Source: Deltaproteobacteria bacterium (GTDB lineage: Bacteria; Desulfobacterota; BSN033; UBA1163). From it: a stretch of DNA of 64,000 bases. This document shows positions 1 through 64,000 of the stretch, one piece after another. Each line of letters begins with the position of its first letter. Position 1 is the first letter of the stretch. The notes under the pieces are model-generated. The model saw nothing but the letters and a program-made list of their open reading frames with translations. It was not told the origin of the DNA and made no database searches. The stretch covers positions 20,551-84,550 of the forward strand of contig JAGXTA010000046.1 in the NCBI GenBank assembly GCA_018333535.1, in the 5' to 3' direction. The translations under genes were made by a program, and so were the position numbers.

Positions 1-835
1 TCGCCCGATCCTTCTTCTGCTTTCCGCCAGGGCCTGCGGATATCAGGGAGAGGCGCACATCTCCATGGCCAGTTTAATCGAATTCATCCATACCGCCACG
101 CTTCTCCATGACGATGTCGTGGACCGGGCCGAACTCCGGAGGGGAATGGAGTCGGCCAATGCCAAATGGGGAAATGAGGCCTGTGTCCTGGTCGGGGATT
201 TTCTCTTTACAAAATGCTTCTCCCTGCTCGTGGAAAATGGAAATCGAAAAATCCTTCAAACGATTTCCAGGGCGACCACCCTGATGGCAGAAGGAGAACT
301 TGAGGAATTGATTAAAACGAATGACCTTTCCCTGACCCAGGAGGATTACTTTTCCATCATAGCGCGAAAAACAGCGGCGCTCTTCTCTGCCGCCACTCAG
401 GTTGGGGCTATCCTTGGAGAAGCTTCGAAGGAGAAAGAAACGGCTTTAACCCATTTTGGGATGGATCTCGGAATTGCCTTTCAACTGATTGACGACAATC
501 TCGACTACACGTCCAGGGAAGAGGAATTCGGAAAGAAGATTGGGATCGACCTCCAGGATGGAAAGGTCACGCTTCCTCTCATCTATACCCTGAACCACTG
601 CACTGAGAAAGAGTCGGCCATCATCCGTCAGGCCGTCGAATCCGATCCCATGACCAGTGAATCCTTCTCCCAGGTGATAACGATTATTGATAACTATCGT
701 GGTGTAACCTACACCTGGGAAAAGGCGAGAGAATATGTGGCAAGGGCAAAAGGACACCTCCATCATCTTTCCGGCTCAATGGAGAAGGAAGCCCTCCTAA
801 TCCTGGCTGATTATGTGCTGGAGAGAAGGCTGTAG
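1..835 (+). CDS. Polyprenyl diphosphate synthase (trans-isoprenyl diphosphate synthase family), 5'-truncated at the window edge
   Basis: The frame is open from nt 2. Aspartate-rich motifs LLHDDVVD and FQLIDDNLD are present. The length from the first DDxxD is typical of IspB/GGPPS-type enzymes. Confidence 0.85.
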   Translation, partial: RPILLLLSARACGYQGEAHISMASLIEFIHTATLLHDDVVDRAELRRGMESANAKWGNEACVLVGDFLFTKCFSLLVENGNRKILQTISRATTLMAEGELEELIKTNDLSLTQEDYFSIIARKTAALFSAATQVGAILGEASKEKETALTHFGMDLGIAFQLIDDNLDYTSREEEFGKKIGIDLQDGKVTLPLIYTLNHCTEKESAIIRQAVESDPMTSESFSQVITIIDNYRGVTYTWEKAREYVARAKGHLHHLSGSMEKEALLILADYVLERRL

Positions 836-1101
836 ATGAAGAGGGATGAGTCAGTCCTATAGCAATAAGATTATGAGTAAAAGTGACAATAATGTGTTTT
901 ATAACGAGCGCATTTTAAATCCGAAGCACAAAATCCGGGCGAAGCGTCCAGCAGGACCAATTCGAAACAATCTCAAATGGTCCAATATCAAATGTTCAAA
1001 ACGAAAAAAGTTTAAGAAATTTGAATTTTAAGCATTCGAATTTGTTTCGGATTTCGATATTCGAATTTCGAATTTTTTCAATTAAAATAGAGGAGTGAAA
1101 A

Positions 1102-1434
1102 ATGGTGAATGATTCGAGTTTGCTTCATGTAAACGATAAGAATTTTGCCTCGGAAGTCCTTCAGGCCACCGTTCCGGTGTTGGTTGATTTCTGGGCAACC
1201 TGGTGTGGACCCTGCCGTGCCATCAGCCCCATCGTTGAAGAGCTGGCAAAGGAATTTTCAGGCCGGGTCAAAATAACAAAACTCAATGTGGATGAAAACC
1301 CCGCCATACCCGGTCAGTATGGTGTGCGTGGAATACCCACTCTCATCCTCTTCAAAGAGGGAAAGGTTCTTGATCAGATTGTCGGATCCGTCCCTAAGGT
1401 CCGTTTGAAAGCGTTGATCGAAAAAGCCCTGTAA
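1102..1434 (+). CDS. trxA: Thioredoxin
   Basis: 110 aa with the WATWCGPCR active site. RBS GAGGAG lies upstream. Confidence 0.9.
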   Translation: MVNDSSLLHVNDKNFASEVLQATVPVLVDFWATWCGPCRAISPIVEELAKEFSGRVKITKLNVDENPAIPGQYGVRGIPTLILFKEGKVLDQIVGSVPKVRLKALIEKAL

Positions 1435-1435
1435 T

Positions 1436-1600
1436 AAAGGATATCAGGCTACCAGGAAAACAGGAAGCAGGATACCAGAAGCATTAGAATATCAGGTGAC
1501 ATGAAAGGTAAAAGATTCTAAATCTGACACCCTGATATCCTGATTTCCACCACCTGATAGCCCGATTTTCTGATAACCGATGGGCATTGATTCGAATCTT
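1436..1600. repeat. Intergenic ATCAGG...CCTGAT repeat element, copy A
   Basis: The left arm has repeated (N)ATCAGG units. The right arm has repeated CCTGAT units. The same architecture recurs at about 3790-3965 and 11440-11600. Confidence 0.6.
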
Positions 1601-1622
1601 ATATCCGAAAGGTTGAATATTC

Positions 1623-2144
1623 TTGAGACGTTCTAATCTTTTCTTGCCGTTGCTTCTTATCCTGTGCCTGGGATCACTCTTTCCACTCTTCCATTGTGCC
1701 CAAAGAACGAAGGACCCTGCCTCTGCGCCTGACTTCACGCTTAAAACCATCGAAGGTCACGAGGTTGCCCTCTCCGGATTGAGAGGGAAGGTGGTCTTGC
1801 TCGATTTCTGGGCAACCTGGTGCGGACCCTGCAAGGAATCGATCCCCCATCTGATCCAACTCTATAAAAGTTATCAGGACAAGGGATTCGAACTGATCGG
1901 GATGAGTACGGATAAAGCGGGAGACGTGGAGATGGTCCGCCGTTTTGTCAAATCGATGGACATCCCCTATCCCATCATCATGACTCCCGATGAAGTGGCC
2001 AGAAATTACAAAGTGACCGGCCTTCCCACCACTGTTCTGATCGATAAGGAAGGTAAAGTCCGGGAGAAGATCGTTGGATTTAATAGCGCCATCGGCCAAC
2101 AGATTGCAGCGAGGGTCGAAGAACTCACCTCAGAAAAACCCTAA
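1623..2144 (+). CDS. TlpA/ResA-family thiol:disulfide oxidoreductase (thioredoxin-like), secreted
   Basis: N-terminal hydrophobic signal, WATWCGPC motif and a TlpA-like length. The start is TTG in the ORF track, so the exact start is uncertain. Confidence 0.85.
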   Translation: MRRSNLFLPLLLILCLGSLFPLFHCAQRTKDPASAPDFTLKTIEGHEVALSGLRGKVVLLDFWATWCGPCKESIPHLIQLYKSYQDKGFELIGMSTDKAGDVEMVRRFVKSMDIPYPIIMTPDEVARNYKVTGLPTTVLIDKEGKVREKIVGFNSAIGQQIAARVEELTSEKP

Positions 2145-2215
2145 AATAAATCCAAATGATAGATAGTTTTTATCTTCTAATTCATTTGGCATTTGAACTT
2201 TGACATTTGGTATTT

Positions 2216-2809
2216 CTATTTCTTCCCCTTTTCCTGAAACAACTGAAAGTATCCTTCGATTAACTTCTGAGGATCTAAATTGAGCGCACGGGCATAGGCC
2301 TTCAAAAATCCCTTCAGGTAGACCATAGCGGGGAGATGGTCCAGGTCCTCCTCCTCAATCAGCTCCAGGGTCTTCATATTGATCTTCGTTTCAGCGGAGA
2401 CGGCTTTGAGGTCGATCCCCAGCTTCTCGCGGAGCTGTTTCAGCGACCTTCCTCGATAAGTTATCTCTCCGGTCTCCAGCGAAAGGTCCGTAAAAGAGAG
2501 GTCGCTTCTTATCTCCGATGACTTTACGGGTTTCTCCACCTGTTTTTCCCTTGAAGATCTTTCTATCAGATGGGAGTGAGATTGATCATAACTTCTCCGC
2601 AATGCCTCATCCATCAGAACCCTGTAAGCCTCTTCAATGGCCGCCTGTATCTTCCTCATCTCCTCTTCCGAGAAGAGGGAGTAGATGGCCAGTGAATCAG
2701 CATGAAAGGTCTCCCTCGCATGATCATATGCCCGCTGAATTTCTTTTAAGCCGGCATCAGGGCTCACTTCCAAGATTTCATAATAAGTCTGTTCTTCCAT
2801 CCGTTTCAT
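2216..2809 (-). CDS. HTH (RodZ-like HTH_25/XRE) domain protein with a degenerate J-domain-like N-terminus
   Basis: The C-terminal region SLKQLREKLGIDLKAVSAETKINMKTLELIEE...YLKGFLKAYARALNLD resembles the RodZ HTH. The N-terminal YYEILEV...EIQRAY is J-like but lacks HPD. It is adjacent to and co-oriented with a MinD-like ATPase. Confidence 0.55.
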   Translation of the reverse strand: MKRMEEQTYYEILEVSPDAGLKEIQRAYDHARETFHADSLAIYSLFSEEEMRKIQAAIEEAYRVLMDEALRRSYDQSHSHLIERSSREKQVEKPVKSSEIRSDLSFTDLSLETGEITYRGRSLKQLREKLGIDLKAVSAETKINMKTLELIEEEDLDHLPAMVYLKGFLKAYARALNLDPQKLIEGYFQLFQEKGKK

Positions 2810-2820
2810 TTAATGCCCAC

Positions 2821-3750
2821 TTAAATCCCTGGGTTCATTCGGTGGCTGTTCGCTAATCTGGAGGCAATCTCAGTTACGCATTGGGCCGCCTTGGAACGGT
2901 AGTTCTCAAGAACCAACGGCCTTCTTTTCCGTATGGAGTTCCCCACATCCTGATCATAGACGATATAACCCAGATAGTGGAGTTGAATGCCGAAGTACTT
3001 CTGGCATGCGCTTCGAATCGAAAAACCGATCTCAATATCCTTTTTTGACCGAACCTGGTTTAAAATGAGATTGGGGTGAAACGTTGCGGCCTCCTCGACT
3101 ATCTTCAGGGCATCCTCTTCGTTGATACGCCTCACTTCTCTCAGGAGTTCATAAGGGGAGCGGATGCCCGCCTCGTTTTTCTGATCCATAGCTTCGTCAA
3201 TCAGGCTCTTGGCCGAATAGGAGGAAACGGCCTGTCTCAGTCGCCGATAAAAAGCACTTTTTAAAAACCGGTAGGTATTTTCAATGGAGGTTGGTTCGGG
3301 GGTCACCACCAGGATTCCTCCATCCGACATCAAAAAGAAGTCCAGAACGCTCAGGGCGTTGCCTCCACCCAGGTCGACCAGAATATAATCGCTCTCCAGA
3401 CTCTTAATGGATCGAAGGAGCTTCCTTTTCAGGGCGCTCTTCGCATCGGCCGCATTAAGAAGGTCTTGCGCTCCGGTCAGGAGCTGAAGATTGGGTACGC
3501 CGGTGTGGATGAGCGCATCTTTGAGATGGGGAACCCTCTTCTTGATGAAGTCTGAAAGAGAAGTTACGGGCGGTAGAAGGCCCAGAAAGGTGTGGAGGTT
3601 GGCCCCTCCCAGATCGGCATCGATCAGAATGACCCGTGAGCCCAATTTTGAGAGACAGATTCCGATATTGGTGGTGATAAAACTCTTTCCGCTTCCTCCC
3701 TTGCCGCCACCAATCGTCCAGATGACTCTCTGATGTTGATCTCGGGTCAT
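2821..3750 (-). CDS. MinD/ParA-family P-loop ATPase
   Basis: Deviant Walker A GGGKGGSGKS and the MinD/ParA/FlhG-like fold. 309 aa. Confidence 0.8.
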   Translation of the reverse strand: MTRDQHQRVIWTIGGGKGGSGKSFITTNIGICLSKLGSRVILIDADLGGANLHTFLGLLPPVTSLSDFIKKRVPHLKDALIHTGVPNLQLLTGAQDLLNAADAKSALKRKLLRSIKSLESDYILVDLGGGNALSVLDFFLMSDGGILVVTPEPTSIENTYRFLKSAFYRRLRQAVSSYSAKSLIDEAMDQKNEAGIRSPYELLREVRRINEEDALKIVEEAATFHPNLILNQVRSKKDIEIGFSIRSACQKYFGIQLHYLGYIVYDQDVGNSIRKRRPLVLENYRSKAAQCVTEIASRLANSHRMNPGI

Positions 3751-3789
3751 GCTTGCCTAACCTACCATAGCCAGAAGCCAATAAAGGTT

Positions 3790-3965
3790 TGGAATTAAAA
3801 AATTCAGATATCGATTCTGAAAAGGAAATCAGGAGATCAGGGATTCAGGAGGGAGGGTACCAGAACATCAGGGTACCGGAGAGAATCAAAAAAAGAATGA
3901 CTGACCCTGATGTCCTTATATCCTGATACCTGCAACTTGATATCCTGATATTCTGATAACCATGA
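3790..3965. repeat. Intergenic ATCAGG...CCTGAT repeat element, copy B
   Basis: Units aaATCAGG, agATCAGGG, attCAGG, acATCAGGG lead into CCTGATgtcc, atatCCTGATacc, ttgatatCCTGATattCTGATaacc. Confidence 0.6.
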
Positions 3966-4021
3966 AACTTTGCTTCGGATTTAGATCATAATCAATCGCT
4001 AAAAAATTAGAATACTATTGA

Positions 4022-5029
4022 CTACCAAACGCCGTCAATCTTTGCATGGCAATGCAGGCATTCCCCTCCCACCACCTCATTCCTGACAACCCTGAAACCC
4101 ATCCTTTCGATCACCCTTCGTCCACAATGGGGACATAAGGTATCCTCCCCTTCCTGCCCTGGGATATTACCGCAATAAACATATCGAAGCCCTGCCTTCA
4201 TCCCGATCTCCCTTGCCCGGTGAAGGGTTGCCGCTGGAGTTCTCGGAAGGTTGAGCATCTTATACGTGGGATAGAAGGCGGAGAGATGCCATGGAACCTC
4301 CGCCCCCAACGAGAGGATAAACCGGGCGATCTCTTCAAACTCTCTATCAGAATCGTTGAGGGTCGGAATGACGAGCGTGGTGATCTCCACCCAGATCCCC
4401 AACTCTTTCATCAATTTCAGGCTTTCGAGAACGGGCTTGAGCCTCGCTCCGCACACCTCCTTATAAAACTTCTCCTGAGAGCTCTTCAAATCGACATTCG
4501 CCCCATCGAGATAGGGCTGGATCGTTTTCAGAGCCTCCTCCGTCATATAGCCATTGGTGACAAAGACATTCCTGATCCCTTCCTGACTTGCCAGGACCGC
4601 TGTCTCATACGCATATTCAAAGTAAATGGTGGGTTCGGTATAGGTGTAGGAGATGGAACGGCATCGATTCTCCTTTGCGAGAGAAACGATCTTGGATGGC
4701 GGAACTACGGATCCATCAATTCTTTTTCCGTCGATCGGCATCTGGGAGATCTCATGATTCTGGCACTGGAGACAGTGAAAGTTACATCCCACCGTAGCCA
4801 TGGAGAAGGAGGTCGAACCGGGCAGGAGATGAAAAAGAGGCTTCTTCTCAATGGGGTCGACATTTAGGGAGATGGCCTTTCCGAAAACGAGACTGAAGAG
4901 TAGGCCCTCCCTGTTCTCCCTCACCCCGCAGATTCCACTTTTTGAAGGCGGGATGACACATCGATGACTGCAGAGGTGGCACTTGACCTTTCCCTCTTCC
5001 AAGGGACTATAAAGCATGGCCTCCTTCAT
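4022..5029 (-). CDS. AmmeMemoRadiSam-system radical SAM enzyme (AmrS-like)
   Basis: The N-terminal CHLCSHRC, the GICGVREN motif and the CNFHCLQCQNHEIS radical-SAM cluster motif fit pyruvate-formate-lyase-activase-like AmrS. Confidence 0.75.
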   Translation of the reverse strand: MKEAMLYSPLEEGKVKCHLCSHRCVIPPSKSGICGVRENREGLLFSLVFGKAISLNVDPIEKKPLFHLLPGSTSFSMATVGCNFHCLQCQNHEISQMPIDGKRIDGSVVPPSKIVSLAKENRCRSISYTYTEPTIYFEYAYETAVLASQEGIRNVFVTNGYMTEEALKTIQPYLDGANVDLKSSQEKFYKEVCGARLKPVLESLKLMKELGIWVEITTLVIPTLNDSDREFEEIARFILSLGAEVPWHLSAFYPTYKMLNLPRTPAATLHRAREIGMKAGLRYVYCGNIPGQEGEDTLCPHCGRRVIERMGFRVVRNEVVGGECLHCHAKIDGVW

Positions 5030-5077
5030 ATTCCCTTCCTCTGTGCGTGAGCCGTCCCTGCAGGTGAAGGATAAAAC

Positions 5078-6256
5078 CTAAAGATCGAATTTGGGTAACT
5101 GCTGAAGGACATATTTCCGAATGACCTGAGGAGTGGGCAAGTCCTGAACGACCCTTTTATTCTGAATCAGAGGGAGAAGAAGCTCCTGAAAACGCCCTCC
5201 GCATGAACATCGATTTAACCCCTTGGCGGGGAATCTCCCTCTTGGCCGAAGAGGAACCACCCTGTCCTGAAGACATTTGGAGCATCGGAGGACGCTCTTC
5301 GAACCGGACAGCTTTCCCCTCTTCGCTAATGGCTTTCCTTCGATTTCGACGATGTCCATCGCCAGGTCGACGGACCTCGCGTTGGTAATGGAAGTTCCCA
5401 CTCCATAGGCATCCACCACAGGATTCAGGCTTAAGATACGTTTCTCGTCTAATCCCCCACTGACAAATATCTTCACATGACCAAATCCCCTGAGGTTGAG
5501 CTCCCAGCGGATCTCTTCAATAATCTTCCGGAAGTCTCCCCGCCTTGAACTGGGAGTATCGAGTCTGACGGCATAAAGCTTCTTCCCCAGGGCTTCTGCC
5601 ACACGGATGGCCTCTATCTTTTCATCATTGAAGGTATCGATCAGGGAAACCCGCTTTACCTTGGGATCGATCACCTCGTCAAAGGCTTTGGTCGCTTCCA
5701 CTGTATCGCCGATGAGCAGGACCAGGGCATGGGGCATGGTTCCGGAGGGCTCCTCATGGATCATCTCGGCATCCTTGACAACGGCAACACCGTCACATCC
5801 GCCGATAAAAGCATTCCGTTCCACCATTGGCGCAATCGCCGGATGGATTCGTCTCGCCCCGAAACTGATGACCCTCCGGTCTTCCGCCGCCTTTTTACAG
5901 CGGGCTGCCTTGGTGGCTACGCCGGAAGCCTGGCAGAGGAGACCCAGGATCGATGTCTCGAAGAGACCGAATTCCGTATACATCCCTTCGATCTCCATAA
6001 CCGGCTCGTAGGCCCGAAAGATCGTCCCCTCTTTCATGGCCCTCACTTTGACGGGGAGGTCTTTGAGGAGATAGACCGCCTCTTCAATCCCAGCCAGCAC
6101 GGCCCATCCGTATTCCTCAGGAAACCGTTTGGCGATGAATTCAGCCTTGACCCGTTTGTCAATCTTCTTTGCCTTGAGGATCTCCATCGTCCTCGTAAAA
6201 TAGACATCCGTATACTTGCCGGCCTTGATATCCTTTGGATCAGCGATATGAAACAT
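5078..6256 (-). CDS. Nicotinate phosphoribosyltransferase with a C-terminal zinc-ribbon extension
   Basis: The N-terminal MFHIADPKDIKAGKYTDVYFTRT...LKDLPVKVRAMKEGT matches the NAPRTase family. The C-terminal CSKC...CSCG ribbon is an extension. Confidence 0.8.
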   Translation of the reverse strand: MFHIADPKDIKAGKYTDVYFTRTMEILKAKKIDKRVKAEFIAKRFPEEYGWAVLAGIEEAVYLLKDLPVKVRAMKEGTIFRAYEPVMEIEGMYTEFGLFETSILGLLCQASGVATKAARCKKAAEDRRVISFGARRIHPAIAPMVERNAFIGGCDGVAVVKDAEMIHEEPSGTMPHALVLLIGDTVEATKAFDEVIDPKVKRVSLIDTFNDEKIEAIRVAEALGKKLYAVRLDTPSSRRGDFRKIIEEIRWELNLRGFGHVKIFVSGGLDEKRILSLNPVVDAYGVGTSITNARSVDLAMDIVEIEGKPLAKRGKLSGSKSVLRCSKCLQDRVVPLRPRGRFPAKGLNRCSCGGRFQELLLPLIQNKRVVQDLPTPQVIRKYVLQQLPKFDL

Positions 6257-6404
6257 CGTTAATTCTCTATTAATGGAATTAGAATTCCAATCTATATAAC
6301 AGAAATTTCTCGCCCCTGTCTATAAAAATATTCGGCTCCCCTTTTACAATCCCTCCGTCATAGGGATCATTTCATTTCATTGATAGGTGAAGTCGATAGG
6401 CGGG

Positions 6405-6440
6405 ACAGGAATGACCCGCCTATCGGGTGTAATTTATTTT
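6405..6440. other. Perfect 9-bp stem hairpin (ATAGGCGGG...CCCGCCTAT) between two minus-strand genes
   Basis: Seen directly in the sequence. On the plus strand it is followed by a T-rich tract. Confidence 0.4.
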
Positions 6441-6486
6441 ATCAGGAATTTCGTAACCCCCGTAACCACGGACTTGCCATAGTTTC

Positions 6487-8178
6487 TCAAGATCTTTCCC
6501 CGTGCAAAATCTTTCTCTCCCCTTTTCGTATGGGGATCAGAACGGCCGCCGCACAAAGCCCAAGAACCATCGCAAACGAAACAACAATCCACGCCCATTG
6601 AAATGAGGTTAGGCTTTCCTTGCGGACACCTGACATAAAAAGGCTGTAGACAGGGCCTGCTTCGAGAACCACCACCGCCGCAATAAAGCTCATGCAGAGC
6701 GACATATAGATCAACCCCCCCAGGCTGGTTACCGATTGAGTCGGGCTTTCAGGCTTAAAATCAGGGTAGATGGCGCCCAGTCCTATTCCCATCGCCACAA
6801 TCCCGGGAACCATCAAAAAGACCGTAACCACCGAAAGGACCATCATAAAAGGCGTCACATTCAGGAGAATATTGGTGGAAACGATCAATATTTCGGAGAG
6901 AAGAAGAAGGGGAATGAAATAGACAAAGAACTTAATCCAGAGGAAAGTGCGGATCGATAAAGGGGATGATCTCACGATCCAGAAGGCCTCTCCTTCGAGA
7001 CTCACTGCGGGGAAGACAAATCTCACCGCGATGGCGCTCAGGACAAAGGCGGCTAACCCCATATTTAAAAAAGAAAGGAGGTTTTGAAGATAGTCCAGCC
7101 GTAGGGCGCTTCTCTCAAGAGGAAGGACGGAAAAATTGTAGAGGTAGATCACGATCAATCCCATGACCAGAAAGATTTGAGACCACTGGGTCTGGTCGCG
7201 GAAGAAGGTCTTAATCTCCTTTTCGACAAAACCTCTCATGGGCCGGGGAAGATGATTAAGAAGCAAGTCGTATCCGATCCTTCTCCCACCGATAAACGAA
7301 AACATCTTTCCGGCAGAGGTCTGCGACTTTGAAAAACCCTTGAAATAAAAAGCCCCTGATATCCATGTCGAAATAAAAATCAGGCTGAGGGCGCCGCTCC
7401 AGGCGAGGGCCGTATGGAAGAGAGCGCTTTTCCAGGAACCTGAAAGGCTTGCTTTTAATGTGTCGGAGAACCAGGTGGTGGGTAGGATCGGAGAGCTGAG
7501 AGACTCGAGGGTCCTAAGATAGAGGATGAGAGAGGTGAACGATTCCGGATTGACCAATTTCTCCGGTCTGATCAATCGAAAAGAAAGAATTAAAAGGAGA
7601 GCCAGCAAAAGGCCCAGAAAGACAAAGACACTTCGAATTCGTCCTGCTGGCAGAACAATGGCGGCGATCATGACGATGATCGCGCTGAGACTCGAGGCAA
7701 TGAGACAGAAGGGCAGGAGATTGAGGCCTACCATCGCATAATAGAACCCCCCTGCCCTGTAAACGATGGCATAGGAAAGGAAAACAGGAAGGCTGTAGAT
7801 GAGCACCATCCATGAACTGTCGAGAGTCGATTCCATCCAGCGGGCAAGGAACAGCTTCTCCCTGGATACGGGCATCGAATGAACAAGGAAGAGGTCCTTC
7901 GCCAGATAAAGTTTGGCAAGGGAGGTCAGGATGGCGCTGAAGATGAGGAGGGAAAAGAAGGTAATCAGTGTCATGGAGAGAAGTTTGTAAGCAAGAACAT
8001 CACCAAAGCCTTCTATGCTTTGAAAATAGGTGAGAACCCGGTAAAAGAGAACAAACATCCCTCCCCAGAGCGAAAGGCCAATGGCGCCGAAGATCAGCCC
8101 CCGGAGTCTCCGGCTCGACGCCCCCCGGTTTTTAAAAGACAGAAGTCTGGGCCTCAGAAGGATTAGGACTTCTCTCAT
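6487..8178 (-). CDS. ABC transporter permease (large polytopic membrane protein, ABC-2-like exporter component)
   Basis: 563 aa with at least 10 hydrophobic segments. Its stop overlaps the start of the upstream ABC ATPase. Confidence 0.65.
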   Translation of the reverse strand: MREVLILLRPRLLSFKNRGASSRRLRGLIFGAIGLSLWGGMFVLFYRVLTYFQSIEGFGDVLAYKLLSMTLITFFSLLIFSAILTSLAKLYLAKDLFLVHSMPVSREKLFLARWMESTLDSSWMVLIYSLPVFLSYAIVYRAGGFYYAMVGLNLLPFCLIASSLSAIIVMIAAIVLPAGRIRSVFVFLGLLLALLLILSFRLIRPEKLVNPESFTSLILYLRTLESLSSPILPTTWFSDTLKASLSGSWKSALFHTALAWSGALSLIFISTWISGAFYFKGFSKSQTSAGKMFSFIGGRRIGYDLLLNHLPRPMRGFVEKEIKTFFRDQTQWSQIFLVMGLIVIYLYNFSVLPLERSALRLDYLQNLLSFLNMGLAAFVLSAIAVRFVFPAVSLEGEAFWIVRSSPLSIRTFLWIKFFVYFIPLLLLSEILIVSTNILLNVTPFMMVLSVVTVFLMVPGIVAMGIGLGAIYPDFKPESPTQSVTSLGGLIYMSLCMSFIAAVVVLEAGPVYSLFMSGVRKESLTSFQWAWIVVSFAMVLGLCAAAVLIPIRKGERKILHGERS

Positions 8179-8909
8179 GGGAAGGATTCTCCTTCGGTGA
8201 GGATTAGAAAGACTTTCTCAAGATCCCCTTCTTCAACCCGTGCAGAATCTTTCAGATCCTCCACCGTGCCTATCGCGATCAATTTCCCCTTGTGAATGAC
8301 CCCAATCCGGTCACAGACATCCTCTGCCACACTCAGGGTATGGGTTGACATAAATAGGGTCGTCCCTTTCTCTGATAGATCACGAAAAATATTTTTCATC
8401 ATCCGGATACCCGCAGGATCGAGACCGACCATGGGTTCATCGATCACAAGGACTTTTGGATCGTGAAGAAGGGCGGCTGAAATGATCAGCCGTTGTTTCA
8501 TCCCATGAGAATAAGATTCGATCAGTTCGTCTCTCCAATCATAAATGGAGAACTTCGTTAAGAGGGACCCAGATTTCTCTTTGAACAGGCCATCCTCAAC
8601 CCCGAAGAGGTCTGCCGTAAATCTTAAAAATTCCATTCCTGTCAGCTTTTCGTACAGAAAAGGCCTATCAGGGATGTAACCCATCCTCTGCTTTGCCTTC
8701 TCGGGTTGCCCTGCCATATCGATCCCATCGATGGTCACCGAACCCTCTGTGGGCGAAAGAATTCCGCTCATCATTCGAAGGGTGGTTGTCTTACCCGCGC
8801 CATTGGGGCCGATAAAACCGAAAATTTCACCTTCGGATACGGAGAGGTTGATCCGATTGACTGCCGCCAAGCTTCCAAATTTCTTTGTTAGGTTCTTTAA
8901 TTCGATCAT
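8175..8909 (-). CDS. ABC transporter ATP-binding protein
   Basis: Walker A GPNGAGKTT, signature YSHGMKQRL and Walker B LVIDEP. Confidence 0.9.
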   Translation of the reverse strand: MIELKNLTKKFGSLAAVNRINLSVSEGEIFGFIGPNGAGKTTTLRMMSGILSPTEGSVTIDGIDMAGQPEKAKQRMGYIPDRPFLYEKLTGMEFLRFTADLFGVEDGLFKEKSGSLLTKFSIYDWRDELIESYSHGMKQRLIISAALLHDPKVLVIDEPMVGLDPAGIRMMKNIFRDLSEKGTTLFMSTHTLSVAEDVCDRIGVIHKGKLIAIGTVEDLKDSARVEEGDLEKVFLILTEGESFP

Positions 8910-10384
8910 CTTGTCTCCGATAATATTTCCAGTTTAACCTTCCCAATGACCCCCATCAAATCGACCTGTTGCTCCGTGCCCCGCACAAAACGGATGTGCG
9001 TCACATCGGCAGGAAACTGTCCCATGACCGCATCCGCCGTGATCCATCCTCCGAGATGGAGGACATTCCATGCATGATAATAAAATCTTCCGTTCTGATA
9101 GACCAGACCGGCTTCGATCTCCGCAGGTATGCCCGATGCCCTTGCCAGTGCCGCTAACAGGACGGCATGTTCATTGCAGTCGCCGACCCTGTTTCGAAGC
9201 GTCTCCAGGGCATTGGGAACGGAGAGAACCGGCCTTTTTTGAATGTTCTGATGGACCCATGCCACAAGCTTCTTCGCCTGCACAATATCCGAATCTCCCT
9301 CTGAAACGATCTCTTTCGCTTTGGTCCGGAGTTCAGGATGGTCGGACTGGATAAAAGGGGTGGCCTTCAGGTATCTCGTCCGCTCACTTTGAAACTTCTC
9401 CTCCTCTTTTTGGGAAAGGTTCAAAATCGATTCCTTCCGAATCGTCAATACCCTCTCGTTAAACGACTGTCTGCCCCCGTCTAAAAATAATCCATTCGCC
9501 CCTGTTCCTTCCAACCTGATCCTCAATTCTTTCAGTTCATGGACATTCTGAATGGATTTGTTCGCTGACACAGAGACCACTTCGGCAAGATCCGAACTTG
9601 CAAAGAATGTGCCTTTTTTTAGAGCCTCCTCTCTGGTTGTCCGTTCCAGCCTGATACCAAGCGACCCCTCCTCTCTTAATACCGCTCCATCTCTTCCGAT
9701 CCACGCAAACTGAGGAACCCCCATAAAATCGACTGAAACTTTTTTCGCCCTCTCCTCCCGGCTCATCACGGAAATGGTCTCCTCGATCACCACCGTCACC
9801 TTCATGGGCCTCTGTGCCATGCTCATCGGGTCAAAAACATGGAATATCCGGCTATCCCCCGGCTTCAAATTCTCATTCACCATTGATTCAAGTATGCCGG
9901 TCGGGAGATAAATCTCTTTTTCGATCGGAAGATCGATCTTCTGCTCGGACCCTGTCGGACCGCTATAGAGAGTGAGAAGGTTGTCCTTCACGCCCCCTCT
10001 TGCCTTAAACCGGAAAAGGCTCGATTCCAGTTCAAAGTCGAATGCGGAAAGAGCCAGACGATGATTCAGGTCTCCGATCGTTCTGAACCGGATATCCTGG
10101 ACCATTCCCATGGTGTTGATCCGCATGAAGACCGATTCCAGAATTCGATACCCTTCAGCCGTCCTTAAAAATTGGCGGTGGACATAACCGATTTTCTGTT
10201 CTTTCTGGAAGATATTCATCCATGTCTCACGATCCGATGGAGGTTGAGAAACGGATACCAGAGGAGACATCTCCCATTCATCCTTCTGGAACACTCCAAG
10301 ACGAACAACCAGAAGGGAGACAAAGATGAGGCCAAATAAGATTCCAATGACCCGGTTCAGTTTTATTCGTTGCATGGCCATCAA
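8906..10384 (-). CDS. Transglutaminase-like domain protein (membrane-anchored, putative cysteine protease fold)
   Basis: N-terminal TM helix. The C-terminal DCNEHAVLLAALARASGIPA...YHAWNVL...ADAV triad region is transglutaminase-like. It is first in an operon with the ABC ATPase and permease. Confidence 0.7.
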   Translation of the reverse strand: MMAMQRIKLNRVIGILFGLIFVSLLVVRLGVFQKDEWEMSPLVSVSQPPSDRETWMNIFQKEQKIGYVHRQFLRTAEGYRILESVFMRINTMGMVQDIRFRTIGDLNHRLALSAFDFELESSLFRFKARGGVKDNLLTLYSGPTGSEQKIDLPIEKEIYLPTGILESMVNENLKPGDSRIFHVFDPMSMAQRPMKVTVVIEETISVMSREERAKKVSVDFMGVPQFAWIGRDGAVLREEGSLGIRLERTTREEALKKGTFFASSDLAEVVSVSANKSIQNVHELKELRIRLEGTGANGLFLDGGRQSFNERVLTIRKESILNLSQKEEEKFQSERTRYLKATPFIQSDHPELRTKAKEIVSEGDSDIVQAKKLVAWVHQNIQKRPVLSVPNALETLRNRVGDCNEHAVLLAALARASGIPAEIEAGLVYQNGRFYYHAWNVLHLGGWITADAVMGQFPADVTHIRFVRGTEQQVDLMGVIGKVKLEILSETR

Positions 10385-10426
10385 CCTTTATTTATAATAT
10401 ACTATGTATTCCTTCACTTCAACTCA

Positions 10427-10476
10427 CTCTCCCCCTCTCCCCTCCCTCGACGGGAGGGGGCGAGGGGGAGGGTGAG
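10427..10476. repeat. G/C-rich palindromic REP-like element (CTCTCCCCCTCTCCCC...GGGGGCGAGGGGGAGGGTGAG)
   Basis: Inverted repeat seen directly in the sequence. It is a member of the GGGAGAGGGCGAGGG repeat family dispersed in the window. Confidence 0.5.
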
Positions 10477-10577
10477 CAAAACACACGCGACCCATTTAAC
10501 CAAAGGCTTCGCCTAAAGGCGAGGGTTTTTCTCCCATTCCCCGAATGGGAGAAAAAATATTCCTGAAGAAGTTGAAT

Positions 10578-11435
10578 ATGAAAACATACGGTCTCTTTCT
10601 GCTGGCCCTTTTCTTTACACTCTTACCCTCCCAACAGGGACATGCTTCATCTCCCGGCAAACTCCTCCTCTTTGCAGGAGCGGCAAGCAAGCCTGCGACA
10701 GAAGAGGTGATCAAAACTTTCCGGGAGAAATTTAAAATACCGGTCGATGTAATCTTTGGAGGTTCGGGGTTTGTCCTTTCTCAGATGAAATTATCCAGAA
10801 GGGGGGATATCTATTTCCCGGGTTCATCCGACTTCATGGAAGTGGCAAAAAGAGAGGGGCTCGTCTATCCTGAATCCGAAAAAATCGTTGTCTATCTCGT
10901 CCCTGCCATCAATGTTCAAAAGGGAAACCCAAAGAGGATCTCTTCCCTCAAGGATTTAACGAAGAAGAGAATCCGTTTAGCCATCGCCAACCCGGAGATG
11001 GTCTGCGTAGGGACTTATGCGGTGGAAATTATCGAGAGAAACCTGAATTCACAGGAGAAGGAGAGTCTCAGGAGAAATCTAGTTAATTACACGGAAAGCT
11101 GTGAAAAAACCGCCAATGTCATCTCTCTGAGGGCGGTCGATGCGGTGATTGGCTGGCGGGTATTCCAGTATTGGGACCCGGAACGGATTGAAACGGTCTT
11201 CTTGAAACCCGAAGAAATTCCAAGAATCGGCTACATTCCCATCGCTATCTCCAGGTTTACTCAGGACAAGGTCTTGGCTCAAACGTTTGTCGATTTTATA
11301 CTCTCGCCACAGGGAAAATCCATCTTTCAGAGGTATAACTACATAATGGACCTCCAGGAGGCGCGCCGATTTACAAAACCAGATACCCCTGTGGGAGGAG
11401 AATATATTCTGCCAAAGGAATGGAGAACAAGGTAA
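10578..11435 (+). CDS. Molybdate/tungstate ABC transporter substrate-binding protein (ModA/WtpA-like)
   Basis: Signal peptide MKTYGLFLLALFF. A periplasmic binding fold follows an oxyanion-binding-like GGSG segment (ModA-like). Followed by permease and ATPase genes. An alternative start at 10545 lies inside a hairpin. Confidence 0.75.
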   Translation: MKTYGLFLLALFFTLLPSQQGHASSPGKLLLFAGAASKPATEEVIKTFREKFKIPVDVIFGGSGFVLSQMKLSRRGDIYFPGSSDFMEVAKREGLVYPESEKIVVYLVPAINVQKGNPKRISSLKDLTKKRIRLAIANPEMVCVGTYAVEIIERNLNSQEKESLRRNLVNYTESCEKTANVISLRAVDAVIGWRVFQYWDPERIETVFLKPEEIPRIGYIPIAISRFTQDKVLAQTFVDFILSPQGKSIFQRYNYIMDLQEARRFTKPDTPVGGEYILPKEWRTR

Positions 11436-11439
11436 AAAG

Positions 11440-11600
11440 CAATGAAACGGTTATCAGATGATCAGGTTATCAGGAAGTAGACATCAGGATATTGGGATTT
11501 CAGGTCAAACCAAAAGCCGTTATTCTTTACCTGAGATCCAGGTATCCTGATATTCTGCACCCTGTTATCCTGATCACCTGATATCCGTATTTTCCCGCAT
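11440..11600. repeat. Intergenic ATCAGG...CCTGAT repeat element, copy C
   Basis: GGTTATCAG, gATCAGG, ttATCAGG, acATCAGG, atttCAGG lead into atCCTGATatt, ttatCCTGATcaCCTGATatc. Confidence 0.6.
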
Positions 11601-11644
11601 ACTGGTTATTAATTGGTGATTGGAATTTCAACTAAGGAGGACAA

Positions 11645-12421
11645 ATGGGCTTCAGGTACACCATGATTGGCGCTGCCATATGTATCTTCATCTTCTACTT
11701 TGGCCTTCTTGCCTCGCTCCTCTTCTCGGCAAGCCTGAAGGGTTTCTGGGAATCCCTGTTGCATCCTTCCACCCTCTTCTCCATTCGGCTGAGCCTCATC
11801 GCCGCCACCCTCGCCACACTTTTAGCTGTGGCTATCGGTCTCCCGTCAGCCTATGCCCTCTCCCGCTTCCAATTCAGAGGAAAGCAAATCGTGGATACGT
11901 TTCTCGAAATTCCGATCATCATGTCGCCCATTGCCCTGGGCGCCTCATTCCTCGTCTTCTTTAATACTCCCTTGGGGGAAGCCATCCAGAGAAAAGGAAT
12001 CTTCTTCGTATTTGAATTTCCCGGCATCATCCTTGCTCAATTCGCCACCATTGCAGGTCTGGCAACCCGGCTGATGAAAGCCTCCCTTGATGAAATCTCT
12101 CCACGATATGAAGCCGTGGCCCGCTCTCTCGGCTCCTCCTCATGGCAGGCCTTTTATCGTGTTACACTTCCCCTCTCCTTCCGGGGGCTTTTAGCTGCGA
12201 TCATCCTCTCCTGGGCGAAGGCCGCAGGCGAGTTCGGCGCCACCGTGACTCTTGCAGGCGCCATGCCAGGAAAAACCGAGACCATGCCCATTGCCATCTT
12301 TACGGCTCTGGCTTCAGCCAACATAGAAAAGGCGATTGTTTTGATTCTCATCCTCGTCTTCCTTGGTTTGGTCGCACTCTACGCTGTCCGATTTACCGGA
12401 AAGATCTATCGTTATGATTAA
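11645..12421 (+). CDS. Molybdate/tungstate ABC transporter permease (ModB-like)
   Basis: Six TM segments and the EAA-like loop ...SWAKAAGEFGATVTLAG typical of ModB/CysTW permeases. RBS AAGGAGG lies upstream. Confidence 0.85.
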   Translation: MGFRYTMIGAAICIFIFYFGLLASLLFSASLKGFWESLLHPSTLFSIRLSLIAATLATLLAVAIGLPSAYALSRFQFRGKQIVDTFLEIPIIMSPIALGASFLVFFNTPLGEAIQRKGIFFVFEFPGIILAQFATIAGLATRLMKASLDEISPRYEAVARSLGSSSWQAFYRVTLPLSFRGLLAAIILSWAKAAGEFGATVTLAGAMPGKTETMPIAIFTALASANIEKAIVLILILVFLGLVALYAVRFTGKIYRYD

Positions 12422-12499
12422 GGGATCTTCTCCCAGTCGAGTGGGTAAAAACCTCATGCAGATATGGCTATTTATTATCCCCCTTTGGAAAAGGGCAAA

Positions 12500-12540
12500 C
12501 ACTAACATTCCCCCCCTTTGGCAAAGGGGGGCGAGGGGGG
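12500..12540. repeat. Palindromic hairpin CCCCCCCTTTGGCAAAGGGGGGCGAGGGGGG
   Basis: Perfect palindrome. A related copy lies at 12672-12712 (CCCCCTCTTTGCCAAAGAGGGGG) and another at 50985-51025. Confidence 0.5.
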
Positions 12541-12751
12541 ATTTTAAGAACAAATGCTTTCTTACGATAAACAGTTGAAAATATTTTCCCAGCATCTCAG
12601 AAAAAATATTACAGAGATGTCTTTGAGAATATGGGCGGAGTGATGGAAGGGATATGGAGTTGCTTATGATTTACAAAATCTCCCCTGCCCCCTCTTTGCC
12701 AAAGAGGGGGAGAGAAAAACCAGATATGACCCACTCGATAGGGAAAAGATT

Positions 12752-13846
12752 ATGATTAAGATTGAGGGGCTTACCATCCTTCTCGGTTCTTTTCGTTTAA
12801 AGGATTTCCACATTGAAATTGCGGAGGGAGAGTTTCACTTTCTCCTCGGTCCCACGGGTAGCGGGAAAACCCTGATCCTGGAGTCGATTATCGGACTGCA
12901 TAAACCCAAAAAAGGAAAGATATGGATTGGCGAAAAGGAGGTTCAAAACCTGCCTCCTGAGCGGAGGGAGATTTCTTATGTTCCTCAAGACCTGGCTCTC
13001 TTCCCGCATCTAAGTGTGAAGGAGAATATCCTTTATGGAATTAGGGCAAAAAATCACTCCTTAAAAACCTATGAGGAATATGTCGGGTCTCTCATTCAGG
13101 TCATGAAAGTTGGACATCTTCTCGAACGATACCCGGCCAATCTTAGCGGAGGGGAGAAGAAACGGGTGGCGCTTCTCAGAGCGCTGGCTCCAAAGCCAAA
13201 ACTCCTTTTGCTTGACGAGCCCCTCTCCGGTCTGGACCCCTCCATCAAATTTGAAATTCAGCAACTCTTAAAAACCCTCCACGCCTCTTTTCATCCAACG
13301 GTTTTATGTGTTTCCCATGACTTCGAGGAAGCCTACCTCCTGGGAGATAAGATGACCATTTTCATTGATGGAAAAGTGGAGCAGGTCGGAAAAAGAGACG
13401 ATGTTTTTTTAAAACCCAGATCCCAAAAGGTGGCACAATTTCTGGGGTTAAAGAATCTTTACAGGGGCAAAGTCCTGACAAAGGGGGAGGCCGATCAACG
13501 ATGGGTTCTCGACATCAACGGTCTCCGATTTTCCGTACCGGGCAGTGCCTGTCAGGATCAGATGGAGATAGGAAAAGAGGTGGACATCTACATCCGACCT
13601 GAAGAGGTGATGATCCTCCGTGAAGGGAAGTCTGTCAAAGAATCTCTGAAGAAGAATATCTTCGAGGGGAAAATTTCGGATATTGCCAATAGAGGCAGAC
13701 ACCATACCGTGGCATTCCAGGATGAAGAAAGACGGATCTTTTTCGAAATCTCCATTCCCAATTACGCCTTCCGGAATCTCGATCTGTCGATTGGTAAAAC
13801 CACAAAGGTCGCCCTCCGCGACGAATCCCTCTGGGTGATGGAATAA
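12752..13846 (+). CDS. Molybdate/tungstate ABC transporter ATP-binding protein with a C-terminal TOBE-like domain (ModC-like)
   Basis: Walker A GPTGSGKT, signature LSGGEKKRVAL and Walker B LLLDEP. The roughly 130-aa C-terminal extension is typical of ModC. Confidence 0.85.
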   Translation: MIKIEGLTILLGSFRLKDFHIEIAEGEFHFLLGPTGSGKTLILESIIGLHKPKKGKIWIGEKEVQNLPPERREISYVPQDLALFPHLSVKENILYGIRAKNHSLKTYEEYVGSLIQVMKVGHLLERYPANLSGGEKKRVALLRALAPKPKLLLLDEPLSGLDPSIKFEIQQLLKTLHASFHPTVLCVSHDFEEAYLLGDKMTIFIDGKVEQVGKRDDVFLKPRSQKVAQFLGLKNLYRGKVLTKGEADQRWVLDINGLRFSVPGSACQDQMEIGKEVDIYIRPEEVMILREGKSVKESLKKNIFEGKISDIANRGRHHTVAFQDEERRIFFEISIPNYAFRNLDLSIGKTTKVALRDESLWVME

Positions 13847-13878
13847 TTTAAGAGGATGCTGAAAAAGCCAACCGCCAT

Positions 13879-13947
13879 GTCACTCCCGCGAAAGCGGGAG
13901 TCCAGAAGACCTTTGAAAAACTGGATTCCTGCTTCCGCAGGAATGAC
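13879..13947. repeat. Structured inverted-repeat module IR-a (outer stem GTCAC.../...GTGAC enclosing two hairpins)
   Basis: The hairpins are TCCCGCgaaaGCGGGA and TCCTGCttccGCAGGA, within the outer stem GTCACTCC...GGAATGAC. Confidence 0.55.
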
Positions 13948-14077
13948 CTTCTTCAGCCAGAATGGACTTTTTCAGCAACCTCCTAATAAAACCTCCTAAT
14001 AAATCTTGACGAAGCCGTAGTTTTATGAGATGTTTACAGCACAATGATAGTTGGCACAAACCAAAGGAGAAACTGCG

Positions 14078-14521
14078 ATGGGCGCCCGTGACGAATTCGC
14101 AACCAAAGATGATTTAGAAAAATCCTTAGGAAAATTTAAAGAAGAGATTATCCATGAATTTCATATTGTTGCTGAGGGACTGACTGACCATATGAAACTT
14201 CTGGCTGAAGGCCATTCAGGTTTAGCCCAAAGACTTGACCGGGTGGAAACAAGGCTTGGCGGAGTAGAGATCAGACTTGATCGAACAGAAGCAGGTCAGT
14301 TGGGAATCGTTCAACGACTTGATCATATGGAAACAAGGTTTGACCATATGGAAACAAGGTTTGACCATATGGAAGCAGAAAACGTACGTCAGCACATGGA
14401 AACTCGCTCACTCATTAAACTCTCCTTTTCCGAACTGGACAACCGACTCTCCAGTCTGGAGTTACAGGTCAAAGAACTGCAAGAATGGAGAAAACAGGTC
14501 CAGGATAGGCTTCAAATTTAA
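14078..14521 (+). CDS. Hypothetical coiled-coil protein with tandem heptapeptide-like repeats (RLDHMETRFDHMETRFDHMEAE)
   Basis: RBS AAAGGAG lies 7 nt upstream of ATG 14078. Heptad-like charged repeats. Contains a 21-bp tandem DNA repeat. Confidence 0.5.
   Translation: MGARDEFATKDDLEKSLGKFKEEIIHEFHIVAEGLTDHMKLLAEGHSGLAQRLDRVETRLGGVEIRLDRTEAGQLGIVQRLDHMETRFDHMETRFDHMEAENVRQHMETRSLIKLSFSELDNRLSSLELQVKELQEWRKQVQDRLQI
14321..14383 (+). repeat. Tandem 21-bp repeat x3 (GACCATATGGAAACAAGGTTT) inside the coiled-coil ORF
   Basis: Seen directly in the sequence. The third unit is degenerate. Confidence 0.8.
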
Positions 14522-14805
14522 CATTCCTCTTTTAAACCATTATATCTATCCATCATTATCTTTTCCCTACCCATCAGAAAATACAACCCCTTATTTGCAT
14601 AGAAAATAGCTTCCTTAAATCCCTCCCCGCCTCCCTTTGCCCTCCAGTTCAGAGACCGCTCTGGGTCGGAGACCAAAGGGAGGTGTAATTATCCCCCTTT
14701 GCAAAACTGATCCTTACCCATAACCTGGGTTGCTGGACACAAGGGTTAAGTTGAATATTGTTAACAGGTCGATATCATTATTAATTTTTAAGTTTGTCAT
14801 TCCTG

Positions 14806-14864
14806 CGGAAGCAGGAATCCAGATGTTTCTGTTGGTCCTGGATTCCCGTTTTCACGGGAATGAC
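14806..14864. repeat. Structured inverted-repeat module IR-b (reverse complement of IR-a)
   Basis: The hairpins are TTCCTGCggaaGCAGGAA and TTCCCGttttcACGGGAA, within the outer stem GTCATTCC...GGAATGAC. Confidence 0.55.
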
Positions 14865-15311
14865 ACCTAAATACAGAATGCAAAACCTTCAATTACACCG
14901 GTCATGCCCCCCTTCCTTGTGTTCAGCCCCCCGACTTATGGGACACGGTTAGTTTGCAAAAGGGGGACTGAGGGGGATTTTCATGGTTCGTGCCTGTCCC
15001 GTATAAACGGGAGGTGTCGCTCCGTCATGAAGGATTGCTCTGAAATAAATCCCTCTGGGTGATGAGCTAACTTAAAATCAGAGGAAGTTTGCTACGATTT
15101 TCATGGTTTTTGGTAACCAATTGTACGTGGTCAATTTCCATGATTTTTCAGAATTATTCCCTAAGATTTCTTCCTGAATTATTCAGTTCCTTAATTTCTA
15201 AAAAAGGTGTATATTACAACCCATAAGCAGCGGAATGGTATTTTCTTCATAACAAGATAATTTTCATTTATTGATTTAAAAAATTCCTATTTGGTCATTG
15301 GAGAGCCTGGA

Positions 15312-15608
15312 GTGAAAAAATTATTGGGTTCACTACTTGGCATATTGGTTTTGATTGCAGGATTATACCTTGAATTTTTTGGGATTTATCATTCATTTAG
15401 CAGGCACGGTGTAAAGGATGGGTTAATATCTGTTTTTATTCCACCTTACGGATGGTACCGAGCAATTGAATATTGGTGGCATGATGATTATGCTGGTATA
15501 GAGACCATGAACCCAGTGTGGGAGGCTTTGGGCCCGACAACGATGGTGGATGGAGAAGAAAGGTACTCGGGGGATTCTTTTTTGATAGAAAGAGTATGGA
15601 GAGAATAG
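15312..15608 (+). CDS. Hypothetical small membrane protein
   Basis: GTG start preceded by GGAGAG. One long hydrophobic segment LLGSLLGILVLIAGLYLEFFGI. AT-rich island context. Confidence 0.3.
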   Translation: MKKLLGSLLGILVLIAGLYLEFFGIYHSFSRHGVKDGLISVFIPPYGWYRAIEYWWHDDYAGIETMNPVWEALGPTTMVDGEERYSGDSFLIERVWRE

Positions 15609-15862
15609 AAGGGAAGATCAAATTGTGGGTGAGGATCAAAATACATAATCCAATGGTTCGACGGGAAGGAAAAGAAACTTTTAGATGTGATGAAATCATC
15701 CTAAAATGGATTGTCGATTGTGAAACGAAGGAAGTAAAAACAGATTATATTGTGCTCTATTGGCAGGCGAAGAAACAGTATAGTAAAAAGAAAGATGATT
15801 TGAAGTGGCCTATAATGAAGAACACAAATGCTTATCTGATATACGAATTATTTTGTTTTTAG
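15596..15862 (+). CDS. Hypothetical protein
   Basis: ORF in the AT-rich island, taken from the internal ATG (MERIEGKIKLW...). No recognisable domain. Confidence 0.25.
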   Translation: MERIEGKIKLWVRIKIHNPMVRREGKETFRCDEIILKWIVDCETKEVKTDYIVLYWQAKKQYSKKKDDLKWPIMKNTNAYLIYELFCF

Positions 15863-16626
15863 TGATGAAAGGAGGTAAACTGATAAACTATTTTCAGGTC
15901 GATGGCCGAAGAGAGTAAGATTTGGGGTCTGAATTGACTTCAAGAGGAATGGGTAGCGCTTAACAAATCAGCGGATGGTTTACAAACACCGCTGAATTAA
16001 GTCTTCGGACGGAAGAGATAATGAAAGAAGATGATTACAAACTGACTAAGGCTCAAGGAACCGATTAAGAAGCAGAAAGGACGATGCGCTCTTTCTGGAG
16101 CCGAGATGATTTTTGAGAAGGAATACGGAAATCCAAATATTAACACCAGCGGGTGTCACCCGCTCTATGTGACTATCGACCATATCTCCCCAAATAATGA
16201 TAAATATGGGCACCAGCTTGTGTGCTATGATCTGAACGATCTATTACTCTGGCCAGAATAATGGTAACGTTTTATTCTGAGATAGCTTGCCCACTTCTGA
16301 CCGTATTTTATTGGCCAAAAGCACAATTTCAAAGACATTTTTGGAAGTACCCTTGATCTGTGTGCTCTATGATAAGGATGTTACCTAAATTCAGGCCAAG
16401 GTAGTAAAAGGCTGTCTTCCAAACAAAATTTTCAAGGAACTCCAGGTCACGGAAGCATGGCGACAACTGATGAACGAGTGGCGGTCGCTTGCTAAAAAAA
16501 GACCCTATGGACATAGAGGCGTTCAAGAAGGTGCTTGGAGACTAAAGGTTATTCCAACAGGCGGCTACCTGATCGCCGATAGATCCGGTTTCCAGTGAGC
16601 CGCAATAAACTCATTCGAGGTGATGT

Positions 16627-17337
16627 GTGGTTTTTAATGTAGGATTTTGGGACAGATTTATTCGGGATCAATTAATGCACCAAATAACTATTTTCGTTGA
16701 AAATATAGAGGGACGTCTTCTTCCAACATTTCATGATATAGAAAGTGAGGCTGAAAAAGTTCAAGAGCAGGAATGGAATAGATTGTGTTCCTCGTGTTCC
16801 TCCCCAGATATCGATCTTGCTGATTTAGCGGAGAAAGCCCGTGATGCTGGGATCGATTACTATATGATGGTTTCCGGCGTTAAACAATCCCTTTTGAATG
16901 TTTCGGCAACGAGCTTGTATCACCTTTTTGAGCAACAACTCTTATTTTTTTTACGCCGTGAAATCCTTCATCAATCTGAAGAAAATAATATTGATCTAAT
17001 AAAGATATCTATTTTAAAAGAGCGATGTCTCCAACACAACATCGACGTTGAGATATTTTCATCTTGGCAGACAATAAATGAAATGAGGCTTGTGGCTAAC
17101 ACCGTAAAGCATGCTGAAGGTAAATCTGCCATTGATCTTCGTAAAATCAGACCGGACCTCTTCAGAAATCCTGTCCTGGAAAAATTTGGTCCTAAACTTG
17201 GTGGTAACTTTCGTTGTTTGTATATGCCACTCGCAGGTGAAGATTTGTACCTATCAATTGAGGATCTGAAAAAATACGGTAGAGCTATTACAAGGTTCTG
17301 GGACGAAATGATTTCTGCTATGTACGAACGAAACTGA
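16627..17337 (+). CDS. Hypothetical protein (236 aa, no recognisable domain) in the accessory island
   Basis: Long ORF in an AT-rich region. Confidence 0.45.
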   Translation: MVFNVGFWDRFIRDQLMHQITIFVENIEGRLLPTFHDIESEAEKVQEQEWNRLCSSCSSPDIDLADLAEKARDAGIDYYMMVSGVKQSLLNVSATSLYHLFEQQLLFFLRREILHQSEENNIDLIKISILKERCLQHNIDVEIFSSWQTINEMRLVANTVKHAEGKSAIDLRKIRPDLFRNPVLEKFGPKLGGNFRCLYMPLAGEDLYLSIEDLKKYGRAITRFWDEMISAMYERN

Positions 17338-17479
17338 CTGAAATGCCTCACCTAAAGAATTATTCCAGCGGATGGATTACAGTCACTGCTGTTTTTAGCT
17401 GTTAATGTCCGCTTTCAAAGCGTAATCCTCATCCTCAAGGATCACACTCGGAACAACATTTGTAGGTGCTATAGGCACT

Positions 17480-17704
17480 CTGAAAACTGGAAAGTATAAA
17501 ATAGAGCTTCTGTTAACCCCGTTTGAAGGCCCCAGCATTCCTGCCTGTCGGCAGACAGGTATGCTTGAGGATGGTAGAAATAGAAAGCATCCCTGCCTGT
17601 CGGCAGACAGGAGCTCCTCATTTAGTGTGGGGTTAAACCCCTGCCTCTTCTAACGGGGTTTACTCGCCCTCCATCTGAATCTCAATCTTTTTGGGTTTCT
17701 CGCA
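17480..17704. repeat. Direct repeat DR1 (about 225 bp). It contains two CCTGCCTGTCGGCAGACAGG palindromes and a copy of the last 15 codons of mobB.
   Basis: Near-identical to 18428-18650. The end of the repeat encodes ...CEKPKKIEIQMEGE*, compared with ...IEIQIEGE* for authentic mobB. Confidence 0.75.
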
Positions 17705-17747
17705 ATGGGAGGAAGAATCTGTTGAGAAGAAATAGGTTTAACAACTC

Positions 17748-17778
17748 TTGACAATGATATCAGTAATGGTACTATAAT
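17748..17778 (+). promoter_or_regulatory. Near-consensus sigma-70 promoter upstream of hicA
   Basis: TTGACA, then a 17-19 nt spacer, then a -10 element that is either ACTATA (17-nt spacer) or TATAAT (19-nt spacer), ending about 5 nt before the hicA GTG start. Confidence 0.45.
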
Positions 17779-17781
17779 AAT

Positions 17782-18042
17782 GTGGCTAAAATAGATGATA
17801 TACTTGCACAAATTAAGCAAAATCCAAGAGATGTTCGATTCAGTGATTTGTGCAAGGTATGTAATCATTTTTTTGGGGAGCCTCGCCAAAGTGGGAGCAG
17901 TCATCGAATTTACAAAACCCCGTGGCAGGGTGATCCTCGAATAAATATCCAGAACCATAAAGGAAAGGCCAAGGCATATCAGGTGAAGCAGGTGCTATTG
18001 GCAATTGACAGATTGGAGGTAAGTCATGGCCCTGAAAAATGA
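17782..18042 (+). CDS. hicA: HicA-family toxin (mRNA interferase)
   Basis: Small basic protein with the ...SGSSHRIYKTPWQGDPRINIQNHKGK... motif typical of the HicA/YcfA fold. Overlaps the downstream hicB. Confidence 0.75.
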   Translation: MAKIDDILAQIKQNPRDVRFSDLCKVCNHFFGEPRQSGSSHRIYKTPWQGDPRINIQNHKGKAKAYQVKQVLLAIDRLEVSHGPEK

Positions 18043-18355
18043 TCGATATACCTATCGGGTAACCTGGTCTGAAGATGATAACGAGTATGTGGGTTTGTGC
18101 GCTGAATTTCCCAGCTTGAGTTGGCTGGCTAAGACTCCAGGTATAGCCTTAAAAGGAATCCGTAAATTAGTTGAAGATGTCGTGAAGGATATGCATAACG
18201 CAGGTGAAGCTGTTCCTGATCCAATCGCTTGCAGGCATTACAGTGGAAAATTCATAGTGCGGGTTCCTCCACAAGTTCATCGAAAACTCGCAATCCAAGC
18301 AGCCGAGTCTGGAGTCAGCCTGAACCGTCTTGCCAGTTCAAAGTTAAGTCAATAA
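18026..18355 (+). CDS. hicB: HicB-family antitoxin
   Basis: N-terminal HicB fold (YRVTWSEDDNEYVGLCAEFPSL). C-terminal RHH-like DNA-binding tail (VHRKLAIQAAESGVSLNRL). Confidence 0.75.
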   Translation: MALKNDRYTYRVTWSEDDNEYVGLCAEFPSLSWLAKTPGIALKGIRKLVEDVVKDMHNAGEAVPDPIACRHYSGKFIVRVPPQVHRKLAIQAAESGVSLNRLASSKLSQ

Positions 18356-18427
18356 AGCTCTGCGCCTATCATAACCTTCAATTCCTGAACATGGTTGCAG
18401 TAATGACTTGGAGGTGAAATACGCAAA

Positions 18428-18650
18428 CTGAAAACTGGAAAGCATAAAATAGATATCATGTTTACCCCGTTAGAAAGCCTCAGCATTCCTGCCTGTCGGC
18501 AGACAGGTATGCTGAGGATGGTAGAAATAGAAAGCATCCCTGCCTGCGGCAGGCAGGAGCTCCTTATTTAGGGCGAGGTCAAACCCCTGCCCTTTCTGAC
18601 GGGGTTTACTCGCCCTCAATCTGAATCTCAATCTTTTTGGGTTTCTCGCA
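18428..18650. repeat. Direct repeat DR2 (about 223 bp) overlapping the authentic 3' end of mobB
   Basis: See DR1. Together the repeats bracket the hicAB cassette. Confidence 0.75.
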
Positions 18651-19256
18651 TCCCTTCAATGAACGGACCATTCCCTTAATCGACCCTAACAGGAAATCTC
18701 TGATAAAAGGTTTTAACGGAACGGCCCTGTCATCTACCCTTAGAGTGATTTGTTCTTCCTTTTTTGACTTTAAAAACTTCTTTTCGATAAAATCACCCAC
18801 TCCTTTGACATCATCAAGAAAGAAGCAGGAGACCCCGACATTGAACTCCTTGTCCGATACAATGGCGATGAGGTTATCCTCTTTGGTGCAGAGAAGCTCC
18901 TTGTGCTTTTCCGTTCTGAAGATTTCGATCTTCGGTTGGACATCCTTTTTGTAGCCCTCTGAAAGAATAAGGTCTACATCCTGAACCAACTTGTCCCGGA
19001 TTTCATCCAACCGTAAATCCTTCTCCACATCCCGGATCAGCGCCACTTTGGCAGGAGAGGAGATGATCGTTGTATGGGCGCCTGCCTGCTTATGCCGCCA
19101 GCTATCCTTCCCCTCCCGGTCCACCTCAAACCCGTGAACATCGTGCTTCACGGTTGCGATCCGGTAACCCCTGCGGACTAGCTCAGGCAAAAGTTTCTCG
19201 ATAAATGTGGTCTTTCCGCTATCTGACTTACCAACAATAGAAATGATGGGAATCAC
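18606..19256 (-). CDS. mobB: Molybdopterin-guanine dinucleotide biosynthesis adapter protein MobB
   Basis: IVGKSDSGKTTFIEKL...VKH Walker-A region. Probable GTG start with RBS AAAGGAG 6 nt upstream. The ORF track extends a further 25 codons upstream. Confidence 0.85.
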   Translation of the reverse strand: MIPIISIVGKSDSGKTTFIEKLLPELVRRGYRIATVKHDVHGFEVDREGKDSWRHKQAGAHTTIISSPAKVALIRDVEKDLRLDEIRDKLVQDVDLILSEGYKKDVQPKIEIFRTEKHKELLCTKEDNLIAIVSDKEFNVGVSCFFLDDVKGVGDFIEKKFLKSKKEEQITLRVDDRAVPLKPFIRDFLLGSIKGMVRSLKGCEKPKKIEIQIEGE

Positions 19257-19262
19257 GCTAAA

Positions 19263-19375
19263 CTCCTTTGGAATATTGGAATGTTGGAACAATGGAATAA
19301 TGGGGAAGGCTGAGAAGATTCTTTTCGACACAACATTCCATCATTCCATAATTCCATTCTTCCATGATCAAAAGT
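19263..19375. promoter_or_regulatory. Array of inverted TGGAAT/ATTCCA repeats between moeA and mobB
   Basis: GGAATATTGGAATGTTGGAACAATGGAATAATGG faces CATTCCATCATTCCATAATTCCATTCTTCC. This is either a long imperfect hairpin or an array of protein-binding sites. Confidence 0.45.
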
Positions 19376-20582
19376 TTCGTTCCAGCAATTGCACCTTCAC
19401 TTTCTCCCCTGCCCTGACAATCTCTTGGCTTTCGGGGATGACGATAAGGCCATTGGCCCTGACCATGGATCTCAATATCCCTGACCCCTGTGGACCTGTC
19501 GTTGTCACCGAATAGCCGTCGTTTTCAAATGAGACCATGGCCCGGATAAAATGTTTTTTCCCCGGCTCTTTACGAATTTCCTCCTTTAGAACAGCCTCGA
19601 TAACAGGCTGAAAGATTTGCCGATGGCCCATCATCTTCAAGAGCGATGGCCTTACAAACTGTTCAAAGGTGATCATGGAGGAAACAGGGTTTCCCGGAAG
19701 GCTGAAGGCTGGCTTCTTATCAAACATCCAGAAAGCCACGGGTTTCCCTGGTTTCATTGCGACTCTCCAGAATATCATCTCCACGCCCAGTTCCTTCAGG
19801 ACATCCCTGACGAAATCATAATCCCCTACGGAGACACCCGCTGACGAAATAAAAACATCAGACCGAAGCCCCTGAAGAATCTTCTTTTTAATCTCATCTT
19901 TTTGGTCTTTCGCAATTCCCAATTGAATCGGGATCGCTCCGCACTCCCTGACCTGGGCGGCCAATGTGTAGGAATTGCTGGAGACAATCTTCACCCCATC
20001 CAGGCTCTCACCCACATCCACCAGTTCCTCACCAGTACAGAGGACCGCCACTGATGGCCTTTGATAAACCGAGACGAATGACCTTCCCATAGAGGCAAGC
20101 ATCCCGATTTCTGATGGACGGATGATATCCCCTTTGGTGATCACCCGATCTCCCCTCTTTACATCCTCCCCTGCCCTTCGGATGTACCCACCGGGAAAAC
20201 CAGCCTTCAGAATGATGACAAAACCGTTTCCCCTTTCCGTCTCCTCAACAGGCACAACCGCATCAGCGCCTTTTGGGATGGGGGCGCCGGTCATAATTCT
20301 TATGGCCTGACCCTTTTGGACTGTTTTTTCCGAAATGAATCCAGCGCGAAGATCTTCAATCACTTCTAAGCGGACAGGATTCTTTTCAGAAGCATCCGGA
20401 ATATCTTCATACCTGACCGCATAACCGTCCATCCCCGAATTATCATAAGGGGGAAGATCACGAGGGGCAATCATATCCTCCGCAATCACCCGGCCCAGGG
20501 CATCCAGAATGGATACCTTCTCAAACCCCATGGGCTGGATGTGAGAAAGGGTTTTATCTAAGGCTTCTTCTACGGTGATCAT
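19368..20582 (-). CDS. moeA: Molybdopterin molybdotransferase MoeA
   Basis: 404 aa. MoeA N-terminal and MoCF-biosynthesis domains. SGMDGYAV motif. Confidence 0.9.
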   Translation of the reverse strand: MITVEEALDKTLSHIQPMGFEKVSILDALGRVIAEDMIAPRDLPPYDNSGMDGYAVRYEDIPDASEKNPVRLEVIEDLRAGFISEKTVQKGQAIRIMTGAPIPKGADAVVPVEETERGNGFVIILKAGFPGGYIRRAGEDVKRGDRVITKGDIIRPSEIGMLASMGRSFVSVYQRPSVAVLCTGEELVDVGESLDGVKIVSSNSYTLAAQVRECGAIPIQLGIAKDQKDEIKKKILQGLRSDVFISSAGVSVGDYDFVRDVLKELGVEMIFWRVAMKPGKPVAFWMFDKKPAFSLPGNPVSSMITFEQFVRPSLLKMMGHRQIFQPVIEAVLKEEIRKEPGKKHFIRAMVSFENDGYSVTTTGPQGSGILRSMVRANGLIVIPESQEIVRAGEKVKVQLLERNF

Positions 20583-20697
20583 GGTCGGTATTTATAACAT
20601 AAAACAATTCATATGAAAATTCGAGGATGTTCTTGGGCCCTCATAAGCCATATTCATTTTTTGTTTGGAAATTATTCAAAACTTTCTAAAATACTCC

Positions 20698-20726
20698 TTG
20701 ACAAGTTATGAGCATATGCTTATAAT
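20698..20726 (+). promoter_or_regulatory. Consensus sigma-70 promoter whose spacer contains the palindrome AGCATATGCT
   Basis: TTGACA at 20698-20703, a 17-nt spacer, then TATAAT at 20721-20726. About 25 nt upstream of the DUF134 ATG. Lies in the divergent region with moeA. Confidence 0.6.
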
Positions 20727-20750
20727 TTAGCCTAAAAGTGGGTAATTTGA

Positions 20751-21227
20751 ATGGCAAGGCCAAGACATTGCAGGCGAGTAGAGTGTATTCCTGGAAGCAG
20801 ATACTTTAAACCCAGAGGTATCCCTCTTTCTTCATTAGAGGAAGTCATTTTAACTGTTGATGAATTCGAGGCTATCAGACTGGCTGACCTTGAGGGTTTA
20901 TATCAGGAGCAGGCAGCAGAAAAGATGAACATTTCTCGCCAAACCTTTGGAAGGATTATCGAATCAGCACATCAAAAGGTGGCCGATGCGTTGGTTCAGG
21001 GGAAGGCATTAAAGATTGAAGGAGGTGAGTTTGAAATGGCAGAGAGGAGAAAGTTTAAATGTTATGACTGCCAACACACCTTGGAACTTCCTTACGGAAC
21101 GGGTAGACCGGAGAATTGTCCTTCCTGCAAAAGTGGCAACATTCGCAGAGCAGAAGAAGACAGGGGGAGTGCAAGAGGTTTTGGCAATAGGCAAAAGAGG
21201 GATTGTTTTCGATCTCAGGCAAAATAG
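20751..21227 (+). CDS. DUF134 (UPF0251) family predicted DNA-binding protein with a C-terminal zinc ribbon
   Basis: Hallmark N-terminus MARPRHCRRV. The C-terminus has CYDCQ...CPSCKSG. Confidence 0.8.
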   Translation: MARPRHCRRVECIPGSRYFKPRGIPLSSLEEVILTVDEFEAIRLADLEGLYQEQAAEKMNISRQTFGRIIESAHQKVADALVQGKALKIEGGEFEMAERRKFKCYDCQHTLELPYGTGRPENCPSCKSGNIRRAEEDRGSARGFGNRQKRDCFRSQAK

Positions 21228-21292
21228 CAATGAAGAAAACATTATCGAAGCGTGACAAAATAAATGGACACCCAATAAGAAAGGAGAAAATC

Positions 21293-21532
21293 ATGAAAGT
21301 AGGTTTTGCAGTTCAGACGAACGAAGGAATGGAAAGCAGGGTTTATGATCATTTTGGCTCGGCCCCGGCATTCATCATTGTCGATACCGAAGGGAAAGAG
21401 GTCTTAACAATTAATAATAAGGACTTGCACCATCTTCACGGCGCATGCAATCCAATCATGGCGCTTGATGGGAAGAGCGTCGATGCAATGGTCGTGGGTG
21501 GCATAGGAGCAGGCGCATTGACGAAGTCAGAC
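21293..21532 (+). pseudogene. NifX/NafY-like (dinitrogenase FeMo-cofactor biosynthesis domain) gene, N-terminal fragment interrupted by an IS200/IS605 insertion
   Basis: RBS AAGGAGA. MKVGFAVQTNEG...HFGSAPAFIIVD...MVVGGIGAGAL matches the intact paralogs at 25201 and 25587. The sequence after GAGALTK diverges into IS-end hairpins. Confidence 0.7.
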
Positions 21533-22170
21533 ACCCCCCGCAAAGCGGGTGGCTTGATGAGCGGGGCTGCCTCAAAGGCAGTCGACCCGATAGCTAAACG
21601 TTGCGCTAAAGCGCACCTCAGTTGCCAAATTAAAAATGTTCTCCCGTTCCATCCGCTTCCTCTTGATCGCGGATGTATTGGCGAACTTGCTCTATCTGAA
21701 ATCCAACGGTGGATACCGCATATCCCCGAGCCCAAAGATGTTCCCCTGTGAAATTCCTCTCCTTGCCGCATAGCTGCCTTGAGATCGCAATCGCACTCTT
21801 CCCTTTCAAAAAACCGATCACAGAAGCAACCGCATACTTTGGGGGAATCGCAATACACACATGAACATGATCGGGCATCAGATGACCTTCCAGAATTTGG
21901 CATTCTTTCTGCCGAGCCAAGGCATGAAATATTTCACCTAGGTGGCGTCGTGCCTGCCCAAACAGGGCTCTCCGTCTCTTCTTTGGGATAAACACCACAT
22001 GGTATTTGCAATCCCATTTCGAATGAGATAAGCTTCGATAACCCTGAAAACTTTCTTCCATAACATCCTCCTGTGCCGTTTGCTTTTCTCATCAAGCCAC
22101 GGGAGGATGTTATGCTCAACGGTCAAACCTTTTCAAGTCGCACTGGTAAAACCAGTGGCTTACCTAAATT
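21533..22170. mobile_element. IS200/IS605-family insertion sequence (TnpA only)
   Basis: Contains the HuH Y1 transposase ORF. Subterminal hairpins CCCGCaaaGCGGG, CTGCCtcaaaGGCAG and TGCGCtaaaGCGCA lie at one end, and CACTGGtaaaaCCAGTG at the other. The element splits the NifX-like gene. Confidence 0.8.
21630..22061 (-). CDS. tnpA: IS200/IS605 family transposase TnpA (HuH Y1)
   Basis: 143 aa with SKWDCKYHVVFIPKKRR and the HVHVCIAIPPKY HuH motif. Confidence 0.9.
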   Translation of the reverse strand: MEESFQGYRSLSHSKWDCKYHVVFIPKKRRRALFGQARRHLGEIFHALARQKECQILEGHLMPDHVHVCIAIPPKYAVASVIGFLKGKSAIAISRQLCGKERNFTGEHLWARGYAVSTVGFQIEQVRQYIRDQEEADGTGEHF

Positions 22171-22324
22171 CGAGTTAAACGCATCGGGGATAAGAGTATA
22201 CGGAGCCGGGGCTTCAACCGTAAAAGAAAACCTTTTCCTATTAAGCGAAAATAAGCTCCAGGAGCTTTCGGCGTACAATGCCTGCCGAGCCCATCAGGGC
22301 GGATGCGGACATCAACAAGAATAG
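22166..22324 (+). pseudogene. NifX-like gene, C-terminal fragment displaced by the IS insertion
   Basis: ELNASGIRVYGAGASTVKENLFLLSENKLQE aligns with ALSASGIKVYLVPGGTIREVTEAFKDGKLQE of the paralog at 25587. Confidence 0.65.
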
Positions 22325-22353
22325 TTTGTGAATCAGACAGTTGAGGAATCTTC

Positions 22354-23691
22354 GTGAAAGGGAAAGAGCCGGATAAATTTTTTAATGTCATTCTCAATAG
22401 CATTGCCGATGGGGTGTTCACCACCGACAATGATGGCAAAATCACCTTTATGAATAAAGCTGCTGAGGAGATTACGGGATTTTCGAATAAGGAGGCTATC
22501 GGCCGTTACTGCTTTGACATCTTTCGGGCAGATATCTGTCAGACCAGATGTGCGTTGAAAGAAACCCTCCAGACAAAAAAAGAGATCATCAATCTCAATG
22601 CTACCATTTTGAAGAAGGGAGGCCAAAAAGTCCCCATCAGTATTAGCACTGCTGTATTGAAGAATGAGCGAGGACAAATCATAGGAGGAGTTGAAACCTT
22701 TCGGGATCTCTCTGTCATTGAAGAACTTAAGAAAGAACTCGCCGAAAAATATTCGATTGGCGATATCATAAGTAAAAATCACCTGATTTATGACATCTTC
22801 AACATTCTTCCCGATGTCGCAGAGAGCGATAGCACGGTTCTGATTCAAGGGGCCAGCGGCACGGGAAAAGAGCTTTTTGCAAAGGGCATTCACCATTTGA
22901 GCCGGAGAAAAGAAAAACCTTTCATCAAGGTAAATTGTGGCGCCCTTCCGGATACTCTCCTTGAGTCGGAACTCTTCGGGTACGTCAAGGGAGCCTTTAC
23001 GGATGCGAAAAAAGACAAACCGGGAAGGTTTGCCCTGGCCAACGGGGGAACCTTATTTCTCGATGAGGTAGGGGATATGTCCCCTTCCCTTCAGGTGAAG
23101 TTGCTTCGTGTTCTCCAAGAAAAAGAGTTCGAACCCCTGGGTTCGACGAGTCCCAGAACAACCGATGTCCGAATCATTGCGGCCACCAACAAAGACCTTT
23201 TAAAACTGATGGAAATAGGAAAATTCAGGGACGACCTCTTTTACCGGATCAATGTGGTGAAAATCGAGCTTCCTCTCCTTTCACAGAGAAAGGAGGACCT
23301 CCCCCTGCTCATTGATAGCTTTATTAGGAAATTCAACGCAAAGATGGGAAAACGCATCACCAGGGTATCCGATCAGGCCTTAAGGGTTCTTTTGCGATAT
23401 GATTATCCCGGGAATGTGAGAGAACTTGAAAATATCCTGGAGCATGCCTTTGTTCTCTGTAGGGGAAATCTGATCGATCTTGATTGTCTTCCAAAAGAAA
23501 TGACAGGTGACCAAACGGAAATCGCCTCCTCTTTGCTAACCGATGAGAAGAACCCTCTCGATCAAGCCGAGGCAGAAACCATCCGGCAGGTGTTGAAGAA
23601 ATATGGAGGAGACCGAACCAAAGCAGCCAACGAATTGAGTGTCGGCCGCACAACCCTCTGGAGGAAAATGAAAAAGTATCGGCTTGCCTGA
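22354..23691 (+). CDS. Sigma-54-dependent transcriptional activator with an N-terminal PAS domain and a C-terminal Fis-type HTH
   Basis: PAS region (FNVILNSIADGVFTTDNDGKITFMN), AAA+ sigma-54 interaction domain (GASGTGKELFA...GAFTDA...ESELFG) and C-terminal HTH (RTKAANELSVGRTTLWRKM). Confidence 0.85.
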   Translation: MKGKEPDKFFNVILNSIADGVFTTDNDGKITFMNKAAEEITGFSNKEAIGRYCFDIFRADICQTRCALKETLQTKKEIINLNATILKKGGQKVPISISTAVLKNERGQIIGGVETFRDLSVIEELKKELAEKYSIGDIISKNHLIYDIFNILPDVAESDSTVLIQGASGTGKELFAKGIHHLSRRKEKPFIKVNCGALPDTLLESELFGYVKGAFTDAKKDKPGRFALANGGTLFLDEVGDMSPSLQVKLLRVLQEKEFEPLGSTSPRTTDVRIIAATNKDLLKLMEIGKFRDDLFYRINVVKIELPLLSQRKEDLPLLIDSFIRKFNAKMGKRITRVSDQALRVLLRYDYPGNVRELENILEHAFVLCRGNLIDLDCLPKEMTGDQTEIASSLLTDEKNPLDQAEAETIRQVLKKYGGDRTKAANELSVGRTTLWRKMKKYRLA

Positions 23692-23841
23692 AGGTGCTGA
23701 GACTGGCCTGTCTCATTCTAGCAACTGTTTCATTCAATCCGTTTCATTTATGAAACACAATAAAATCTCCCTTCTTTTCCCCCATAACTTGCATCTCCTC
23801 TAACCTTTTGATATCTCATCTTTTTTATTAAAGCTGATGTT

Positions 23842-23856
23842 TGGCACCTATCTTGC
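23842..23856 (+). promoter_or_regulatory. Sigma-54 (-24/-12) promoter TGGCAC-N5-TTGCT
   Basis: Exact match to the core consensus. It sits 14-20 nt upstream of the two candidate start codons of the NifB/NifX-like gene and directly downstream of the sigma-54 activator gene. Confidence 0.5.
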
Positions 23857-23875
23857 TCTTAATAAGCTCATGGAG

Positions 23876-24256
23876 ATGAAGATTGCAATTCCACTTTTTG
23901 GAACTCGGATTTCACCCCGTTTTGACTTCTCCCAAGAGATTCGGATCATTACGGTAGAGGATGGGAAAGTGGTCCGGAAAGAGAACTTCCCGGTTGCTCA
24001 TCTTAACCTCAGTCAGCGTCTCGACCAATTGGCTTCCAACGGAGTGAGCAAGGTGATTTGTGGCGGAATTGATGGATTCTGCTTAAATCAATTGGGAAGT
24101 AAAGGGATTGAGGTTGTCCACAATGTGGCAGGAGAGGCTGAAATCGCCTCCGACCTTTTCATGAAAGGAAAGCTTCGGACAGGCTTTTGCTGTGAAGGAA
24201 GAGGAAGAAGACGTTTTTGTGTTTGGAAGAAAGGTTCCAGAGGAAGGAGGATATAA
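23876..24256 (+). CDS. NifB/NifX-like dinitrogenase FeMo-cofactor biosynthesis domain protein with a Cys-rich tail
   Basis: MKIAIPLFGTRISPRFDFS...VICGGI...GIEVV. The C-terminus has FCCEGRGRRRFC. The alternative ATG at 23870 is in frame. Confidence 0.75.
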   Translation: MKIAIPLFGTRISPRFDFSQEIRIITVEDGKVVRKENFPVAHLNLSQRLDQLASNGVSKVICGGIDGFCLNQLGSKGIEVVHNVAGEAEIASDLFMKGKLRTGFCCEGRGRRRFCVWKKGSRGRRI

Positions 24257-25204
24257 ATGGCCGAAGAAAAATGTAAAAAAGATGCAGTCTGCGATACCTG
24301 TAACGAATCCAGCTCTTGCAGTCAGCAGGAAAAAGAGGCCCATGCCCAGGAGAGATTGAAATCGAAACTCTCGCATATCCAACATCGAATCATGGTGATG
24401 AGCGGAAAGGGCGGCGTCGGGAAAAGTACCGTATCGACTAATTTGGCTGTTGCACTATCTCTGGATGGGTTCAACGTCGGGCTCCTCGATGCGGACATTC
24501 ATGGCCCCAACATTCCCAAGATGCTTGGAATTGAATCCAAGCATGTGGAGGGATCAGACAAGGGGATGATTCCGGTTGAGGTCTTTCCGAACTTGAAGGT
24601 CATTTCCATGGCCTTTTTCATCGGTGATCGGGATAATCCAGTGGTCTGGAGAGGTCCCCTTAAGCATGGCGCCATCAGCCAATTTCTTGGAGAAGTGGAC
24701 TGGGGAAACCTCGATTTTCTCGTCGTCGATCTTCCTCCTGGGACGGGGGATGAACCGTTAAGTGCAGCTCATCTCATTAAGAATGTGGATGGCTCTATTA
24801 TCGTAACCACTCCTCAGGATGTTGCCCTGCTCGATTCTCGAAAGGCTGTTACCTTCAGTCGGATGCTCAGTATTCCTGTGATTGGGATTGTTGAAAACAT
24901 GAGTGGATTGGAATGTCCTCACTGCCATAAAGAGATTCCTCTTTTTAAGATCGGTGGAGGAGAAAAGGCTGCCCGTGACATGAAGGTTCCCTTTCTTGGA
25001 AGGATCCCTATCGATTCAGAGATGGTTATCGATTGTGATAGAGGAATGCCGTTTGTTATGGCTCATCCAAAATCGGAGGCAGCTAAGGCCTTTAAGGAGA
25101 TAGCCCACCGCTGTAAGGAGTATGTGGGATTCAAGGAGACAGAGAAACAATCTGAAAGGGAAAAATTTCCCTATCATTTCAAAGAACAGGAGGTGAAGAG
25201 ATGA
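24257..25204 (+). CDS. mrp: Mrp/NBP35 (ApbC) family Fe-S cluster carrier ATPase
   Basis: Walker A SGKGGVGKST, CPHCHKEIPLF cluster-binding motif and N-terminal CDTCNESSSC. Confidence 0.9.
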   Translation: MAEEKCKKDAVCDTCNESSSCSQQEKEAHAQERLKSKLSHIQHRIMVMSGKGGVGKSTVSTNLAVALSLDGFNVGLLDADIHGPNIPKMLGIESKHVEGSDKGMIPVEVFPNLKVISMAFFIGDRDNPVVWRGPLKHGAISQFLGEVDWGNLDFLVVDLPPGTGDEPLSAAHLIKNVDGSIIVTTPQDVALLDSRKAVTFSRMLSIPVIGIVENMSGLECPHCHKEIPLFKIGGGEKAARDMKVPFLGRIPIDSEMVIDCDRGMPFVMAHPKSEAAKAFKEIAHRCKEYVGFKETEKQSEREKFPYHFKEQEVKR

Positions 25205-25590
25205 AAAGAATTGCATTAGCTTCTGAAGATGGTTCTGGCCTCGATGGATTGCTGAGTGCCCATTTTGGCAGATGCCCTTTCTATACCTTTGTCAATGTGG
25301 AAGGAGATCGGATTCTGGGATCTGAAGTAGTCAAGAATCCTTACTTTCCAAACCATACACCGGGAGTCATTCCCGAGTTTATCCATTCACAAAAGGCGAA
25401 TGTGATGATCGCAGGAGGAATGGGGCCGAGGGCCATCGACTTTTTCACCCAATTTGGGATTGACGTCGCTACAGGGGCCCAGGGGAAAGTGAAGGATATT
25501 GTTGAGGCCTATTTGAGAGGCGAAATTCAGGGAATCGTTGCTTGTGAGCATCACGGGCATGATCATGAATGTCAGGAGGAGAAACGATGA
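25201..25590 (+). CDS. NifX-like dinitrogenase FeMo-cofactor biosynthesis domain protein
   Basis: MKRIALAS...HFGRCPFYTFVNV...MIAGGMGPRAIDFFTQFGIDV. Start overlaps the mrp stop. Confidence 0.8.
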   Translation: MKRIALASEDGSGLDGLLSAHFGRCPFYTFVNVEGDRILGSEVVKNPYFPNHTPGVIPEFIHSQKANVMIAGGMGPRAIDFFTQFGIDVATGAQGKVKDIVEAYLRGEIQGIVACEHHGHDHECQEEKR

Positions 25591-26126
25591 AAGTTGCTGT
25601 CAGCGCAACAGGAAAAGACCTCAATTGCCAAATCGATCCAAGGTTTGGAAGATGCCAGTATTTTATCTTTATCGATCCTGAGACCATGGAGTTTGATGCC
25701 TTTGGGAATGAAGGGTTAATGGCAATGGGTGGTGCCGGGGTTCAGGCCGCACAGCTTATTGTCCAAAAAGGGGCAAGCGCTCTGATTACGGGCAATCTTG
25801 GACCCAATGCCGCTTCAGCTCTCTCAGCATCAGGAATCAAAGTCTACTTAGTTCCTGGAGGGACAATAAGGGAAGTTACCGAAGCATTCAAGGATGGAAA
25901 ACTTCAGGAGGCAAGTGGGCCTACGGTTCCTCCTCATTTTGGAATATCCCCTTCTCCATCCCTCTCCCCCAAGAGACTGTGTCGTAATTCCGTTCATGGT
26001 TCGAGAGCCTCACCACGAACGGATTATGACATGTTGAAAATCAATCACTTAGCCGTTCGTCCTGAGCGTGTCGAAGGGCGAATGGCTAATTATGACACAG
26101 TCTCCAAGGGGAGAGGGCGAGGGTGA
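25587..26126 (+). CDS. NifX-like domain protein with a low-complexity C-terminal tail
   Basis: MKVAVSATGKDLNCQIDPRFGRCQYFIFID...ITGNLGPNAASAL...GIKVY. The last about 200 nt are highly structured DNA, so the true C-terminus is uncertain. Confidence 0.65.
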   Translation: MKVAVSATGKDLNCQIDPRFGRCQYFIFIDPETMEFDAFGNEGLMAMGGAGVQAAQLIVQKGASALITGNLGPNAASALSASGIKVYLVPGGTIREVTEAFKDGKLQEASGPTVPPHFGISPSPSLSPKRLCRNSVHGSRASPRTDYDMLKINHLAVRPERVEGRMANYDTVSKGRGRG

Positions 26127-26257
26127 GGGGGAGTATGGGTGGCCGTAGAGGTTAAAGAACGAATATTACGAATAGCTACGAATTATTCGAATAAAATCCT
26201 TTCGTTAAATTCGGTACCATTTGAATAATTCGCCTGTGAAAGAAAGGAAGGATAATT

Positions 26258-26470
26258 ATGCCTTACGGAATGGGACCTGCTGGATGGAGACACCATCCTT
26301 ATGGATATGGGAGAGGCTGGTGTTGGAACCCCGGGTCGTACGGAGCGCCTGTTCCACCATGGGGATCTCCAACCAAAGAAGATGAAATCCGATTTCTTGA
26401 AGAGGAAGCCAATTTCCTTCGAGGAGAGTTAGGCCAGATTGAAAAAAGGCTCGACGAACTGAAAAAATAA
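26258..26470 (+). CDS. DUF5320 family small protein, paralog 1
   Basis: Gly/Pro/aromatic-rich N-terminus (MPYGMGPAGW...GYGRGWC). C-terminal coiled helix (EEEANFLRGELGQIEKRLDELKK). RBS GGAAGG. Confidence 0.65.
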   Translation: MPYGMGPAGWRHHPYGYGRGWCWNPGSYGAPVPPWGSPTKEDEIRFLEEEANFLRGELGQIEKRLDELKK

Positions 26471-26478
26471 AAATGCTT

Positions 26479-26615
26479 TAGGGTAAAGGTTAGGAAGCCG
26501 GTTTAGTATTTGGTCATAGGGTTACGGCTTAAAAATTTTAAGCCCCGACTACGTAACCCTTTAACGAAACCGGCATCTTAACCCTAACCTTCCGACTAAC
26601 GACTTTTATTCGAAG
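26479..26615 (+). other. Nested palindromic RNA/DNA structure between DUF5320 paralogs
   Basis: The outer arms TTAGGGTAAAGGTTAGGAAGCCGGTTT and AAACCGGCATCTTAACCCTAACC enclose AGGGTTACG-[GCTTAAAAATTTTAAGCC]-...CGTAACCCT. Confidence 0.4.
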
Positions 26616-26628
26616 GGAGGTGTTTTCT

Positions 26629-26889
26629 ATGCCAGGATTTGATGGAACAGGGCCACGAGGGATGGGCCCAATGACTGGAGGAGGCAGAGGCTTTTGTGCA
26701 ATGCCAAACAGAGGCTACGGTCCATCCGGGTATAGCATGCAGGCACCTTATTATCCACCTTCCGGTGGTTATCCATTTTATGGAAGATCATTTTCCGGCC
26801 CCGTCTTTGGCGCAGGCCGTGATGGCCTCCCATGGGGTGGAGGCCGCGGAAGATGTTTTGGTGGCGGGCGAGGGTTCCGTCGTTGGTAG
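26629..26889 (+). CDS. DUF5320 family small protein, paralog 2
   Basis: MPGFDGTGPRGMGPMTGGGRGFC hallmark. RBS GGGAGGTG. The ORF track begins at an upstream GTG at 26620. Confidence 0.7.
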   Translation: MPGFDGTGPRGMGPMTGGGRGFCAMPNRGYGPSGYSMQAPYYPPSGGYPFYGRSFSGPVFGAGRDGLPWGGGRGRCFGGGRGFRRW

Positions 26890-27047
26890 TGGCAATTTGT
26901 AGTGATTGCATGGGGGCCATCGATGGAACCCAACCCCCTAACCCCTTTAGGGGAGAAGGGAGACCTGCCTACCGGCAGGCATGGGGAGTATTTCTTGCGC
27001 TATACTCTGTGCGCTATGCGGTTTTGTAGGTATAGGAGGTGATAAAA

Positions 27048-27278
27048 ATGCCAAGAGGAGACGGAAAATGTCCCCCCGGAGGCAGTGGTCCAGGAACAGG
27101 AAGGGGTGCCGGAATGGGTGGATCTCGTAAGGGAAGAATGGGTGGTTCCAAAGCAGGTGCAGGCCCTGGAGGAGAATGTATGTGTCCAAAATGCGGGACG
27201 ACTGCTCCTCATGAGGCTGGAGGGCCTTGTTCATTTAAGAACTGCCCGAAATGCGGTGCAAAGATGGTGAGAAAATAA
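27048..27278 (+). CDS. DUF5320-like small protein, paralog 3, with a C-terminal CxxC...CxxC zinc ribbon
   Basis: MPRGDGKCPPGGSGPGTGRGAGMGG... followed by CPKCG...CPKCG. RBS TAGGAGGTG. Confidence 0.65.
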   Translation: MPRGDGKCPPGGSGPGTGRGAGMGGSRKGRMGGSKAGAGPGGECMCPKCGTTAPHEAGGPCSFKNCPKCGAKMVRK

Positions 27279-27300
27279 TTTATTCGATAAGAAAACGAAA

Positions 27301-27777
27301 TTGGATTTAAAAATAGGGGAATCCATGAATGAAATGTTGACCGGTCAAAAAAGGCAGGGAGAAGTCAATCTACACAGAAATTGTTTTGCCTGTGGTTCAA
27401 ATGTCGGAATAGGTTTAGGACTAAAGTTTTATAAGAATGAAGATGGAGCTGTCTTCGGAAGTTTCTTTGCAGATTCGAAGTTTGAAGGTTATTCGGGCAT
27501 CATTCATGGAGGAATTATAGCTACTCTGTTGGATTCTGCGATGACCCACTGTCTCTTAATGAAAGATATCCCTGCCCTCACGGGAAGATTGTCGATCAAG
27601 TATTCTACCCCCATTCGAACAGGAACAGTTGTGAAGTTAGAAGCAAGGATTGTTGACCAAGTCCATGAAATGTTCATTTTACAAGGGAAGGCTTGGGTGG
27701 ATGGGAAGAAGGTGGCAAGTGCAGAGGCCAAATATAGGAGCATGAAAAGAAGGGGCAATCAAGAGGCGAAGAAATGA
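27301..27777 (+). CDS. PaaI/hotdog-fold thioesterase family protein
   Basis: GIIHGGIIATLLDSAM motif and length. Confidence 0.75.
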   Translation: MDLKIGESMNEMLTGQKRQGEVNLHRNCFACGSNVGIGLGLKFYKNEDGAVFGSFFADSKFEGYSGIIHGGIIATLLDSAMTHCLLMKDIPALTGRLSIKYSTPIRTGTVVKLEARIVDQVHEMFILQGKAWVDGKKVASAEAKYRSMKRRGNQEAKK

Positions 27778-27992
27778 CGCTTTTCCCATCTAAGGATCCT
27801 TCTTTAGAAAATAAATTGATCGGGAATATTCTAAGGGAATATCCCCGGATGGCCAGGATCATGGAAAGATATTTTGGTGGACATTGCCTGGAAAGGTCTG
27901 GCTTTAAGATCCAGACACTCGGGATGGCCTGCATCCTATTCGGCGTCGATCAGAAGCAGTTGCTTCAAGAATTTGAGAAAATCCAAAATTGA
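27774..27992 (+). CDS. DUF1858 domain protein (hybrid-cluster-protein-associated redox disulfide-like)
   Basis: IGNILREYPRMARIMERYFGGHCLERSGFKIQTLGMACILFGVD matches the DUF1858 pattern (Y-P...HC...C...TL.EA....G.D). Confidence 0.6.
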   Translation: MTLFPSKDPSLENKLIGNILREYPRMARIMERYFGGHCLERSGFKIQTLGMACILFGVDQKQLLQEFEKIQN

Positions 27993-28951
27993 TAGACATG
28001 ACAAAAAACCCAAGTGGCCCGAAATACATCTTTGGACCGGTTCCTTCCAGAAGATTGGGAAGATCCTTGGGAGTCGATCTTGTCCCATATAAAACCTGTA
28101 CCTTTGATTGCATCTATTGCGATTTGGGAAGGACCACTTTTAAAACAACCTCTCGAAAATCTTATGTATCAACTGAGGAAGTCCAAAGGGAACTGGATCT
28201 TACTTTATCTCCCTTAGAAAAGAAGCCAGATTACATTACTCTCTCCGGGTCAGGGGAGCCCACATTGAATCAAAATATTGGAGATATCATCCACACCATC
28301 AAGCATTGGACTTCTATCCCTGTGGCAGTTCTAACGAACGGCTCTCTCCTCTCTATCGAAGAAGTCAGAAAAGATTTAATTGATGCCGATGTGGTTTTGC
28401 CTTCTCTCGATGCCATCAACGACGTGACTTTCCAGTGTTTGAACAGACCTCACCCGTCGTTAAAAATAGATGAAATCATTTTGGGTCTCATTCAATTTCG
28501 AAATCAGTATCGAGGCCAAATCTGGCTCGAAGTGGTCTTTTGCAGAGGGATAAACGACGATAAAGAGGAGATTGAAAGACTCAAAGGGATCATCGAAAGA
28601 ATCCAGCCCGATAGGGTTCAATTGAACACACCCGTCAGGCCGCCTGCTGAAGAATTTGCTTATCCCTTAACAACAACTCAGATTGAAGAAATAAGGAAAA
28701 AATTGGGAGATAAGGCGGAGATTATTTCTGAATTTACTGCTCCCCTGGGAGAAGAATTTAACTCCGTGAAGGATACAGAGATTCTTAACTTGATCAAGAG
28801 AAGACCTTGCACAACGGAAGATATTTCTAAAGCTCTTGGACTCCGTATAGATGAAGTTGTGAAGCATTTAGATCATCTTACAAAAACAGGGCCAATCCGA
28901 TATCGAATGTATGAGCACCATTGTTATTACGAGTTTAATGTAACTAATTGA
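27989..28951 (+). CDS. Radical SAM protein (COG0731-like) with a C-terminal winged-helix-like region
   Basis: CTFDCIYCDLG CX3CX2C motif near the N-terminus. 320 aa. Confidence 0.8.
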   Translation: MIDMTKNPSGPKYIFGPVPSRRLGRSLGVDLVPYKTCTFDCIYCDLGRTTFKTTSRKSYVSTEEVQRELDLTLSPLEKKPDYITLSGSGEPTLNQNIGDIIHTIKHWTSIPVAVLTNGSLLSIEEVRKDLIDADVVLPSLDAINDVTFQCLNRPHPSLKIDEIILGLIQFRNQYRGQIWLEVVFCRGINDDKEEIERLKGIIERIQPDRVQLNTPVRPPAEEFAYPLTTTQIEEIRKKLGDKAEIISEFTAPLGEEFNSVKDTEILNLIKRRPCTTEDISKALGLRIDEVVKHLDHLTKTGPIRYRMYEHHCYYEFNVTN

Positions 28952-29023
28952 AAAAACCCTCCCCTTTTCCCCTCTCCCTGCTGGGGATAGGGTAAGGGTG
29001 AGGGGTGACAGGTAACGAAGATC

Positions 29024-29890
29024 ATGATCATTTCAATCGCAAGCGGGAAAGGAGGGACCGGAAAGACCACCATCGCCGTTAATTTAGCTCTCTCTCTATC
29101 AAAAGGGACTGTCCAACTAATTGATTGCGATGTGGAGGAACCTAATTCCCACCTTTTTCTATCCCCCACCATCCACCAGGTTACCTCTATGGGAATTCCG
29201 GTCCCCCGAATTGATGAATCAAAATGTACATATTGCGGCAAATGTGGAAAGGTCTGTGAATACCATGCAATTGCTGTCATTTTGAAAAACGTTCTGGTTT
29301 TCGACGAGCTCTGCCACGGATGCGGTGCCTGCTCTTACTTATGCCCAGAAAAAGCCATATTCGAAGTGGAAAGAGAGATTGGAATTGTCCAGGAAGGAAG
29401 TGCGGATGGAATTCCATTCGTTAATGGAGTTCTTAATATTGGAGAACCCATGGCTTCTCCACTGATCCGGAAGGTAAAGGAGAGTATTCAAAAGGATAAA
29501 ACCGTCATTCTCGATGCCCCTCCAGGGACAGCCTGCCCTGTTATTGAAACCGTCAAAGGAAGTGATTTTTGCGTCCTCGTTACAGAGCCGACCCCCTTTG
29601 GGCTGAATGATTTAGAGTTAGCTGTAGGAATGTTGGAAAAATTAGGAATTTCGATGGGAGTTGTAATCAACAAGGCGGATGTTGGGGACCGAGAAGTCTG
29701 GGATTACTGCCAATCGAAAAATATCCCTATTTTAATGGAAATTCCCATGGATCGGAGGATTGCTGAATCCTATTCAAGGGGAGTTCCAATTGTTGTCGAA
29801 TATCCTTCTTACAAGCAGGGATTCAAAGGTCTATTTGAAAAGGTGGAGAAACTCCATGAGTCAAGTCGAAGAAATGGAGCAGTTAAGTGA
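29024..29890 (+). CDS. MinD/ParA-type P-loop ATPase with a 2x[4Fe-4S] ferredoxin insert
   Basis: Walker A ASGKGGTGKTT, then CTYCGKCGKVCEYHA and CHGCGACSYLCP ferredoxin motifs. Confidence 0.85.
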   Translation: MIISIASGKGGTGKTTIAVNLALSLSKGTVQLIDCDVEEPNSHLFLSPTIHQVTSMGIPVPRIDESKCTYCGKCGKVCEYHAIAVILKNVLVFDELCHGCGACSYLCPEKAIFEVEREIGIVQEGSADGIPFVNGVLNIGEPMASPLIRKVKESIQKDKTVILDAPPGTACPVIETVKGSDFCVLVTEPTPFGLNDLELAVGMLEKLGISMGVVINKADVGDREVWDYCQSKNIPILMEIPMDRRIAESYSRGVPIVVEYPSYKQGFKGLFEKVEKLHESSRRNGAVK

Positions 29891-30320
29891 TGAGGTGGGC
29901 TACCTCGTCTATAATGAAACGTTGATCGATCACTTTATGCATCCCAGAAATGCGGGAGAAATAGAAAACCCCGATGCAATGGCGACCGTTGGTGATCCTA
30001 CCTGCGGGGATTTTATTAGGGTGTACCTGAAGGTGGAAGCCGGGAAGATATCCGTCTTTAAATTTTTGACCCAGGGTTGTCCTGGAGCCATTTCCACTTC
30101 CAGCATTGCCACAGAAATGGCTATTGGTAAGACTCTCGATGAGGCGTTGAAATTGACAGACAACGATGTGATCGAAGCTGCCGGTGGCATCCCGTCAAGA
30201 AAAGCCCACTGCTCCCTTCTGGCAATCAGAGGATTGCATCAGGCCATTTTGAATTATCACACCTCATCCCATCCCTCGCCCCAAGAAGGAAGGGGGGAGG
30301 GTGAAGAGGAAAGGAAGTAG
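29856..30320 (+). CDS. NifU N-terminal/IscU-like Fe-S cluster scaffold domain protein
   Basis: HFMHPRNAG...GDPTCGD...TQGCPGAISTSSIATEM...GKTLDEA. RBS GGTGGAG. The C-terminal 17 aa are encoded by a G-rich REP element. Confidence 0.8.
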   Translation: MSQVEEMEQLSDEVGYLVYNETLIDHFMHPRNAGEIENPDAMATVGDPTCGDFIRVYLKVEAGKISVFKFLTQGCPGAISTSSIATEMAIGKTLDEALKLTDNDVIEAAGGIPSRKAHCSLLAIRGLHQAILNYHTSSHPSPQEGRGEGEEERK

Positions 30321-30323
30321 TAA

Positions 30324-31205
30324 GTGGAACAAAATGAAATTAAACAATTAGCCATTGTCAGTGGAAAAGGTGGAACAGGAAAAACCACTCTTGCTGCTGC
30401 TTTTGCCGCTTTAGCTAAGAATAAAGTGATGGTGGACTGCGATGTGGACGCGGCAGACCTGCATCTCTTGCTTCAGCCGAAGATCCTAATGCAAGAGAAG
30501 TACTTTGGGGGAAGATCACCGCATGTCGATTTGGATAAATGCACCCAGTGTGGGCTCTGTACTGAGGTATGCCGCTTCCATGCCATTGATAATGGGGTGG
30601 TTGATCCTGTTTCGTGTGAGGGGTGTGGCTTTTGTAGACACATTTGCCCTGAAGAAGCCATTGTGATGGAAGAGGCTTTTTCAGGAGATTGGTTTGTCTC
30701 CGAAACACCCTATGGTCCATTTGTCCATGCACGATTGGGAATAGGAGAGGAGAATTCCGGTAAACTCGTAACTGTCGTCCGAAAAAAAACGGTTGAGATT
30801 GCAAAAGAGAAGAACCTTGACCTCATACTGATCGACGGCCCCCCAGGCATCGGATGTCCGGTCACGGCCTCGTTGACCGGAGTGAATCTGGTCTTAGCCA
30901 TCACAGAGCCTACTCTTTCAGGAATTCATGATTTGGAAAGAATCTTGAAACTCTCCGATCACTTTAAAATTCCCTCGATGGTCTGCGTCAATAAATTCGA
31001 CATTAACCTTGAGAATACGGCCCAAATAGCATCCTACTGCAAGAAGAACGGTTCCCGCCTCATCGGTCAAATTCCTTACGAGCCAAAAGTGGTCGAGGCA
31101 CTGGTTCAAAGGAAGACAGTGATAGACTACCCTTGCAATGAAGTTCAGGGGATTTTGCTCAAGATGTGGCAGGGCATAGAGATGACTCTGCGGGGCGAAG
31201 CATGA
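30324..31205 (+). CDS. MinD/ParA-type P-loop ATPase with a 2x[4Fe-4S] ferredoxin insert (second paralog)
   Basis: Walker A VSGKGGTGKTT, then CTQCGLCTEVCRFHA and CEGCGFCRHICP. Confidence 0.85.
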   Translation: MEQNEIKQLAIVSGKGGTGKTTLAAAFAALAKNKVMVDCDVDAADLHLLLQPKILMQEKYFGGRSPHVDLDKCTQCGLCTEVCRFHAIDNGVVDPVSCEGCGFCRHICPEEAIVMEEAFSGDWFVSETPYGPFVHARLGIGEENSGKLVTVVRKKTVEIAKEKNLDLILIDGPPGIGCPVTASLTGVNLVLAITEPTLSGIHDLERILKLSDHFKIPSMVCVNKFDINLENTAQIASYCKKNGSRLIGQIPYEPKVVEALVQRKTVIDYPCNEVQGILLKMWQGIEMTLRGEA

Positions 31206-31942
31206 CCGAATACAAGAAATATTGTTATTGGTTGGATTCGAACAGGTTCACATTGGTCAAGAAAGTTCTTGAGGAAGAAGGGAATCAAGGGACCGATGAA
31301 ACTCATTTGCCATGTCGCGTCATCAAAACCTCGACGGAGCTGGGTTATATCGCCCCTTCTGCCTGGAACGGGTTCTGTAAAAGAAGAACTTCCTGGTATT
31401 GGAAGTCTGATAAGGCAGAAAAATTCCTGATTGTCAGTAACAAACCAATGGACATTGCAGGGCGTAAAGATCCAATTACGATTGTGGAGTCGAATTTCAA
31501 ACCCGATCGCTTACCTTCCGAGAAAGAGATTCTTGAATTGATCGAATTAGACGAATACCGCAAGAGAAAACCGAAGGGATGGGACAAGCCTGAGGCTATC
31601 GAAAAGGATTTCTACCAGATATACTTTGAGCGCTATGGGGCCACAGACTCTTTTGATTTCGAAAAACTCCTTAAATACCATTCGGCAAATCATGCCAATT
31701 TCATCGATCCTCAATTCTTCGAAAATATCAAGGGAGAAAAGGCGCCTTATTCGATTTCGGATAGCTTTTATGTCTGTTCCTCATGTCTTGAATTTTTCAA
31801 CATTCTGGGAGAAAAATGGCCAATCAAATATGTAGTGCCGTGCATTGGTGCGGTTAAGTTTGCTGGCCTTCCAATGAACCATTATTTTGAAGTCAAAACT
31901 TTTGGGGCCGTTAACTCAGATGGTAGAGTATCTGCCTTTTAA
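31202..31942 (+). CDS. Hypothetical protein (246 aa, no recognisable domain). The 3' end overlaps tRNA-Lys.
   Basis: Long ORF starting at MTEYKKY, overlapping the stop of the upstream gene. Its last 38 nt run into the tRNA and the stop codon falls in the anticodon loop, so the true 3' end is uncertain. Confidence 0.45.
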   Translation: MTEYKKYCYWLDSNRFTLVKKVLEEEGNQGTDETHLPCRVIKTSTELGYIAPSAWNGFCKRRTSWYWKSDKAEKFLIVSNKPMDIAGRKDPITIVESNFKPDRLPSEKEILELIELDEYRKRKPKGWDKPEAIEKDFYQIYFERYGATDSFDFEKLLKYHSANHANFIDPQFFENIKGEKAPYSISDSFYVCSSCLEFFNILGEKWPIKYVVPCIGAVKFAGLPMNHYFEVKTFGAVNSDGRVSAF

Positions 31943-31977
31943 GCAGAGAGTCGTGGGTTCGAGTCCCGCACGGCCCA
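31905..31977 (+). tRNA. tRNA-Lys (anticodon UUU)
   Basis: Manual cloverleaf fold. Acceptor stem GGGCCGT/ACGGCCC (7/7 bp). D arm ACTC/GAGT. Anticodon stem TCTGC/GCAGA with loop CTTTTAA. T arm GTGGG-TTCGAGT-CCCGC. Discriminator A. CCA is not encoded. Confidence 0.85.
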
Positions 31978-31989
31978 CTATTCTAATAA

Positions 31990-32292
31990 ATGGAACAAAG
32001 ATTCAGTCACGAGATGAAAATGGTCCCCATTGAGTTGAAACCCAATCTATCGAGTTGTATTGAAACCCTATCGAAAAGAGAATATGAAAGGACACTCAAT
32101 CTCCTTCTTAAAGAAGGGAGTGTGGACAAAAGGCTTGGAGAAAGGCTTGAAGTTTTAAGGCTGTTTCTGGAGTCAACAGATTTTGGTCACCTTCGAAGTC
32201 AATATGAAGGATATCTCACGGAGGGGAAAAAGGTCACATTCCTCATCTATCCCGAAGAGGGGAAAGCGAGGTATAAGTTGGTAGTGGAATGA
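31990..32292 (+). CDS. Hypothetical protein
   Basis: 100-aa ORF downstream of the tRNA. No recognisable domain. Confidence 0.35.
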   Translation: MEQRFSHEMKMVPIELKPNLSSCIETLSKREYERTLNLLLKEGSVDKRLGERLEVLRLFLESTDFGHLRSQYEGYLTEGKKVTFLIYPEEGKARYKLVVE

Positions 32293-32407
32293 TAGGGTGT
32301 TACGACAAGCTGATCTGATAGAGGGTTTTTTGCAGCGGGTTGGTGAATTTGCAGGGAAATAATCTAACTGACGAGTCACTCTCTTCAGTTTTTGGAAGGA
32401 GGATTAT

Positions 32408-32641
32408 ATGCCGATTTATGAGTACCGTTGTGAGAGGTGTGGTCAAGAGAATGAATTTCTAATTATAGGAAGGAAGGAGAAACTCCGATGCAAACAATGC
32501 GGGAGCGAGGATTTGACGAAGCTGCTGTCTGCCCATAATACATCCAACAGCTCTTCGCGAAGATCTTCTGAACCCGGTCCCGGAGGCTGTTGCGGGGCGC
32601 CTAATTCCTGCGGAACACCGGGGAGTTGTTGTTCTGGGTAG
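32408..32641 (+). CDS. FmdB-family zinc-ribbon protein with a Cys/Gly/Ser-rich tail
   Basis: MPIYEYRCERCG...CKQCGS hallmark. RBS GGAAGGAGG. Confidence 0.7.
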   Translation: MPIYEYRCERCGQENEFLIIGRKEKLRCKQCGSEDLTKLLSAHNTSNSSSRRSSEPGPGGCCGAPNSCGTPGSCCSG

Positions 32642-32713
32642 GTATGGCACTTCTACGGTTCTTTTCTTAAGAGGGTGTTCGGGTAGTAAAAAGATAAAAA
32701 GGAGGTGAAAACC

Positions 32714-32998
32714 ATGTTATCAAATATACCCATCAATCTTGAGCTTGTTGGAAAGGGAGACACGGACAAAGAAATACTAAGGGCCGGGGTCATCGCGGAA
32801 CTGGACGCTATCAACCTTTACGAACAAATGGCCGCCATGGCCAAAGATAAGAATCTCAAAAAAATTCTGCTTGATATAGCCAAAGAAGAGAAAACTCATG
32901 TCGGAGAATTCCTGACACTGCTCCTGAGAAAAGACGGAGAGCAAGAAGCGGAGCTAGAAAAGGGAAAAAAAGAGGTTGAAGAGTTGATGGAAAAGTAG
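32714..32998 (+). CDS. Ferritin-like/rubrerythrin-like small protein (EncFtn-like)
   Basis: ELDAINLYEQMA...IAKEEKTHVGEF, with the E..H di-iron ligand pattern. Strong RBS AAGGAGGTG. An alternative GTG lies at 32705. Confidence 0.6.
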   Translation: MLSNIPINLELVGKGDTDKEILRAGVIAELDAINLYEQMAAMAKDKNLKKILLDIAKEEKTHVGEFLTLLLRKDGEQEAELEKGKKEVEELMEK

Positions 32999-33131
32999 GA
33001 ATGGTAGGACGTTTCTAAGGATGTTGTCGCCGAGGATATTCATTGTCATATTGAAGATATTGTTTCAAATTCCAAATTGGATTCTAAAAGTGATAAAATG
33101 AGACTAGAACGAAGACCAAAGGAGGTGTCTT

Positions 33132-33839
33132 ATGGCCGAAGCAATAGATGGATGCGTGAAACCGGCAAAAGGGCCAATTATGGCTGGAGAATCGAAAGCC
33201 TCTCAACTGTCACCAATTCAAAAGGAGGAAATCAAAATGATCGCTCGAGTTGGCAAACCGGCGCCCGATTTTGAGGCAAGCGCCTATGTGGATGGGGGAT
33301 TCAAGAACATTAAGCTTTCAAATTATAAAGGAAAGTGGGTCGTCCTTTGCTTTTACCCTGGAGATTTTACCTTTGTCTGACCTACTGAATTGTCGGCAGT
33401 TGCCGCCAAATATCAAGAATTCAAGTCCCTTGGCGTAGAATTTTTATCATTCAGCACAGACAGTCGTTTTACCCACAAGATCTGGCAGGAGGAGGAGCTC
33501 TCAAAAATGGTTCCAGGTGGAGTGCCATTTCCAATGCTGTCAGATGCAGGTGGTCGTATTGGTAGTGTCTATGGAGTCTACGATGAAGATGCAGGGGTGG
33601 ACATTCGGGGTCGTTTTTTAATCGATCCGGATGGAGTCATTCAAGCCATGGAGACGGTCACGCCACCGGTGGGCCGGAACGTTTCTGAACTGATCCGACA
33701 GGTCAAGGCTTTTCAGCATACACGCGTTACAGGTGAGGTGATGCCTTCCGGATGGCAGCCTGGAAAACCGACCTTAAAGCCCGGTCCTGATTTGGTGGGA
33801 AAAGTTTGGAAGGTCTGGAAACCGGAAATGGCCTATTAA
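33132..33839 (+). CDS. Peroxiredoxin (AhpC/Tsa family) with in-frame UGA (selenocysteine predicted) at the peroxidatic-Cys position. Copy 1.
   Basis: ...FYPGDFTFV[TGA 33378-33380]PTEL... where the family has FVCPTE. The ORF track shows two same-frame ORFs split only by this TGA. The N-terminal 35-aa extension is conserved by synonymous changes in copy 2. Confidence 0.8.
33392..33407 (+). promoter_or_regulatory. Candidate bacterial SECIS hairpin 11 nt downstream of UGA in copy 1
   Basis: GTCGGCAGTTGCCGCC, a small stem-loop with GUU in the loop. Conserved in copy 2 at 38734-38749. Confidence 0.4.
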
Positions 33840-33878
33840 ATTTTTTCTGGATATGTCCCAGGGAGGCGGTCACGATCA

Positions 33879-34853
33879 ATGAACGATATCATTCAAGTGA
33901 GAGATCTAACGAAGTTCTATGGGAACACCCCTGCTATTGACCATATCTCCTTTGAAGTCAAAAAAGGGGAGGTCTTTGGTTTCCTTGGACCAAATGGAGC
34001 AGGGAAAACGACCACCATTCGGATGATGGTAGGCCTGACCCAACCCAGTTCCGGCACCGCATTGGTCGATGGCCACGATATTTTGAAGGAACCCGTGGAG
34101 GTCAAAAAGACAATTGGCCTTGTACCTGAAACCTCAAACCTCTATGGGGAGCTTACCGCACTTGAAAACCTTATCTATCAGGCAGAGATCTATGGAGTTC
34201 CAAGAAAAGAGCGCCGAATTAAAGCGATCCAGCTTCTTGAGGAATTCGGTTTGAAGGAACATCAAGACAAATCTTTTCAGAAATTATCGAGAGGATTAAA
34301 GCGAAGGCTAACGATTGCCGCTGCATTGATCCACCATCCCAAAATCCTCTTCCTTGATGAACCCACTACAGGTCTGGATGTGATGAGTGCAAGGGGGCTG
34401 AGGAAACTTATCCTTGATTCAAAAAAGAAAGGATTAACCATCTTTCTCACCACTCATTATATCCCTGAAGCAGAAAGCCTTTGTGATCGTATTGCTATTA
34501 TTGTTCAAGGGAAAATACGGGTCGTGGATACCCCCGAAAATATAAGAGACCAGATGAAGGAGGCCGAAGTCCTTGAGATCGGACTGGATCGCACTCCAGA
34601 GGATTTAAAGAGTAAGCTCCCTTCCGTGGATGGGATCGACAAGATTGTGATAGACGAAAACCGTATCCGTTTTCATACCAGGAGACTCGATCAGGTTGCA
34701 TCTCCTGTTATGAGATTCCTTGAAGGACACGGGGCCAAAATTAAATCGATTAATACGTTGAGTCCAAGCCTTGAAGATGCTTTTGTGAAAATAACCGGTC
34801 TCGATTCAGAGTTGATGAAGATCGATAAGCCAATGAAAGCAGGTCCGGAATAA
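33879..34853 (+). CDS. ABC transporter ATP-binding protein (ABC-2 type exporter)
   Basis: Walker A GPNGAGKTT, signature LSRGLKRRLTIA and Walker B LFLDEP. Confidence 0.9.
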   Translation: MNDIIQVRDLTKFYGNTPAIDHISFEVKKGEVFGFLGPNGAGKTTTIRMMVGLTQPSSGTALVDGHDILKEPVEVKKTIGLVPETSNLYGELTALENLIYQAEIYGVPRKERRIKAIQLLEEFGLKEHQDKSFQKLSRGLKRRLTIAAALIHHPKILFLDEPTTGLDVMSARGLRKLILDSKKKGLTIFLTTHYIPEAESLCDRIAIIVQGKIRVVDTPENIRDQMKEAEVLEIGLDRTPEDLKSKLPSVDGIDKIVIDENRIRFHTRRLDQVASPVMRFLEGHGAKIKSINTLSPSLEDAFVKITGLDSELMKIDKPMKAGPE

Positions 34854-34920
34854 TTTCCTCTCTCTCCCCCATGCGCCTGCCTGCCGGTAGGCAGGGGAGA
34901 GGGCGAGGGTGAGGGGGAAT

Positions 34921-35658
34921 ATGGAAGAACTCAAAAAAGTCTATTTCATAGCTAAAAAAGATATGGGGGCCTACTACCTCAAGCCTCCCTTAATCAGTTG
35001 GGGATTGATGCTTCCCATCGTCTTTGTATTAGCTTTCTATTTCAGAAATCCGGCGGGAATCAAAGAGGTCGTCCCAGGATTGATTGGTTTGACCCTTCTC
35101 TTCTCATGCACGTCCATGGCAGCCATCGTGATTACCTTTGAGAAAAGAATAGGTGCTCTGGAGCGGCTCCTCCTGGCACCATTGGAGATCAGAACGATCC
35201 TCTTCGGCAAGACCCTTGGAAGTTCTGTATTCGGGTTGGTTATCACCATCGTCATCACAATATTTCTCATTCCAATTATAGGCCTTTCTATTAATTATCC
35301 CTTTTCTTTTTCTCTCATTATCATCCTTTCTGGTATCGCCTTCTCACTCCTTGGAATCCTTATTTCTGTAGGAGTAAAGGAAGTCTTCGAAGCCATGACC
35401 ATGTCCAATTTCTTTCGATTCCCAATGATATTTTTATGCGGGGTCTTCTTTCCTGTGCCTTCCATGCCCTTCCCTCTTCCTATCCTCTCTTATCTCCTAC
35501 CATTGACCTATACGGTTGATGGTTTGAAACATTGCCTGTTGGAAGATAAAGGAATGATCCCTTTTTATCTGGATTTATTAATTTTATTAGGATTCGTTTT
35601 TTTACTCTTTAGTCTCTCGTTATTCATTTTTAAGAAAAGAATTCGCCAAGAATTCTGA
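34921..35658 (+). CDS. ABC-2 family transporter permease
   Basis: Six TM segments with an ABC-2-like topology. The ORF track begins at 34909 inside a REP element. Confidence 0.8.
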   Translation: MEELKKVYFIAKKDMGAYYLKPPLISWGLMLPIVFVLAFYFRNPAGIKEVVPGLIGLTLLFSCTSMAAIVITFEKRIGALERLLLAPLEIRTILFGKTLGSSVFGLVITIVITIFLIPIIGLSINYPFSFSLIIILSGIAFSLLGILISVGVKEVFEAMTMSNFFRFPMIFLCGVFFPVPSMPFPLPILSYLLPLTYTVDGLKHCLLEDKGMIPFYLDLLILLGFVFLLFSLSLFIFKKRIRQEF

Positions 35659-35673
35659 AAGGAGGTGAAAACC

Positions 35674-35814
35674 ATGTGCCAAAGTAAATCTGGTTGCACC
35701 CAACCCGAAAATCTGAAGGGAACCCCAAAGGATTGCTCGGCCGAGCAGATCAACGTCTGTCATCCTGGAGAGAAGGGGCATCCCTGTGAGGCTGAGGAAA
35801 CGGAAAGAAAATAG
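35674..35814 (+). CDS. Small Cys-rich protein (46 aa, 5 Cys)
   Basis: Strong RBS AAGGAGGTG, then a 7-nt gap, then ATG. MCQSKSGCTQPENLKGTPKDCSAEQINVCHPGEKGHPCEAEETERK. Below the 60-aa ORF-track cutoff. Confidence 0.4.
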   Translation: MCQSKSGCTQPENLKGTPKDCSAEQINVCHPGEKGHPCEAEETERK

Positions 35815-36093
35815 ATGATGTTTTATAAAAAAGAATGTATCATCAGTTCCGTTGAGACTCAGATTATCTTCACTTAAAAATCCCTCCGAACTTCCCTTTA
35901 GAGAGATGGTGGGATTTGATTTGCAGGGCGAGGCTTTAGCTTTGCATCAAGCAACCCTAAAGAGCTGCCCTACAAATAATTGGAGAAGGGGGTGTATTTG
36001 TTATTTGATCATATGGAAAGGAGGTGATGGACTGAAGATTAAATTCGGTTGGGTGGGGATGAATCTATAAAAATTAAAAGGGAGGTGGAAGTC

Positions 36094-37155
36094 ATGTTAA
36101 AGGAGATGAATCGAAGGGACTTTTTAAAGACAACAGCAGCGACAGGTGCGGTATTGATGGCAGGAGATGTTTTGAAAGGAGGTGCTACAATGGCATATGG
36201 TTCTGTAAAAATCCCAGAGGTTGAAAAATTGGTTATTACCGTCATAACGGACAATTACTATGATTGCCTGAGGCCAAATTACAAGGTGGCTAAGAGATAT
36301 TTCATCATTCCTGGTACATCTATCCATTCAGAGCATGGCTTGGCTTATTACATCGAGACGGCCATCAATGGCAAGCCCAATACCTTTATGTTTGATTATG
36401 GATTGGATTTCCAGGGGGTCGGTAAAAACATGGAGCTTCTCGACATCGACGTGAAGAGAGTAGAGGCACTAGGGATAAGCCATGGCCATTTTGACCATTG
36501 GGGAAATCTTATTGCCATTCTCAAATATAATAGAACGAAAATCAGGAAGGGGATCCCCTTGTATGTAGGTGAGGAAACCTTTTCTCACAGGTTTGCCAAA
36601 CTGCCACCCGGACCTTTCGAAGTAAGTGGTCTCATTGATCTGGAGCAGTTGAGAAGGGATGAGATCGAAAGCCTCGGCACGGTTAAGATTGTAGAGGTAA
36701 AAGATCCGACTCTTATTGTTCCTGGAGCATATCTGACTGGAAATATTGAAAGAGTTACCGAATATGAGAAAGGGTCGCCGATTTTATTAATCAAAAGAGG
36801 AGATAAAATGGATCTCGATCTCTTCATGGGAGAGCAGGCACTGGTATTTAATGTAAAGGGAAAGGGTTTGGTAGTTGTCTCATCCTGTGCCCATGCCGGG
36901 ATTGTCAACACAGTAAAACACGCCCAGAAAATGACTGGAATAGATAAAGTCCATGCCATCATCGGAGGATTTCATTTGAGCGGTGCCAAACCTGAGGTAA
37001 TCCAGAGGACGATTGCCGACATCAAGGCTGTTACTCCAGAATACATCGTTCCCATGCACTGTACTGGATTTGAGGCCGTCACAGCATTCGCCAGAGAAAT
37101 GCCAGGGCAATTTATCATTAACACTGCCGGAACCAGATACATCTTTACAGCTTAG
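36094..37155 (+). CDS. MBL-fold metallo-hydrolase with a twin-arginine (Tat) signal
   Basis: MLKEMNRRDFLKTTAATGAVLMA Tat motif. HGHFDHWG metallo-beta-lactamase motif. RBS GGGAGGTGG. Confidence 0.8.
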   Translation: MLKEMNRRDFLKTTAATGAVLMAGDVLKGGATMAYGSVKIPEVEKLVITVITDNYYDCLRPNYKVAKRYFIIPGTSIHSEHGLAYYIETAINGKPNTFMFDYGLDFQGVGKNMELLDIDVKRVEALGISHGHFDHWGNLIAILKYNRTKIRKGIPLYVGEETFSHRFAKLPPGPFEVSGLIDLEQLRRDEIESLGTVKIVEVKDPTLIVPGAYLTGNIERVTEYEKGSPILLIKRGDKMDLDLFMGEQALVFNVKGKGLVVVSSCAHAGIVNTVKHAQKMTGIDKVHAIIGGFHLSGAKPEVIQRTIADIKAVTPEYIVPMHCTGFEAVTAFAREMPGQFIINTAGTRYIFTA

Positions 37156-37163
37156 ATTGACCC

Positions 37164-37203
37164 GGGGCGTTGAGGTTTCATTCACCTCAACGCCCCCTTT
37201 TTT
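37164..37203 (+). terminator. Rho-independent terminator
   Basis: The stem GGGGCGTTGAGG-tttcatt-CCTCAACGCCCC is followed by CTTTTTTT. Confidence 0.8.
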
Positions 37204-37307
37204 ACAGGGCTTTTTGAGATTGAGATTCAAGTTCTGCTGAATATTTTTGGAGCGAAAAGGTGAGATCCTTTTATCTAAATCAGAAGAGGTGAGGAGGGGG
37301 ATTTTAT

Positions 37308-38459
37308 ATGAGATCTTTTCTTAATCAATATGTTAAATTACCCATCGTTTTATTTGCCTTAATTCTTCCCTTATTTTTTACTATATCAATCTCTCTCGCT
37401 TTAGACTTCGCTCCCATTCGAACCCCGTCCACCGGCTATCAACCTCAATTTCAAGTCTCAGGGAACAAAATCTACTATGTCTGGCATGAGTACGATGGTC
37501 CCTATCGGCAGATTTTCACTGCGGAAATGAACACTGATGGGACAGGATGGAGGTCAGAAAAAAGAACTTCTGGCCAATTTGATAAAGTCTTTCCTCAACT
37601 TCAGGTTGCGAATGACAAGATCTATTATGTTCGTCAGCAACCTGATCTAACAATAAATCGCCAGATCTGGACGATGGAGATGAGCATTGACGGAACAGGA
37701 TGGAAAGAGGTTCAGAGGACGAATACCCCCTTTGATAAGCAGTTTCCCCAGCTACAGGTGGTTGGCAATAAAATTTATTATACCTGGAATGAATCAGATG
37801 GAAAACACCGCCAGGTATGGACAGCAGAGATGAATTTAGATGGGTTGGGCTGGGAGGCAGTGAAAAGGACCTCAACACCTTATGACAAATTTGAGCCTCA
37901 GCTTCAGGTCGTGGGTGAAAAAATCTATTTCGTTTGGAGGGAGTTTGACGGAAGACATTTTCAGATCTGGACGGCTGTCATGGATATTGATGGGAAAGGG
38001 TGGCAAGAAGTGAAGCGGACAAATACCCTGTTCGACAAACATAACCCGCAACTCCAGGTGGATGAAGGAAGAATCTACTATACCTGGCATGAAGCAGATG
38101 GCCCGGATTGGCAAAAAGCAAGATATCAGATATGGACAGCTCAGATGAACATCAATGGAACAGGATGGCTGGCGAATCAAAGAACCTTTGTAGGCTTTGA
38201 TAAGTATACCCCCCAATTACAAGTTCAACGAGGAAGAATTTATTATATCTGGGAGGAATCTGATGGGAAATATCGTCAGATTTGGACGGCTGTGACGAGT
38301 AAGGATGGAACGGGATGGATATCTGAAAAGAGGACGACATCTCCTTATGGAAAATACGACCCCCAATTTCAGATTGTTGGGAATAGAGTTTATTATGTGT
38401 GGCACGAAGACCACGGACCTACTGAACCCATCTGGGTGGCTATAGAGACACTAAAATAG
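37308..38459 (+). CDS. Secreted repeat protein with about 6.5 tandem copies of a roughly 46-aa unit (beta-propeller-like)
   Basis: Signal peptide. Repeats of [48 protein letters not shown]. Confidence 0.7.
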
Positions 38460-38473
38460 AAAGGAGGTTAAAT

Positions 38474-39181
38474 ATGGCTGAAGCAAAAGATGGATGTGTG
38501 AAGCCGGCAAAGGGGCCCATCGGTTTGGCGGAAACCAAAACCTCTCAAACCGCACAAATCCAAAAGGAGGAATTGAAGATGATGGCTCAAGTTGGAAAAC
38601 CAGCACTGGATTTTGAAGCGAGTGCCTATATCGACGGGGGTTTTAAAAATATCAAATTATCTGATTATAAAGGCAAATGGGTAGTCCTCTGTTTTTATCC
38701 CGGTGATTTCACGTTCGTTTGACCTACCGAGTTGTCGGCAGTTGCCGTCAAATACGATGAGTTCAAATCGCTCGGAGTTGAGGTTTTGTCATGCAGTACA
38801 GATAGCCGCTTCATCCACAAGATCTGGCAGGAAGAAGAACTCTCGAAGATGGTGAAAGGTGGGGTTCCCTTTCCGATGCTGTCGGATGCAGGAGGCCGCA
38901 TCGGGAGTGCCTACGGCGTCTACGATGAAGAAGCAGGAGTCAATATTCGGGGTCGTTTTTTGATCGATCCGGATGGGGTCATCCAGGCAATGGAGACTGT
39001 TGCTCCACCGGTCGGCAGGAACGTTCCCGAACTGATCCGGCAGGTCAAGGCCTTTCAGCATGTGCGTGCAACGGGTGAGGTCATGCCTTCCGGATGGCAA
39101 CCTGGGAAACCGACCCTAAAACCCGGACTGGATTTGGTTGGCAAAGTATGGAAAGTCTGGAAACCCGAGATGGCTTTTTAA
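38474..39181 (+). CDS. Peroxiredoxin (AhpC/Tsa family) with in-frame UGA (selenocysteine predicted) at the peroxidatic-Cys position. Copy 2.
   Basis: ...FYPGDFTFV[TGA 38720-38722]PTEL.... About 75-80% nt identity to copy 1 across the whole gene, including the N-terminal extension. Confidence 0.8.
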
Positions 39182-39272
39182 CACTATTCCCTGACCCCCT
39201 GCCTACCGCGAGGCAGGCATCCCTCTCCCCCTGCCTACCGGCAGGCAGGCGCTGGGGAGAGGGAGAGGTAAA

Positions 39273-39734
39273 ATGTACAGATGTATGATGGATAAGGAAG
39301 CTCATCAACTTAAAGATTTTTTAGAATTGGGTGGACTAAAAAGTACCAAAGAAAGAGAAACGATTCTCAAAGAACTTGAAGTTCTGGAGGAACATTTCAA
39401 CGCTGAAAAACTATATTCAATTCTCAGCAGAAAGGGAACGAAGGTCTCACGACCTACTATTTATCGAACGCTAAAGCTTCTTGAACGATTCCATCTCATT
39501 GAAAGGCTCGATGTTAAAAAGAACTGTTTCTATTACGAGCCTATGTCTCATAAAAAGGACCATGGCCATCTGGTTTGCGAGCATTGTGGGAGGATTATTG
39601 ATTTTGCAAGTGAGAGTATTCAAGATTTGAAATCGGAGGTATTCGAGGGGAAGAACTTCAAACTGGACAATATTTCCATTCAGATATTCGGCATATGCGA
39701 GACATGTCAGAAAACATCTAAAATTAAAAGCTAA
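39273..39734 (+). CDS. Fur-family transcriptional regulator (PerR-like by context)
   Basis: HGHLVCEHCG...CETCQ metal sites and the Fur fold. It lies between the Sec-peroxiredoxin and the Sec-NADH-oxidase-like gene. Confidence 0.8.
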   Translation: MYRCMMDKEAHQLKDFLELGGLKSTKERETILKELEVLEEHFNAEKLYSILSRKGTKVSRPTIYRTLKLLERFHLIERLDVKKNCFYYEPMSHKKDHGHLVCEHCGRIIDFASESIQDLKSEVFEGKNFKLDNISIQIFGICETCQKTSKIKS

Positions 39735-39750
39735 ATATGAGGAGAGGAAG

Positions 39751-41118
39751 ATGTTAAAGAAAGAGAAACTTGTCATCATTGGCGGATCGGCCGCTGGCCC
39801 CAGTGCAGCAGCCAGGGCAAAGCGAGTTAATCCTGATCTTGAAGTGACTATGTTCGAACAGGGTCGATTCGTATCCTATGGCTCCTGAGAAACTCCTTAT
39901 TACATCGGTGATGTAGTAAAAGATCAGAGCAAATTGATAGTCCGGACACCCCAACAGTTTAAAGAAATGCAAGATATTGATGTGAAGACCGAGCATCGCG
40001 TCACTAAAATTGATTCCAAAGAGAAAAGGATTGAAGTTGTGAATTTATCAAAATCCGAAACTCAATGGTTTTCTTACGACAAACTTATCGTTGCTACAGG
40101 TGCCCGATCCAGACGTCTCAATATTCCCGGAAGCAATGCCAAGAACATATTCACCCTGAAAGATCTTGATGACGGCATCCGTATTAAGAATTATATCGAT
40201 GAAAAAAGGCCGAAAAGGGTTGCTATCCTCGGTGGTGGCTTTATTGCATTGGAGATGTGCGAGGCTTTTCGGTTAAGAAATTGTGAGACCTTTCTATTCT
40301 GCCGCAGAGATTTACCCGCGGGTAATCTCGAAAGGGAAATCTCTGAAAAAATATTGAAGGAGTTAGAAGAGAATGGCATTCATTTCCTCGCCCATCATGA
40401 ACCCGCAGCATTTAAGATGAATAGTAATGGAGAAGCCATCTCCTTCGAAACCAATAAAGCCGAATATCCTGTGGATATGGTCTTGATGGCCATTGGAGTC
40501 ATTCCGAATGTGGAAATAGCTAAAGAGGCAGGTATTGAGCTTGGAAAGACCGGAGCGATTCGAACAGACACGGCTCAAAGGACTAATCTTACAGACATTT
40601 ATTCGGCAGGAGACTGCTCAGAAGTTTTTAATCTCGTGAGTCAGGATTGGGTTCATACACCCCTTGGAGATATTGCGAACAAACAGGGCCGGGTGGCAGG
40701 TGAGAACGCTGCCGGTGGAAAGGCCACTTTTTCCGGTGCAGTGGGGTCAGCTGCTTTTAAGGTTTTTGAATTGGAGGTGGCCTTCACAGGTTTAGGAACA
40801 CAGACTGCCCGAGGATATGGTTTTGATGTGGATTCACAGATCATTGAGGCTGAATCGAAGGTAGGATATATGCCGGGATCAAAATGGATGCTCATTAAGT
40901 TGATTTTTGATAGAAGGAGTGGAAGGCTTTTGGGTGCTCAGATGGTCGGGAAGGAAGGAGTGGCTCGGAGGATCAACGCCCTTGCGGTCGCGGTTCATCA
41001 GAAGATGAGCGTGGACGAAATTGCACGGCTCGATTTTGCTTATGCGCCTCCTTTCTCCGCTCCCTTGGATCCGATTTTAATAGCTGCCGAGCAGGCAGCG
41101 AAGAAAATCGTTAGGTAG
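39751..41118 (+). CDS. NADH oxidase/CoA-disulfide reductase-family FAD-dependent oxidoreductase with in-frame UGA (selenocysteine predicted) at the redox-active Cys position
   Basis: RBS GAGGAGAGG. N-terminal FAD motif LVIIGGSAAGPSAAARAKR. FVSYGS[TGA 39886-39888]ETPYYIGDVV compares with the family motif ISFANCGLPYYIGG. The frame is continuous with ORF 39934-41118. Confidence 0.75.
39896..39919 (+). promoter_or_regulatory. Candidate bacterial SECIS hairpin beginning about 10 nt after UGA
   Basis: Stem TTATTACATC/GATGTAGTAA with one mismatch. Apical loop GGU. Confidence 0.45.
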
Positions 41119-41164
41119 AAAATACAGGATTCTGAATTTAATAAAAATCCAAAAGGAGGAGAAC

Positions 41165-41341
41165 ATGGCAGTCATTATTGATCTGGAAAAATGCACAGGA
41201 TGCGGTACTTGTGAAGAGGGTTGTCCGGTAGAGGCCATTAAGATTGAGAATGAGAAGGCTGTAGTCGATGCAGAGACCTGCGTTGATTGTGGCACCTGTA
41301 TCGATGAATGTGCTGAAAAAGCCATCAGCGAAGGAACATAA
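41165..41341 (+). CDS. 2x[4Fe-4S] ferredoxin (58 aa)
   Basis: CTGCGTCEEGCP and CVDCGTCIDEC motifs. RBS AAAGGAGG. Below the ORF-track size cutoff. Confidence 0.8.
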   Translation: MAVIIDLEKCTGCGTCEEGCPVEAIKIENEKAVVDAETCVDCGTCIDECAEKAISEGT

Positions 41342-41347
41342 GGAGCA

Positions 41348-41797
41348 ATGAAAAAGTCTGGAAAAGTTGTCGGTGTGTGTACGAGTCAAAGGAGGGCTGA
41401 TCCAAAGATAAATGTTGGTAGGGGTCTCCTCAAAATGGGTCATGGGCTAGTAGGCGATTCTCATGCCGGGACTGAGAAAGAGGTTAGCCTTTTGGCGATG
41501 GAGAGTATCCAAAAACTTTGCCAGGAGACGGGGCTCTCGGCTGGGCCTGGATCCTTTGCTGAAAATATCACCACGGAAGGGATTGATTTGACCTCTCTCC
41601 CCGCAGGTACCCAATTACAGATCGGACAAACAAAACTCAAGGTTATTCAAATTGGAAAAGATCCATCTCAAGCTCACACTTACAACTATCAGGGATTTTC
41701 CATTTTACCGAAGGAAGGCGTGTTTTGTAAGGTCATTGAAGGTGGGGAGATAAAAGTAGGAGATTCTATAAAGATACTCAAAAACCAAGAGGTTTAG
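41348..41797 (+). CDS. MOSC domain protein
   Basis: 149 aa, YiiM/MOSC-like, with GDSHAG and VIEGGEIKVGD. Confidence 0.65.
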   Translation: MKKSGKVVGVCTSQRRADPKINVGRGLLKMGHGLVGDSHAGTEKEVSLLAMESIQKLCQETGLSAGPGSFAENITTEGIDLTSLPAGTQLQIGQTKLKVIQIGKDPSQAHTYNYQGFSILPKEGVFCKVIEGGEIKVGDSIKILKNQEV

Positions 41798-41800
41798 AAG

Positions 41801-42271
41801 ATGATCGGGATAGACATTCCTGGTTGGGGAAATATCAAGATTGAGAATATCGTTCTGGATCTAAACGGGACGATTGCTACGGATGGAAAAATTCCTTCCG
41901 AAGTGAAGGAGAAAATAAATTCCCTATCCAAGAAAACAAAAATTTATATTCTGACGGCGGATACTCAAGAAACTGCCAGCGTCGAGATTTCAGATATGGA
42001 GGTGGTATTGCTAAAGGTTTCAGAAATAGATAGTACTGAAGTGAAATTAAGAGTTTTGGAATCCCTTGACCCGACGAGGACAATTGCTATCGGAAACGGA
42101 AACAATGATCATCTCATTCTGAAAGAGGCTGCTTTGGGCATTGCAGTGTTAGGGGATGAAGGAATGTCTGTCTTAGCGATGAAGAATGCAGATATCGTTG
42201 TAAAGAGTATCTCTGATGCATTGGATATCTTTTTGAAACCCAAAAGATTAATTGCCACATTGCGCGAGTAA
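41801..42271 (+). CDS. HAD-superfamily hydrolase-like protein
   Basis: DLNGTIA...ILTADT...GNGNND motif pattern. Confidence 0.6.
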   Translation: MIGIDIPGWGNIKIENIVLDLNGTIATDGKIPSEVKEKINSLSKKTKIYILTADTQETASVEISDMEVVLLKVSEIDSTEVKLRVLESLDPTRTIAIGNGNNDHLILKEAALGIAVLGDEGMSVLAMKNADIVVKSISDALDIFLKPKRLIATLRE

Positions 42272-42281
42272 GGAGAGGAAT

Positions 42282-43361
42282 ATGTTTCTATTCGATCTTG
42301 GTAAGCTTCCAGGCCAGCAGTCAATGCTAATCTTCCACGCCCTTGCCCGAATGGGAATCGAAGCCCTTATAATCGTATCGCCCATGAGCCCTCTCGTCAG
42401 TATCGGATATTTTCAAGACGCTGAACAGGAAGTGGATATCTCTTACTGTAGGGCCAGCGGTGTCCCGTTCATGCGAAGAGAGGTGGGTGGAGGAGCCACC
42501 TATCTAGATGAGAATCAAATTTTCTATCAACTCATCTGGAGGAAGGACAACCCCAGATTTCCAAAAATCATTCAGGACATTTACCCCTGGTTTTCGGAGG
42601 CTCCTGTGGAGACTTATAGAACCTTCGGAATAAAGGCAGAATATCGAGCCATCAATGACATTGTAACCAAGGAAGGAAAAAAGATTGCAGGTGAAGGTGG
42701 AGGAGATATCGGAGGATGCATGGTCTTTGTGGGCGGCATCCTTCTCGATTTTGATTACAATGCCATGAGCAAAATATTGAAAGTTCCCGATGAAAAATTC
42801 AGGGACAAGGTTTTTAAGACGATGGAAGAAAATTTGACAACGATGAAGAGGGAGCTGGGAGGCATTCCTACGAGGGATGAGGTGGCTGCTGTGCTCAAGG
42901 AGAGATTCGAAAAGAAACTGGGCAAGTTTGCACGGGCCTCTTTAAACTCAGAAATCCTTGGAAAGATGAAACAGTTGGAATCTTGGATGACCTCTGAAGA
43001 ATTTCTCTATAAAAAGACTCCCAAAATCCCGAAAGGGGTGAAAATCAGAGAAGGGGTTGAGATCTTTTATGGCCTTCACAAGGCCAGGGGAGGGCTAATT
43101 CGAGCGGCTGAGGAAATTTCTGAAAAGAAGATTGAAGACATCACCCTTTCAGGGGATTTCACATTTTATCCAAAAGAATATCTAAAGGGGTTGGAAGAAT
43201 CATTGAAAAAGGTACCTCTCGAAGAAAATCAGATCGTTGAAAGGGTGGAGGATTATTACGAAGAAAAGGGGATTGAATCCCCAGGGGTTGAATCCAAGGA
43301 CTTCGCACTGACCATTTTGAACCCTATCCAAGAATTCAAAGAAGATGGGGAGAAAGCTTGA
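42282..43361 (+). CDS. Lipoate-protein ligase A family (biotin/lipoate A/B ligase) protein
   Basis: BPL/LPL catalytic domain region (RREVGGGATYLDENQIFYQLIW...KIAGEGG) plus a C-terminal LplA-like domain. RBS AAGGAGAGG. Confidence 0.75.
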   Translation: MFLFDLGKLPGQQSMLIFHALARMGIEALIIVSPMSPLVSIGYFQDAEQEVDISYCRASGVPFMRREVGGGATYLDENQIFYQLIWRKDNPRFPKIIQDIYPWFSEAPVETYRTFGIKAEYRAINDIVTKEGKKIAGEGGGDIGGCMVFVGGILLDFDYNAMSKILKVPDEKFRDKVFKTMEENLTTMKRELGGIPTRDEVAAVLKERFEKKLGKFARASLNSEILGKMKQLESWMTSEEFLYKKTPKIPKGVKIREGVEIFYGLHKARGGLIRAAEEISEKKIEDITLSGDFTFYPKEYLKGLEESLKKVPLEENQIVERVEDYYEEKGIESPGVESKDFALTILNPIQEFKEDGEKA

Positions 43362-43362
43362 T

Positions 43363-44004
43363 ATGAGGTCAAACAGACAGCGTTACTACGAACTCTTTTC
43401 AAAAGTCTATGACTTCGTCATCCGTTTACACTCTGGGGATAGAGAAGGTTCGCTCAGGGAATTTATCACTGAAAAGGCTAATCTATCAAGGGGAGACAAG
43501 GCTTTAGACCTTTGCACCGGGACGGGTTCAGTGGCTATCGAATTGGCGAGGCGAGCAGGGGAGAATGGATTGGTAATAGGCCTTGATTTCTCTCGGGGGA
43601 TGATTGAGAAGGCGAAAGAGAAAGCTAAGAGAGCTGGGATGGTTCGACTTTATCTGGTCCAGGCCAATGCCAGCCAGCTCCCTTTTCAAAATGCCTCTTT
43701 TCACGGTGTGACCTGCTCCCATGCCTTCTATGAATTAAAAGAAGAAGAAAGAGCCATGGCCATTGATGAGGTGGCAAGGGTTCTCAGGCAGAAGGGAAGA
43801 TTCTGTCTCATGGAGCATGCAAAGCCAGAGAGACCTATACCCAGATTGCTTTTCTACATTCGCCTGCTCTTTCTGGGCTCAAGAGATGTGAGAAAATTTC
43901 TTTCCGAGGAAAATTCTGTCTTTGGAGAAAGTTTCAAAAATATAACAAAGGTGATGAGTCCAACTGGAAAATCAAAACTAATCTATGGAGAGAAAGGGGG
44001 ATAA
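43363..44004 (+). CDS. Class I SAM-dependent methyltransferase (UbiE/COQ5-like)
   Basis: LDLCTGTGSVAIELARR motif I. The ATG at 43345 is an alternative start. Confidence 0.8.
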   Translation: MRSNRQRYYELFSKVYDFVIRLHSGDREGSLREFITEKANLSRGDKALDLCTGTGSVAIELARRAGENGLVIGLDFSRGMIEKAKEKAKRAGMVRLYLVQANASQLPFQNASFHGVTCSHAFYELKEEERAMAIDEVARVLRQKGRFCLMEHAKPERPIPRLLFYIRLLFLGSRDVRKFLSEENSVFGESFKNITKVMSPTGKSKLIYGEKGG

Positions 44005-44008
44005 CGCG

Positions 44009-44476
44009 ATGGAATTATCTATTGAGGAAAAATGGAAACGTTCCAGGGCTGCTCTGTCTATGCTACTGGGGACGTCCATTAAGGCCATATCTGAATCGTA
44101 TGGAAAAGAAGGTCTCGAAAAGGTTGCAAAGGCCTGGGAAGAGAATAATAAAAAGGCGTCCAAAAGGCTGATGGAAATTGTTGGGAGGCAGGAAAGGAAT
44201 CTCGAAACCGTGGCACGAATCATTGATTTTACCGATTCGATATATGGTGTGGAAGGGGAATGGACAGAGATTGGACTAAAAAGAGCTATCAAAATCGAAA
44301 AATCTTGCCCCCTTGCCAAACAATTTCCTTCTGAAACCTGCACGCTATGTTTTTCTGGATCGATGCAGGGAATTGCTCGAGGGGTCTTGGGCCATGATCA
44401 GGTGATCTGTAGAATGCCCAAGTCTCTTCCTGGTGGCGATGACTGTTGTGAAATTATCATTGAAGTTAAAGAATGA
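44009..44476 (+). CDS. Hypothetical protein
   Basis: RBS AAGGGGG. A Cys cluster CPLAKQFPSETCTLCF is its only feature. Confidence 0.45.
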   Translation: MELSIEEKWKRSRAALSMLLGTSIKAISESYGKEGLEKVAKAWEENNKKASKRLMEIVGRQERNLETVARIIDFTDSIYGVEGEWTEIGLKRAIKIEKSCPLAKQFPSETCTLCFSGSMQGIARGVLGHDQVICRMPKSLPGGDDCCEIIIEVKE

Positions 44477-44509
44477 GATCTTGATTTCGGGACTTGCTTA
44501 GAAATCTCA

Positions 44510-45232
44510 ATGAAGATTCTCGACCATCTCCTGTTCAGTCTTAAGGATAATGATTTTCAGGTGAAGAGTGTTCATGCCTGTGTCTTCTGGACGGCTGTGA
44601 TCAGCAAGCATTGTGGCCTTTCCTCCACCTTCAGAGATGAAGGCCCTTCCCATGATCGGGGTGTGAGAGATGTGGGAAAACTCACACAAAAGACTGCCCT
44701 GGAATTGGCAGAATATGCCAGATCAGATAGCCTTTTGGAGGCATCCCTTGGAATGGCAACCATCAATTCACTGATCGATATCGATGAATCGAAATGCGTT
44801 GAGAAAAATGCCTTTGAGATCATTCTGGAAAAGGGAGAGGGGAAACATGTTGCTGTCGTTGGCCACTTCCCCTGGATTCCGAAATTGAGAGAAAGGATAA
44901 AAGACTTTTGGATTCTTGAACAGAGACTCCGGGAAGGAGATTTACCTGCAGAAGAGGCAGAAAGAATTTTACCTCAACGCGATGTTGTAGGTATCACAGG
45001 GACATCCTTCATCAATCACACCCTAGAGGGGCTTTTAAGTCTTTGCAAAGGGGCTTATGTTGTTCTGATCGGTCCCACCTCACCCCTCTCCCCTATTCTC
45101 TTTGATTACGGAATTGATGCCATCTGTGGCTCAAAGGTGATCGATCCTGACCAATTGATTCGTTCCATCAGCGAAGGCGCTACTTTTAAGGAGGTCACTG
45201 GGGTGAGACTTCTCACCTTAACTAAAAAGTAA
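44510..45232 (+). CDS. DUF4213/DUF364 (Rossmann-like, putative metal-chelation) domain protein
   Basis: Domain order and the conserved VAVVGHFPW...GITGTSFIN...VVLIGPTSP pattern. Confidence 0.55.
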   Translation: MKILDHLLFSLKDNDFQVKSVHACVFWTAVISKHCGLSSTFRDEGPSHDRGVRDVGKLTQKTALELAEYARSDSLLEASLGMATINSLIDIDESKCVEKNAFEIILEKGEGKHVAVVGHFPWIPKLRERIKDFWILEQRLREGDLPAEEAERILPQRDVVGITGTSFINHTLEGLLSLCKGAYVVLIGPTSPLSPILFDYGIDAICGSKVIDPDQLIRSISEGATFKEVTGVRLLTLTKK

Positions 45233-45246
45233 TAGGGAGATGGAAT

Positions 45247-45612
45247 ATGCTTGCCCAGTGTGCCAGATGCGGCAAGAAAATAGAAAAGCACCAATGCTAT
45301 GAATACCAGGGCAATTTATTTTGTGAAGATTGTTATATGGATACCCTATCTCCCCCGAAAGCCTGTGATCCATGGGCCGTTCATTCAGCCAAAACCTTTT
45401 TAAGAGGGAAGGACAAACTTTCTGCTTTGACACCTTTGCAGTCGAAGATCGTCGACTACATCAGGGAAAAAGGGGAGGCTACTATAGAAGAAATGGTGGA
45501 GAATCTAAATCTCGCTGAAGAGATATTGAGAAGAGAGTTTGCTGTGCTGAGGCACATGGAAATCCTTAAGGCAACTAAAAAGGGAGATAAGATTTTTTGT
45601 ATACTGTTTTAG
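45247..45612 (+). CDS. Zinc-ribbon plus winged-helix small protein (putative regulator)
   Basis: CARCGKK...CEDCY ribbon. The C-terminal region resembles a wHTH. Confidence 0.45.
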   Translation: MLAQCARCGKKIEKHQCYEYQGNLFCEDCYMDTLSPPKACDPWAVHSAKTFLRGKDKLSALTPLQSKIVDYIREKGEATIEEMVENLNLAEEILRREFAVLRHMEILKATKKGDKIFCILF

Positions 45613-45643
45613 AAACACTACCTCAAAAGGGTTTTTTTAAGAT

Positions 45644-46654
45644 ATGGCCGAGATCAGACAGAATCCCACCACGAAAGATTGGGTCATCATCGCCAGCGAG
45701 AGGACTAAAAGGCCCGATGATTTCAAAGAGCCTCCTTCCCACTCTCACCTACACGAGTATCGGCCTGATTGTCCTTTTTGCCCTGGAAATGAAAAGCTGA
45801 CTCCGAAAGCCATTTTGGTTTTTCCTGGCAACATGGCTCAAGGCTGCCAATCGGAATGGAGCATTCGCGTTGTGGAGAATAAATTCCCCGCACTCCTTCC
45901 ACAGGGCACGGTAGAACGAAAGAGAATGGGACGATTCCATCTCAAAATGAATGGTTGCGGAAGGCATGAGGTCATCATTGAAAGCCCGAAACACAATGCG
46001 ACCATCGGCACCCTTTCTGACCCGGAAGTGGAGATGATTCTACGCGCCTGGCGTTCTCGTTTCCTGGAACTCGGCCAGGATGAACGCATCAGACTGATCA
46101 CCCTCTTTCGTAACCATGGCCTCAAAGCGGGGACCTCCCTGGAACACCCGCATTCACAGATTGTGGCTACGCCAGTGCTTTCCAGCCTGATTCGTCAGCG
46201 GATGGAAGAGGCCACGCGCCATTTGGACACGTATGGAACCTGTCTTTTCTGCGATCTTCTCCGGGAAGAAAAAAAATTGCAGGAAAGGGTGGTGTTAGAG
46301 AGCGAGCATTTTCTGGCCTTTGTTCCCTACGCGCCCCAGGCGACTTATGAGACATGGGTTATTCCCAAGACCCACAAGCCTTCCTTTGGACTGATCGATG
46401 ACACCGAGGTAATTGACCTGGCAAGGAACCTGAATCAAATCCTTGGCATCATGTATCGAAGGCTGAATGACCCGGACTATAATCTGACCCTCAACACGCC
46501 CCCAGTTCGGGAGGCGCGGCAGGAATGTTGCCACTGGCATATCCGAATTCTCCCCCGCATGAGTTATTTATCGGGCTTTGAACTGGGTTCAGGAATTTAC
46601 ATTACCACCACTTACCCCGAAGAGGCAGCCCAATTTCTGCGAGCGGCCAATTAA
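45644..46654 (+). CDS. Galactose-1-phosphate uridylyltransferase (GalT) family nucleotidyltransferase
   Basis: CPFCPGNE zinc site and the HPHSQ active-site His-Pro-His. Confidence 0.8.
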   Translation: MAEIRQNPTTKDWVIIASERTKRPDDFKEPPSHSHLHEYRPDCPFCPGNEKLTPKAILVFPGNMAQGCQSEWSIRVVENKFPALLPQGTVERKRMGRFHLKMNGCGRHEVIIESPKHNATIGTLSDPEVEMILRAWRSRFLELGQDERIRLITLFRNHGLKAGTSLEHPHSQIVATPVLSSLIRQRMEEATRHLDTYGTCLFCDLLREEKKLQERVVLESEHFLAFVPYAPQATYETWVIPKTHKPSFGLIDDTEVIDLARNLNQILGIMYRRLNDPDYNLTLNTPPVREARQECCHWHIRILPRMSYLSGFELGSGIYITTTYPEEAAQFLRAAN

Positions 46655-46682
46655 ATTATATGGGTCTAAATGGAGATAGTTT

Positions 46683-47360
46683 GTGAAGATTCTATTTAAT
46701 GAGAGGGTGGCGCAGGTTTACGACAGATGGTTTGAGATGAAAAAAGGATCGCTGGCAGACTGGTTTGAAAAGGAACTGATGTCGAGAATTGTGGAGCTTA
46801 ACCCGGGAGGGAAAATTTTGGATGTTGGTTGTGGAACCGGGAATCATCTCCAATTCTTCGGGGCAAAAGGAATGAAGGCTATTGGAATTGACATCTCTCT
46901 CCCTATGCTTCGCGTAGCCCAGAAAAAATTAGGTCAGCCGAATGTGTTGTGCCTGGGTAAAGCGGGGGCTCTCCCTTTCAAAGAGAAATCCTTCGACTCT
47001 GTCTCCCTAATCACCACTTTGGAGTTTGTGGAGGATCCATTGAAGGCTTTGCGGGAGGCGGTCCGCGTATCGAGGAAGAAGATCATATTAGGGGTTCTGA
47101 ATAAATACTCTCTTATTGCTATAAGCAGAAGAATAAAAGGGATATTCCGTCCAAGCATTTATAATGAAGCCAAATTTTACAGCATCTGGGAATTGAAGAA
47201 ACTGTTAATTAAAGTTTTAGGGAAAGGCAATCTGAACTGGGGAAGTGCCCTCATGCTACCATTAAGCTTTCAAGAGTGGTTTGGAGGTCTCGAAAGGATC
47301 ATATCCTTCAGAAAGAATCCCTTTGGTGCATTTTTAGTCGTGGGGGTTTGGGCTAAATAA
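46683..47360 (+). CDS. Class I SAM-dependent methyltransferase
   Basis: ILDVGCGTGNH motif I. GTG start. Confidence 0.7.
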   Translation: MKILFNERVAQVYDRWFEMKKGSLADWFEKELMSRIVELNPGGKILDVGCGTGNHLQFFGAKGMKAIGIDISLPMLRVAQKKLGQPNVLCLGKAGALPFKEKSFDSVSLITTLEFVEDPLKALREAVRVSRKKIILGVLNKYSLIAISRRIKGIFRPSIYNEAKFYSIWELKKLLIKVLGKGNLNWGSALMLPLSFQEWFGGLERIISFRKNPFGAFLVVGVWAK

Positions 47361-47391
47361 AAACTTAAAGTTCGAGTGAGAGGGATAGAAA

Positions 47392-48864
47392 ATGGAACAG
47401 ATGGAGACCGAAGTTTTGATCATCGGTGGAGGGGTCTTGGGAGCGGCAGTGGCCAGGGAACTTTCCCGTTACAAGGTGGATGTTATTTTAGTGGAAAAGG
47501 AGGCTGACTTTGGCTGGGGTAGCACCAAGACCAATATGTGTATCGTCTGCCAGGGCGGAGATACCCTGGAGTTCCGTCCGGAATACCACCGTAGCAAACT
47601 CGTCTGGGACAGCATTCCTTTGATGGAGCTTCTCTGTCAGGAGCTTGATGTTCCCTTCAAACGGGTAGGAGAACTCGCCCTCATCCGTAATAATGAGGAG
47701 TTGGGTAAATTCCGAAAGCTGAAATCGAAGGCCGAAAAGTTCGGCCTCGCAGGCCATCAGTTCATAGATCAAGACACACTCAGACAGATGGAACCCAACA
47801 TCACCCGGGAAGCCATCGCGGCACTGTACGATCCAAACATTGCCATTGTTGATCCTGTCAGGCTTACCATCGCCCTCATAGAGAATGCCGGTCAAAACGG
47901 AGTTAAAGTGATGCGGGAGACCGAGGTTCTGAATATCTCTCAGAAAGGTAACCAGTTCGAAGTTGGGACCAATCGCGGCTCGATGAAGTGCCGCTTCATC
48001 GTCAACGCCGCGGGGACCTCGGTGGACAAGATAGCCCGATTGGTGAATTCGGATGATTTTGTTCTTTATCCGATTAGGGGATATGTAGGGATTCTCGATA
48101 AAAACTTAGGGGACTTGATTAAACATGAAATCCATATGCGGCCGGATGCGCCCGGTCAGATGAATATCCTGACGCCCAGCGTCCACGGCAACCTTTTCTT
48201 CGGCACGACCATGCAACCAGCCCGGAGGGGAGATTACTCCACGACCAGGAGAATTGCTCAAATCGGCTTGCAAAATGTCAGGAAAATCATTCCCGACCTT
48301 TCTGAAAAGGACATCATCCATTCCTTTGCTGGATTCCTTATGTTTCGAAACTGGGAAGTCGGCTGGCACGAGTGCGTGGTTCAGGCCTCCCGCAAAGTGT
48401 CACGTTTTATAAGCATATGTATTGGTTACCCCGGGGTGAGCGCAGCTCCGGGGACTGGCCGAGAGGTGGCAGAATTGCTTCGGAGAGAAGGTTTAAGATT
48501 GGAATCAAATCCAGGATTCAGTCCTTTCAGAAAAGCTTCACCGAATTTTAGCAAGCTTTCTGAGGAGCAACAAAAGGAATTGATCGCTCAGGACAGCCGA
48601 TATGGTCATGTGGTCTGTCGTTGCGAGACCGTGACGGAGGGAGAAATCGTTGAGGCAGTCCGCAGAGGGGCCACGACTCTCGATGGGATTAAATTCAGAA
48701 CCAGAGCTGGGATGGGGCGGTGCCAGGGTGGTTTTTGTACTCCTCGTGTCACAAAAATATTAGGTCGAGAACTGGGCCTGCCGGAAGAAAAAATAACCAA
48801 GAAAGGTCGGAAATCCCGACTCTTACTTTATAAGACGAAGGAATTACTTGGGGGAGAGTTATGA
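47392..48864 (+). CDS. FAD-dependent oxidoreductase (GlpA/LhgO-like) with a C-terminal BFD-like [2Fe-2S] domain
   Basis: N-terminal GxGxxG. C-terminal VVCRCETVTEGEI...RAGMGRCQGGFC. Confidence 0.8.
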   Translation: MEQMETEVLIIGGGVLGAAVARELSRYKVDVILVEKEADFGWGSTKTNMCIVCQGGDTLEFRPEYHRSKLVWDSIPLMELLCQELDVPFKRVGELALIRNNEELGKFRKLKSKAEKFGLAGHQFIDQDTLRQMEPNITREAIAALYDPNIAIVDPVRLTIALIENAGQNGVKVMRETEVLNISQKGNQFEVGTNRGSMKCRFIVNAAGTSVDKIARLVNSDDFVLYPIRGYVGILDKNLGDLIKHEIHMRPDAPGQMNILTPSVHGNLFFGTTMQPARRGDYSTTRRIAQIGLQNVRKIIPDLSEKDIIHSFAGFLMFRNWEVGWHECVVQASRKVSRFISICIGYPGVSAAPGTGREVAELLRREGLRLESNPGFSPFRKASPNFSKLSEEQQKELIAQDSRYGHVVCRCETVTEGEIVEAVRRGATTLDGIKFRTRAGMGRCQGGFCTPRVTKILGRELGLPEEKITKKGRKSRLLLYKTKELLGGEL

Positions 48865-50114
48865 AATTCTCGGATGTAGATGTTGCGGTGATTGGCTCTG
48901 GACCAGCTGGAATGGCCGCTGCGATAAAGGCAAAGGAAGAAGGAGCAGAGCATGTCCTTATATTGGAACGTCAGGAACAGCTCGGTGGCCTCCTTCACCA
49001 GTGTGTGCACAATGGTTTTGGACTCCTTTATTTCGGTCAAGACCTGACCGGACCAGAATATGCCTGTCGATTTGTTGAGAAAGTTAGGGATTTAGGAATT
49101 GAGGTACTCCTTGAAACCATGGTGACTCAAATATCCGTTGATCGAAAGCTGACCGCTGTCAACAGTCGCGAGGGACCTATTCACTTGCAGCCGAAGTCTA
49201 TCGTTTTGGCCATGGGATGTCGGGAACGGAGCCGAGGGCAATTGTCCATCCCCGGCACTCGACCCGCTGGAATCTTCACCGCCGGGACTGCCCAGCGACT
49301 GGTCAATGTTGAAGGATTCATCCCTGGGAAAAAAGTGGTCATTTTGGGTTCAGGTGATATAGGCATGATCATGGCTCGTCGCCTCTCATTGGAAGGGGTC
49401 GAGGTGAAAGCGGTTGTTGAGATCCTGCCCTATGTCGGAGGCTTGATCAGAAATGAGGTTCAGTGCCTCCATGATTTCGATATTCCTCTTCTTCTCGAAC
49501 ACACCGTAACACAGATCCATGGTGAACAGCGTGTGGAAGCGGTCACCCTCGCTAAAGTGGACAAGAATAAGAGGCCTGTCGATGGCACTGAACAAAATAT
49601 TGAGTGCGATACTCTGCTGTTGTCGGTCGGCTTGATCCCCGAAAATGAACTTTCGAGAATGGCGGGGGTAGATCTCGATCCGTTGGCCGGTGGGCCCGTC
49701 GTAGATGAACGGAGGGAGACGAACATTCCAGGTATCTTTGCAGGTGGAAACGTGGTTCACGTTCACGACTTAGTCGACGACGTCTCCTGGGAAGCCGAGA
49801 TAGCCGGGGCTTGGGCGGCCAGGCTTCCACAAAAAGGAGATCTTGAAAAGAAAGGGAAAACCATCCTCAGGCCTGGAAGAAATATCCGTTCCATCGTCCC
49901 CCAAACGATCAGTGATCAAAGTGACGTTACCTTCTATATTCGAGTAAAAGAAATGGAAGAAAAAGTTCGGCTGAGGATAGGTGATATTTATCATCGGGCA
50001 TTCAGGGTGGTGAAGCCCAGCGAGATGATCAAGGTCGATCTTCTCAAGAAGGAATTGAAACGGTTGAAGGAAAGAACAACCGAACTAGACGTGGAGTGTG
50101 AAAAGGGAGAATAA
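48861..50114 (+). CDS. NAD(P)/FAD-dependent pyridine nucleotide-disulfide oxidoreductase-fold protein
   Basis: Two Rossmann motifs: VAVIGSGPAGMAAA and ILGSGDIGMIMA. Confidence 0.75.
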   Translation: MKFSDVDVAVIGSGPAGMAAAIKAKEEGAEHVLILERQEQLGGLLHQCVHNGFGLLYFGQDLTGPEYACRFVEKVRDLGIEVLLETMVTQISVDRKLTAVNSREGPIHLQPKSIVLAMGCRERSRGQLSIPGTRPAGIFTAGTAQRLVNVEGFIPGKKVVILGSGDIGMIMARRLSLEGVEVKAVVEILPYVGGLIRNEVQCLHDFDIPLLLEHTVTQIHGEQRVEAVTLAKVDKNKRPVDGTEQNIECDTLLLSVGLIPENELSRMAGVDLDPLAGGPVVDERRETNIPGIFAGGNVVHVHDLVDDVSWEAEIAGAWAARLPQKGDLEKKGKTILRPGRNIRSIVPQTISDQSDVTFYIRVKEMEEKVRLRIGDIYHRAFRVVKPSEMIKVDLLKKELKRLKERTTELDVECEKGE

Positions 50115-50116
50115 AG

Positions 50117-50482
50117 ATGGTGGAAGAAAAAATCATATGTATCGGCTGTCCTCTCGGCTGTGAGACGAATCTAAAGATCGATGATCAGGGAGAGGTGATT
50201 AAAATCACAGGGTACAAATGTAAAGAGGGACGGCAATATGTTCTTGAGGAATATAGGAGTCCGGTTCGCGTGCTTACCGCCACCGTCCTTACCCAAAGCA
50301 GCGCTCGCCCCCTTTTCCCAGTGCGGTCAAATAGACCTCTGCTCAAAACGCAACTCAAGGAGGCAGCGAAAGCGCTTGCAGGAGTGAAGGTCAAACCACC
50401 CATCAGAGTGGGCCAGACCATTTTGTCAAATTTAATGAATACCGGCGTAGATGTGATTGCTACAGATGATCTGACTTATTAG
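50117..50482 (+). CDS. DUF1667 domain protein
   Basis: CIGCPLGCETNL hallmark. Conserved trio with the two upstream flavoproteins. Confidence 0.7.
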   Translation: MVEEKIICIGCPLGCETNLKIDDQGEVIKITGYKCKEGRQYVLEEYRSPVRVLTATVLTQSSARPLFPVRSNRPLLKTQLKEAAKALAGVKVKPPIRVGQTILSNLMNTGVDVIATDDLTY

Positions 50483-50514
50483 AGATATTCGCCTATGATA
50501 AAGAAGGAGCCAAT

Positions 50515-50961
50515 ATGAATGAATTAACCTTGGAGCAGGCCTTAAAAATGATCGAAGCCGCTGAGAGGTGGGCAAGGGATATTGCGGGGTCCCCTTGCAG
50601 CATCGCTGTGGTGGACAAGGCGGGCGCAGCCATCGCTGTCCACCGTATGGATGGAGCGGGCATGGCCACGACAGATATTGCTATTGAAAAAGCCTGGACA
50701 GCAGTTGCCTTTAAAATGCCCACATTAATGGGCTCTCGCTGGCTCGATCCTCGCAACATAGGAAAGCTTTTAGGGGATCACGCCATGGGAATGATTGGAA
50801 GGGGAAAAGGAAGGCTTTGTTTCATTCCTGGTGGGATCCCCGTTACCAACGAAGAAAACGAGGTAATCGGCGCCATCGGTTGCAGCGGTGTTCCATCCGG
50901 TGTGGGAGACATCAGTGATACCTCAGCCAGCCAGGCCGGTGTGACGGCTCTTTATGAATAA
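50515..50961 (+). CDS. GlcG/HbpS-like (DUF336) heme-binding protein
   Basis: DUF336 pattern ...AVVD..G..IA..RMDGA....IAI.KA.TA.... Confidence 0.7.
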   Translation: MNELTLEQALKMIEAAERWARDIAGSPCSIAVVDKAGAAIAVHRMDGAGMATTDIAIEKAWTAVAFKMPTLMGSRWLDPRNIGKLLGDHAMGMIGRGKGRLCFIPGGIPVTNEENEVIGAIGCSGVPSGVGDISDTSASQAGVTALYE

Positions 50962-51033
50962 AGTTGAGAATTTATAATCCCCCCTACCCCCCTTTAGAAA
51001 AGGGGGGGTGGGGGGATTTGAAGGAGATTTTTT

Positions 51034-51465
51034 ATGATGATGAATTTAGAGGCAGCTAAGAAACTACTCCAAACAGGTATTGAGAATGCGAAAGAGATGG
51101 GCAGACCCTGCAGCATCGCTATCGTGGATGAAAACGGATGGTTGGTGGCACTTCATCGTATGGATGGCGCTCCTATCCCTACACCAGAAATCGCCCGCGA
51201 TAAAGCTTGGACAGCCGCCGTTTTTCGGCGACCCAGTTCTGAAGTTTCAGCGTATGGCGATCCCAGGGCGCCGGGATTTGGGCTAAACGCCCAAAACTGG
51301 AACGAACGCCTGACCACCATTCCAGGAGGCATGCCCATCTGGAATGAAAGCCACTTCATCGGGGCGATAGGTGTTTGCAGCGAAACCCCGGAGGAGGACG
51401 TAATTCTCTGCCAGAAAGTGATCAAAGAGATGGGTGCAATACTTAATCGGAAGGTTGGGATATGA
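51034..51465 (+). CDS. GlcG/HbpS-like (DUF336) protein, second paralog
   Basis: Paralog of the preceding gene (SIAIVDENGWLVALHRMDGA). Confidence 0.7.
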   Translation: MMMNLEAAKKLLQTGIENAKEMGRPCSIAIVDENGWLVALHRMDGAPIPTPEIARDKAWTAAVFRRPSSEVSAYGDPRAPGFGLNAQNWNERLTTIPGGMPIWNESHFIGAIGVCSETPEEDVILCQKVIKEMGAILNRKVGI

Positions 51466-51692
51466 CAACTCTGGATCAGGTTTACGAGAATAAGAAAGCA
51501 ACGGTGATCGATATTCAAGGAGGTCAAAGGATAAGGCAACGTCTCGGCCAGATGGGTATTCATCCTGGCGATACGATAACGATGTTGAGGTATGGGGCAC
51601 TCCGAGGTCCTATACTGATTGAGGTGCATGGCAGTCAGGTGGCTCTTGGAAGGGGGATTGCCTCCCGAATCATTGTGGAGAAATTGGAATGA
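51462..51692 (+). CDS. feoA: Ferrous iron transport protein A
   Basis: 76-aa FeoA SH3-like domain. Start overlaps the previous stop, and its own stop overlaps the feoB start. Confidence 0.85.
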   Translation: MTTLDQVYENKKATVIDIQGGQRIRQRLGQMGIHPGDTITMLRYGALRGPILIEVHGSQVALGRGIASRIIVEKLE

Positions 51693-53614
51693 GAATCGCT
51701 CTGGCTGGCCAGCCAAACTGTGGCAAGAGCACCATATTCAACCATATCGCCGGGTACAAAGCGATCACTTCTAACTTTCCTGGAACGACCGTTAAATATA
51801 CCGAAACCAAAACCCATATCGAGGGCTATACCTGTAATTGTATCGATCTTCCAGGAACCTATTCGCTGACTTCGTCAGACCCCGCCGAATTGGAGGCACG
51901 AAAGCATCTCCTTTCCGGAGAAGTGGATGTGATCATTAATGTGGTCGATGCCTCGCTGCTCTGCCGAAGCCTGGAACTGACACTACAGCTTCTTGAGCTT
52001 GAGGTTCCTATGGTCCTTTGCCTGAATATGATGGACGAGGCCCAGAGAAAAGGAATCCAGATTGATGCACAAAAACTCTCGAACCTTCTCGGAGTCCCTG
52101 TTATTTCCACCATAGCCACAACTGGAAAAGGGCTGAAGGAGCTATTTATTGAAGTTTTAAGGGTCCGGGAAGAAAGGAGGATAGGGAAAACCCCAAAATT
52201 CAGCAAAGACATTGAAGAAATCGTAAGTCAATTGGACTCCATACTCAACTCTGAATGGCCAGTAAAAGAAAAGGTTCCCCCTCGGTTTCTTTCCATAAAA
52301 CTCCTTGAAAATGATCAGTTCTTCATTAATGAAACAAAGCGGAATAGTAACGCTATCAATCGAATCAGACCCCTTCAGGAAAAATTGGAGCAAATTCATG
52401 GCGGTCCATCGGATGAAGTTATTTCCTCTGAACGTCATGCCCTGACGATGAATTTATTTGAGAAGGTCTCTACAGTCATCCATCCTCCTAAAAAAGACAT
52501 TCGTATCGTTATCGATCACTGGGTGATGCATAAATTCTTCGGCTATTTAATTCTGGTGGGTGTCTTCTATGGTTTTTTCAATTTCATCTTTGGAATTGGC
52601 GGATATATCGAAGAACCCCTGATGGAGCTCTTTGACCAATGGATCGGTCAGCTGGAGATCGTTTTCGGAAAAGGTACTCTGTCCCACTCTATCTCGAAAG
52701 GAGTCATTCAGGGAATTGCAGGTGGAATTGCGATCGTCCTCCCTTACCTTGTCCCTTTTCTCATCGGGCTTTCCTTGCTTGAGGACATCGGATATCTCCC
52801 GAGAGTGGCTTTCCTGATGGATGTTTTTATGCACCGGATTGGTCTTCATGGGAAATCCATTATTCCATTTATTCTGGGGTATGGGTGCAGCGTTCCTGCT
52901 GTGATGGCCACTCGAATTTTGGAATTCCCTCAACACAGATTTATCGTCTCTATCCTCGCCACCATGATCCCTTGTGCGGCTCGAATCACGATCATCTTCG
53001 GCCTGGTTGCTTTTTTCATCAGCCCCAATGCCGCGCTGGCGATTTTTGCCCTTAACATTCTGGTCGTGGCTATCTCAGGGAAGATCCTCTCCACCCTCTA
53101 TCCAGAACCCGGAAGTCTTGGATTGATTCTCGAAATCCCTGCATACCAATTACCGCCTTTGAAAAATACCTTGAAGAAATCCTGGTATCGAATAAAGGAA
53201 TTTATCGTTATTGCATGGCCTATTCTTATTGTCGGGAGTGCCATTCTGTCCCTGATGGAGTATGGCAAGGTAGACCTTTATTTCAATCGTTTTCTGTCTC
53301 CCCTCACTCACCTCCTCGGCCTGCCGGTTTCTGTGGGGACGACCCTCATTTTCGGCTTATTAAGAAAAGAACTCTCCCTGATCATGCTGACCCAGGCATT
53401 GGGAACCTCCCAGGTCCTTACGGTGATGACCAAAACTCAAATCATTGTCTTTACTGTCTTTGTCACTTTCTATATTCCCTGTCTTGCCACGATTGCTACA
53501 CTCTGGAGAGAGATCGGTAAAAAAGGAGCGCTCCTGGCGATCTTTTTCACTCTATCTGTGGCCATTATTCTGGCGTTGGCAACTCGAATCTTCTTAGGGA
53601 TTTTTTTCTGGTGA
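51689..53614 (+). CDS. feoB: Ferrous iron transport protein B
   Basis: N-terminal G domain IALAGQPNCGKST and the C-terminal polytopic gate domain. Confidence 0.9.
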   Translation: MRIALAGQPNCGKSTIFNHIAGYKAITSNFPGTTVKYTETKTHIEGYTCNCIDLPGTYSLTSSDPAELEARKHLLSGEVDVIINVVDASLLCRSLELTLQLLELEVPMVLCLNMMDEAQRKGIQIDAQKLSNLLGVPVISTIATTGKGLKELFIEVLRVREERRIGKTPKFSKDIEEIVSQLDSILNSEWPVKEKVPPRFLSIKLLENDQFFINETKRNSNAINRIRPLQEKLEQIHGGPSDEVISSERHALTMNLFEKVSTVIHPPKKDIRIVIDHWVMHKFFGYLILVGVFYGFFNFIFGIGGYIEEPLMELFDQWIGQLEIVFGKGTLSHSISKGVIQGIAGGIAIVLPYLVPFLIGLSLLEDIGYLPRVAFLMDVFMHRIGLHGKSIIPFILGYGCSVPAVMATRILEFPQHRFIVSILATMIPCAARITIIFGLVAFFISPNAALAIFALNILVVAISGKILSTLYPEPGSLGLILEIPAYQLPPLKNTLKKSWYRIKEFIVIAWPILIVGSAILSLMEYGKVDLYFNRFLSPLTHLLGLPVSVGTTLIFGLLRKELSLIMLTQALGTSQVLTVMTKTQIIVFTVFVTFYIPCLATIATLWREIGKKGALLAIFFTLSVAIILALATRIFLGIFFW

Positions 53615-53801
53615 GGCCACGAATATTCGAGATTCTTCGCTTCGCCTTGAACCTAATAGGGTTCAGGGCTTCGCTCAGAAGAATGATAGAAAAGGGAATT
53701 CGACGTGTCATTCTGAAGAAGTCACACGTTTGCGGGACGACTGAAGAATCTCATCATTTTTAACGGATTTGCTGAATTAAGAATTCACTGAAATAAGAGG
53801 A

Positions 53802-54107
53802 TTGGGAACATTGATAGAAAATTGGTTTATCCTCCTCTCAAAAAAAATGAAGGGTTGTTCGAAAACCTTTCGAGAGATCCTGTATGGAATGACGGTCCAT
53901 GAAATGGATCTGGAACTGAAAAAGGAAAGGGGAAACTTAGATCACCTTTTTATGCTGATCGTCTTTGGAGATCTTGTAGGATTGCCTTTGCTTCCTCCTT
54001 ATTACTCGATGCGACTTTTGCCTTATATTTTCCCTTCTATTGAGACATGGAAGAGAAGCCTTTTAAGGGAGAGAGATCTGACCGATTTCGCTTCGATGGA
54101 TATTTAA
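53802..54107 (+). CDS. Hypothetical protein
   Basis: ORF only. Confidence 0.3.
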   Translation: MGTLIENWFILLSKKMKGCSKTFREILYGMTVHEMDLELKKERGNLDHLFMLIVFGDLVGLPLLPPYYSMRLLPYIFPSIETWKRSLLRERDLTDFASMDI

Positions 54108-54126
54108 TTTCAATAAGGGAAAGAGC

Positions 54127-54816
54127 ATGGGAAATGAATTGATTTTAAAAGTAAGAAACTTGAATGTAAGGTTGGACCATCAAGGTATCATTGAAAATCT
54201 GTCCTTTGAAGTGAAAAAGGGAGAGGTTCTTACAATTTTAGGGCCAAACGGTGCTGGGAAGTCCGTTTTGCTGAAAACCTTAATCGGGTTATTGCCCTAT
54301 AAGGGAGAAATAGAGTGGGCAAAGGAGTTGAAGATCGGCTACGTCCCGCAGAGGTTACCTTTTATAAAAGATATTCCTCTAAACATTAGAGATTTTTTCA
54401 ATTTAAAAGGATCTCCTGAAAAGGAGACAGAGGCAATTTTAAACTCAGTGGGGTTTCAGAGGGATTTTTTACGAAAAAAAATAGGAGATTTATCTTCAGG
54501 ACAATTCCAGAGGGTATTAATCGCCTGGGGCCTGGTCGGAAAACCGCAGGTTTTACTTTTTGATGAACCGACTACCGGAGTGGATATCAGTGCAGAGGAG
54601 ACCATCTATAATCTTTTGGCAGGGTTGAAAGAGGAGAAGGATTTGACCATTCTATTGGTGACCCACGATTTAAGTGTCGTTTATAAATTTTCTACCGATG
54701 TGATTTGCTTAAATAGACAACCGATATGTTATGGGTCTCCACAGGAGGTGTTGACTCCGGAAAGTTTACAAAAACTTTATGGAGGAGAAGTGAAATATTA
54801 TCAACACAAACATTAG
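54127..54816 (+). CDS. Metal (Zn/Mn-type) ABC transporter ATP-binding protein
   Basis: GPNGAGKS Walker A, LSSGQFQRVLIA signature, ZnuC-like length. Confidence 0.85.
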   Translation: MGNELILKVRNLNVRLDHQGIIENLSFEVKKGEVLTILGPNGAGKSVLLKTLIGLLPYKGEIEWAKELKIGYVPQRLPFIKDIPLNIRDFFNLKGSPEKETEAILNSVGFQRDFLRKKIGDLSSGQFQRVLIAWGLVGKPQVLLFDEPTTGVDISAEETIYNLLAGLKEEKDLTILLVTHDLSVVYKFSTDVICLNRQPICYGSPQEVLTPESLQKLYGGEVKYYQHKH

Positions 54817-54825
54817 GGGCGTAAG

Positions 54826-55590
54826 ATGGATAATCAATTTTTATTGAGTCTAATCGTAGGAATTTGTGTCGGAGGGGTAGCCGGATTCTTAGGATCTCTG
54901 ATGTTAGGCAGAAGAATGGCCCTGGTGGCGGGCCCCCTTGGCCATTTGACCTTGCCGGGGATAGCTCTGGCTTTGATGTATGGTTTCGATGTTTCACTGG
55001 GCGCATTCCCATTTGTTATTTTTGGAATCGTTTTGATCTGGCTCTTTGAGATGAGAACAAAGCTGCCCATGGAGGCTTTAACAGCCGTCGTCTTCGCCTC
55101 AGGAGTGGCTATCGCTTTTTTGCTTTTGCCCATTAAGCAGGCAGAGGCAGTCCTGGTGGGCGATATTACAAAAGTGAGTTTTGCAGAAGCAGCCGTTTCG
55201 GTTATTTTAATCCTTCTTCTTTTCTTTGTGGTAAAGAAAATTTATTCCAAAATCGTCTTGATCAATATTTCTGAAGAGTTGGCCAAATCGGAGAAAATAG
55301 ACATCAGAAGATATAATCTCATTTATTTGGGTTCAATTGCTATCATTGTTGCCTTAGGAGTTAAAATGGTGGGTGGTCTTTTAACCGCAGCTTTGGTGGC
55401 GATTCCGGCTTCCGCTGCCAGAAACCTGAGTCGAAATTTGGCCCAATATGCCTTTGGGGCGATGATCATCGGGGGGCTATCTTCTTCCTTGGGGATTTTA
55501 ACTTTCAAACTTACAGGATTTCCAGCAGGGCCTTTGATCATTTTGGCGAGCACTTTAATCTTTTTGATTTCGATAATCTTCAAAAGATAA
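54826..55590 (+). CDS. Metal ABC transporter permease (ZnuB/MntB-like)
   Basis: 254-aa polytopic protein of the ZnuB family. Confidence 0.8.
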   Translation: MDNQFLLSLIVGICVGGVAGFLGSLMLGRRMALVAGPLGHLTLPGIALALMYGFDVSLGAFPFVIFGIVLIWLFEMRTKLPMEALTAVVFASGVAIAFLLLPIKQAEAVLVGDITKVSFAEAAVSVILILLLFFVVKKIYSKIVLINISEELAKSEKIDIRRYNLIYLGSIAIIVALGVKMVGGLLTAALVAIPASAARNLSRNLAQYAFGAMIIGGLSSSLGILTFKLTGFPAGPLIILASTLIFLISIIFKR

Positions 55591-55627
55591 ATAAGCGGCT
55601 GTGCGCTTGGAGAACGAAAGGACACCT

Positions 55628-56650
55628 ATGAAGAAGATTAGGATCGAAGATGCCGTGGGAATGATTCTCGGCCATGATGTGACCCAGATTATCCCGGGAC
55701 AATACAAGGGACCCCGCTTCAGACGAGGGCACCTGATCAAGGAAGGAGACATTCCTGAATTTATAAAAATCGGCAAGGAACATGTATATGTAATGGAATT
55801 AAAAGCCGGGGTCATTCATGAGGATGAGGCCGCGCTTCGGTTAGGAAGGGCATTCTCTGGAGAAAATATTGACTTGACCGGGCCATCCGAAGGTAAGGTA
55901 ACGTTCCTATCAAAAATAAGCGGAATATTAAAGGTAAACTTATCCTTACTTCACCGTATCAACCTCTCAGGTAATATCATCCTTTCTACCCTTCACCGGC
56001 ATACTCCCTGCTCCCAAAGGATGGCAGTTGGGGCAACCCGAATTATATCTCTCACTGCTCCGGAAAGGCAGATTGAAAAAATAGAAAACTGGCGTGATAA
56101 ATATGGGCCGGTCGTCGAAATTCTTCCTTATCGGACGCTGAATGTCGGTGTGGTGGTAACGGGAAATGAATTCTTTCACGGAAGAACCGAGGACCGATTT
56201 GATGATAGGGTGGGGAAAAAGATTTTAAATTTTGGATCGCAGGTGGTGAAGAAGCAGATCGTTCCAGATGATATTCAACAAATCTCTAAAGCTTTATTAG
56301 AGTTTCAAGATGCCAATATTGACCTCATCTTGATCACAGGAGGGCTTTCTGTTGATCCTGATGATGTCACACGAGCAGGAATCAAAAAGTCTGGCGCCAA
56401 GATCATATTTTATGGTACTCCCGTTCTTCCCGGAGCAATGTTTCTCTATGGGATGCTCGATGGGAAACCAATTCTGGGCCTTCCAGCCTGCGTATTCTAT
56501 CATAAAGCAACTCTTTTTGACGTGATCTTCCAGAGAATTCTGGCGGGTGAAGTGCTCAGCAGGAGAGAAATTAGTCTTCTTGGCCACGGAGGCTTTTGCC
56601 AAGGCTGTGATCCATGTCATTTCCCAGTGTGTCCTTTTGGGAAGGGATAG
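55628..56650 (+). CDS. Molybdopterin-binding (MoCF-biosynthesis) domain protein with a C-terminal Cys cluster
   Basis: LITGGLSVDPDDVT motif. C-terminal GHGGFCQGCDPCHFPVCPFG. Confidence 0.55.
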   Translation: MKKIRIEDAVGMILGHDVTQIIPGQYKGPRFRRGHLIKEGDIPEFIKIGKEHVYVMELKAGVIHEDEAALRLGRAFSGENIDLTGPSEGKVTFLSKISGILKVNLSLLHRINLSGNIILSTLHRHTPCSQRMAVGATRIISLTAPERQIEKIENWRDKYGPVVEILPYRTLNVGVVVTGNEFFHGRTEDRFDDRVGKKILNFGSQVVKKQIVPDDIQQISKALLEFQDANIDLILITGGLSVDPDDVTRAGIKKSGAKIIFYGTPVLPGAMFLYGMLDGKPILGLPACVFYHKATLFDVIFQRILAGEVLSRREISLLGHGGFCQGCDPCHFPVCPFGKG

Positions 56651-56678
56651 ATTCAATTTACGGAAAGGAGGAGTTGCG

Positions 56679-57455
56679 ATGGCTTTTGAAACGATTCTTC
56701 TCGAAAAGAAAGAGCAGGTAGGTCTCATTACACTTAACCGTCCACAAAAGTTCAATACTTTTAGCACACAAATGGCCGAAGAATTAAATGCTACCTTGCG
56801 CCAATTGGATGAAGACACCGAGGTCCGAGTTGTCATCATCAAAGGAGCTGGCAAAGCCTTTTCAACAGGGATTGATGTTAGTGAATTTCACGGAAAGACA
56901 CCTTCCGAGTACCATCGATGGCTTACCCTCATGGATCAGATGCACTTCACCATCGCTTCCATAGGAAAACCCGTGATCGCCATGGTTCATGGATATGCGG
57001 TTGCTAACGGCGCCGGATTGGTGGCGGCTGCGGATTTTGCTATTGTGGCTGAAGGGACTCAAATCGGAACCACAGCGATTAATGTAGGATTGCTATGTAC
57101 CGGACCAATCATCCCCATGAGTTATGGCCTTGGCAAGAAGAAAACCCTGGAGATGCTCTTAAGCGGTGACATGATTGATGCCAGAGAGGCAGAGCGATTA
57201 GGTCTGGTGAATAAGGTCGTGCCAGCAGAAAAACTTGAAGAGGAAACTTTTGCCTTTGCCCAAAAGCTTATTGCAAAAAGTCCTGTGGCAATCGAAATAG
57301 GGAAAAAATTCTACTATCAGATGATCGATATGCCTTTCCGTCAAAGATTTGTGCTCAATAGCGAAATCATGGCCAGGTTGTGCATCACAGAGGATGCCCA
57401 AGAAGGTGTCAAGGCTTTTATTGAAAAACGGAAACCGGTATGGAAAGGGAAATAG
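56679..57455 (+). CDS. Enoyl-CoA hydratase/isomerase (crotonase family)
   Basis: RBS GGAAAGGAGG. ITLNRP...VIIKGAGKAFSTGIDV...MVHGYAVANG. Confidence 0.85.
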   Translation: MAFETILLEKKEQVGLITLNRPQKFNTFSTQMAEELNATLRQLDEDTEVRVVIIKGAGKAFSTGIDVSEFHGKTPSEYHRWLTLMDQMHFTIASIGKPVIAMVHGYAVANGAGLVAAADFAIVAEGTQIGTTAINVGLLCTGPIIPMSYGLGKKKTLEMLLSGDMIDAREAERLGLVNKVVPAEKLEEETFAFAQKLIAKSPVAIEIGKKFYYQMIDMPFRQRFVLNSEIMARLCITEDAQEGVKAFIEKRKPVWKGK

Positions 57456-57508
57456 GCTGTGTAAGAGTATCCCATTTCCCACTTTACGGGAATTGAAGAA
57501 AGGCAAAT

Positions 57509-58894
57509 ATGAAAAAAGGATATCAGGTTGCCATTGTCGGATCAGGGCCATCGGCCCTCTTTGCTGCCCTCACCTTAATGAAGGTGGGTGTGAGGGACAT
57601 CGCCATCTTTGAAAAGGGAAAAGATATCCAGGAAAGAAAGAGAGGGCGAGGAATGGAACTCTTGTGCGGGTGGGGAGGAGCCGGTGCCTTCAGTGATGGG
57701 AAACTTACACTCTCAACAAAGGTGGGTGGTTTCTTAAACGACTTCATCCCCCAAACCGAATTGACAAACCTTCTCAAAAAGGCTGATGAGACTTATCTTT
57801 CCTTTGGCGCTCCAAAGAAAATCCATGGCCAATCCTCTGATAAAACCGAAGCCCTCTATCAGGAGGCAAAACTTGCAGGATTGGAATTCATTCCCATGGA
57901 GATTAGACATCTGGGAACAGAAAATTGTGCGCCCCTTCTCGAAGAGATTCGAGGGGCCATGAGAGACAACGTGGATATTTTCTTCGAAACCCCCGTGAAA
58001 GAAATCCTTGTAGATGGAGGGAAAATCACAGGTGTTCTCCTTCAGAATGGAAGTCGAGCCGAAGCCCAATATGTGATCTGTGGTCCTGGACGGGTTGGAG
58101 CGGAATGGATCAAGAAGGAAGTAGAGCGTCTCGGAATCCCGTCCGTTCCAAGTCCAGTGGATATTGGGCTCCGTGTGGAAGCCCCTGCCTCTATTCTTCT
58201 GAAACTCACCGATATCGCCTATGAAGCAAAATTCATTTACTATTCCAAAACATTTGATGATAGAGTTCGAACTTTCTGTATGAATCCTTATGGAGAGGTG
58301 GTCACGGAAACGATCGATGAGATTGTTACAGTGAATGGACATAGTTATGCTAAAAGGAAAACAGAGAATACTAACTTTGCCATCCTTGTCTCAAGCACCT
58401 TTACCGAGCCCTTCAAGGATCCCATCGGTTATGGGAGGTATATTGCAAGGCTGGCCAATCTCCTGGGTAATGGCGTGATCATCCAAAGACTGGGAGATCT
58501 CCTTGATGGCAGACGCTCCACACCTGAGCGCATCAATCGGTGTATTACGCAACCCACCCTTCCTTCGGCCACTCCGGGCGATCTCAGCTTTGTTCTGCCC
58601 TACCGACATCTGAAGAGCATTATCGAGATGCTGGAAGTCTTGGATCGAATAACGCCCGGCATCTATTCGAGACATACTCTCCTTTACGGCGTAGAGGTGA
58701 AATTCTATACCAATCGGTTGAAACTCTCCCCCACCTTAGAGACTGACATACAGAATTTTTTTCTAATCGGTGATGGGGCAGGTATTACGAGGGGACTCAT
58801 CCAAGCTTCCATCAGCGGGATGATCGCTGCCAATGAAATCTTAAGGAGAATGGGGAAACAAATTAAAGGAAAGGGAGGTAATTACTATGTATAA
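57509..58894 (+). CDS. FAD-dependent dehydrogenase (COG2509-like)
   Basis: N-terminal VAIVGSGPSALFAAL. Confidence 0.7.
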   Translation: MKKGYQVAIVGSGPSALFAALTLMKVGVRDIAIFEKGKDIQERKRGRGMELLCGWGGAGAFSDGKLTLSTKVGGFLNDFIPQTELTNLLKKADETYLSFGAPKKIHGQSSDKTEALYQEAKLAGLEFIPMEIRHLGTENCAPLLEEIRGAMRDNVDIFFETPVKEILVDGGKITGVLLQNGSRAEAQYVICGPGRVGAEWIKKEVERLGIPSVPSPVDIGLRVEAPASILLKLTDIAYEAKFIYYSKTFDDRVRTFCMNPYGEVVTETIDEIVTVNGHSYAKRKTENTNFAILVSSTFTEPFKDPIGYGRYIARLANLLGNGVIIQRLGDLLDGRRSTPERINRCITQPTLPSATPGDLSFVLPYRHLKSIIEMLEVLDRITPGIYSRHTLLYGVEVKFYTNRLKLSPTLETDIQNFFLIGDGAGITRGLIQASISGMIAANEILRRMGKQIKGKGGNYYV

Positions 58895-60059
58895 TTTTCA
58901 ACTTTCAGAAGAGAGGCACCAATTTCAAGAGATGGCAAGGAAATTTGCCGAGAAAGAGATAAAACCTCTAAATGACAAGTTTGAGGACGACTGGGAAACC
59001 CACAGATATATGACCCAGGTATTAAAGAAGGCTGCAGAATTGGGTTTCATGGGGTTAACGATCGATCCTAAGTATGGAGGTATAGGGTCGGACGGAATGA
59101 CGACCATGGCAGTCCTGGAAGAGCTTGCTGCCGTCAATGGGGGTGTAGCGACTGTGATCGGAGATACATGGTTTGCCCAGACGCCGATCATCATTGCTGC
59201 CAATGAGGAACAGAGAGAGCGTTTTCTCAGACCTTTAGCCTCTCGAGAAGAGGTCAATCTTGGGTGCATCTGTATGACAGAACCGGATTCCGGTTCAGAT
59301 ATTGAAGACGAGCGGATGCGTTTCAGGACCGTGAAGACCATTCTTAAAGAGGATGGAGAGCATTATATCCTGAATGGTCTCAAGGCATGGCCCAGCAATG
59401 CGGGGATTGCCTCTCACTATATCGTGGTGGCCACAACGGACCCGAAAATGGAGGAGAAAGGCTCCGGCATCCTTGTTGTAGAAAAGGATAGACCTGGTCT
59501 CTCGTTTGGCAAGATTGAAAGAAAGATGGGAATGGCAGAAGATCAGAATCGCGAGGTGGTATTCGAAAATGTCCGTGTTCCAAAGAGCAATCTACTCGGG
59601 AAGATAGGAGATGGCCTTAGAATCCTCCAAACGACGGTGGCTTATAATAGGTTGGGGGCTGGAATGATTTCCGTTGGGATGGCCAGGGGTGCCTTTGAAT
59701 ATGCCTTACAATATTGCAAGAATCGAGTCGTAGGGGGAAAAGTTCTCGTCAAACACAGTCTAATTTCTGCGATGTTCGCAGATATGGCCACAAAGATTGA
59801 TGCAGCAAGACTGCTTGTATATAGAGCATCATGGGCCCTTAAAAGGAAAGATCCAAATAGAGCAAGGTATTCCAATATGGCAAAGGTCTTTGCCACAAAT
59901 ATGGCAATGGAAGTTACATCCAATTGCGTCCAGGTCATGGGATCCTATGGATACTCAAAAGAATACCCCGTGGAAAAGTATATGAGGGATGCAAAAATAG
60001 TACAGATCTATCTTGGCCCGAATGAGATGGTGCAGCAACTCATTGGAGAAAATCTATAA
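58887..60059 (+). CDS. Acyl-CoA dehydrogenase
   Basis: 390 aa with the ACAD N, middle and C domains. Confidence 0.85.
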   Translation: MYNFQLSEERHQFQEMARKFAEKEIKPLNDKFEDDWETHRYMTQVLKKAAELGFMGLTIDPKYGGIGSDGMTTMAVLEELAAVNGGVATVIGDTWFAQTPIIIAANEEQRERFLRPLASREEVNLGCICMTEPDSGSDIEDERMRFRTVKTILKEDGEHYILNGLKAWPSNAGIASHYIVVATTDPKMEEKGSGILVVEKDRPGLSFGKIERKMGMAEDQNREVVFENVRVPKSNLLGKIGDGLRILQTTVAYNRLGAGMISVGMARGAFEYALQYCKNRVVGGKVLVKHSLISAMFADMATKIDAARLLVYRASWALKRKDPNRARYSNMAKVFATNMAMEVTSNCVQVMGSYGYSKEYPVEKYMRDAKIVQIYLGPNEMVQQLIGENL

Positions 60060-60329
60060 AAGGAAAATGGATCTAGTAGTGGGGTGTTTGAGAATTTAAC
60101 TTTGAAGGAACATTCATATGGATGGCTTAACTTAGTGCTTCGATTCGCAAATACTATCACGTATCCTCATGCTGCGAATTGAAATAATTGCTCACTCAGC
60201 ACTAAGTCCTGAGTAAATAAATACGTTACCGAATTTATGAATCGATGGACTTAGTTTTACACTTCGAAGAAAGGAGGGGTGGGAAAGAAGAGATCGAAGT
60301 AATGGATCGGTACCAACAAAGGATCGATG

Positions 60330-60554
60330 TTACTGAGGATGATTCCTTGAGGAAAATTCTTGAACATAATCGGGATGAAGAGAAGGAACCGACGCCTTGA
60401 ATGGATACCGAAGACCTGTGAACTGGTTTCCTTCAATCTGACCCACAGGAATGTTAAGGTCGATTTTAACCGCCTCACGAACAGGAACACCCGCACATCC
60501 CACCAGAAGTACGAACATTATATGGAAAAGCCATGGACCCAACACCTTTTTCAT
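60330..60554 (-). CDS. Small lipoprotein (74 aa) translationally coupled to znuB
   Basis: The ATG overlaps the znuB TGA as ATGA. MKKVLGPWLFHIMFVLLVGC has a lipobox. Confidence 0.5.
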   Translation of the reverse strand: MKKVLGPWLFHIMFVLLVGCAGVPVREAVKIDLNIPVGQIEGNQFTGLRYPFKASVPSLHPDYVQEFSSRNHPQ

Positions 60555-61378
60555 AAAAGCCTCCTTTTCTTGATATTGTATCTTCTGTGGGCAAACACCA
60601 ACATAAAGATAAAAAAATTGAACAGAACGATCGTTGCACCCGTAGGCAAATTCAACCAAAAAGAAATAAATATCCCTCCGATGACTGACAGAACACCCAC
60701 CAGAGAAGAGATAAGGAGGGAGGCCTTGAAGCCTTTTGAAACCTGTAATGAGGTGACTGCGGGTAGAATCAGAAGGGCAGAGGTCAACAGGATTCCCACG
60801 GCCTTCATCGTTAAGACCACTGTCACGGCGGTCAGAAGGAACAGGAGCGTATTAATCCTCCGTGTCTTGACTCCCGCTGCCTTTGCCGATTCTTCATCGA
60901 AAGTGACGGATAGAAGGTCATGGTAGAAAAAGATAATGACCAAAAACACGACCCCGGAAAGAAGGATCGAGAGGATCATTTCTTCCCGGCTGATCGCCAG
61001 GATATTTCCAAAGAGATAACTGAAGAGATCAATGTTAAAACCGCCTGCCAGACTTGCCAAAAGGATGCCTATGGCAATTCCGAGAGACGACACGATCCCG
61101 ATGGCCGCATCGCCGTGTAGTTTTGCCTTCTCAATCAGTCTCAGGATCCCTAAAGCGCTTATCATCACCACGGGAATGGATACATAAAGGGCAAAGGTTT
61201 TGAAAAACAGCGCCACTGCCACGCTCCCAAAGGTAACATGGGCCAGACCATCGCCGATCAGGGAAAGGCGTCTCAAGACCAAAAAGAAGCCGAGGAAAGA
61301 GCACAAGAGGGCGATAAAAAACCCCGTAATCAGAGCCCTCTGGATAAACCCGTAACTCAAGAAATCGATCATCTCCAT
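60551..61378 (-). CDS. znuB: Zinc/metal ABC transporter permease
   Basis: ZnuB-family polytopic protein. Operon with znuC and znuA. Confidence 0.85.
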   Translation of the reverse strand: MEMIDFLSYGFIQRALITGFFIALLCSFLGFFLVLRRLSLIGDGLAHVTFGSVAVALFFKTFALYVSIPVVMISALGILRLIEKAKLHGDAAIGIVSSLGIAIGILLASLAGGFNIDLFSYLFGNILAISREEMILSILLSGVVFLVIIFFYHDLLSVTFDEESAKAAGVKTRRINTLLFLLTAVTVVLTMKAVGILLTSALLILPAVTSLQVSKGFKASLLISSLVGVLSVIGGIFISFWLNLPTGATIVLFNFFIFMLVFAHRRYNIKKRRLL

Positions 61379-61381
61379 ACG

Positions 61382-62137
61382 TTATTCATGCCTGTGACAG
61401 ATGAGATGCTGAGAGAGACTTCCAAAAAGACTGGACATATCCGTTGAACGACAGAATTCTTCGAAGGTCCCGTAAAAGATGACCCTCTTATCGAGGTACA
61501 TCATCTTGGAGGCATACTTTCCAATACTCCCCATGTCATGGGTCACCAGGATAATCGTGGTTCGCTTCTGATGATTGAGATTCTCCAGGAGATTGAAAAA
61601 TCGTTCCCTCGTCTCCGGGTCGACCGCCGCGGTCGGTTCGTCAAGGATCAGAAGATCAGGTTCGTTAACAATCGTCCTTGCGATGAAGACCCGCTGCTGT
61701 TGCCCTCCGGAAAGCTCGTGAATCAGTTTGTCTTTGATATCGACGATATCCATGCATTCCAAAGCCTTCTCGATAGCCATTTCATCGGAGGACCCCATCC
61801 GTTTTGGAAATCGCTTTTTCGAGAGGAGCCCCATGGAAACAATCTCTTTCACGGTTGCCGGAAAATGATGATAGGAAGCCATGAACCTCTGGGAGAGATA
61901 ACCAACTTTGTACCATTCGCGGAAATCCAAGGAGCTCCTCCCAAATAGGGATACCGTTCCTGCGGATGGCATTAGAAGACCAAGGAGGATTCGGATCAAC
62001 GTTGTTTTGCCGGAACCATTCGGCCCAACAAGACCGATATAGTCTCCGGGCGTGACATCAAAGGATACTTCAGCCAATACCTCTGCCGAGTTATATTGAA
62101 AAGAAAGTTCTCGCACTGAAATGATAGTTACTGACAT
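61382..62137 (-). CDS. znuC: Zinc/metal ABC transporter ATP-binding protein
   Basis: GPNGSGKTT, LSGGQQQRVFIA, LILDEP. Confidence 0.9.
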   Translation of the reverse strand: MSVTIISVRELSFQYNSAEVLAEVSFDVTPGDYIGLVGPNGSGKTTLIRILLGLLMPSAGTVSLFGRSSLDFREWYKVGYLSQRFMASYHHFPATVKEIVSMGLLSKKRFPKRMGSSDEMAIEKALECMDIVDIKDKLIHELSGGQQQRVFIARTIVNEPDLLILDEPTAAVDPETRERFFNLLENLNHQKRTTIILVTHDMGSIGKYASKMMYLDKRVIFYGTFEEFCRSTDMSSLFGSLSQHLICHRHE

Positions 62138-63153
62138 TGAAGTCCAGCCTCAAGATTCTTGCGGTTTTCCTCCATCAATGAGATAAAAGTGACCCCCTTC
62201 TCAAATTCATCTTTGGTCAGATTATGGGCCCCATGGAGCATTAAAAGGGTTGCCCCAGTTTCTTTAGAGAGTGTCTCTGCCACTCTCGGTGTGATCAACT
62301 CCTCATAGTAGATGTGTTTGAGGCCGTGCTTCTTCATGGTCTTCGTTAATTCGATCAGTCTTTTTGGAGACGGCTCCGCATCGGGAGAGAAACCATAGGC
62401 AGCGACGTATTGCAAACCATATCTTCTGGCCAGATATCCAAAGGCGAAGTGCCCGGCATGGATGAATATCTTCTTTTTACAACGGGATAGCGTTTCTTTG
62501 AATTTCTGGTCAAGATCGTTCAACTTCGATTTGTATTGCTCTGCATTCTTGGAATAGAGTTCCTTGTTGGTGGGATCCTTCTTGACAAGACCTTCCAGGA
62601 TATGGTCTACCATCTTCTGGGCATTTGCAAAATTAAGCCAAATATGGGGATCCATTTCATGATCATGCTTGTGCCCTTTTTCATGACTGTGCCTATGTTC
62701 CTTTTCGTGTACTTCCTTCTTCTTTTCATGGTCATGACCGTGCTTCCCCTTTTCTCCCATCAAGGAAATATCCTTGGAAGAATCGACCACGATGAGACTC
62801 TTATTATCTAACCCTTTCAGAATATCGGCCGCCCAGGGTTCCATGAATGGACCCGTATAGATAAAAAGATCCGCTTTGTTGATCCGAACGATGTCATCCG
62901 GCTTCGGCTCAAAGCTGTGAGGCTCAACGCCGGGCGGCAACAAAAGAACAGCATCGACCTTGTCCTGACTTATATTTTTGACAAAGTCATAGAGAGGGAA
63001 AAGGGTTGTGATGACTTGTATCTTTTGAACTTTCTCTACCTTTTGTTCCTTCTTTTGGCAAGATGTAAATGCGAACGCAGCGATCAAAATCAAGGTGAGT
63101 ATAAAAATCCATTTTTGCCGGCGGATAGACATTTTTATAACCTCCTTCTTCAC
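62128..63153 (-). CDS. znuA: Zinc ABC transporter substrate-binding protein with a His-rich loop
   Basis: Lipoprotein signal. HGHDHEKKKEVHEKEHRHSHEKGHKHDHEMDPH is the His-rich loop typical of ZnuA. Confidence 0.85.
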   Translation of the reverse strand: MKKEVIKMSIRRQKWIFILTLILIAAFAFTSCQKKEQKVEKVQKIQVITTLFPLYDFVKNISQDKVDAVLLLPPGVEPHSFEPKPDDIVRINKADLFIYTGPFMEPWAADILKGLDNKSLIVVDSSKDISLMGEKGKHGHDHEKKKEVHEKEHRHSHEKGHKHDHEMDPHIWLNFANAQKMVDHILEGLVKKDPTNKELYSKNAEQYKSKLNDLDQKFKETLSRCKKKIFIHAGHFAFGYLARRYGLQYVAAYGFSPDAEPSPKRLIELTKTMKKHGLKHIYYEELITPRVAETLSKETGATLLMLHGAHNLTKDEFEKGVTFISLMEENRKNLEAGLQCQ

Positions 63154-63502
63154 ATCGGTGAGACAAAAGAGATGGAATCGAACCTGACGTGATACTGTTC
63201 TTTTATGGATAGAAAGTTAGAAGGTTATGCAGGCGGAGCCCGAATGAGGAATTGACCGTGGAAAGTTGAAGGGAATATGAAACGACTCTCCAAAAAAATA
63301 GGAAGATTACAATGAGAGAGTAAAACCGGTTGATCATCCTGAAGAACGATATCTGAATGATGGGCGATGTAAACACAGAGAAGACAGGTGTCATGTACCT
63401 GGCCGTTCTCATGATGGTGAAAGACTGAGACAAGAACAACGAGAAAGAATGCAACCAATAAAACGGAAGCGAACTTTCTGAATATGGAGCCGGGCAACAG
63501 TA

Positions 63503-63940
63503 TCACTGGCAATCCCCACAAAGGCCGTAGAATTCAAGCAGATGATCCAAGACCTTGAAATCCTTTCGCTGAGAGATCTCGTTCTCCTGGCTCAACAAGG
63601 GTTTTTTGAATACCATGGGTTCCACCTTGTTACAGCGAACACAAATGAGATGATGATGATGTACGTCCTGGCAAACCTTGTATCCCCTTTTACTCCCCCC
63701 GACAGGTATCTCGCAAATCATCTTTTTTCCTTTTAAGAAAATGACTTCTCTATAAATGGTGGTTCTATCTGCCCTAATATTATTCCTCGTGAGATTCTCC
63801 TTGATCTCAGAAAGGGAGACAGGGGCTTGACTATTTGCAAGCAAATCAACGATAAATTGCCGGACTTTCGTGAGGCGGTACCCTTGGATCTTGAGTTTTC
63901 TTAGAAGTGGATTCTGTTGAATTTGATCTGAGTGGGTCAT
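63503..63940 (-). CDS. zur: Fur-family regulator (Zur-like by context)
   Basis: Fur fold with HHHLICVRC...CGDCQ. Lies upstream of znuACB. Confidence 0.8.
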   Translation of the reverse strand: MTHSDQIQQNPLLRKLKIQGYRLTKVRQFIVDLLANSQAPVSLSEIKENLTRNNIRADRTTIYREVIFLKGKKMICEIPVGGSKRGYKVCQDVHHHHLICVRCNKVEPMVFKKPLLSQENEISQRKDFKVLDHLLEFYGLCGDCQ

Positions 63941-63953
63941 AAAAAATATTAAC

Positions 63954-63966
63954 GCAACATTGTTGC
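63954..63966. promoter_or_regulatory. Palindrome GCAACA-T-TGTTGC upstream of zur (candidate Fur/Zur-type operator)
   Basis: 13-bp perfect palindrome 14 nt upstream of the zur start, followed by TTGTCA...TATGAT-like promoter elements. Confidence 0.35.
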
Positions 63967-64000
63967 ATTTGTCAAGTATGATGTTAGACCCAAATCCCTA

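Follow-up and report, generated by a model that had tools for sequence, protein, structure and literature searches.

The gap between an ABC ATPase gene and an ABC-2 permease gene is filled by a G-rich palindromic repeat (the focal element), and related repeats occur elsewhere in the window, the whole 64,000-nucleotide stretch of DNA that was analyzed (Table 1). The basic unit, here called BoxC-type, spans approximately 37 to 50 nt and consists of a pyrimidine (Y) block CCCTCTCCC, a short loop, a complementary purine (R) block GGGAGAGGG, a 3-nt loop, and a mirror R block GGGTGAGGG. The three 9-nt blocks of this core are those of the Escherichia coli “intrastrand triplex” motif, for which a hairpin/G-quadruplex switch has also been described in print. 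In the BoxC-type copies of this lineage, a fourth block, CCCTCACCC, often lies upstream, and the whole unit then becomes a long palindrome. A second sequence family follows the same layout with the blocks CCCCCCTTT, AAAGGGGGG, and GGGGGGATTT (copies at 12509, 12675, 14948, and 50972), and a third variant occurs at 14618 to 14685. A 20-nt hairpin, CCTGCC..GGCAGG, forms a module of its own, which sits within the loops of BoxC-type copies. A sequence-only reading of this DNA had described one family of repeats. They are dispersed, structured, and present in many copies and both orientations, as it proposed, but they comprise at least two unrelated sequence families and a loop-resident hairpin; the supposed family is three things, namely, the BoxC-type copies, the AAAGGGGGG-type family, and the CCTGCC hairpin module.

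Table 1. Repeat copies and other elements in the window
Feature	Position	Strand	Location and layout
Focal element	34854..34920	+	Between ABC ATPase stop (TAA 34851-34853) and ABC-2 permease start (ATG 34921); Y arm TTTCCTCTCTCTCCCCC 34854-34870, loop 1 with hairpin module, R GGGAGAGGG 34895-34903, loop 2 CGA, mirror block GGGTGAGGG 34907-34915, then GGAAT
CCTGCC..GGCAGG 20-nt hairpin module	34876..34895	-	In focal loop 1; missing from the near-identical copy of relative L135
NifX-tail copy, left half	25948..25973	+	Y2+Y1 CCCCTTCTCCATCCCTCTCCCCC, then AAG; C-terminal codons of NifX-like gene
Secondary insertion, 130 nt	25974..26103		In loop 1 of NifX-tail copy
NifX-tail copy, right half	26109..26132	+	GGGAGAGGG CGA GGGTGAGGG GGA; TGA stop 26124-26126 in third block
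BoxC-type copy	28957..29005	+	Between radical-SAM gene and CbiA/Fer4 gene; Y CCCTCTCCC 28970-28978, loop TGCTG, R GGGATAGGG, loop TAA, GGGTGAGGG 28996-29004
Degenerate BoxC-type copy	30262..30310	+	CCCTCGCCCC .. GGGGGGAGGGTGAAGAGGA; encodes NifU-like tail TSSHPSPQEGRGEGEEERK
Composite copy	39188..39272		Between selenoperoxiredoxin gene and Fur gene; Y2 CCCTGACCC, hairpin module (39198-39217), Y1 CCCTCTCCC, hairpin module (39230-39249), R GGGGAGAGGG, then AGAGGTAAA ahead of ATG 39273
Degenerate copy	26925..26990	-	Hairpin module adjoining (26964-26983)
Four-block palindromic copy	10423..10476		CTCACTCTCCCCCTCTCCCC .. GGGAGGGGG CGA GGGGGAGGG TGAG
MITE-like insertion, ~327 nt	12423..12749		Between permease and ATPase genes (overlapping in L006)
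Third-variant copy	14618..14685	-	Y CCTCCCTTT, 36-nt loop, R AAAGGGAGG, loop CGG, third block GGAGGGATT
AAAGGGGG-type copy	14686..14984	+	Loop split by ~250-nt insertion, duplication TTTGCAAAA; Y half to ~14707, R and mirror half 14948-14984
Four-block palindromic AAAGGGGGG-type copy	50972..51020		Between two HbpS-like genes
IS200-like insertion sequence	21528..22174	-	Inside a NifX-like gene; Y1 transposase ORF 21630-22061, minus strand; not in L006, L007

The repeats are real and lie far above chance. The 24-mer GGGAGAGGGCGAGGGTGAGGGGGA occurs exactly at 34895 to 34918 and 26109 to 26132, and with three mismatches at 10452 to 10475, whereas shuffled sequences gave none. The module CCTGCCTACCGGCAGGCAGG is exact at 39230 to 39249 on the plus strand and at 34876 to 34895 on the minus strand, which bears out the claim that its core is found in both orientations; with variants at 39198, 26964, 17540, 17592, and 18488, there are seven sites in total, and 14 strand matches with up to three mismatches compare with 0.01 expected. 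The opposite orientations are real, since positions 34854 to 34897 and 39228 to 39271 are 89% reverse complementary across 44 nt. A scan for a Y stem, an R stem, and a mirror R stem returned 11 hits, which fall at 8 loci; 30 dinucleotide-shuffled sequences gave 0.07 hits on average. A C-rich/G-rich hairpin is present at every position listed in the sequence-only reading. Sliding-window folding (a perfect-stem finder missed most copies) placed the strongest 60-nt folds of the window at 10421 (−52 kcal/mol), 50971 (−37 kcal/mol), and 34856 (−36 kcal/mol), the strongest hairpin being the copy at 10423 to 10476, whose flanking genes are divergent.

Elements named BoxC, PIT, or TM_ECO have been known from E. 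coli since the 1990s, and we know of no agreed origin, copying mechanism, or function for them. The G-rich palindromic repeats are probably local copies of this element, and we give a probability of roughly 75% to the whole reading, which covers the identity, the insertion behavior, and the gene-boundary effects of the BoxC-type copies. The BoxC-type repeats are not a new kind of element, and their host lineage here is an uncultured bacterium. The published PIT pattern is CCCTCNCCC N3-6 GGGNGAGGG N3 GGGNGAGGG, for which its authors permit one mismatch (PMC4666352). The blocks and the 3-nt second loop in the window agree with this pattern and with the E. coli HPG1 and HPG2 sequences (PMC5100583). 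The strict published regular expression matches none of the window copies, each of which has one mismatch or an enlarged loop; the copy of L135 and the NifX-tail copy in its uninterrupted form fit it exactly. Window copies are assigned to BoxC because one mismatch is allowed by the authors and orthologous copies are clean.

The pyrimidine block (CCCTCNCCC) is present as CCCTCTCCC at 25960 to 25968, 28970 to 28978, and 39221 to 39229, and elsewhere as CCCTCGCCC near 30273 and, with one mismatch, as CTCTCTCCC at 34860 to 34868. The first loop measures 3 to 6 nt at 28979 to 28983 (TGCTG), in the ancestral NifX-tail copy (CCAAG), and in L135 (5 nt, CTGGC, if Y is read as the 9-nt CCCTCTCCC). It falls outside this range in the focal copy (26 nt, with the hairpin inside), in the copy at 39188 to 39272, and in the interrupted NifX copy. 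The purine block (GGGNGAGGG) with its 3-nt loop is found as GGGAGAGGG plus CGA at 26109 to 26120 and 34895 to 34906 and, with one mismatch, as GGGATAGGG plus TAA at 28984 to 28995. The third block (GGGNGAGGG) is the mirror of the purine block, with triads G.G:C, A.A:T, and T.A:T; GGGTGAGGG at 26121 to 26129, 28996 to 29004, and 34907 to 34915 passes the mirror test with at most one mismatch, and the block is degenerate or truncated at 30262 to 30310 and 39264 to 39272. Two copies are not strictly intergenic, as 25948 to 26132 and 30262 to 30310 form the last codons of NifX-like and NifU-like open reading frames. An intergenic location is a reported property of the E. coli MG1655 copies rather than a structural definition. 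Near fabI, the RefSeq record of MG1655 lists only CDS features and no BoxC annotation.

A 40-nt consensus is found in 5,409 of 5,426 complete E. coli genomes, at a median of 18 places per genome. The BoxC-type core also occurs in many bacterial phyla, mostly with the Y block 3 to 6 nt upstream, and on viral contigs, and the ordered blocks with the 3-nt loop recur in hundreds of unrelated genomes.

Among close relatives, the BoxC-type units are discrete and present or absent at exact positions, including at the same junction between relatives of 90 to 95% identity. The focal ATPase/permease junction is empty in 13 of 25 relatives, where the genes overlap at TAATG or ATGA; L135 has a clean canonical copy of 46 nt, and L142 and L146 have a copy with the hairpin module. 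The copy at 28957 to 29005 is found only in the window and is absent from the five relatives spanning that junction. Contig L002 is near-identical to the window and shows no variation; relatives at NCBI are GCA_964517975.1 and GCA_036769565.1. All empty focal alleles carry AAAGGGGG or AAAGGAGG in the last ATPase codons, whereas all spaced alleles lack that sequence. In the element-bearing alleles, the third block of the element is the sole Shine-Dalgarno-like sequence upstream of the permease ATG. This allele comparison makes an exapted ribosome-binding site at 34921 plausible, and BoxC-type copies probably supply one or two such sites. Of the three start codons for which the sequence-only reading had proposed this role, 34921 and 39273 have a purine block in the Shine-Dalgarno position, and the role is plausible there; it is implausible at 29024, where 19 nt separate the end of the G block from the start codon. 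RNA folding predicts partial pairing of the focal third block, and such pairing could make ribosome binding harder rather than easier.

Element-bearing focal alleles are scattered on the permease tree, and gain, loss, and allele exchange by recombination are inseparable for this reason; we infer the direction of change (insertion versus deletion) from gene structure only. Positions 26107 to 26138 and 34893 to 34924 are identical at 31 of 32 positions, whereas the orthologous copies in other genomes differ, a match that would count for recent copying or conversion.

The NifX-like gene (25569 to 26126) encodes 185 amino acids, compared with 122 to 140 in all 120 best homologs. Its native tail, ..GMGGGRGMGGRRGS, is kept in L003 and L005. 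The element is carried by the window, L008, and L010 to L013, and L006 has the left half only, up to a loop insertion of its own. A fossil of the native tail lies downstream of the element wherever the contig reaches, and in the window it follows the right half as ATGGGTGGCCGTAGAGGTTAA. The native G/R tail therefore appears to have been lost to an inserted copy that supplies the TGA stop. The 130-nt insertion within this copy carries terminal inverted repeats (AGACTGTGTCGTAATT / AATTATGACACAGTCT), is accompanied by a duplication of 5 bp, CCAAG (25969 to 25973 and 26104 to 26108), and contributes 45 additional codons in frame. Two JGI contigs that overlap inside the insertion are joined in the window, at 26004 to 26072. 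The NifU-like tail (gene end at 30320) is likewise derived from an element, which is present in the window and L010/L011 and absent in L003/L005, L008, and L012/L013. Comparison of orthologs thus confirms the proposal that repeats provide the last codons of both genes and adds that they provide the stop codon as well. The C-terminal tails encoded by elements seem dispensable, because orthologs without them exist, and are best regarded as tolerated capture. The term exaptation, which the sequence-only reading had applied to the repeats, is plausible for the ribosome-binding site at 34921 but unproven for the tails.

These observations can be joined in a single explanation, in which copies of the BoxC element would persist where they are harmless, that is, in intergenic gaps and in the final codons of coding sequences. 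A copy at a 3′ end would replace a dispensable native tail with P/S-rich and then G/R/E-rich codons and its own TGA (GGGTGAGGG). At the ATPase/permease junction, it would have separated two once overlapping, translationally coupled cistrons, and its single-stranded third block (GAGGGGGAAT-ATG) may now occupy the Shine-Dalgarno position of the permease. Copying would most likely proceed by mobilization in trans or through a structured single-strand intermediate that undergoes recombination or gene conversion. The BoxC-type units could not be linked to any transposase, terminal inverted repeat, or unambiguous target duplication, and approximately 19 copies revealed no consistent target-site duplication or target motif; GGAATA/GGRATR-like flanks on both sides at two sites are suggestive and ambiguous.

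A different origin for the cross-phylum conservation would be function, with the repeats serving as a selected regulatory switch (hairpin versus G-quadruplex or intrastrand triplex) on neighboring genes. The three blocks are nearly invariant in distant phyla, the focal copy adjoins a start codon, and G-quadruplex motifs are enriched in the window (7 versus 2.1 in shuffles), 6 of the 7 lying within the repeats. Triplex, G-quadruplex, and hairpin states of the E. coli oligonucleotides were observed in vitro by CD and NMR (PMC4666352, PMC5100583), and by analogy these states would be physical potentials of the copies described here. However, such a switch is rather unlikely, as copies come and go at the same junction between the 90 to 95% identical relatives, decay freely (30262, 26925, and L010 at the NifX-like junction), accept other elements in their loops, and adjoin unrelated classes of genes. 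The E. coli copies, moreover, showed no promoter or terminator activity and no triplex footprint in vivo (PMC4666352).

At the RNA level, no T run follows the BoxC-type stems, and a terminator and promoter scan of positions 25000 to 40000 did not flag the elements. A search of the whole window against Rfam at the gathering threshold returned tRNA-Lys only, which leaves the repeats without an RNA family. The modeled transcript of a BoxC-type copy is a strong hairpin but not a classical terminator, because there is no U tract behind it. These results, together with the lack of terminator activity of PIT elements in E. coli and the many empty alleles with overlapping genes, make it quite improbable that the repeats are intercistronic RNA hairpins acting as terminators, or as 3′-end stabilizers or processing sites that set differential expression within operons, even though very stable hairpins directly follow stop codons in co-oriented gene pairs and other repeats occupy the same junctions in relatives. 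REPs between malE and malF of E. coli reportedly have such an effect within their operon.

The label “REP-like,” given in the sequence-only reading, could not be retained. It would imply REP/REPIN-type elements mobilized by a RAYT, a domesticated Y1 transposase, which is very unlikely. The repeats are hairpin-forming, multicopy, and mostly intergenic, some form inverted pairs (e.g., 12509/12675), and some insertions have no clear target duplication (the NifU site), as in IS200/IS605-type transposition. The window also contains a Y1 transposase gene (21630 to 22061), but this sole Y1_Tnp gene belongs to an ordinary IS200-like element of 647 nt that inserted recently and is lacking in L006 and L007. 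The subterminal hairpins of this element have nothing in common with the repeats, BLAST of its ends against the window gave no link, and no cognate RAYT gene flanked by repeats was found within the window. The G-rich elements have no conserved GTAG 5′ of a short palindrome, the CCTGCC hairpin having GGTAGG inside its stem-loop. REPs are specific to a species or a RAYT, whereas the same 37-nt core is common to many phyla. Mobility genes were not found near the E. coli copies (PMC4666352). Finally, next to no weight can be given to unrelated low-complexity GC runs that are alike by chance or composition, for although the arms are compositionally simple and the focal fold z-score is only −2.0 with composition kept, the exact recurrence of 24-mers (0 expected), the architecture scan, and the recurrence across genomes contradict it.

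The identification with BoxC/PIT invites a bolder and doubtful proposal, that BoxC-type elements are mobile, structure-defined cassettes that prefer stop/start junctions and have spread across phyla, perhaps on phage DNA. If so, each insertion would bring a stop codon, a hairpin, and a Shine-Dalgarno-like purine block as a single gene-end package, which could uncouple overlapping cistrons and rewrite C termini, and the spread would explain the puzzling sequence identity between phyla. In this lineage, naturally filled and empty sites can be compared at single-nucleotide resolution, alongside insertions in coding 3′ ends retained across species and a junction where an element-borne ribosome-binding site may have replaced translational coupling. 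Simple reporters and population metagenomics could thus address the mobility of BoxC/PIT and its effects on neighboring genes. In the annotation of metagenome bins, translated repeats can be recognized in G/E/R-rich or P/S-rich C-terminal tails and in many small “hypothetical proteins.”

Compared with known systems, the repeats are closest to BoxC/PIT/TM_ECO (Holder et al. 2015, PMC4666352; Kaplan et al. 2016, PMC5100583), with which they share identical CCCTCTCCC, GGGAGAGGG, and GGGTGAGGG blocks, a 3-nt second loop, and, in clean copies, a short first loop. Both are multicopy, lie on either strand and sometimes in inverted pairs, vary in their loci between close relatives, and have no associated mobility gene. 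In contrast to the E. coli element, many copies here have the fourth block and are full palindromes, the loops can hold the 20-nt CCTGCC..GGCAGG hairpin or larger insertions, and the second loop is CGA, TAA, or ATG instead of TTA or CCG. Two copies here are part of coding 3′ ends, unlike the E. coli copies, all of which were reported to be intergenic, and the host, an uncultured anaerobe, has a genome of 46% GC.

Like REP, BIME, and REPIN sequences, the repeats are dispersed, short, GC-rich, able to form hairpins, and mostly intergenic, with loops that can be insertion targets; IS1397 is said to insert into E. coli palindromic units. The repeats here differ in having no signature of GTAG plus palindrome, no RAYT association seen in the window, and a core common to phyla rather than specific to a lineage. 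Rickettsia palindromic elements (RPEs), small repeats with a palindromic sequence, enter protein-coding genes and add translated segments to the encoded proteins. Small palindromic repeats are translated here as well, but the sequences are unrelated, and RPEs are internal and in frame, whereas the copies here take the place of C-terminal ends and bring the stop codon with them. MITEs are resembled by the insertions at 12423 to 12749 (~327 nt) and 25974 to 26103 (130 nt), which have terminal inverted repeats, target duplications of 11 bp (TTATGATTAAG) and 5 bp (CCAAG), respectively, and empty sites in relatives. The former carries AAAGGGGGG-type copies at 12509 to 12546 (+) and 12675 to 12711 (−). 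The BoxC-type units of 37 to 50 nt, in contrast, show no consistent target duplication and, apart from the palindrome itself, no clear terminal inverted repeats.

The G-rich palindromic repeats of the window belong to a family of dispersed elements described between 1992 and 2016 in Escherichia coli, here called BoxC-type. All 12 sites listed in an earlier, sequence-only reading carry a C-rich/G-rich hairpin (12/12), and no other 60-nt fold of the window is as stable. The 24-mer GGGAGAGGGCGAGGGTGAGGGGGA has two exact copies (34895-34918 and 26109-26132; 0 expected); the repeats are real. Read side by side, the copies share one layout: a pyrimidine block (Y), a first loop (loop 1), a complementary purine block (R), a second loop of about 3 nt (CGA, TAA, CGG, or GT among the window copies), and the mirror image of R. 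A scan with 9-nt blocks, allowing at most one mismatch in Watson-Crick pairing and at most one in G.G/A.A/T.A mirror pairing, returned 11 matches at 8 loci; dinucleotide shuffles average 0.07. A fourth, upstream block makes full palindromes of several copies (10423 and 50972, with many more in relatives). Six of the seven canonical G4 motifs in the window (2.1 expected) are these repeats.

Repeat copies and other repeated or inserted features of the window
Feature	Position	Remarks
Type CCCTCTCCC / GGGAGAGGG / GGGTGAGGG	26109, 28970, 34860, 39188	
Degenerate copies of this type	30262, 26925	
Four-block copy	10423	blocks related to GGGAGAGGG type: GGGAGGGGG CGA GGGGGAGGG
Type CCCCCCTTT / AAAGGGGGG / GGGGGGATTT	12509, 12675, 14948, 50972	
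Further sequence variant of the same layout	14618-14685	
CCTGCC..GGCAGG hairpin inside loop 1	34876 (-), 39230 (+)	20-mer CCTGCCTACCGGCAGGCAGG exact
CCTGCC..GGCAGG hairpin between Y2 and Y1	39198	also in related contig L008
GTCATTCCTGCGGAAGCAGGAATCCAG family	13847-13996, 14796-14860	long palindromes
Direct repeats, ~245 nt	17460-17704, 18408-18650	86-90% identical; flank HicB-like antitoxin gene (18026-18355) and small minus-strand ORF
IS200-like unit	21528-22174	647 nt; Y1 transposase on minus strand
Heptamer-like repeats (CTGATAWCC / GGTTATCAG runs)	1439-1597, 3824-3980, 11448-11586	long inverted matches across 7-10 kb

The single family that had been proposed breaks up, as several sequence types share the layout and the CCTGCC..GGCAGG hairpin does not belong to it. 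The core of this hairpin does occur in both orientations, as had been stated, and CCTGCCTACCGGCAGGCAGG with its variants gives 7 sites, or 14 strand matches when up to 3 mismatches are allowed (0.01 expected). It also lies within the unrelated 245-nt direct repeats. Hairpins of the CCTGCCTGCC..GGCAGGCAGG type also fill BoxC-type loops in L008 (6200-6290) and in L107, a contig of a Verrucomicrobiota MAG; since the latter represents an unrelated phylum, the combination of BoxC-type unit and loop hairpin is not confined to this lineage.

Relatives that keep native gene ends show that the element supplies the tails of the NifX-like and NifU-like genes, as the sequence-only reading had held. The NifX-like ORF (25569-26126) encodes 185 amino acids; the best 120 homologs all have 122 to 140. 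Its native tail, ..HFGMGGGRGMGGRRGS before the stop, is kept in the relatives L003 and L005. The tail codons are interrupted by a Y-loop-R-mirror unit in the window, L008, L010/L011, and L012/L013, so that the protein ends in ..SPSPSLSPKGRGRG with its TGA inside GGGTGAGGG. The L006 gene retains the Y half, followed in that loop by an insertion of another kind. Wherever the contig reaches that far, the old tail codons persist as a fossil just downstream of the element. The NifU-like tail is element-derived in the window and L010/L011, and the protein of L003/L005, L008, and L012/L013 stops at ..NY(K/Q/R)xK, without an element tail. The copy at 28957-29005 is found in the window only; all five relatives spanning that junction (5/5) have 14- to 35-nt spacers instead.

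A 130-nt unit, probably a widespread MITE, interrupts loop 1 of the window NifX-tail copy; it is bounded by 16-nt terminal inverted repeats, shows a CCAAG duplication, and is translated in frame as 45 codons. At 25990-26090 this insertion contains two sub-hairpins, CCGTTCATGGTTCGAGAGCCTCACCACGAACGG and GCCGTTCGTCCTGAGCGTGTCGAAGGGCGAATGGC, whose translations (..VRPERVEGR..) presumably resemble peptides in many metagenome "hypothetical proteins." Two contigs of JGI metagenome 3300001813, identical to the window at 29273-49734 (JGI24123J20310_1000091) and 545-21435 (_1000191), share by coordinate arithmetic ~69 nt at about 26004-26072, within the repeat of the insertion. Relatives show matching gene order across this join, and L006 stops about 115 nt beyond the same hairpin loop. 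Short-read assemblies are broken by repeats of this type.

The copy between an ABC ATPase gene and an ABC-2 permease gene (34854-34920) was compared with 25 relatives, whose permeases are 76-95% identical. The spacer is absent in 13 of these, where the ATPase stop overlaps the permease start as TAATG or ATGA. A clean canonical copy of 46 nt is present in the relative L135 (TTTCCTCCCTCTCCCC TGGC GGGAGAGGG CGA GGGTGAGGGGGAAT); the window, L142, and L146 add to it a loop-1 hairpin of the CCTGCC type. A variant copy occurs in L140, and the remaining relatives contain unrelated repeats; GGTTTGAGG-type heptamer runs, related to the heptamer-like repeats of the window, occupy the spacer of L141, L148, and L160. 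In all empty alleles the final codons of the ATPase gene contain AAAGGGGG or AAAGGAGG, spaced from the permease start as a Shine-Dalgarno sequence would be, and this is lost in every allele with a spacer (AAAGCAGGT, AAAATGGGA, and others). In element-bearing alleles, the third block (GAGGGGGAAT-ATG) is the sole Shine-Dalgarno-like sequence, retained even in L142 despite partial deletion of the block. This gives good comparative support to the third block as the putative permease ribosome-binding site; in the predicted RNA fold, this block is partly base-paired. The proposal that repeats provide ribosome-binding sites stands as probable for one or two genes, at 34921 by this comparison and at 39273, where the purine run GGAGAGGTAAA-ATG likewise derives from the element. 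It falls at 29024, where the end of the G block lies 19 nt before the start.

In these comparisons, discrete units are either present or absent at set positions, gene ends are captured, and insertions are nested; BoxC-type units may have been copied within the genome. Segments 26107-26138 and 34893-34924 match at 31 of 32 positions, and other genomes have differing sequences in their orthologous NifX-tail copies, which points to either recent copying or gene conversion. Element-bearing alleles of the ATPase/permease junction are scattered over the permease tree, and near the junction the empty alleles L136-L139 are similar in sequence to more distant clades. This makes homologous exchange of alleles likely, with the directions of insertion and loss not separable on that tree.

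The only transposase in the window is an IS200-like Y1 enzyme (PF01797; E = 1.8e-34). Its unit interrupts a NifX-like gene after GAAGT and ends in CGAGT, with no target duplication seen at this site; L006 and L007 lack it (flanks 93-95% identical). It was rejected as the source of the repeats given this absence and its unrelated ends. The REP affinity suggested earlier likewise gives way to the known BoxC/PIT/TM_ECO identity. A GGRATR-like sequence flanking two copies on both sides is a lead rather than a result.

The AAAGGGGGG-type pair 12509/12675 is carried within a ~327-nt insertion flanked by the duplication TTATGATTAAG, a copy of the overlapping stop/start intact in L006. In copy 14686/14948, the loop is split by a ~250-nt insertion with the duplication TTTGCAAAA. 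Hairpin loops are therefore repeated targets of other small elements. L006 lacks the 150-nt GTCATTCCTGCGGAAGCAGGAATCCAG unit that follows the ABC ATPase gene; sequence of this type is common across environmental genomes, where it appears in translation as "hypothetical proteins." L006 also lacks the entire ~1.1-kb segment with the HicB-like gene and direct repeats, which suggests an inserted toxin-antitoxin cassette.

The host of the window (46% GC) is an uncultured anaerobe. Its gene content includes NifX-like, ParA, and radical-SAM gene clusters, genes for a sigma-54 activator and for selenoprotein peroxiredoxins, and CO-dehydrogenase in relatives. In the two peroxiredoxin paralogues (33132-33839 and 38474-39181), an in-frame TGA occupies the exact position of the peroxidatic cysteine, and they are very likely selenocysteine enzymes; gene callers split both into 82-aa and 110- to 149-aa ORFs, as in L010/L011. 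After a TAT-signal protein gene, 37308-38459 encodes a 383-aa protein with ~50-aa internal repeats (150-nt periodicity, at least 6 units) and a weak DUF5050 match.

Holder et al. 2015 (PMC4666352) defined TM_ECO as 5'-CCCTCNCCC N3-6 GGGNGAGGG N3 GGGNGAGGG and treated BoxC and Maher's PIT elements as the same thing. That study counted 3610 copies in 262 proteobacterial genomes and 23 in MG1655, all intergenic (23/23) and including five inverted pairs. It reported a triplex in vitro, not in vivo, raised sequence variability around copies, and no linked mobility genes; earlier work cited there detected neither promoter nor terminator activity. The same sequences (GGGAGAGGGTTAGGGTGAGGG and a ..CCG.. 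variant) were rediscovered as a hairpin/G-quadruplex switch (Kaplan et al. 2016, PMC5100583). A 40-nt consensus matches 5409 of 5426 complete E. coli genomes, at a median of 18 places. A scan with GGAGAGGGNNNGGGTGAGGGG, one genome per species, matched at least 120 stretches in many bacterial groups, those listed including Pseudomonadota, Verrucomicrobiota, Planctomycetota, Acidobacteriota, Chloroflexota, Nitrospirota, Cyanobacteria, Omnitrophota, Myxococcota, Thermodesulfobacteriota, Elusimicrobiota, Deinococcus, and others. Among the matches listed, nearly all have CCCTCTCCC and a short loop directly upstream, and 66 of 139 cores conform to the strict published pattern. The core also occurs on IMG/VR viral contigs. 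The family itself is already known from the E. coli work; new here is clean natural evidence, from a distant lineage, of BoxC-type units inserting or being exchanged at exact positions, including coding 3' ends and overlapping gene junctions, together with the four-block and loop-hairpin variants.

Follow-up and report, generated by a model that had tools for sequence, protein, structure and literature searches.

The window, the whole 64-kb stretch of DNA analysed here, carries two prxU genes, and both contain an in-frame TGA followed by a hairpin. The second gene, copy 2, is the subject of this study and the first, copy 1, serves for comparison. Their positions, and those of the elements and neighboring genes discussed below, are as follows.

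33132..33839, + strand: prxU copy 1 (comparison paralogue), with TGA at 33378-33380 and SECIS at 33390-33409
38463..38467, + strand: Shine-Dalgarno sequence GGAGG of the long-form start, 6 nt 5′ of ATG 38474
38474..39181, + strand: prxU copy 2, 235 codons with the Sec codon counted, then a TAA stop at 39179-39181; start ATG 38474
38474..38578, + strand: N-terminal extension (codons 1-35), a 16-residue motif followed by a variable linker; Cys 8 codon at 38495-38497
38566..38584, + strand: internal Shine-Dalgarno sequence GGAGG (38566-38570) with ATG ATG (38579-38584; Met 36/Met 37), the candidate second start of a 200-residue short form
38720..38722, + strand: UGA codon for Sec 83, the peroxidatic residue in PGDFTFV-U-PTE; the sole in-frame TGA in copy 2
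38732..38751, + strand: bacterial SECIS hairpin, stem 38732-38740 with 38743-38751, apical G-U at 38741-38742
39083..39085, + strand: Met 204 codon at the canonical resolving-Cys position (GEV-M-PSGW versus GEV-C-PAGW in the alignment to Prx2 and AcePrx-1)
39273..39734, + strand: Fur-family regulator directly 3′ of copy 2 (Pfam FUR, E = 5e-31)
39751..41118, + strand: CoA-disulfide reductase (CoADR)/NADH oxidase-like flavoprotein, with an in-frame TGA at 39886-39888 at the redox-active Cys position

An upstream repeat-protein gene ends at a TAG (38457-38459) and copy 2 begins 14 nt later. A Shine-Dalgarno sequence and start codon like those of copy 2 are present in 146 of 155 long-form homologues, usually 7 codons 5′ of a conserved cysteine. 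Against the NCBIfam model of the thioredoxin-dependent Sec peroxiredoxin PrxU (NF040737; equivalog cut-off 270 bits), copy 2 scores 401.3 bits and copy 1 400.2 bits. The match runs from residue 6 to 233 of 235 and therefore takes in the N-terminal extension; the short form from Met 36 still scores 382 bits. Pfam assigns AhpC-TSA (E = 2e-38) and 1-cysPrx_C domains to copy 2, and residues 38-220 match the structures of typical 2-Cys peroxiredoxins (human Prx2, 1QMV; AhpC, 1YEP and 1N8J) at E ~ 1e-54. Fold and active site are shared with these enzymes, including the PxxxTxxC, RG-F and GEV-x-P-GW blocks and the Prx1/AhpC-type active-site residues Pro, Thr and Arg, and Sec 83 aligns with the peroxidatic cysteine of Prx2. 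In an AF2 model of a Cys-form homologue (P0018, not the window protein itself) the core has a pLDDT above 90. The AhpC equivalog TIGR03137 is not reached (cut-off 272 bits; copy 2, 208.8 bits; copy 1, 196.4 bits). Taken together, positions 38474-39181 very probably encode a functional, full-length, Sec-containing peroxiredoxin of the PrxU family with an AhpC/Prx1-type fold. As such, copy 2 is an ordinary new member of an already known selenoprotein family; the enzyme family and the occurrence of extra gene copies were both known previously.

The peroxidatic codon is TGA in 168 of 169 homologues and TGC in the remaining one. These sequences come from 164 related loci in many phyla, among them Thermodesulfobacteriota, Chloroflexota, Actinomycetota, Acidobacteriota and Planctomycetota. 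In both copies the TGA is followed by a hairpin that folds as UUG-N-CGGC-AGUU-GCCG-N-CAA, and the 16-nt block TTGTCGGCAGTTGCCG is identical between them (38732-38747 and 33390-33405), in agreement with the sequence-only reading, which had the two copies sharing one post-UGA hairpin. The element of copy 2 occupies nucleotides 10-29 3′ of the UGA, with a UGA-to-loop gap of 17 nt, an A-G-U-U loop and a U·U mismatch at 38735/38748. Bacterial SECIS elements are in-ORF stem-loops that present a G in a small apical loop (PMC10778597, PMC1088965), and their UGA-to-loop distance ranges from 16 to 37 nt (PMC10778597).

In an alignment of 83 sequences the GU loop is invariant, 91.6% of the cells are paired and five of the eight stem pairs show double changes. 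Compensatory cells number 71 compared with 18.3 ± 5.7 in shuffled alignments (0 of 500 shuffles reach 71), and the actual helix scores 0.29 in the covariation test, whereas slid controls give 0.06-0.13. The covariation often involves synonymous third positions (pairs 15-30, 18-27 and 21-24); pair 21-24 is A-U 49 times and G-C 32 times, with both nucleotides at synonymous sites. Judged by this pattern, the hairpin is a genuine bacterial SECIS. Its support is the covariation and not the folding energy: the isolated hairpin is short, and in copy 1 the energy alone is not significant (z = -0.27 to -1.4). A longer lower stem that can be drawn in copy 2 (CCGAG...CUCGG, -18.3 kcal/mol, z = -2.15) was rejected as chance because neither copy 1 (z = -0.27) nor the relatives share it. 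A scan of the window at Rfam gathering thresholds returned tRNA-Lys and no SECIS match, which is uninformative for a short in-ORF element.

The SECIS of E. coli fdhF is likewise an in-ORF hairpin just 3′ of the UGA whose small apical loop presents G-U. The SelB-contacting nucleotides of fdhF, G23/U24, lie one nucleotide further from the UGA than the equivalent G22/U23 of the prxU element. The two differ in that the prxU stem sequence is family-specific, constrained by the codons for L-[STA]-A-V-A-[VA], and in that, where fdhF has its bulged U, the window copies have a 1x1 mismatch (U·U or U·C) and many relatives a Watson-Crick pair.

Were translation to follow the canonical bacterial mechanism, a ribosome reaching the UGA at 38720-38722 would meet a SECIS whose exposed apical G-U recruits SelB·GTP·Sec-tRNA(Sec); Sec would be inserted and translation would run on to the TAA at 39179. 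The only tRNA detected in the 64-kb window is tRNA-Lys, with tRNA-Sec (selC) not found there, and none of the ORFs screened was identified as selA, selB or selD. That the organism has the Sec-decoding machinery is an assumption supported indirectly, by the conserved in-frame TGA of a second gene family in the window (the CoADR-like one) and by Sec use in a related cultured genus, with 19 selenoproteins given for Syntrophus aciditrophicus (PMC1794560).

Termination at the UGA would make copy 2 a pseudogene, or a gene for an 82-residue product followed by a 149-residue product re-initiated at TTG 38732. Database gene calls do split orthologues into ORFs of 81/82 and 149 aa, and other genes of the window do use TGA as a stop: it ends 16 of the 46 long ORFs, which indicates a standard genetic code. 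However, such a split would break up the catalytic PxxxTxxC/U motif and cost the protein its peroxidatic residue, and purifying selection at the codon level acts on P-T-E, the three codons that separate the UGA from the TTG (positions 1 and 2 invariant, only third positions varying in 83 homologues). The TTG has no Shine-Dalgarno sequence. Re-initiation at this codon, the next possible start after P-T-E, is ruled out since it is often CTG, CTC or TTA among the same 83 homologues. Moreover, a null allele would not retain its TGA, along with a SECIS that covaries, in 168 of 169 homologues from different phyla. The dN/dS is ~ 0.05 on both sides of the TGA. We therefore consider termination very improbable. 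Decoding of the UGA as Trp or Cys, through near-cognate read-through or a reassigned code, is scarcely credible either, even though many homologues are entered in databases with a Trp there (FTFVWPTE). Those entries lie on contigs of ~ 1 kb where the DNA reads TGA, and are artefacts of gene calling under genetic code 4. Trp could not act as the peroxidatic residue, the use of TGA as a stop in the window contradicts reassignment, and simple read-through would leave no role for a hairpin with an invariant GU loop at a SelB-type distance. Sec insertion thus remains the preferred reading, and copy 2 and its ~ 168 homologues are routinely mis-called as 81/82-aa and 149-aa fragments or as code-4 Trp proteins. 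The combination of a covarying SECIS and codon-level selection offers a clean rule for repairing such prxU annotations.

Selection on the full-length frame is also seen when the two copies are compared with each other. Both are 708 nt long and align without gaps, with 560 identical nucleotides (79.1%, inside the 75-80% estimated from the sequence alone) and 206 of 236 aligned positions identical (87%). The 148 nucleotide differences are distributed 19/17/112 over the three codon positions, and 97 codon differences are synonymous against 30 non-synonymous, as expected from the earlier statement that most of the divergence is synonymous. The third-position excess is significant over the whole gene (binomial test, P = 7e-26) and in the 152 codons 3′ of the TGA (P = 4e-18). 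Between copies, dN/dS over the full length of the gene is 0.043-0.071, with 0.038-0.058 for the part 3′ of the UGA and ~ 0.24 in codons 1-35; in the 29 codons flanking the UGA, the region singled out beforehand for this check, it is ~ 0.07, nowhere near 1. The sequence-only reading had proposed that the TGA is kept at 38720-38722 and that purifying selection acts on a read-through protein rather than on a pseudogene. Both proposals are upheld, the first by the single in-frame TGA at that place and the second by a dN/dS far below 1 on either side of it, backed by the TGA in the homologues, the SECIS covariation and the PrxU model score. The codon string it had quoted as an example of synonymous change is exact to the letter, but its codons, 7-15, are part of the N-terminal extension and do not span the stop. 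The first 16 codons hold six synonymous and one non-synonymous difference. Homology between the copies consists of the Shine-Dalgarno sequence and the coding sequence only. Recent gene conversion between them is ruled out by the unrelated flanks and a longest identical run of 18 nt, and is also countered by a third-position identity of 0.53 throughout.

Other uncultured Syntrophaceae carry separate orthologues of copy 1 and of copy 2 (dN/dS 0.03-0.11), which indicates that neither copy is decaying. The dN/dS is 0.07-0.11 for copy 2 against its orthologue at locus L005, and 0.03-0.055 for copy 1 against those at L006 and L007, which are 95-96% identical. Synonymous divergence (dS) is 0.65-1.25 between the copy types and 0.3-0.6 within a type. 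With a dS of about 1 or more, the copies represent two old PrxU lineages, both maintained by purifying selection in uncultured Syntrophaceae. Among close relatives (at least 84% identity), scans of genomes and metagenomes and a look-up of exact proteins found no contig with two prxU genes. In this region a single PrxU is all that the nearest relatives found have, so the need for two copies is not general. Two-copy loci occur only in distant lineages (L065, L079 and L081), where a long or anchored form accompanies a short form.

This distribution bears on where copy 2 came from. It could be a xenologue, that is, a functional Syntrophaceae allele of foreign origin that recombined between the repeat-protein and fur-like genes. 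The single PrxU of each relative sits either in the slot of copy 1 (L001 and L007, upstream of an ABC transporter) or in that of copy 2 (L005, after a repeat protein and before fur), never in both; L001 carries a copy-2-type sequence (91.5% versus 88.0%) in the copy-1 slot, and the homology between the copies stops exactly at the Shine-Dalgarno sequence and coding sequence, with unrelated flanks. An old duplication with reciprocal loss fits the same pattern, however, and the larger dS between types than within them makes their separation older than the divergence of these species. Neither copy was seen to adjoin any mobile-element gene, and the relatives' single copies were seen on incomplete MAG contigs, so that a second may lie elsewhere in the genome. 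Transfer is in our view a possible origin, though less likely than not. The term paralogue, applied to copy 2 from the sequence alone, is correct insofar as there is a second homologous copy, but the pair may stem from an old duplication with differential loss or from transfer from a related lineage.

Sec 83, in its PxxxTxxU peroxidatic pocket, would reduce peroxides. The subsequent step must differ from that of typical 2-Cys peroxiredoxins, in which the peroxidatic residue is Cys rather than Sec and the C-terminal GEVCP motif supplies the resolving cysteine (CR). In copy 2 this cysteine is replaced by Met 204, making the standard typical 2-Cys cycle impossible. The same position is Thr in most relatives (T 115, M 44, C 5; Thr or Met in 159 of 169). 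With the canonical CR gone, resolution of the selenenic acid would have to come from another cysteine or directly from a thiol reductant, thioredoxin for example. Cys 73 is conserved in 166 of 169 homologues. Cys 8, in the N-terminal extension, does not vary among the homologues aligned (157 of 157), and the extension motif is kept after the signal peptides of exported forms; Cys 8 is the obvious candidate for the resolving residue. The PDB matches compared here cover residues 38-220, and no solved structure among them includes the extension; its pLDDT in the AF2 model of the Cys-form homologue P0018 is 46-59. A strict anticorrelation between the N-terminal cysteine and the canonical CR is only partly borne out. 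The anchored forms without the N-terminal motif (L079 and L081) keep CR, but both cysteines are missing from the true short forms L036 and L055 and present together in three long forms.

Inside the otherwise variable linker of the extension, a 12-nt block at the internal start is identical between the copies. GGAG or GAGG lies 4-16 nt 5′ of the internal ATG in 130 of the 136 homologues that have this ATG, compared with 7% of control windows; the spacing from GGAG(G) to the ATG is 6-9 nt, and the motif is found in each of the three codon frames. GTG stands in place of ATG in about 13 of the 21 remaining homologues. The site is absent from the signal-peptide forms, as would fit an internal start that, if used there, would strand the enzyme in the cytoplasm. 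Conservation of this Shine-Dalgarno sequence with ATG or GTG suggests two isoforms. Combining these observations, we propose tentatively that the PrxU long forms, including both window copies, are dual-start genes in which Cys 8 substitutes for the resolving cysteine; we rate this joint proposal as plausible but somewhat short of an even chance. The 235-residue isoform would form a Sec 83-Se-S-Cys 8 bond reduced by thioredoxin, and the same mRNA would also yield a 200-residue 1-Sec isoform from ATG 38579. No account of a resolving role for Cys 8 or of the internal start was found in the searchable literature, nor anything specific on the PrxU N-terminal extension or an alternative resolving cysteine. 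If the proposal is correct, the N-terminal cysteine and the internal start may define an unrecognized catalytic cycle and isoform arrangement of PrxU. These family-level features (extension cysteine, lost CR and internal start) are of more interest than the gene copy itself.

PrxU is the Sec peroxiredoxin of Eubacterium (Peptoclostridium) acidaminophilum (Söhling et al. 2001, Biol Chem 382:979, as cited in PMC13188914 and PMC7231847). The window proteins resemble it in having Sec at the peroxidatic TxxU position and an in-ORF SECIS directly 3′, and both pass NF040737; they differ in being long forms with a 35-residue, Cys-containing N-terminal extension. Cultured bacteria with a long-form PrxU include Aggregatilinea lenta and Desulfoferula mesophila. 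The E. acidaminophilum enzyme is reportedly ~ 22 kDa and ~ 203 residues, a size that presumably corresponds to the short form of the window prxU. Surveys of bacterial selenoproteomes (Zhang et al. 2006, PMC1794560; Sargasso Sea, PMC1088965) list Sec peroxiredoxins sharing the TxxU redox motif of the window copies. Anaerobic Deltaproteobacteria widely carry the family, Syntrophus aciditrophicus among them, and multi-copy genomes are on record, with three Sec peroxiredoxins in Anaeromyxobacter dehalogenans and two in Alkaliphilus metalliredigenes (PMC1794560, PMC1088965). Compared with these surveyed genomes, the window copies stand out in lying 5.3 kb apart in one redox cluster and in belonging to lineages that are single in the nearest relatives.

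Copy 2 is probably part of a gene cluster for oxidative stress, in which it may share a transcript with its neighbors. The Fur-family protein encoded directly 3′ most resembles PerR, with a score below all cut-offs (NCBIfam PerR, 82.6 bits; cut-off 180). A crude scan of the window for in-frame TGA codons retrieved only the two prxU copies and the CoADR-like gene. A TGA at 63503-63505, considered as a further Sec codon, is the ordinary stop of another Fur-family gene. This uncultured Syntrophaceae genome thus holds two PrxU lineages and a Sec-containing CoADR/NADH-oxidase-like enzyme in one Fur/PerR-linked cluster, consistent with a heavy selenium-based peroxide defence in a strict anaerobe. 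Neither the annotation nor the cluster would surprise a selenoprotein specialist. The CoADR-like gene, the third selenoprotein gene in the window, scores 427 bits against TIGR03385, below the cut-off of 579, and its orthologues in L001-L004 are split at the same point by a conserved in-frame TGA.

Copy 2 of prxU reads as one frame of 235 sense codons closed by TAA, with a single in-frame TGA that replaces the peroxidatic Cys codon of the universal peroxiredoxin PxxxTxxC motif. The two genes and their recoded codons lie as follows:

33132-33839 (+), prxU copy 1, with its TGA at 33378-33380
38474-39181 (+), prxU copy 2
38720-38722 (+), TGA of copy 2

Pfam assigns AhpC-TSA (E about 1e-38) and 1-cysPrx_C domains to both copies, and over residues 6-233 copies 2 and 1 score 401 and 400 bits, respectively, with the NCBIfam equivalog NF040737 'peroxi_PrxU' (cut-off 270 bits). 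Scores with the AhpC equivalog, 209 and 196 bits, are under its cut-off of 272 bits. Copy 2 adds one member, from an uncultured Syntrophaceae bacterium, to the well-known PrxU/Sec-Prx selenoprotein family. Duplication of Sec-Prx genes has been recorded before: genomes with two to three of them were listed by 2006 (PMC1794560).

A sequence-only reading had proposed a second Sec-peroxiredoxin copy, made full-length by read-through, and the family match, the frame, selection, and conservation of the UGA and its SECIS all bear this out, with the TGA in frame where that reading had placed it. The copies are of equal length and align without gaps; they share 560 of 708 nt (79.1%, within the ~75-80% it had estimated), and the proteins are 87% identical. 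Similarity begins at the Shine-Dalgarno (SD) sequence, 14 nt 5' of the ATG, and stops at the stop codon, and the flanks are unrelated. Of the 148 differences, 19/17/112 fall at codon positions 1/2/3 (binomial P = 7e-26), with 9/9/68 in the 152 codons 3' of the TGA (P = 4e-18). Codon differences are mostly synonymous, as claimed (97 versus 30 non-synonymous). The codon example quoted in support is exact (codons 7-15), but it belongs to the N-terminal region of the gene and does not adjoin the stop codon.

Purifying selection, also asserted from the sequence, is evident from codon-aware dN/dS between the copies: 0.043-0.071 for the whole gene by three methods, 0.038-0.058 downstream of the UGA, about 0.04 from Met36 to Val82, and about 0.24 for codons 1-35. 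Over the 29 codons around the UGA it is about 0.07, clearly not near 1. Neither copy is a decaying pseudogene, as each has orthologues at low dN/dS. Those of copy 2 are found in the related loci L005 (94.5% identity; dN/dS 0.066-0.114) and L001 (91.5%), and those of copy 1 in L006 and L007 (95-96%; dN/dS 0.032-0.055 for L007).

Selection downstream of the TGA could in principle stem from re-initiation at TTG 38732, the start annotated by gene callers, but this is excluded by the P-T-E codons between the TGA and the TTG. In 83 distinct homologous sequences, columns 4, 5, 7, 8, 10 and 11 of these codons never change, all variation falling at the third positions 6, 9 and 12. The three codons are thus translated, and that is possible only if the UGA is read through. 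The TTG position itself reads CTG, CTC, CTT or TTA in many of the 83. Related loci numbered 164: species-representative genomes and metagenomes supplied 80 each, and an exact-protein look-up another 4. In these, 168 of 169 PrxU-like genes of at least 55% identity carry TGA at the Sec codon and one carries TGC. The 169 genes span Thermodesulfobacteriota, Chloroflexota, Ignavibacteria, Actinomycetota, Zixibacteria, Acidobacteriota, Planctomycetota and others. Because TGA also terminates 16 of the 46 long ORFs in the window, the code is standard and the recoding local. Mis-annotation of PrxU is systematic in the protein-database matches (P0001-P0120) and in the gene calls of L001-L004. Many homologues are stored as FTFV-W-PTE on contigs of ~1 kb, the Trp being an artefact of genetic-code-4 gene calling, and others are broken at the UGA into two ORFs (81/82 aa and 149 aa).

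Both copies carry the same post-UGA hairpin, in agreement with the sequence-only reading: they fold as UUG-N-CGGC-AGUU-GCCG-N-CAA, beginning 12 nt past the U of the UGA. Taken alone, the short hairpin has an unremarkable folding energy, and an Rfam scan of the window returned no SECIS match; the case rests on covariation. In the 83-sequence alignment the apical G-U (columns 22-23) is invariant, and individual pairs are composed as follows:

Pair 21-24: A-U 49, G-C 32, G-U 1
Pair 18-27: G-C 70, A-U 7, G-U 4, C-G 1, U-A 1
Pair 15-30: G-C 70, A-U 3, C-G 3, U-A 1
Pair 16-29: G-C 28, A-U 18, U-A 4, or mismatch (mismatch in both window copies)

Pairs 15-30, 18-27 and 21-24 each link two synonymous third-codon positions, and protein coding therefore cannot explain their covariation. 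Overall, 91.6% of cells are paired, with changes on both sides in five of eight pairs. There are 71 compensatory cells, a count that none of 500 shuffles reaches (18.3 ± 5.7), and the covariation score is 0.29 versus 0.06-0.13 in slid registers. As in bacterial SECIS elements, the distance from UGA to loop (17 nt) lies within 16-37 nt (PMC10778597) and the small loop holds a conserved G (PMC1088965). On this covariation we regard the hairpin as a bona fide SECIS. By the established bacterial mechanism, SelB·GTP·Sec-tRNA(Sec) would bind it and insert Sec at residue 83, and Sec83 would reduce peroxides.

Among solved structures, the best relatives belong to the typical 2-Cys peroxiredoxins (AcePrx-1, human Prx2 and AhpC; E about 1e-54) and align from residue 38 on. 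In an AF2 model of a Cys-form homologue (72% identical), pLDDT is >90 across the core. Where Prx2 has GEVCPAGW, copy 2 has GEV-M-PSGW, so that the canonical C-terminal resolving Cys is replaced by Met204 (39083-39085). Across the family this position is Thr in 115, Met in 44 and Cys in 5 (Thr or Met in 159 of 169 homologues). Since the canonical resolving Cys is absent, the standard typical 2-Cys cycle is unavailable.

Both copies begin 35 codons 5' of the canonical Prx N-terminus, and the NF040737 model includes this extension. It contains Cys8 (codon 38495-38497 in copy 2; also in copy 1), which is invariant in all 157 aligned homologues within the motif [DE]xC[VI]xPA[KR]GP. Six synonymous changes and one non-synonymous change separate the copies over the first 16 codons, an SD and start codon are found in 146 of 155 homologues, typically 7 codons ahead of the Cys, and exported Planctomycetota forms keep the motif behind a signal peptide. 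It follows from these features that the extension is translated and functional. Genuine short forms (L036 and L055, with an upstream stop) have neither Cys8 nor the canonical resolving Cys, and two membrane-anchored forms without the motif retain the latter. The invariance of Cys8, the loss of the canonical Cys and this distribution of forms suggest Cys8 as a candidate alternative resolving thiol. In the AF2 model the extension has a pLDDT of 46-59, and no solved structure among the PDB matches covers it.

A possible second start lies at the junction of the extension and the Prx core:

38566-38570, internal SD GGAGG of copy 2, followed by ATG at 38579-38584
33224-33239, internal SD and start of copy 1

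The site was surveyed over 157 long-form homologues in L001-L164. GGAG/GAGG stands 4-16 nt 5' of the internal ATG in 130 of 136 homologues with that ATG, versus 7% of same-gene control windows; in 117 cases the two are 6 or 9 nt apart, and the motif is seen in every codon frame (120/9/3). Of the 21 genes lacking the ATG, about 13 have a GTG there instead, preceded by the same motif. Signal-peptide forms are without the site. This conservation suggests a used initiation site, and thus two in-frame starts, which would yield long and short isoforms of 235 and 200 residues. We found no description of the PrxU N-terminal Cys extension or the internal start in the literature that could be searched; the two offer a lead for work on peroxiredoxin mechanism.

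The closest genomes to the window are of uncultured Syntrophaceae. Between the two PrxU types dS is about 0.65-1.25 (saturated under NG86), exceeding the 0.3-0.6 within types, and comparison of the copies gives no sign of recent gene conversion. Both lineages are thus old, each under purifying selection. No close relative shows both copies on one contig: L001 and L007 have a single PrxU ahead of the ABC transporter, the copy-1 slot, and in L005 the single gene occupies the copy-2 slot, flanked by the repeat-protein gene and fur. The sequence that L001 carries in slot 1 is type-2-like. The pattern is compatible both with an old duplication followed by reciprocal loss and with exchange between related lineages. 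Compared with these three loci, the region 33000-41200 shows repeated rearrangement among Syntrophaceae. Tandem or near-tandem Sec-PrxU pairs also occur in distant lineages (L065, L079 and L081).

The surroundings of copy 2 comprise:

37164-37196, strong terminator-like hairpin 5' of the repeat-protein gene
37308-38459 (+), DUF5050-like repeat protein (weak DUF5050 match), its stop 14 nt 5' of the copy 2 start
39273-39734, Fur-family regulator downstream of copy 2, closest to PerR models but under their cut-offs
39751-41118 (+), CoA-disulfide reductase/NADH oxidase-like flavoprotein, with an in-frame TGA at 39886-39888
3' of the flavoprotein, a ferredoxin and a MOSC protein

This neighbourhood suggests a putative peroxide-stress cluster. 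The TGA of the flavoprotein falls at its redox-active Cys position (VSYGS-U-ETPYYIG), and orthologues in L001-L004 break at the same point, giving ORFs of 45 and 395 aa. The flavoprotein scores 427 bits, under the NCBIfam CoADR cut-off of 579. Bacterial selenoprotein families on record include 'NADH oxidase', reported from Geobacter metallireducens (PMC1794560). The repeat protein, whose gene adjoins PrxU in L005 too, has 383 residues, an N-terminal hydrophobic segment and repeats of ~50 residues (YY[VT]W...QIWTA...DG.GW; DNA repeat family D1).

A GC-rich repeat of ~50 nt lies 3' of copy 2 (39221-39271) and, 88% identical and in opposite orientation, between the ABC ATPase and permease genes (34854-34903). 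The stretch 39199-39262 is palindrome-rich (ctgcctaccg...ggcaggc), and the repeat at 39221-39271 may be a REP-like or terminator element. Just 5' of copy 1, 32705-32998 (+) encodes an encapsulin-associated ferritin-like (EncFtn/EncB-type) small protein that scores under NCBIfam cut-offs. Elsewhere in the window, a duplicated coding pair (1176-1215 and 1793-1832, 617 nt apart) encodes VLVDFWATWCGPC, a thioredoxin-type motif, and the duplicated coding blocks 17460-17704 and 18408-18650, ~947 nt apart, are 86-90% identical.

Follow-up and report, generated by a model that had tools for sequence, protein, structure and literature searches.

Flavoprotein gene with an in-frame UGA codon

Does the in-frame UGA codon of a flavoprotein gene in this deltaproteobacterial genome specify selenocysteine (Sec) at the catalytic position, or does translation end there? 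This question was addressed in the whole stretch of DNA analysed here, a window of 64 kb whose relevant features are compiled in Table 1. When read from the ATG at 39751, the frame passes through the TGA at 39886-39888, with MLKKEKLVIIGGSAAGPSAAARAKRVNPDLEVTMFEQGRFVSYGS preceding and ETPYYIGDVVKDQSKL... following this codon, and is then open until the TAG at 41116-41118. It is the same frame as that of the 394-aa open reading frame listed from TTG 39934. With the UGA (codon 46) read through, the protein comprises 455 aa. Frame and length are as in the original prediction, and the translation is identical to the text given there.

Table 1. Features in and around the flavoprotein gene (positions within the 64-kb window).
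Feature	Position	Strand	Basis or remark
Peroxiredoxin paralog 1; UGA 33378-33380 at the peroxidatic Cys; SECIS-like hairpin 33390-33409	33132..33839	+	Translation, fold, bSECIS test, orthologs
Peroxiredoxin paralog 2; UGA 38720-38722 at the peroxidatic Cys; SECIS-like hairpin 38732-38751, loop AGUU	38474..39181	+	Translation, Pfam, fold, orthologs
Fur-family regulator gene (PerR-like)	39273..39734	+	Pfam FUR 5.1e-31; ends 16 nt ahead of the flavoprotein start
Shine-Dalgarno-like sequence GAGGAGAGG	39739..39747	+	Sequence reading; ends 3 nt ahead of the start codon
Flavoprotein CDS, 455 aa, predicted Sec at residue 46	39751..41118	+	Translation, Pfam, PDB match, ortholog read-through
N-terminal FAD-binding GGSAAG (GxGxxG) motif, 5' of the UGA	39781..39798	+	Ortholog codon alignment
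UGA, predicted to be read as Sec (residue 46), at the site of the single redox-active Cys	39886..39888	+	Structure and ortholog alignment
Candidate SECIS hairpin	39897..39919	+	Fold, bSECIS criteria, synonymous diversity, codon lock, compensatory pair
2x[4Fe-4S] ferredoxin gene, 58 aa, immediately downstream of the flavoprotein gene	41165..41341	+	Pfam Fer4 9.6e-14

Pfam searches identified Pyr_redox_2 (PF07992, 3.6e-59), PF00070 (3.9e-17) and Pyr_redox_dim (PF02852, 3.6e-16), that is, FAD- and NAD(P)H-binding domains combined with a C-terminal dimerisation domain as in the CoA-disulfide reductase (CoADR), NADH oxidase (Nox) and NADH peroxidase (Npx) group. The protein aligned over its full length with the structures 6ruz, 6pfz, 3cgb and 3icr, the best match being 6ruz (1.7e-101, residues 5-449 covered). 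When scored against NCBIfam with U replaced by C, it matched best the two CoADR equivalogs TIGR03385 and NF007123, both below their cut-offs (426.9 versus 578.8 and 422.3 versus 458 bits, respectively); the equivalog for H2O-forming NADH oxidase (NF046103) was likewise not reached (262.8 versus 600 bits).

Enzymes of this group carry a single redox-active position near residue 42-46 in the context S-[FY]-x-x-C-x-x-P-Y, without a CxxxxC disulfide, and the same arrangement was found here. The active-site motif reads SYGS-U-ETPYY, and the UGA coincides in the alignments with the catalytic Cys of 6ruz (SYGaCGLPY) and likewise of 6pfz and 3cgb, so that the exact match to the redox-active Cys that had been claimed is borne out by solved Nox/CoADR structures. 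Tyr373 and Tyr431 align in the PDB comparison with Tyr367 and Tyr425 of Bacillus anthracis CoADR, which are active-site residues of that enzyme. Distant homologs from Clostridia, Bacilli and Bacteroidales have Cys at the UGA position, as do 150 representative homologs retrieved with residues 47-455 as query, mostly in the form CG[LIM]P.

The TGA was found at the catalytic position in all 12 orthologous loci, which belong to metagenome-assembled genomes (MAGs) of Syntrophaceae/Thermodesulfobacteriota and encode proteins of 78-89% identity. It was also present in two distant clades (L020, and L021 with the motif UGIP) and in some 23 other genes from metagenomes. The evidence of conservation, which includes the upstream constraint and the hairpin codons described below, is far beyond chance.

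Hairpin downstream of the UGA codon

A 10-bp stem is formed by positions 39897-39906 and 39910-39919, closed by an apical GGU loop (39907-39909) and coded by the (P)YYIGDVV codons; its 8-bp core (39899-39906 paired with 39910-39917) is conserved. The stem begins 8 nt past the last base of the UGA, close to the roughly 10 nt stated in the original prediction of a SECIS-like hairpin, and the apical loop lies 18 nt past the UGA. The free energy is -8.4 kcal/mol, and 8 of 200 shuffled sequences folded equally well. According to the bacterial SECIS (bSECIS) consensus model of Zhang & Gladyshev 2005, as summarised in PMC13188914, such elements have an apical loop of 3-9 nt with G in the first two loop positions, an upper stem of 4-16 bp, a distance of 16-37 nt from the UGA and a minimum free energy of -7.5 kcal/mol or lower. 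The hairpin lies within these limits in all four respects (3-nt loop with G-G at both positions, 18-nt spacing, 10 bp and -8.4 kcal/mol). However, hairpins of the bSECIS type follow 7.4% of the 2,574 TGA triplets in the 64-kb window, and its presence alone is therefore weak evidence.

Codon usage was more telling. Codons 50-61 have the lowest synonymous diversity of any 12-codon window in the gene (0.20 versus 0.47). GTA is used for Val55/Val56 in 20 of 21 cases as compared to 15% of the gene's Val codons, and Tyr51 is TAC in 11 of 11 sequences against a background of 18%. An unbiased metagenome sample of genes coding for the xxPYYIGDV peptide served as a Sec/Cys control. All four hairpin-forming codons were fixed in 17 of 18 Sec genes but in none of 78 Cys genes, a free energy of -5 or lower was reached by 94% of the former and 4% of the latter, and a GGY loop was present in 16/18 and 34/78, respectively.

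The stem pair at alignment columns 24-40 occurs as CG (15 sequences), UA (13) or UG (1) with no mismatches, and its covariation score was reached by none of 500 shuffles; among Cys genes 18 C.A mismatches were counted at the same columns. This is the only covarying stem pair, going back perhaps to only two or three evolutionary events, and no variation was seen elsewhere in the stem. When just the 12 close orthologs are compared, the stem varies little beyond one CG>UG>UA series, and covariation was not significant (observed values matched in 85-264 of 500 shuffles). Where sister clades have U-A at this pair, the contiguous stem taken by itself is less stable, with a median of -5.7 kcal/mol. 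L021, a distant Sec clade, has another stem, again with a GGU loop, which lies 22 nt past the UGA. On the evidence of synonymous sites and the compensatory pair, the downstream hairpin is locked by selection as RNA, and specifically so in UGA-containing genes. The same stem, here closed by a GCC loop, is retained in a Cys-containing relative (locus L024, protein P0142), and Sec genes are therefore not the only ones to possess the hairpin.

A lower stem in which the UGA pairs with UCA at 39924-26 was considered and discarded, being conserved in the Syntrophaceae clade but absent from sister Sec clades. At the gathering threshold, Rfam detected nothing at the UGA sites and returned only tRNA-Lys.

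The alternative that survives best is that a near-cognate tRNA (Cys or Trp) reads the UGA without Sec machinery and that the hairpin merely slows the ribosome or release factor 2. The similar hairpin of the Cys form P0142 would fit such a mechanism, as would the fact that no selA, selB, selD or tRNA-Sec gene was found within the 64-kb window, a result which is uninformative for the genome as a whole. Against it stand the agreement of loop size, loop G-G and spacing with the SelB-type SECIS model, the enrichment of the GGY loop in Sec genes, and the restriction of UGA to catalytic Cys positions, which is a signature of Sec. Moreover, the hairpins at the UGA codons of two peroxiredoxin genes of the same genome share a spacing of 17-18 nt and a G-containing loop. 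Both the enzyme family and the lineage are documented users of Sec; Syntrophus aciditrophicus, for instance, possesses the Sec trait, with 19 selenoproteins (PMC1794560). Near-cognate read-through is thus improbable, and decoding as Sec is the preferred reading.

Translation upstream of the UGA codon

According to current annotation, translation would end at UGA 39886 and a separate protein of 394 aa would begin at TTG 39934. An open reading frame with a possible TTG start does exist there and is what automated pipelines report. Its product, however, would possess neither the GxGxxG motif for FAD binding nor the catalytic residue. A Shine-Dalgarno sequence is absent ahead of 39934, and codon 62 is TTA, which is no start codon, in three orthologous loci (L005, L008 and L012). 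Since the lengths called across database entries vary from 378 to 404 aa, there is no consistent downstream start.

The upstream ATG, by contrast, is kept in 11 of 11 aligned orthologs (column 1). In codons 11-16 the amino acids GGSAAG are conserved although three to six different codons occur per alignment column, which indicates that the region ahead of the UGA is translated. Synonymous diversity in codons 2-45 is close to that in the rest of the gene (0.465 versus 0.467), and the same is true for nonsynonymous diversity (0.168 versus 0.180). By this measure the 44 codons ahead of the UGA are under purifying selection as strong as that on the remainder of the gene. Constraint on the 45 upstream codons is at odds with the annotated start, which we consider very improbable.

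Integrity of the gene and use of UGA in the genome

Public databases contain this protein mainly in truncated form. All of the 120 best database clusters listed are confined to the 3' part, a fragment of some 394 aa, under names such as 'FAD-dependent oxidoreductase' and 'sulfur reductase-like enzyme'. In one ENA gene call (P0121) the UGA codon is translated as W, and in another call the N-terminal part appears as an orphan fragment named hypothetical protein. A search with the N-terminal part alone yielded few candidates, among them P0121, P0134 and P0138. The closest full-length clusters are only 43-47% identical to the flavoprotein and contain C-[D/E]-x-P.

A split gene call, top entries of about 394 aa and an orphan N-terminal fragment are what a disabling mutation or an assembly or sequencing error would also produce, leaving a pseudogene or an artefactually divided gene; we regard this as highly improbable, as the identical TGA recurs in 12 independent MAG assemblies and some 23 more metagenome contigs, lies precisely on the catalytic Cys codon of an otherwise undisrupted frame, and is flanked on both sides by an equal excess of synonymous over nonsynonymous changes. 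Hence the combination by which a selenoprotein gene is recognised was found here: an in-frame UGA at the Cys position of homologs, its retention in orthologs, and coding constraint on both sides.

Equally remote is a genome-wide use of UGA as a sense codon for Trp (code 4) or Gly (code 25), for which the W in P0121 might speak, because UGA is the ordinary stop of 20 of the 51 open reading frames of at least 150 aa in the window, which end at their expected full length (e.g., FeoB, covering profile positions 1-594 of 594, and MoeA), because it is the true stop codon of several flavoprotein orthologs, and because only three in-frame TGAs with conserved protein context on both sides occur in the 64 kb, each at a catalytic Cys position.

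Neighbouring genes

The two other codons of this kind belong to the peroxiredoxin paralogs, which lie within 6 kb of each other. The claim that three UGA codons at catalytic Cys positions are clustered here proved correct, the UGAs of the two peroxiredoxin genes and the flavoprotein gene spanning 6.5 kb. In both paralogs the TGA is located within FTFV-U-PTE and is followed by a hairpin that passes the bSECIS test; paralog 2 was assigned to AhpC-TSA by Pfam (1.9e-38). The orthologs retain the TGA together with the invariant sequence UCGGCAGUUGCCG. The peroxiredoxin neighbouring the flavoprotein would have Sec at the peroxidatic position and apparently no resolving Cys.

The Fur-family gene and the flavoprotein gene are probably co-transcribed. 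The top NCBIfam model of the regulator is PerR (82.6 bits, under the cut-off of 180 bits). A Fur-family gene is located directly upstream of the flavoprotein ortholog in 7 of 11 loci, and a split peroxiredoxin gene nearby in 5 of 11. A homolog of the ferredoxin gene, matched via the antisense open reading frame w41077_41325, is present downstream in most orthologous loci. A scan of positions 38300-41500 for promoters and terminators returned no more sites than were found in shuffled sequences.

Proposed function and mechanism

Taken together, the gene very probably encodes a full-length flavoprotein of the CoADR/Nox/Npx group in which Sec46 is decoded via a SECIS element; it would share the chemistry of its family and may have a role in peroxide defence. 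That it is a selenocysteine enzyme, the core of the original prediction, is supported by the alignment with the catalytic Cys, the TGA in 12 of 12 loci, selection upstream of the codon and the TGA-specific lock on the hairpin. The proposed product would be a single flavoprotein of the homodimeric type. On comparative evidence, the hairpin would act at codon 46 as a bacterial SECIS and recruit SelB carrying Sec-tRNA(Sec). By analogy with the family, NAD(P)H would reduce FAD, and FADH2 would then reduce Sec46 as the single redox centre. This residue may cycle between selenolate and selenenic acid in a peroxidase or oxidase mode. Alternatively, as expected in a CoADR mode, it may alternate between selenolate and a selenenyl-sulfide formed with CoA or another thiol of low molecular weight.

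The gene comes after those for a PerR-like Fur regulator and a Sec-peroxiredoxin. In a strictly anaerobic syntroph, the enzyme would most likely use NAD(P)H to protect the cell from oxygen or peroxide. Possibly the flavoprotein regenerates the thiol reductant of the peroxiredoxin. The linkage of the three genes suggests that strict anaerobes invest selenium in this defence.

A more far-reaching proposal combines two ideas: that the U-[E/P]-x-P clades acquired Sec separately from the U-G-x-P forms, their SECIS being built from the PYYIGDV codons, and that the flavoprotein and the peroxiredoxin form a two-selenoprotein module for NAD(P)H-driven peroxide removal under a PerR-like regulator in syntrophic anaerobes. 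As a whole this is tentative, and we consider it rather unlikely that both parts hold. The stem in the closest Cys relative, P0142 (CEEP), would mean either that the hairpin is older than Sec and was exapted or that this relative recently lost Sec.

With respect to annotation, the database entries of about 394 aa contain neither the FAD-binding motif nor the catalytic residue. As these entries are 3' fragments, selenoproteins are under-counted in Syntrophaceae and in related environmental Thermodesulfobacteriota. The locus adds well-supported natural Sec/Cys pairs to a single-Cys flavoprotein family, of which we met no biochemically characterised Sec member in the literature. In addition, the locus illustrates cleanly how a putative SECIS can be fixed at synonymous sites within a conserved peptide motif.

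Comparison with known systems

The flavoprotein is a well-supported further member of a catalogued bacterial selenoprotein family and not a new kind of selenoprotein, and the finding does not overturn current understanding. Its novelty is modest because the listing of COG0446/TIGR03385 among selenoprotein families dates from 2004. The original prediction was silent on this earlier listing. New are the U-E-T-P clade, the recognition of the truncated annotation in public databases, and the linkage to a PerR-like regulator and a Sec-peroxiredoxin.

Sec-peroxiredoxin is a known bacterial selenoprotein family with 12 members, including one from S. aciditrophicus (PMC1794560, Table 1). The neighbouring peroxiredoxin genes resemble it in having U at the peroxidatic position of a T/SxxU/C-type site and a conserved hairpin.

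In comparison with Cys-type CoADR/Nox enzymes (Thermus thermophilus Nox, 6ruz; Archaeoglobus NoxA-3, 6pfz; B. anthracis CoADR, 3cgb; Pyrococcus CoADR, 4fx9), the flavoprotein aligns end to end over residues 5-449 (E = 1e-101 to 1e-74) and is alike in its FAD and NAD(P)H domains, its dimerisation domain and the position of its active site. It differs in having predicted Sec in place of Cys, followed by Glu-Thr instead of Gly-Leu.

Like the bacterial SECIS of the Escherichia coli fdhF type, the hairpin is a stem-loop within the open reading frame right after the UGA, with a small loop that begins with G-G. Unlike that type, it has a perfect stem of 8-10 bp without a bulged U and a loop of only 3 nt, and it is situated wholly inside the highly conserved PYYIGDV motif.

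The closest parallel is the Sec-containing FAD-dependent oxidoreductase (NADH oxidase/CoADR; COG0446, TIGR03385), of which the first report, by Kryukov & Gladyshev 2004 (as cited in PMC1794560, PMC9312934 and PMC13188914), concerned Geobacter metallireducens (WP_011365774.1) and which is also present in the Olavius delta-1 symbiont (PMC1976440). Both belong to the same enzyme group, have one Sec per protein at the single catalytic Cys position just before x-x-P-Y, come from an anaerobic deltaproteobacterial lineage and carry a SECIS in the coding region 3' of the UGA. The published motif of the Sec family is U-G-x-P, whereas the present clade has U-E-T-P, with Glu for Gly and the Pro at +3 kept; U-P-M-P, U-E-L-P and similar forms occur in its sister Sec clades. 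Among the 18 different Sec forms compiled for the xxPYYIGDV peptide, Gly never follows Sec. The flavoprotein described here thus represents a different sub-clade of the same Sec family.

An in-frame UGA at the catalytic position of a CoADR-like flavoprotein

The flavoprotein gene begins at an ATG preceded by GAGGAGAGG, and its frame reads MLKKEKLVIIGGSAAGPSAAARAKRVNPDLEVTMFEQGRFVSYGS, TGA, then ETPYYIGDVVKDQSKL..., remaining open as far as a TAG. At this locus the mechanical ORF list holds as sole entry a 394-aa ORF from TTG 39934. When U is replaced by C, the 455-aa protein contains Pyr_redox_2, Pyr_redox and Pyr_redox_dim domains and aligns over its whole length with NADH oxidases (Nox) and CoA-disulfide reductases (CoADR) of solved structure, the top match being 6ruz (1.7e-101). 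In these alignments residue 46 falls on the catalytic Cys position (SYGaCGLPY). The original prediction of a read-through frame with UGA at the redox-active Cys was thereby borne out, as was its hairpin with a GGU loop, the 10-bp stem of which begins 8 nt past the UGA.

By sequence, the protein is assigned to the single-Cys CoADR/Nox/Npx group. The nearest NCBIfam models were CoA-disulfide reductase equivalogs, scored under their curated cut-offs (427 vs 579 and 422 vs 458 bits); the score for the H2O-forming NADH oxidase model was far under the cut-off (263 vs 600). The P-Y that follows the active site in the CoADR-like branch aligns with the P-Y of the flavoprotein, two Tyr residues of which align with what we take to be the active-site Tyr of B. 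anthracis CoADR.

Features of the window and of two relatives of the flavoprotein gene (both on Logan contigs).
Feature	Position (strand)	Remarks
Flavoprotein gene	39751-41118 (+)	ATG 39751; TGA 39886-39888 (codon 46); TAG 41116-41118
Fur-family regulator gene	39273-39734 (+)	Ends 16 nt upstream of flavoprotein gene; best model PerR, under cut-off
Peroxiredoxin (Prx) paralog 1	33132-33839 (+)	TGA at peroxidatic Cys, FTFV-U-PTE
Prx paralog 2	38474-39181 (+)	TGA at peroxidatic Cys, FTFV-U-PTE
EncFtn-like/rubrerythrin-like ferritin-fold gene	32705-32998	97 aa; just upstream of Prx paralog 1
Repeat protein gene	37308-38459	383 aa
Palindromes	39198-39249	Two GC-rich copies
Tungsten/molybdenum cofactor-related genes	12752-13846, 19368-20582, 27989-28951, 55601-56650	In order: WtpC-like tungstate ABC ATPase; MoeA/Glp-like gene; MoaA-like or tungsten-cofactor radical SAM maturase-like gene; MoeA-domain protein; each under equivalog cut-off
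L021, distant Sec form	1394-2749	SRR27730047; 41% identical; motif UGIP
L024 (protein P0142), closest full-length Cys relative	87-1430	SRR22315506; 47% identity; C-E-E-P (CEEPYYIADVI)

Conservation and coding status of the UGA

Scanning a single genome for each species yielded 12 orthologous loci (78-89% protein identity); the MAGs they come from all bear the label Syntrophaceae, Thermodesulfobacteriota or Deltaproteobacteria. TGA was present at the equivalent codon in 12 of 12, preceded in frame by a conserved N-terminal FAD-binding segment; remoter homologs (Clostridia, Bacilli, Bacteroidales) have Cys at this position. The best 120 protein-database matches were each about 394 aa long and covered about 86% of the query, which puts their truncation at a common point. 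Aligned by codon, 11 orthologs had synonymous and nonsynonymous diversities of 0.465 and 0.168 in the 44 codons before the UGA, and of 0.467 and 0.180 in the remainder of the gene. Translation in this frame thus extends to the upstream segment, which is equally constrained.

Reassignment of UGA in this organism was rejected, as TGA ends 20 of 51 long window ORFs at full length, FeoB and MoeA among them. A separate gene starting at 39934 was excluded by the presence of TTA at this codon in three orthologs; its product would also be devoid of both FAD motif and catalytic residue. Conservation of the TGA together with the codon diversities excluded a pseudogene or sequencing error.

Public gene calls treat the UGA inconsistently, in three ways. 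P0121 (ENA), a call of the code-4 type, has W at this codon; P0138 (JGI) is a separate 'hypothetical protein' made from the N-terminal 45 codons and ending in ...FVSYGS; and P0001-P0120 comprise the 3' fragment alone (378-404 aa). The sub-clade of the window gene is systematically mis-annotated as truncated.

The hairpin 3' of the UGA as a probable SECIS element

The published bacterial SECIS model comprises an apical loop of 3-9 nt with a G within the first two loop positions, a stem of 4-16 bp, a UGA-to-loop distance of 16-37 nt and an MFE of ≤ -7.5 kcal/mol (PMC13188914). The flavoprotein hairpin (-8.4 kcal/mol; loop 18 nt from the UGA) agrees with all four published criteria. Since this model is loose (it passes 7.4% of the TGA triplets of the whole window), selection on the RNA was examined. 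Codons 50-61 have the lowest synonymous diversity of any 12-codon stretch of the gene (0.20 vs a mean of 0.47). The variable stem sites are third codon positions partnered by fixed first or second positions, and at these sites the pairing base prevails over the codon usage of the gene itself: GTA encodes Val55 and Val56 in 20 of 21 cases, although this is the rarest Val codon (15%), and Tyr51 is TAC in 11 of 11 (18% background).

The decisive control for RNA-level selection was a comparison of Sec and Cys genes retrieved with a degenerate DNA pattern for [U/C]-x-x-P-Y-Y-I-[G/A]-D-V that left every synonymous site free. The comparison used 18 distinct Sec and 78 distinct Cys genes from the resulting 120 metagenome loci (L025-L144). 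The hairpin codons TAC, ATC, GAT and GTA occurred all together in 17/18 Sec genes vs 0/78 Cys genes, and Val55 was GTA in 18/18 vs 13/78 (p = 1.5e-11). A hairpin of ≤ -5 kcal/mol was found in 94% of the Sec genes vs 4% of the Cys genes, and a GGY loop in 16/18 vs 34/78.

In a set of 29 distinct Sec genes, position 3 of the Tyr50 codon and position 1 of codon 56 paired as C-G (15), U-A (13) or U-G (one, the window's own gene) with no mismatch, and none of 500 shuffles attained the observed covariation score; the Cys genes had 18 C.A mismatches at this pair. It was the only covarying stem pair, which may reflect few evolutionary events, and no significant covariation was found among the close orthologs alone. 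Taken together, the gene very probably encodes a Sec protein and carries a functional SECIS. Within the 64-kb window no tRNA-Sec, SelA, SelB or SelD was found.

Sec and Cys relatives

The Sec motifs of the metagenome genes encoding x-x-PYYIGDV were UPMP, UETP, UELP, UEVP, UPAP and UPTP, the residue after Sec being always Pro or Glu and never Gly; CGLP was found in 75 of the 78 Cys genes. This difference may be catalytic in origin or may stem from the codon context of the UGA. The nearest full-length Cys clusters are just 43-47% identical to the window protein and carry C-[D/E]-x-P. The closest full-length Cys relative, L024, keeps the SECIS stem (TAT TAC ATC ... GAT GTA ATC) with a GCC loop in place of GGY. 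As the four-codon set is absent from the sampled Cys genes, this hairpin looks like a SECIS leftover or precursor rather than a chance resemblance; one possibility is a fossil left by a recent change from Sec to Cys, another a hairpin older than Sec.

The distant Sec form L021, whose UGIP motif is of the published type, differs in its SECIS: the stem is quite unlike that of the window gene and includes a bulged U. The loop, GGU once more, lies 22 nt past the UGA and is encoded by Arg-Leu codons, not Gly. L021 has a hemerythrin gene on one side and genes for TusA, DsrE, cysteine desulfurase and NifU on the other; the sulfur-trafficking neighbours would suit a role as persulfide or polysulfide reductase. 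A rough tree has Sec forms in three or more places among the Cys forms, in keeping with the repeated switching between Cys and Sec that is described for such families.

Gene neighbourhood and possible role

The context of the flavoprotein gene points to oxidative-stress defence. A Fur-family gene is in the equivalent position in 7 of 11 orthologous loci, and a Prx gene, which in the window just precedes the Fur-family gene, is nearby in 5 of 11. The other Prx copy (paralog 1) and the ferritin-fold gene lie 5-7 kb upstream of the flavoprotein gene, the latter being a further sign of an oxidative-stress region. The claim of three UGA codons at catalytic Cys positions in this region held for the two Prx genes as well. 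Both have a conserved CGGC-AGUU-GCCG hairpin conforming to the SECIS model, with the loop starting 17 nt past the UGA, and TGA and hairpin are both kept in the orthologs of loci L004, L005, L006, L009 and L010.

Typical 2-Cys peroxiredoxins have the resolving Cys at the site where the C-terminus of the window enzymes reads GEVMPSGW; the latter may therefore be '1-Sec' enzymes needing an external reductant or thiol. Such a thiol could be regenerated by a CoADR-like reductase. If it works like the rest of its family, the flavoprotein would take electrons from NAD(P)H onto FAD and pass them to oxidised Sec46, either a selenenic acid or a selenenyl-sulfide formed with a thiol (CoA, for example).

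The palindromes, CCTGCCTACCGCGAGGCAGG and CCTGCCTACCGGCAGGCAGG, are located in the 91 nt that separate Prx paralog 2 from the Fur-family gene; the inverted repeat CCCTCTCCCC...GGGGAGAGGG flanks the second copy. An attenuator, a terminator and a REP-like element are possible readings. Between both Prx copies lies a gene for a secreted-looking protein with about seven repeats of about 48 aa (…KIYY[VT]W.E.DG…QIWTA.M..DGTGW…), whose sole match, to DUF5050, is weak.

Comparison with known selenoproteins

Sec-peroxiredoxin is a known selenoprotein family. A 2006 tabulation of bacterial selenoproteins counts 'NADH oxidase' as one of 25 families and gives Geobacter metallireducens as the source of its single member (PMC1794560); the family was met again in the Olavius delta-1 symbiont (PMC1976440). 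For Syntrophus aciditrophicus, which is known to use Sec, 19 selenoproteins are listed, and NADH oxidase is not one of them (PMC1794560). As the family is already catalogued, the window gene joins a known selenoprotein family, and the novelty, an added member and sub-clade, is modest. The published Sec CoADR/NADH oxidase family has the motif UGxP, whereas the window gene has U-E-T-P and its sister clades U-P-M-P, U-E-L-P and similar.
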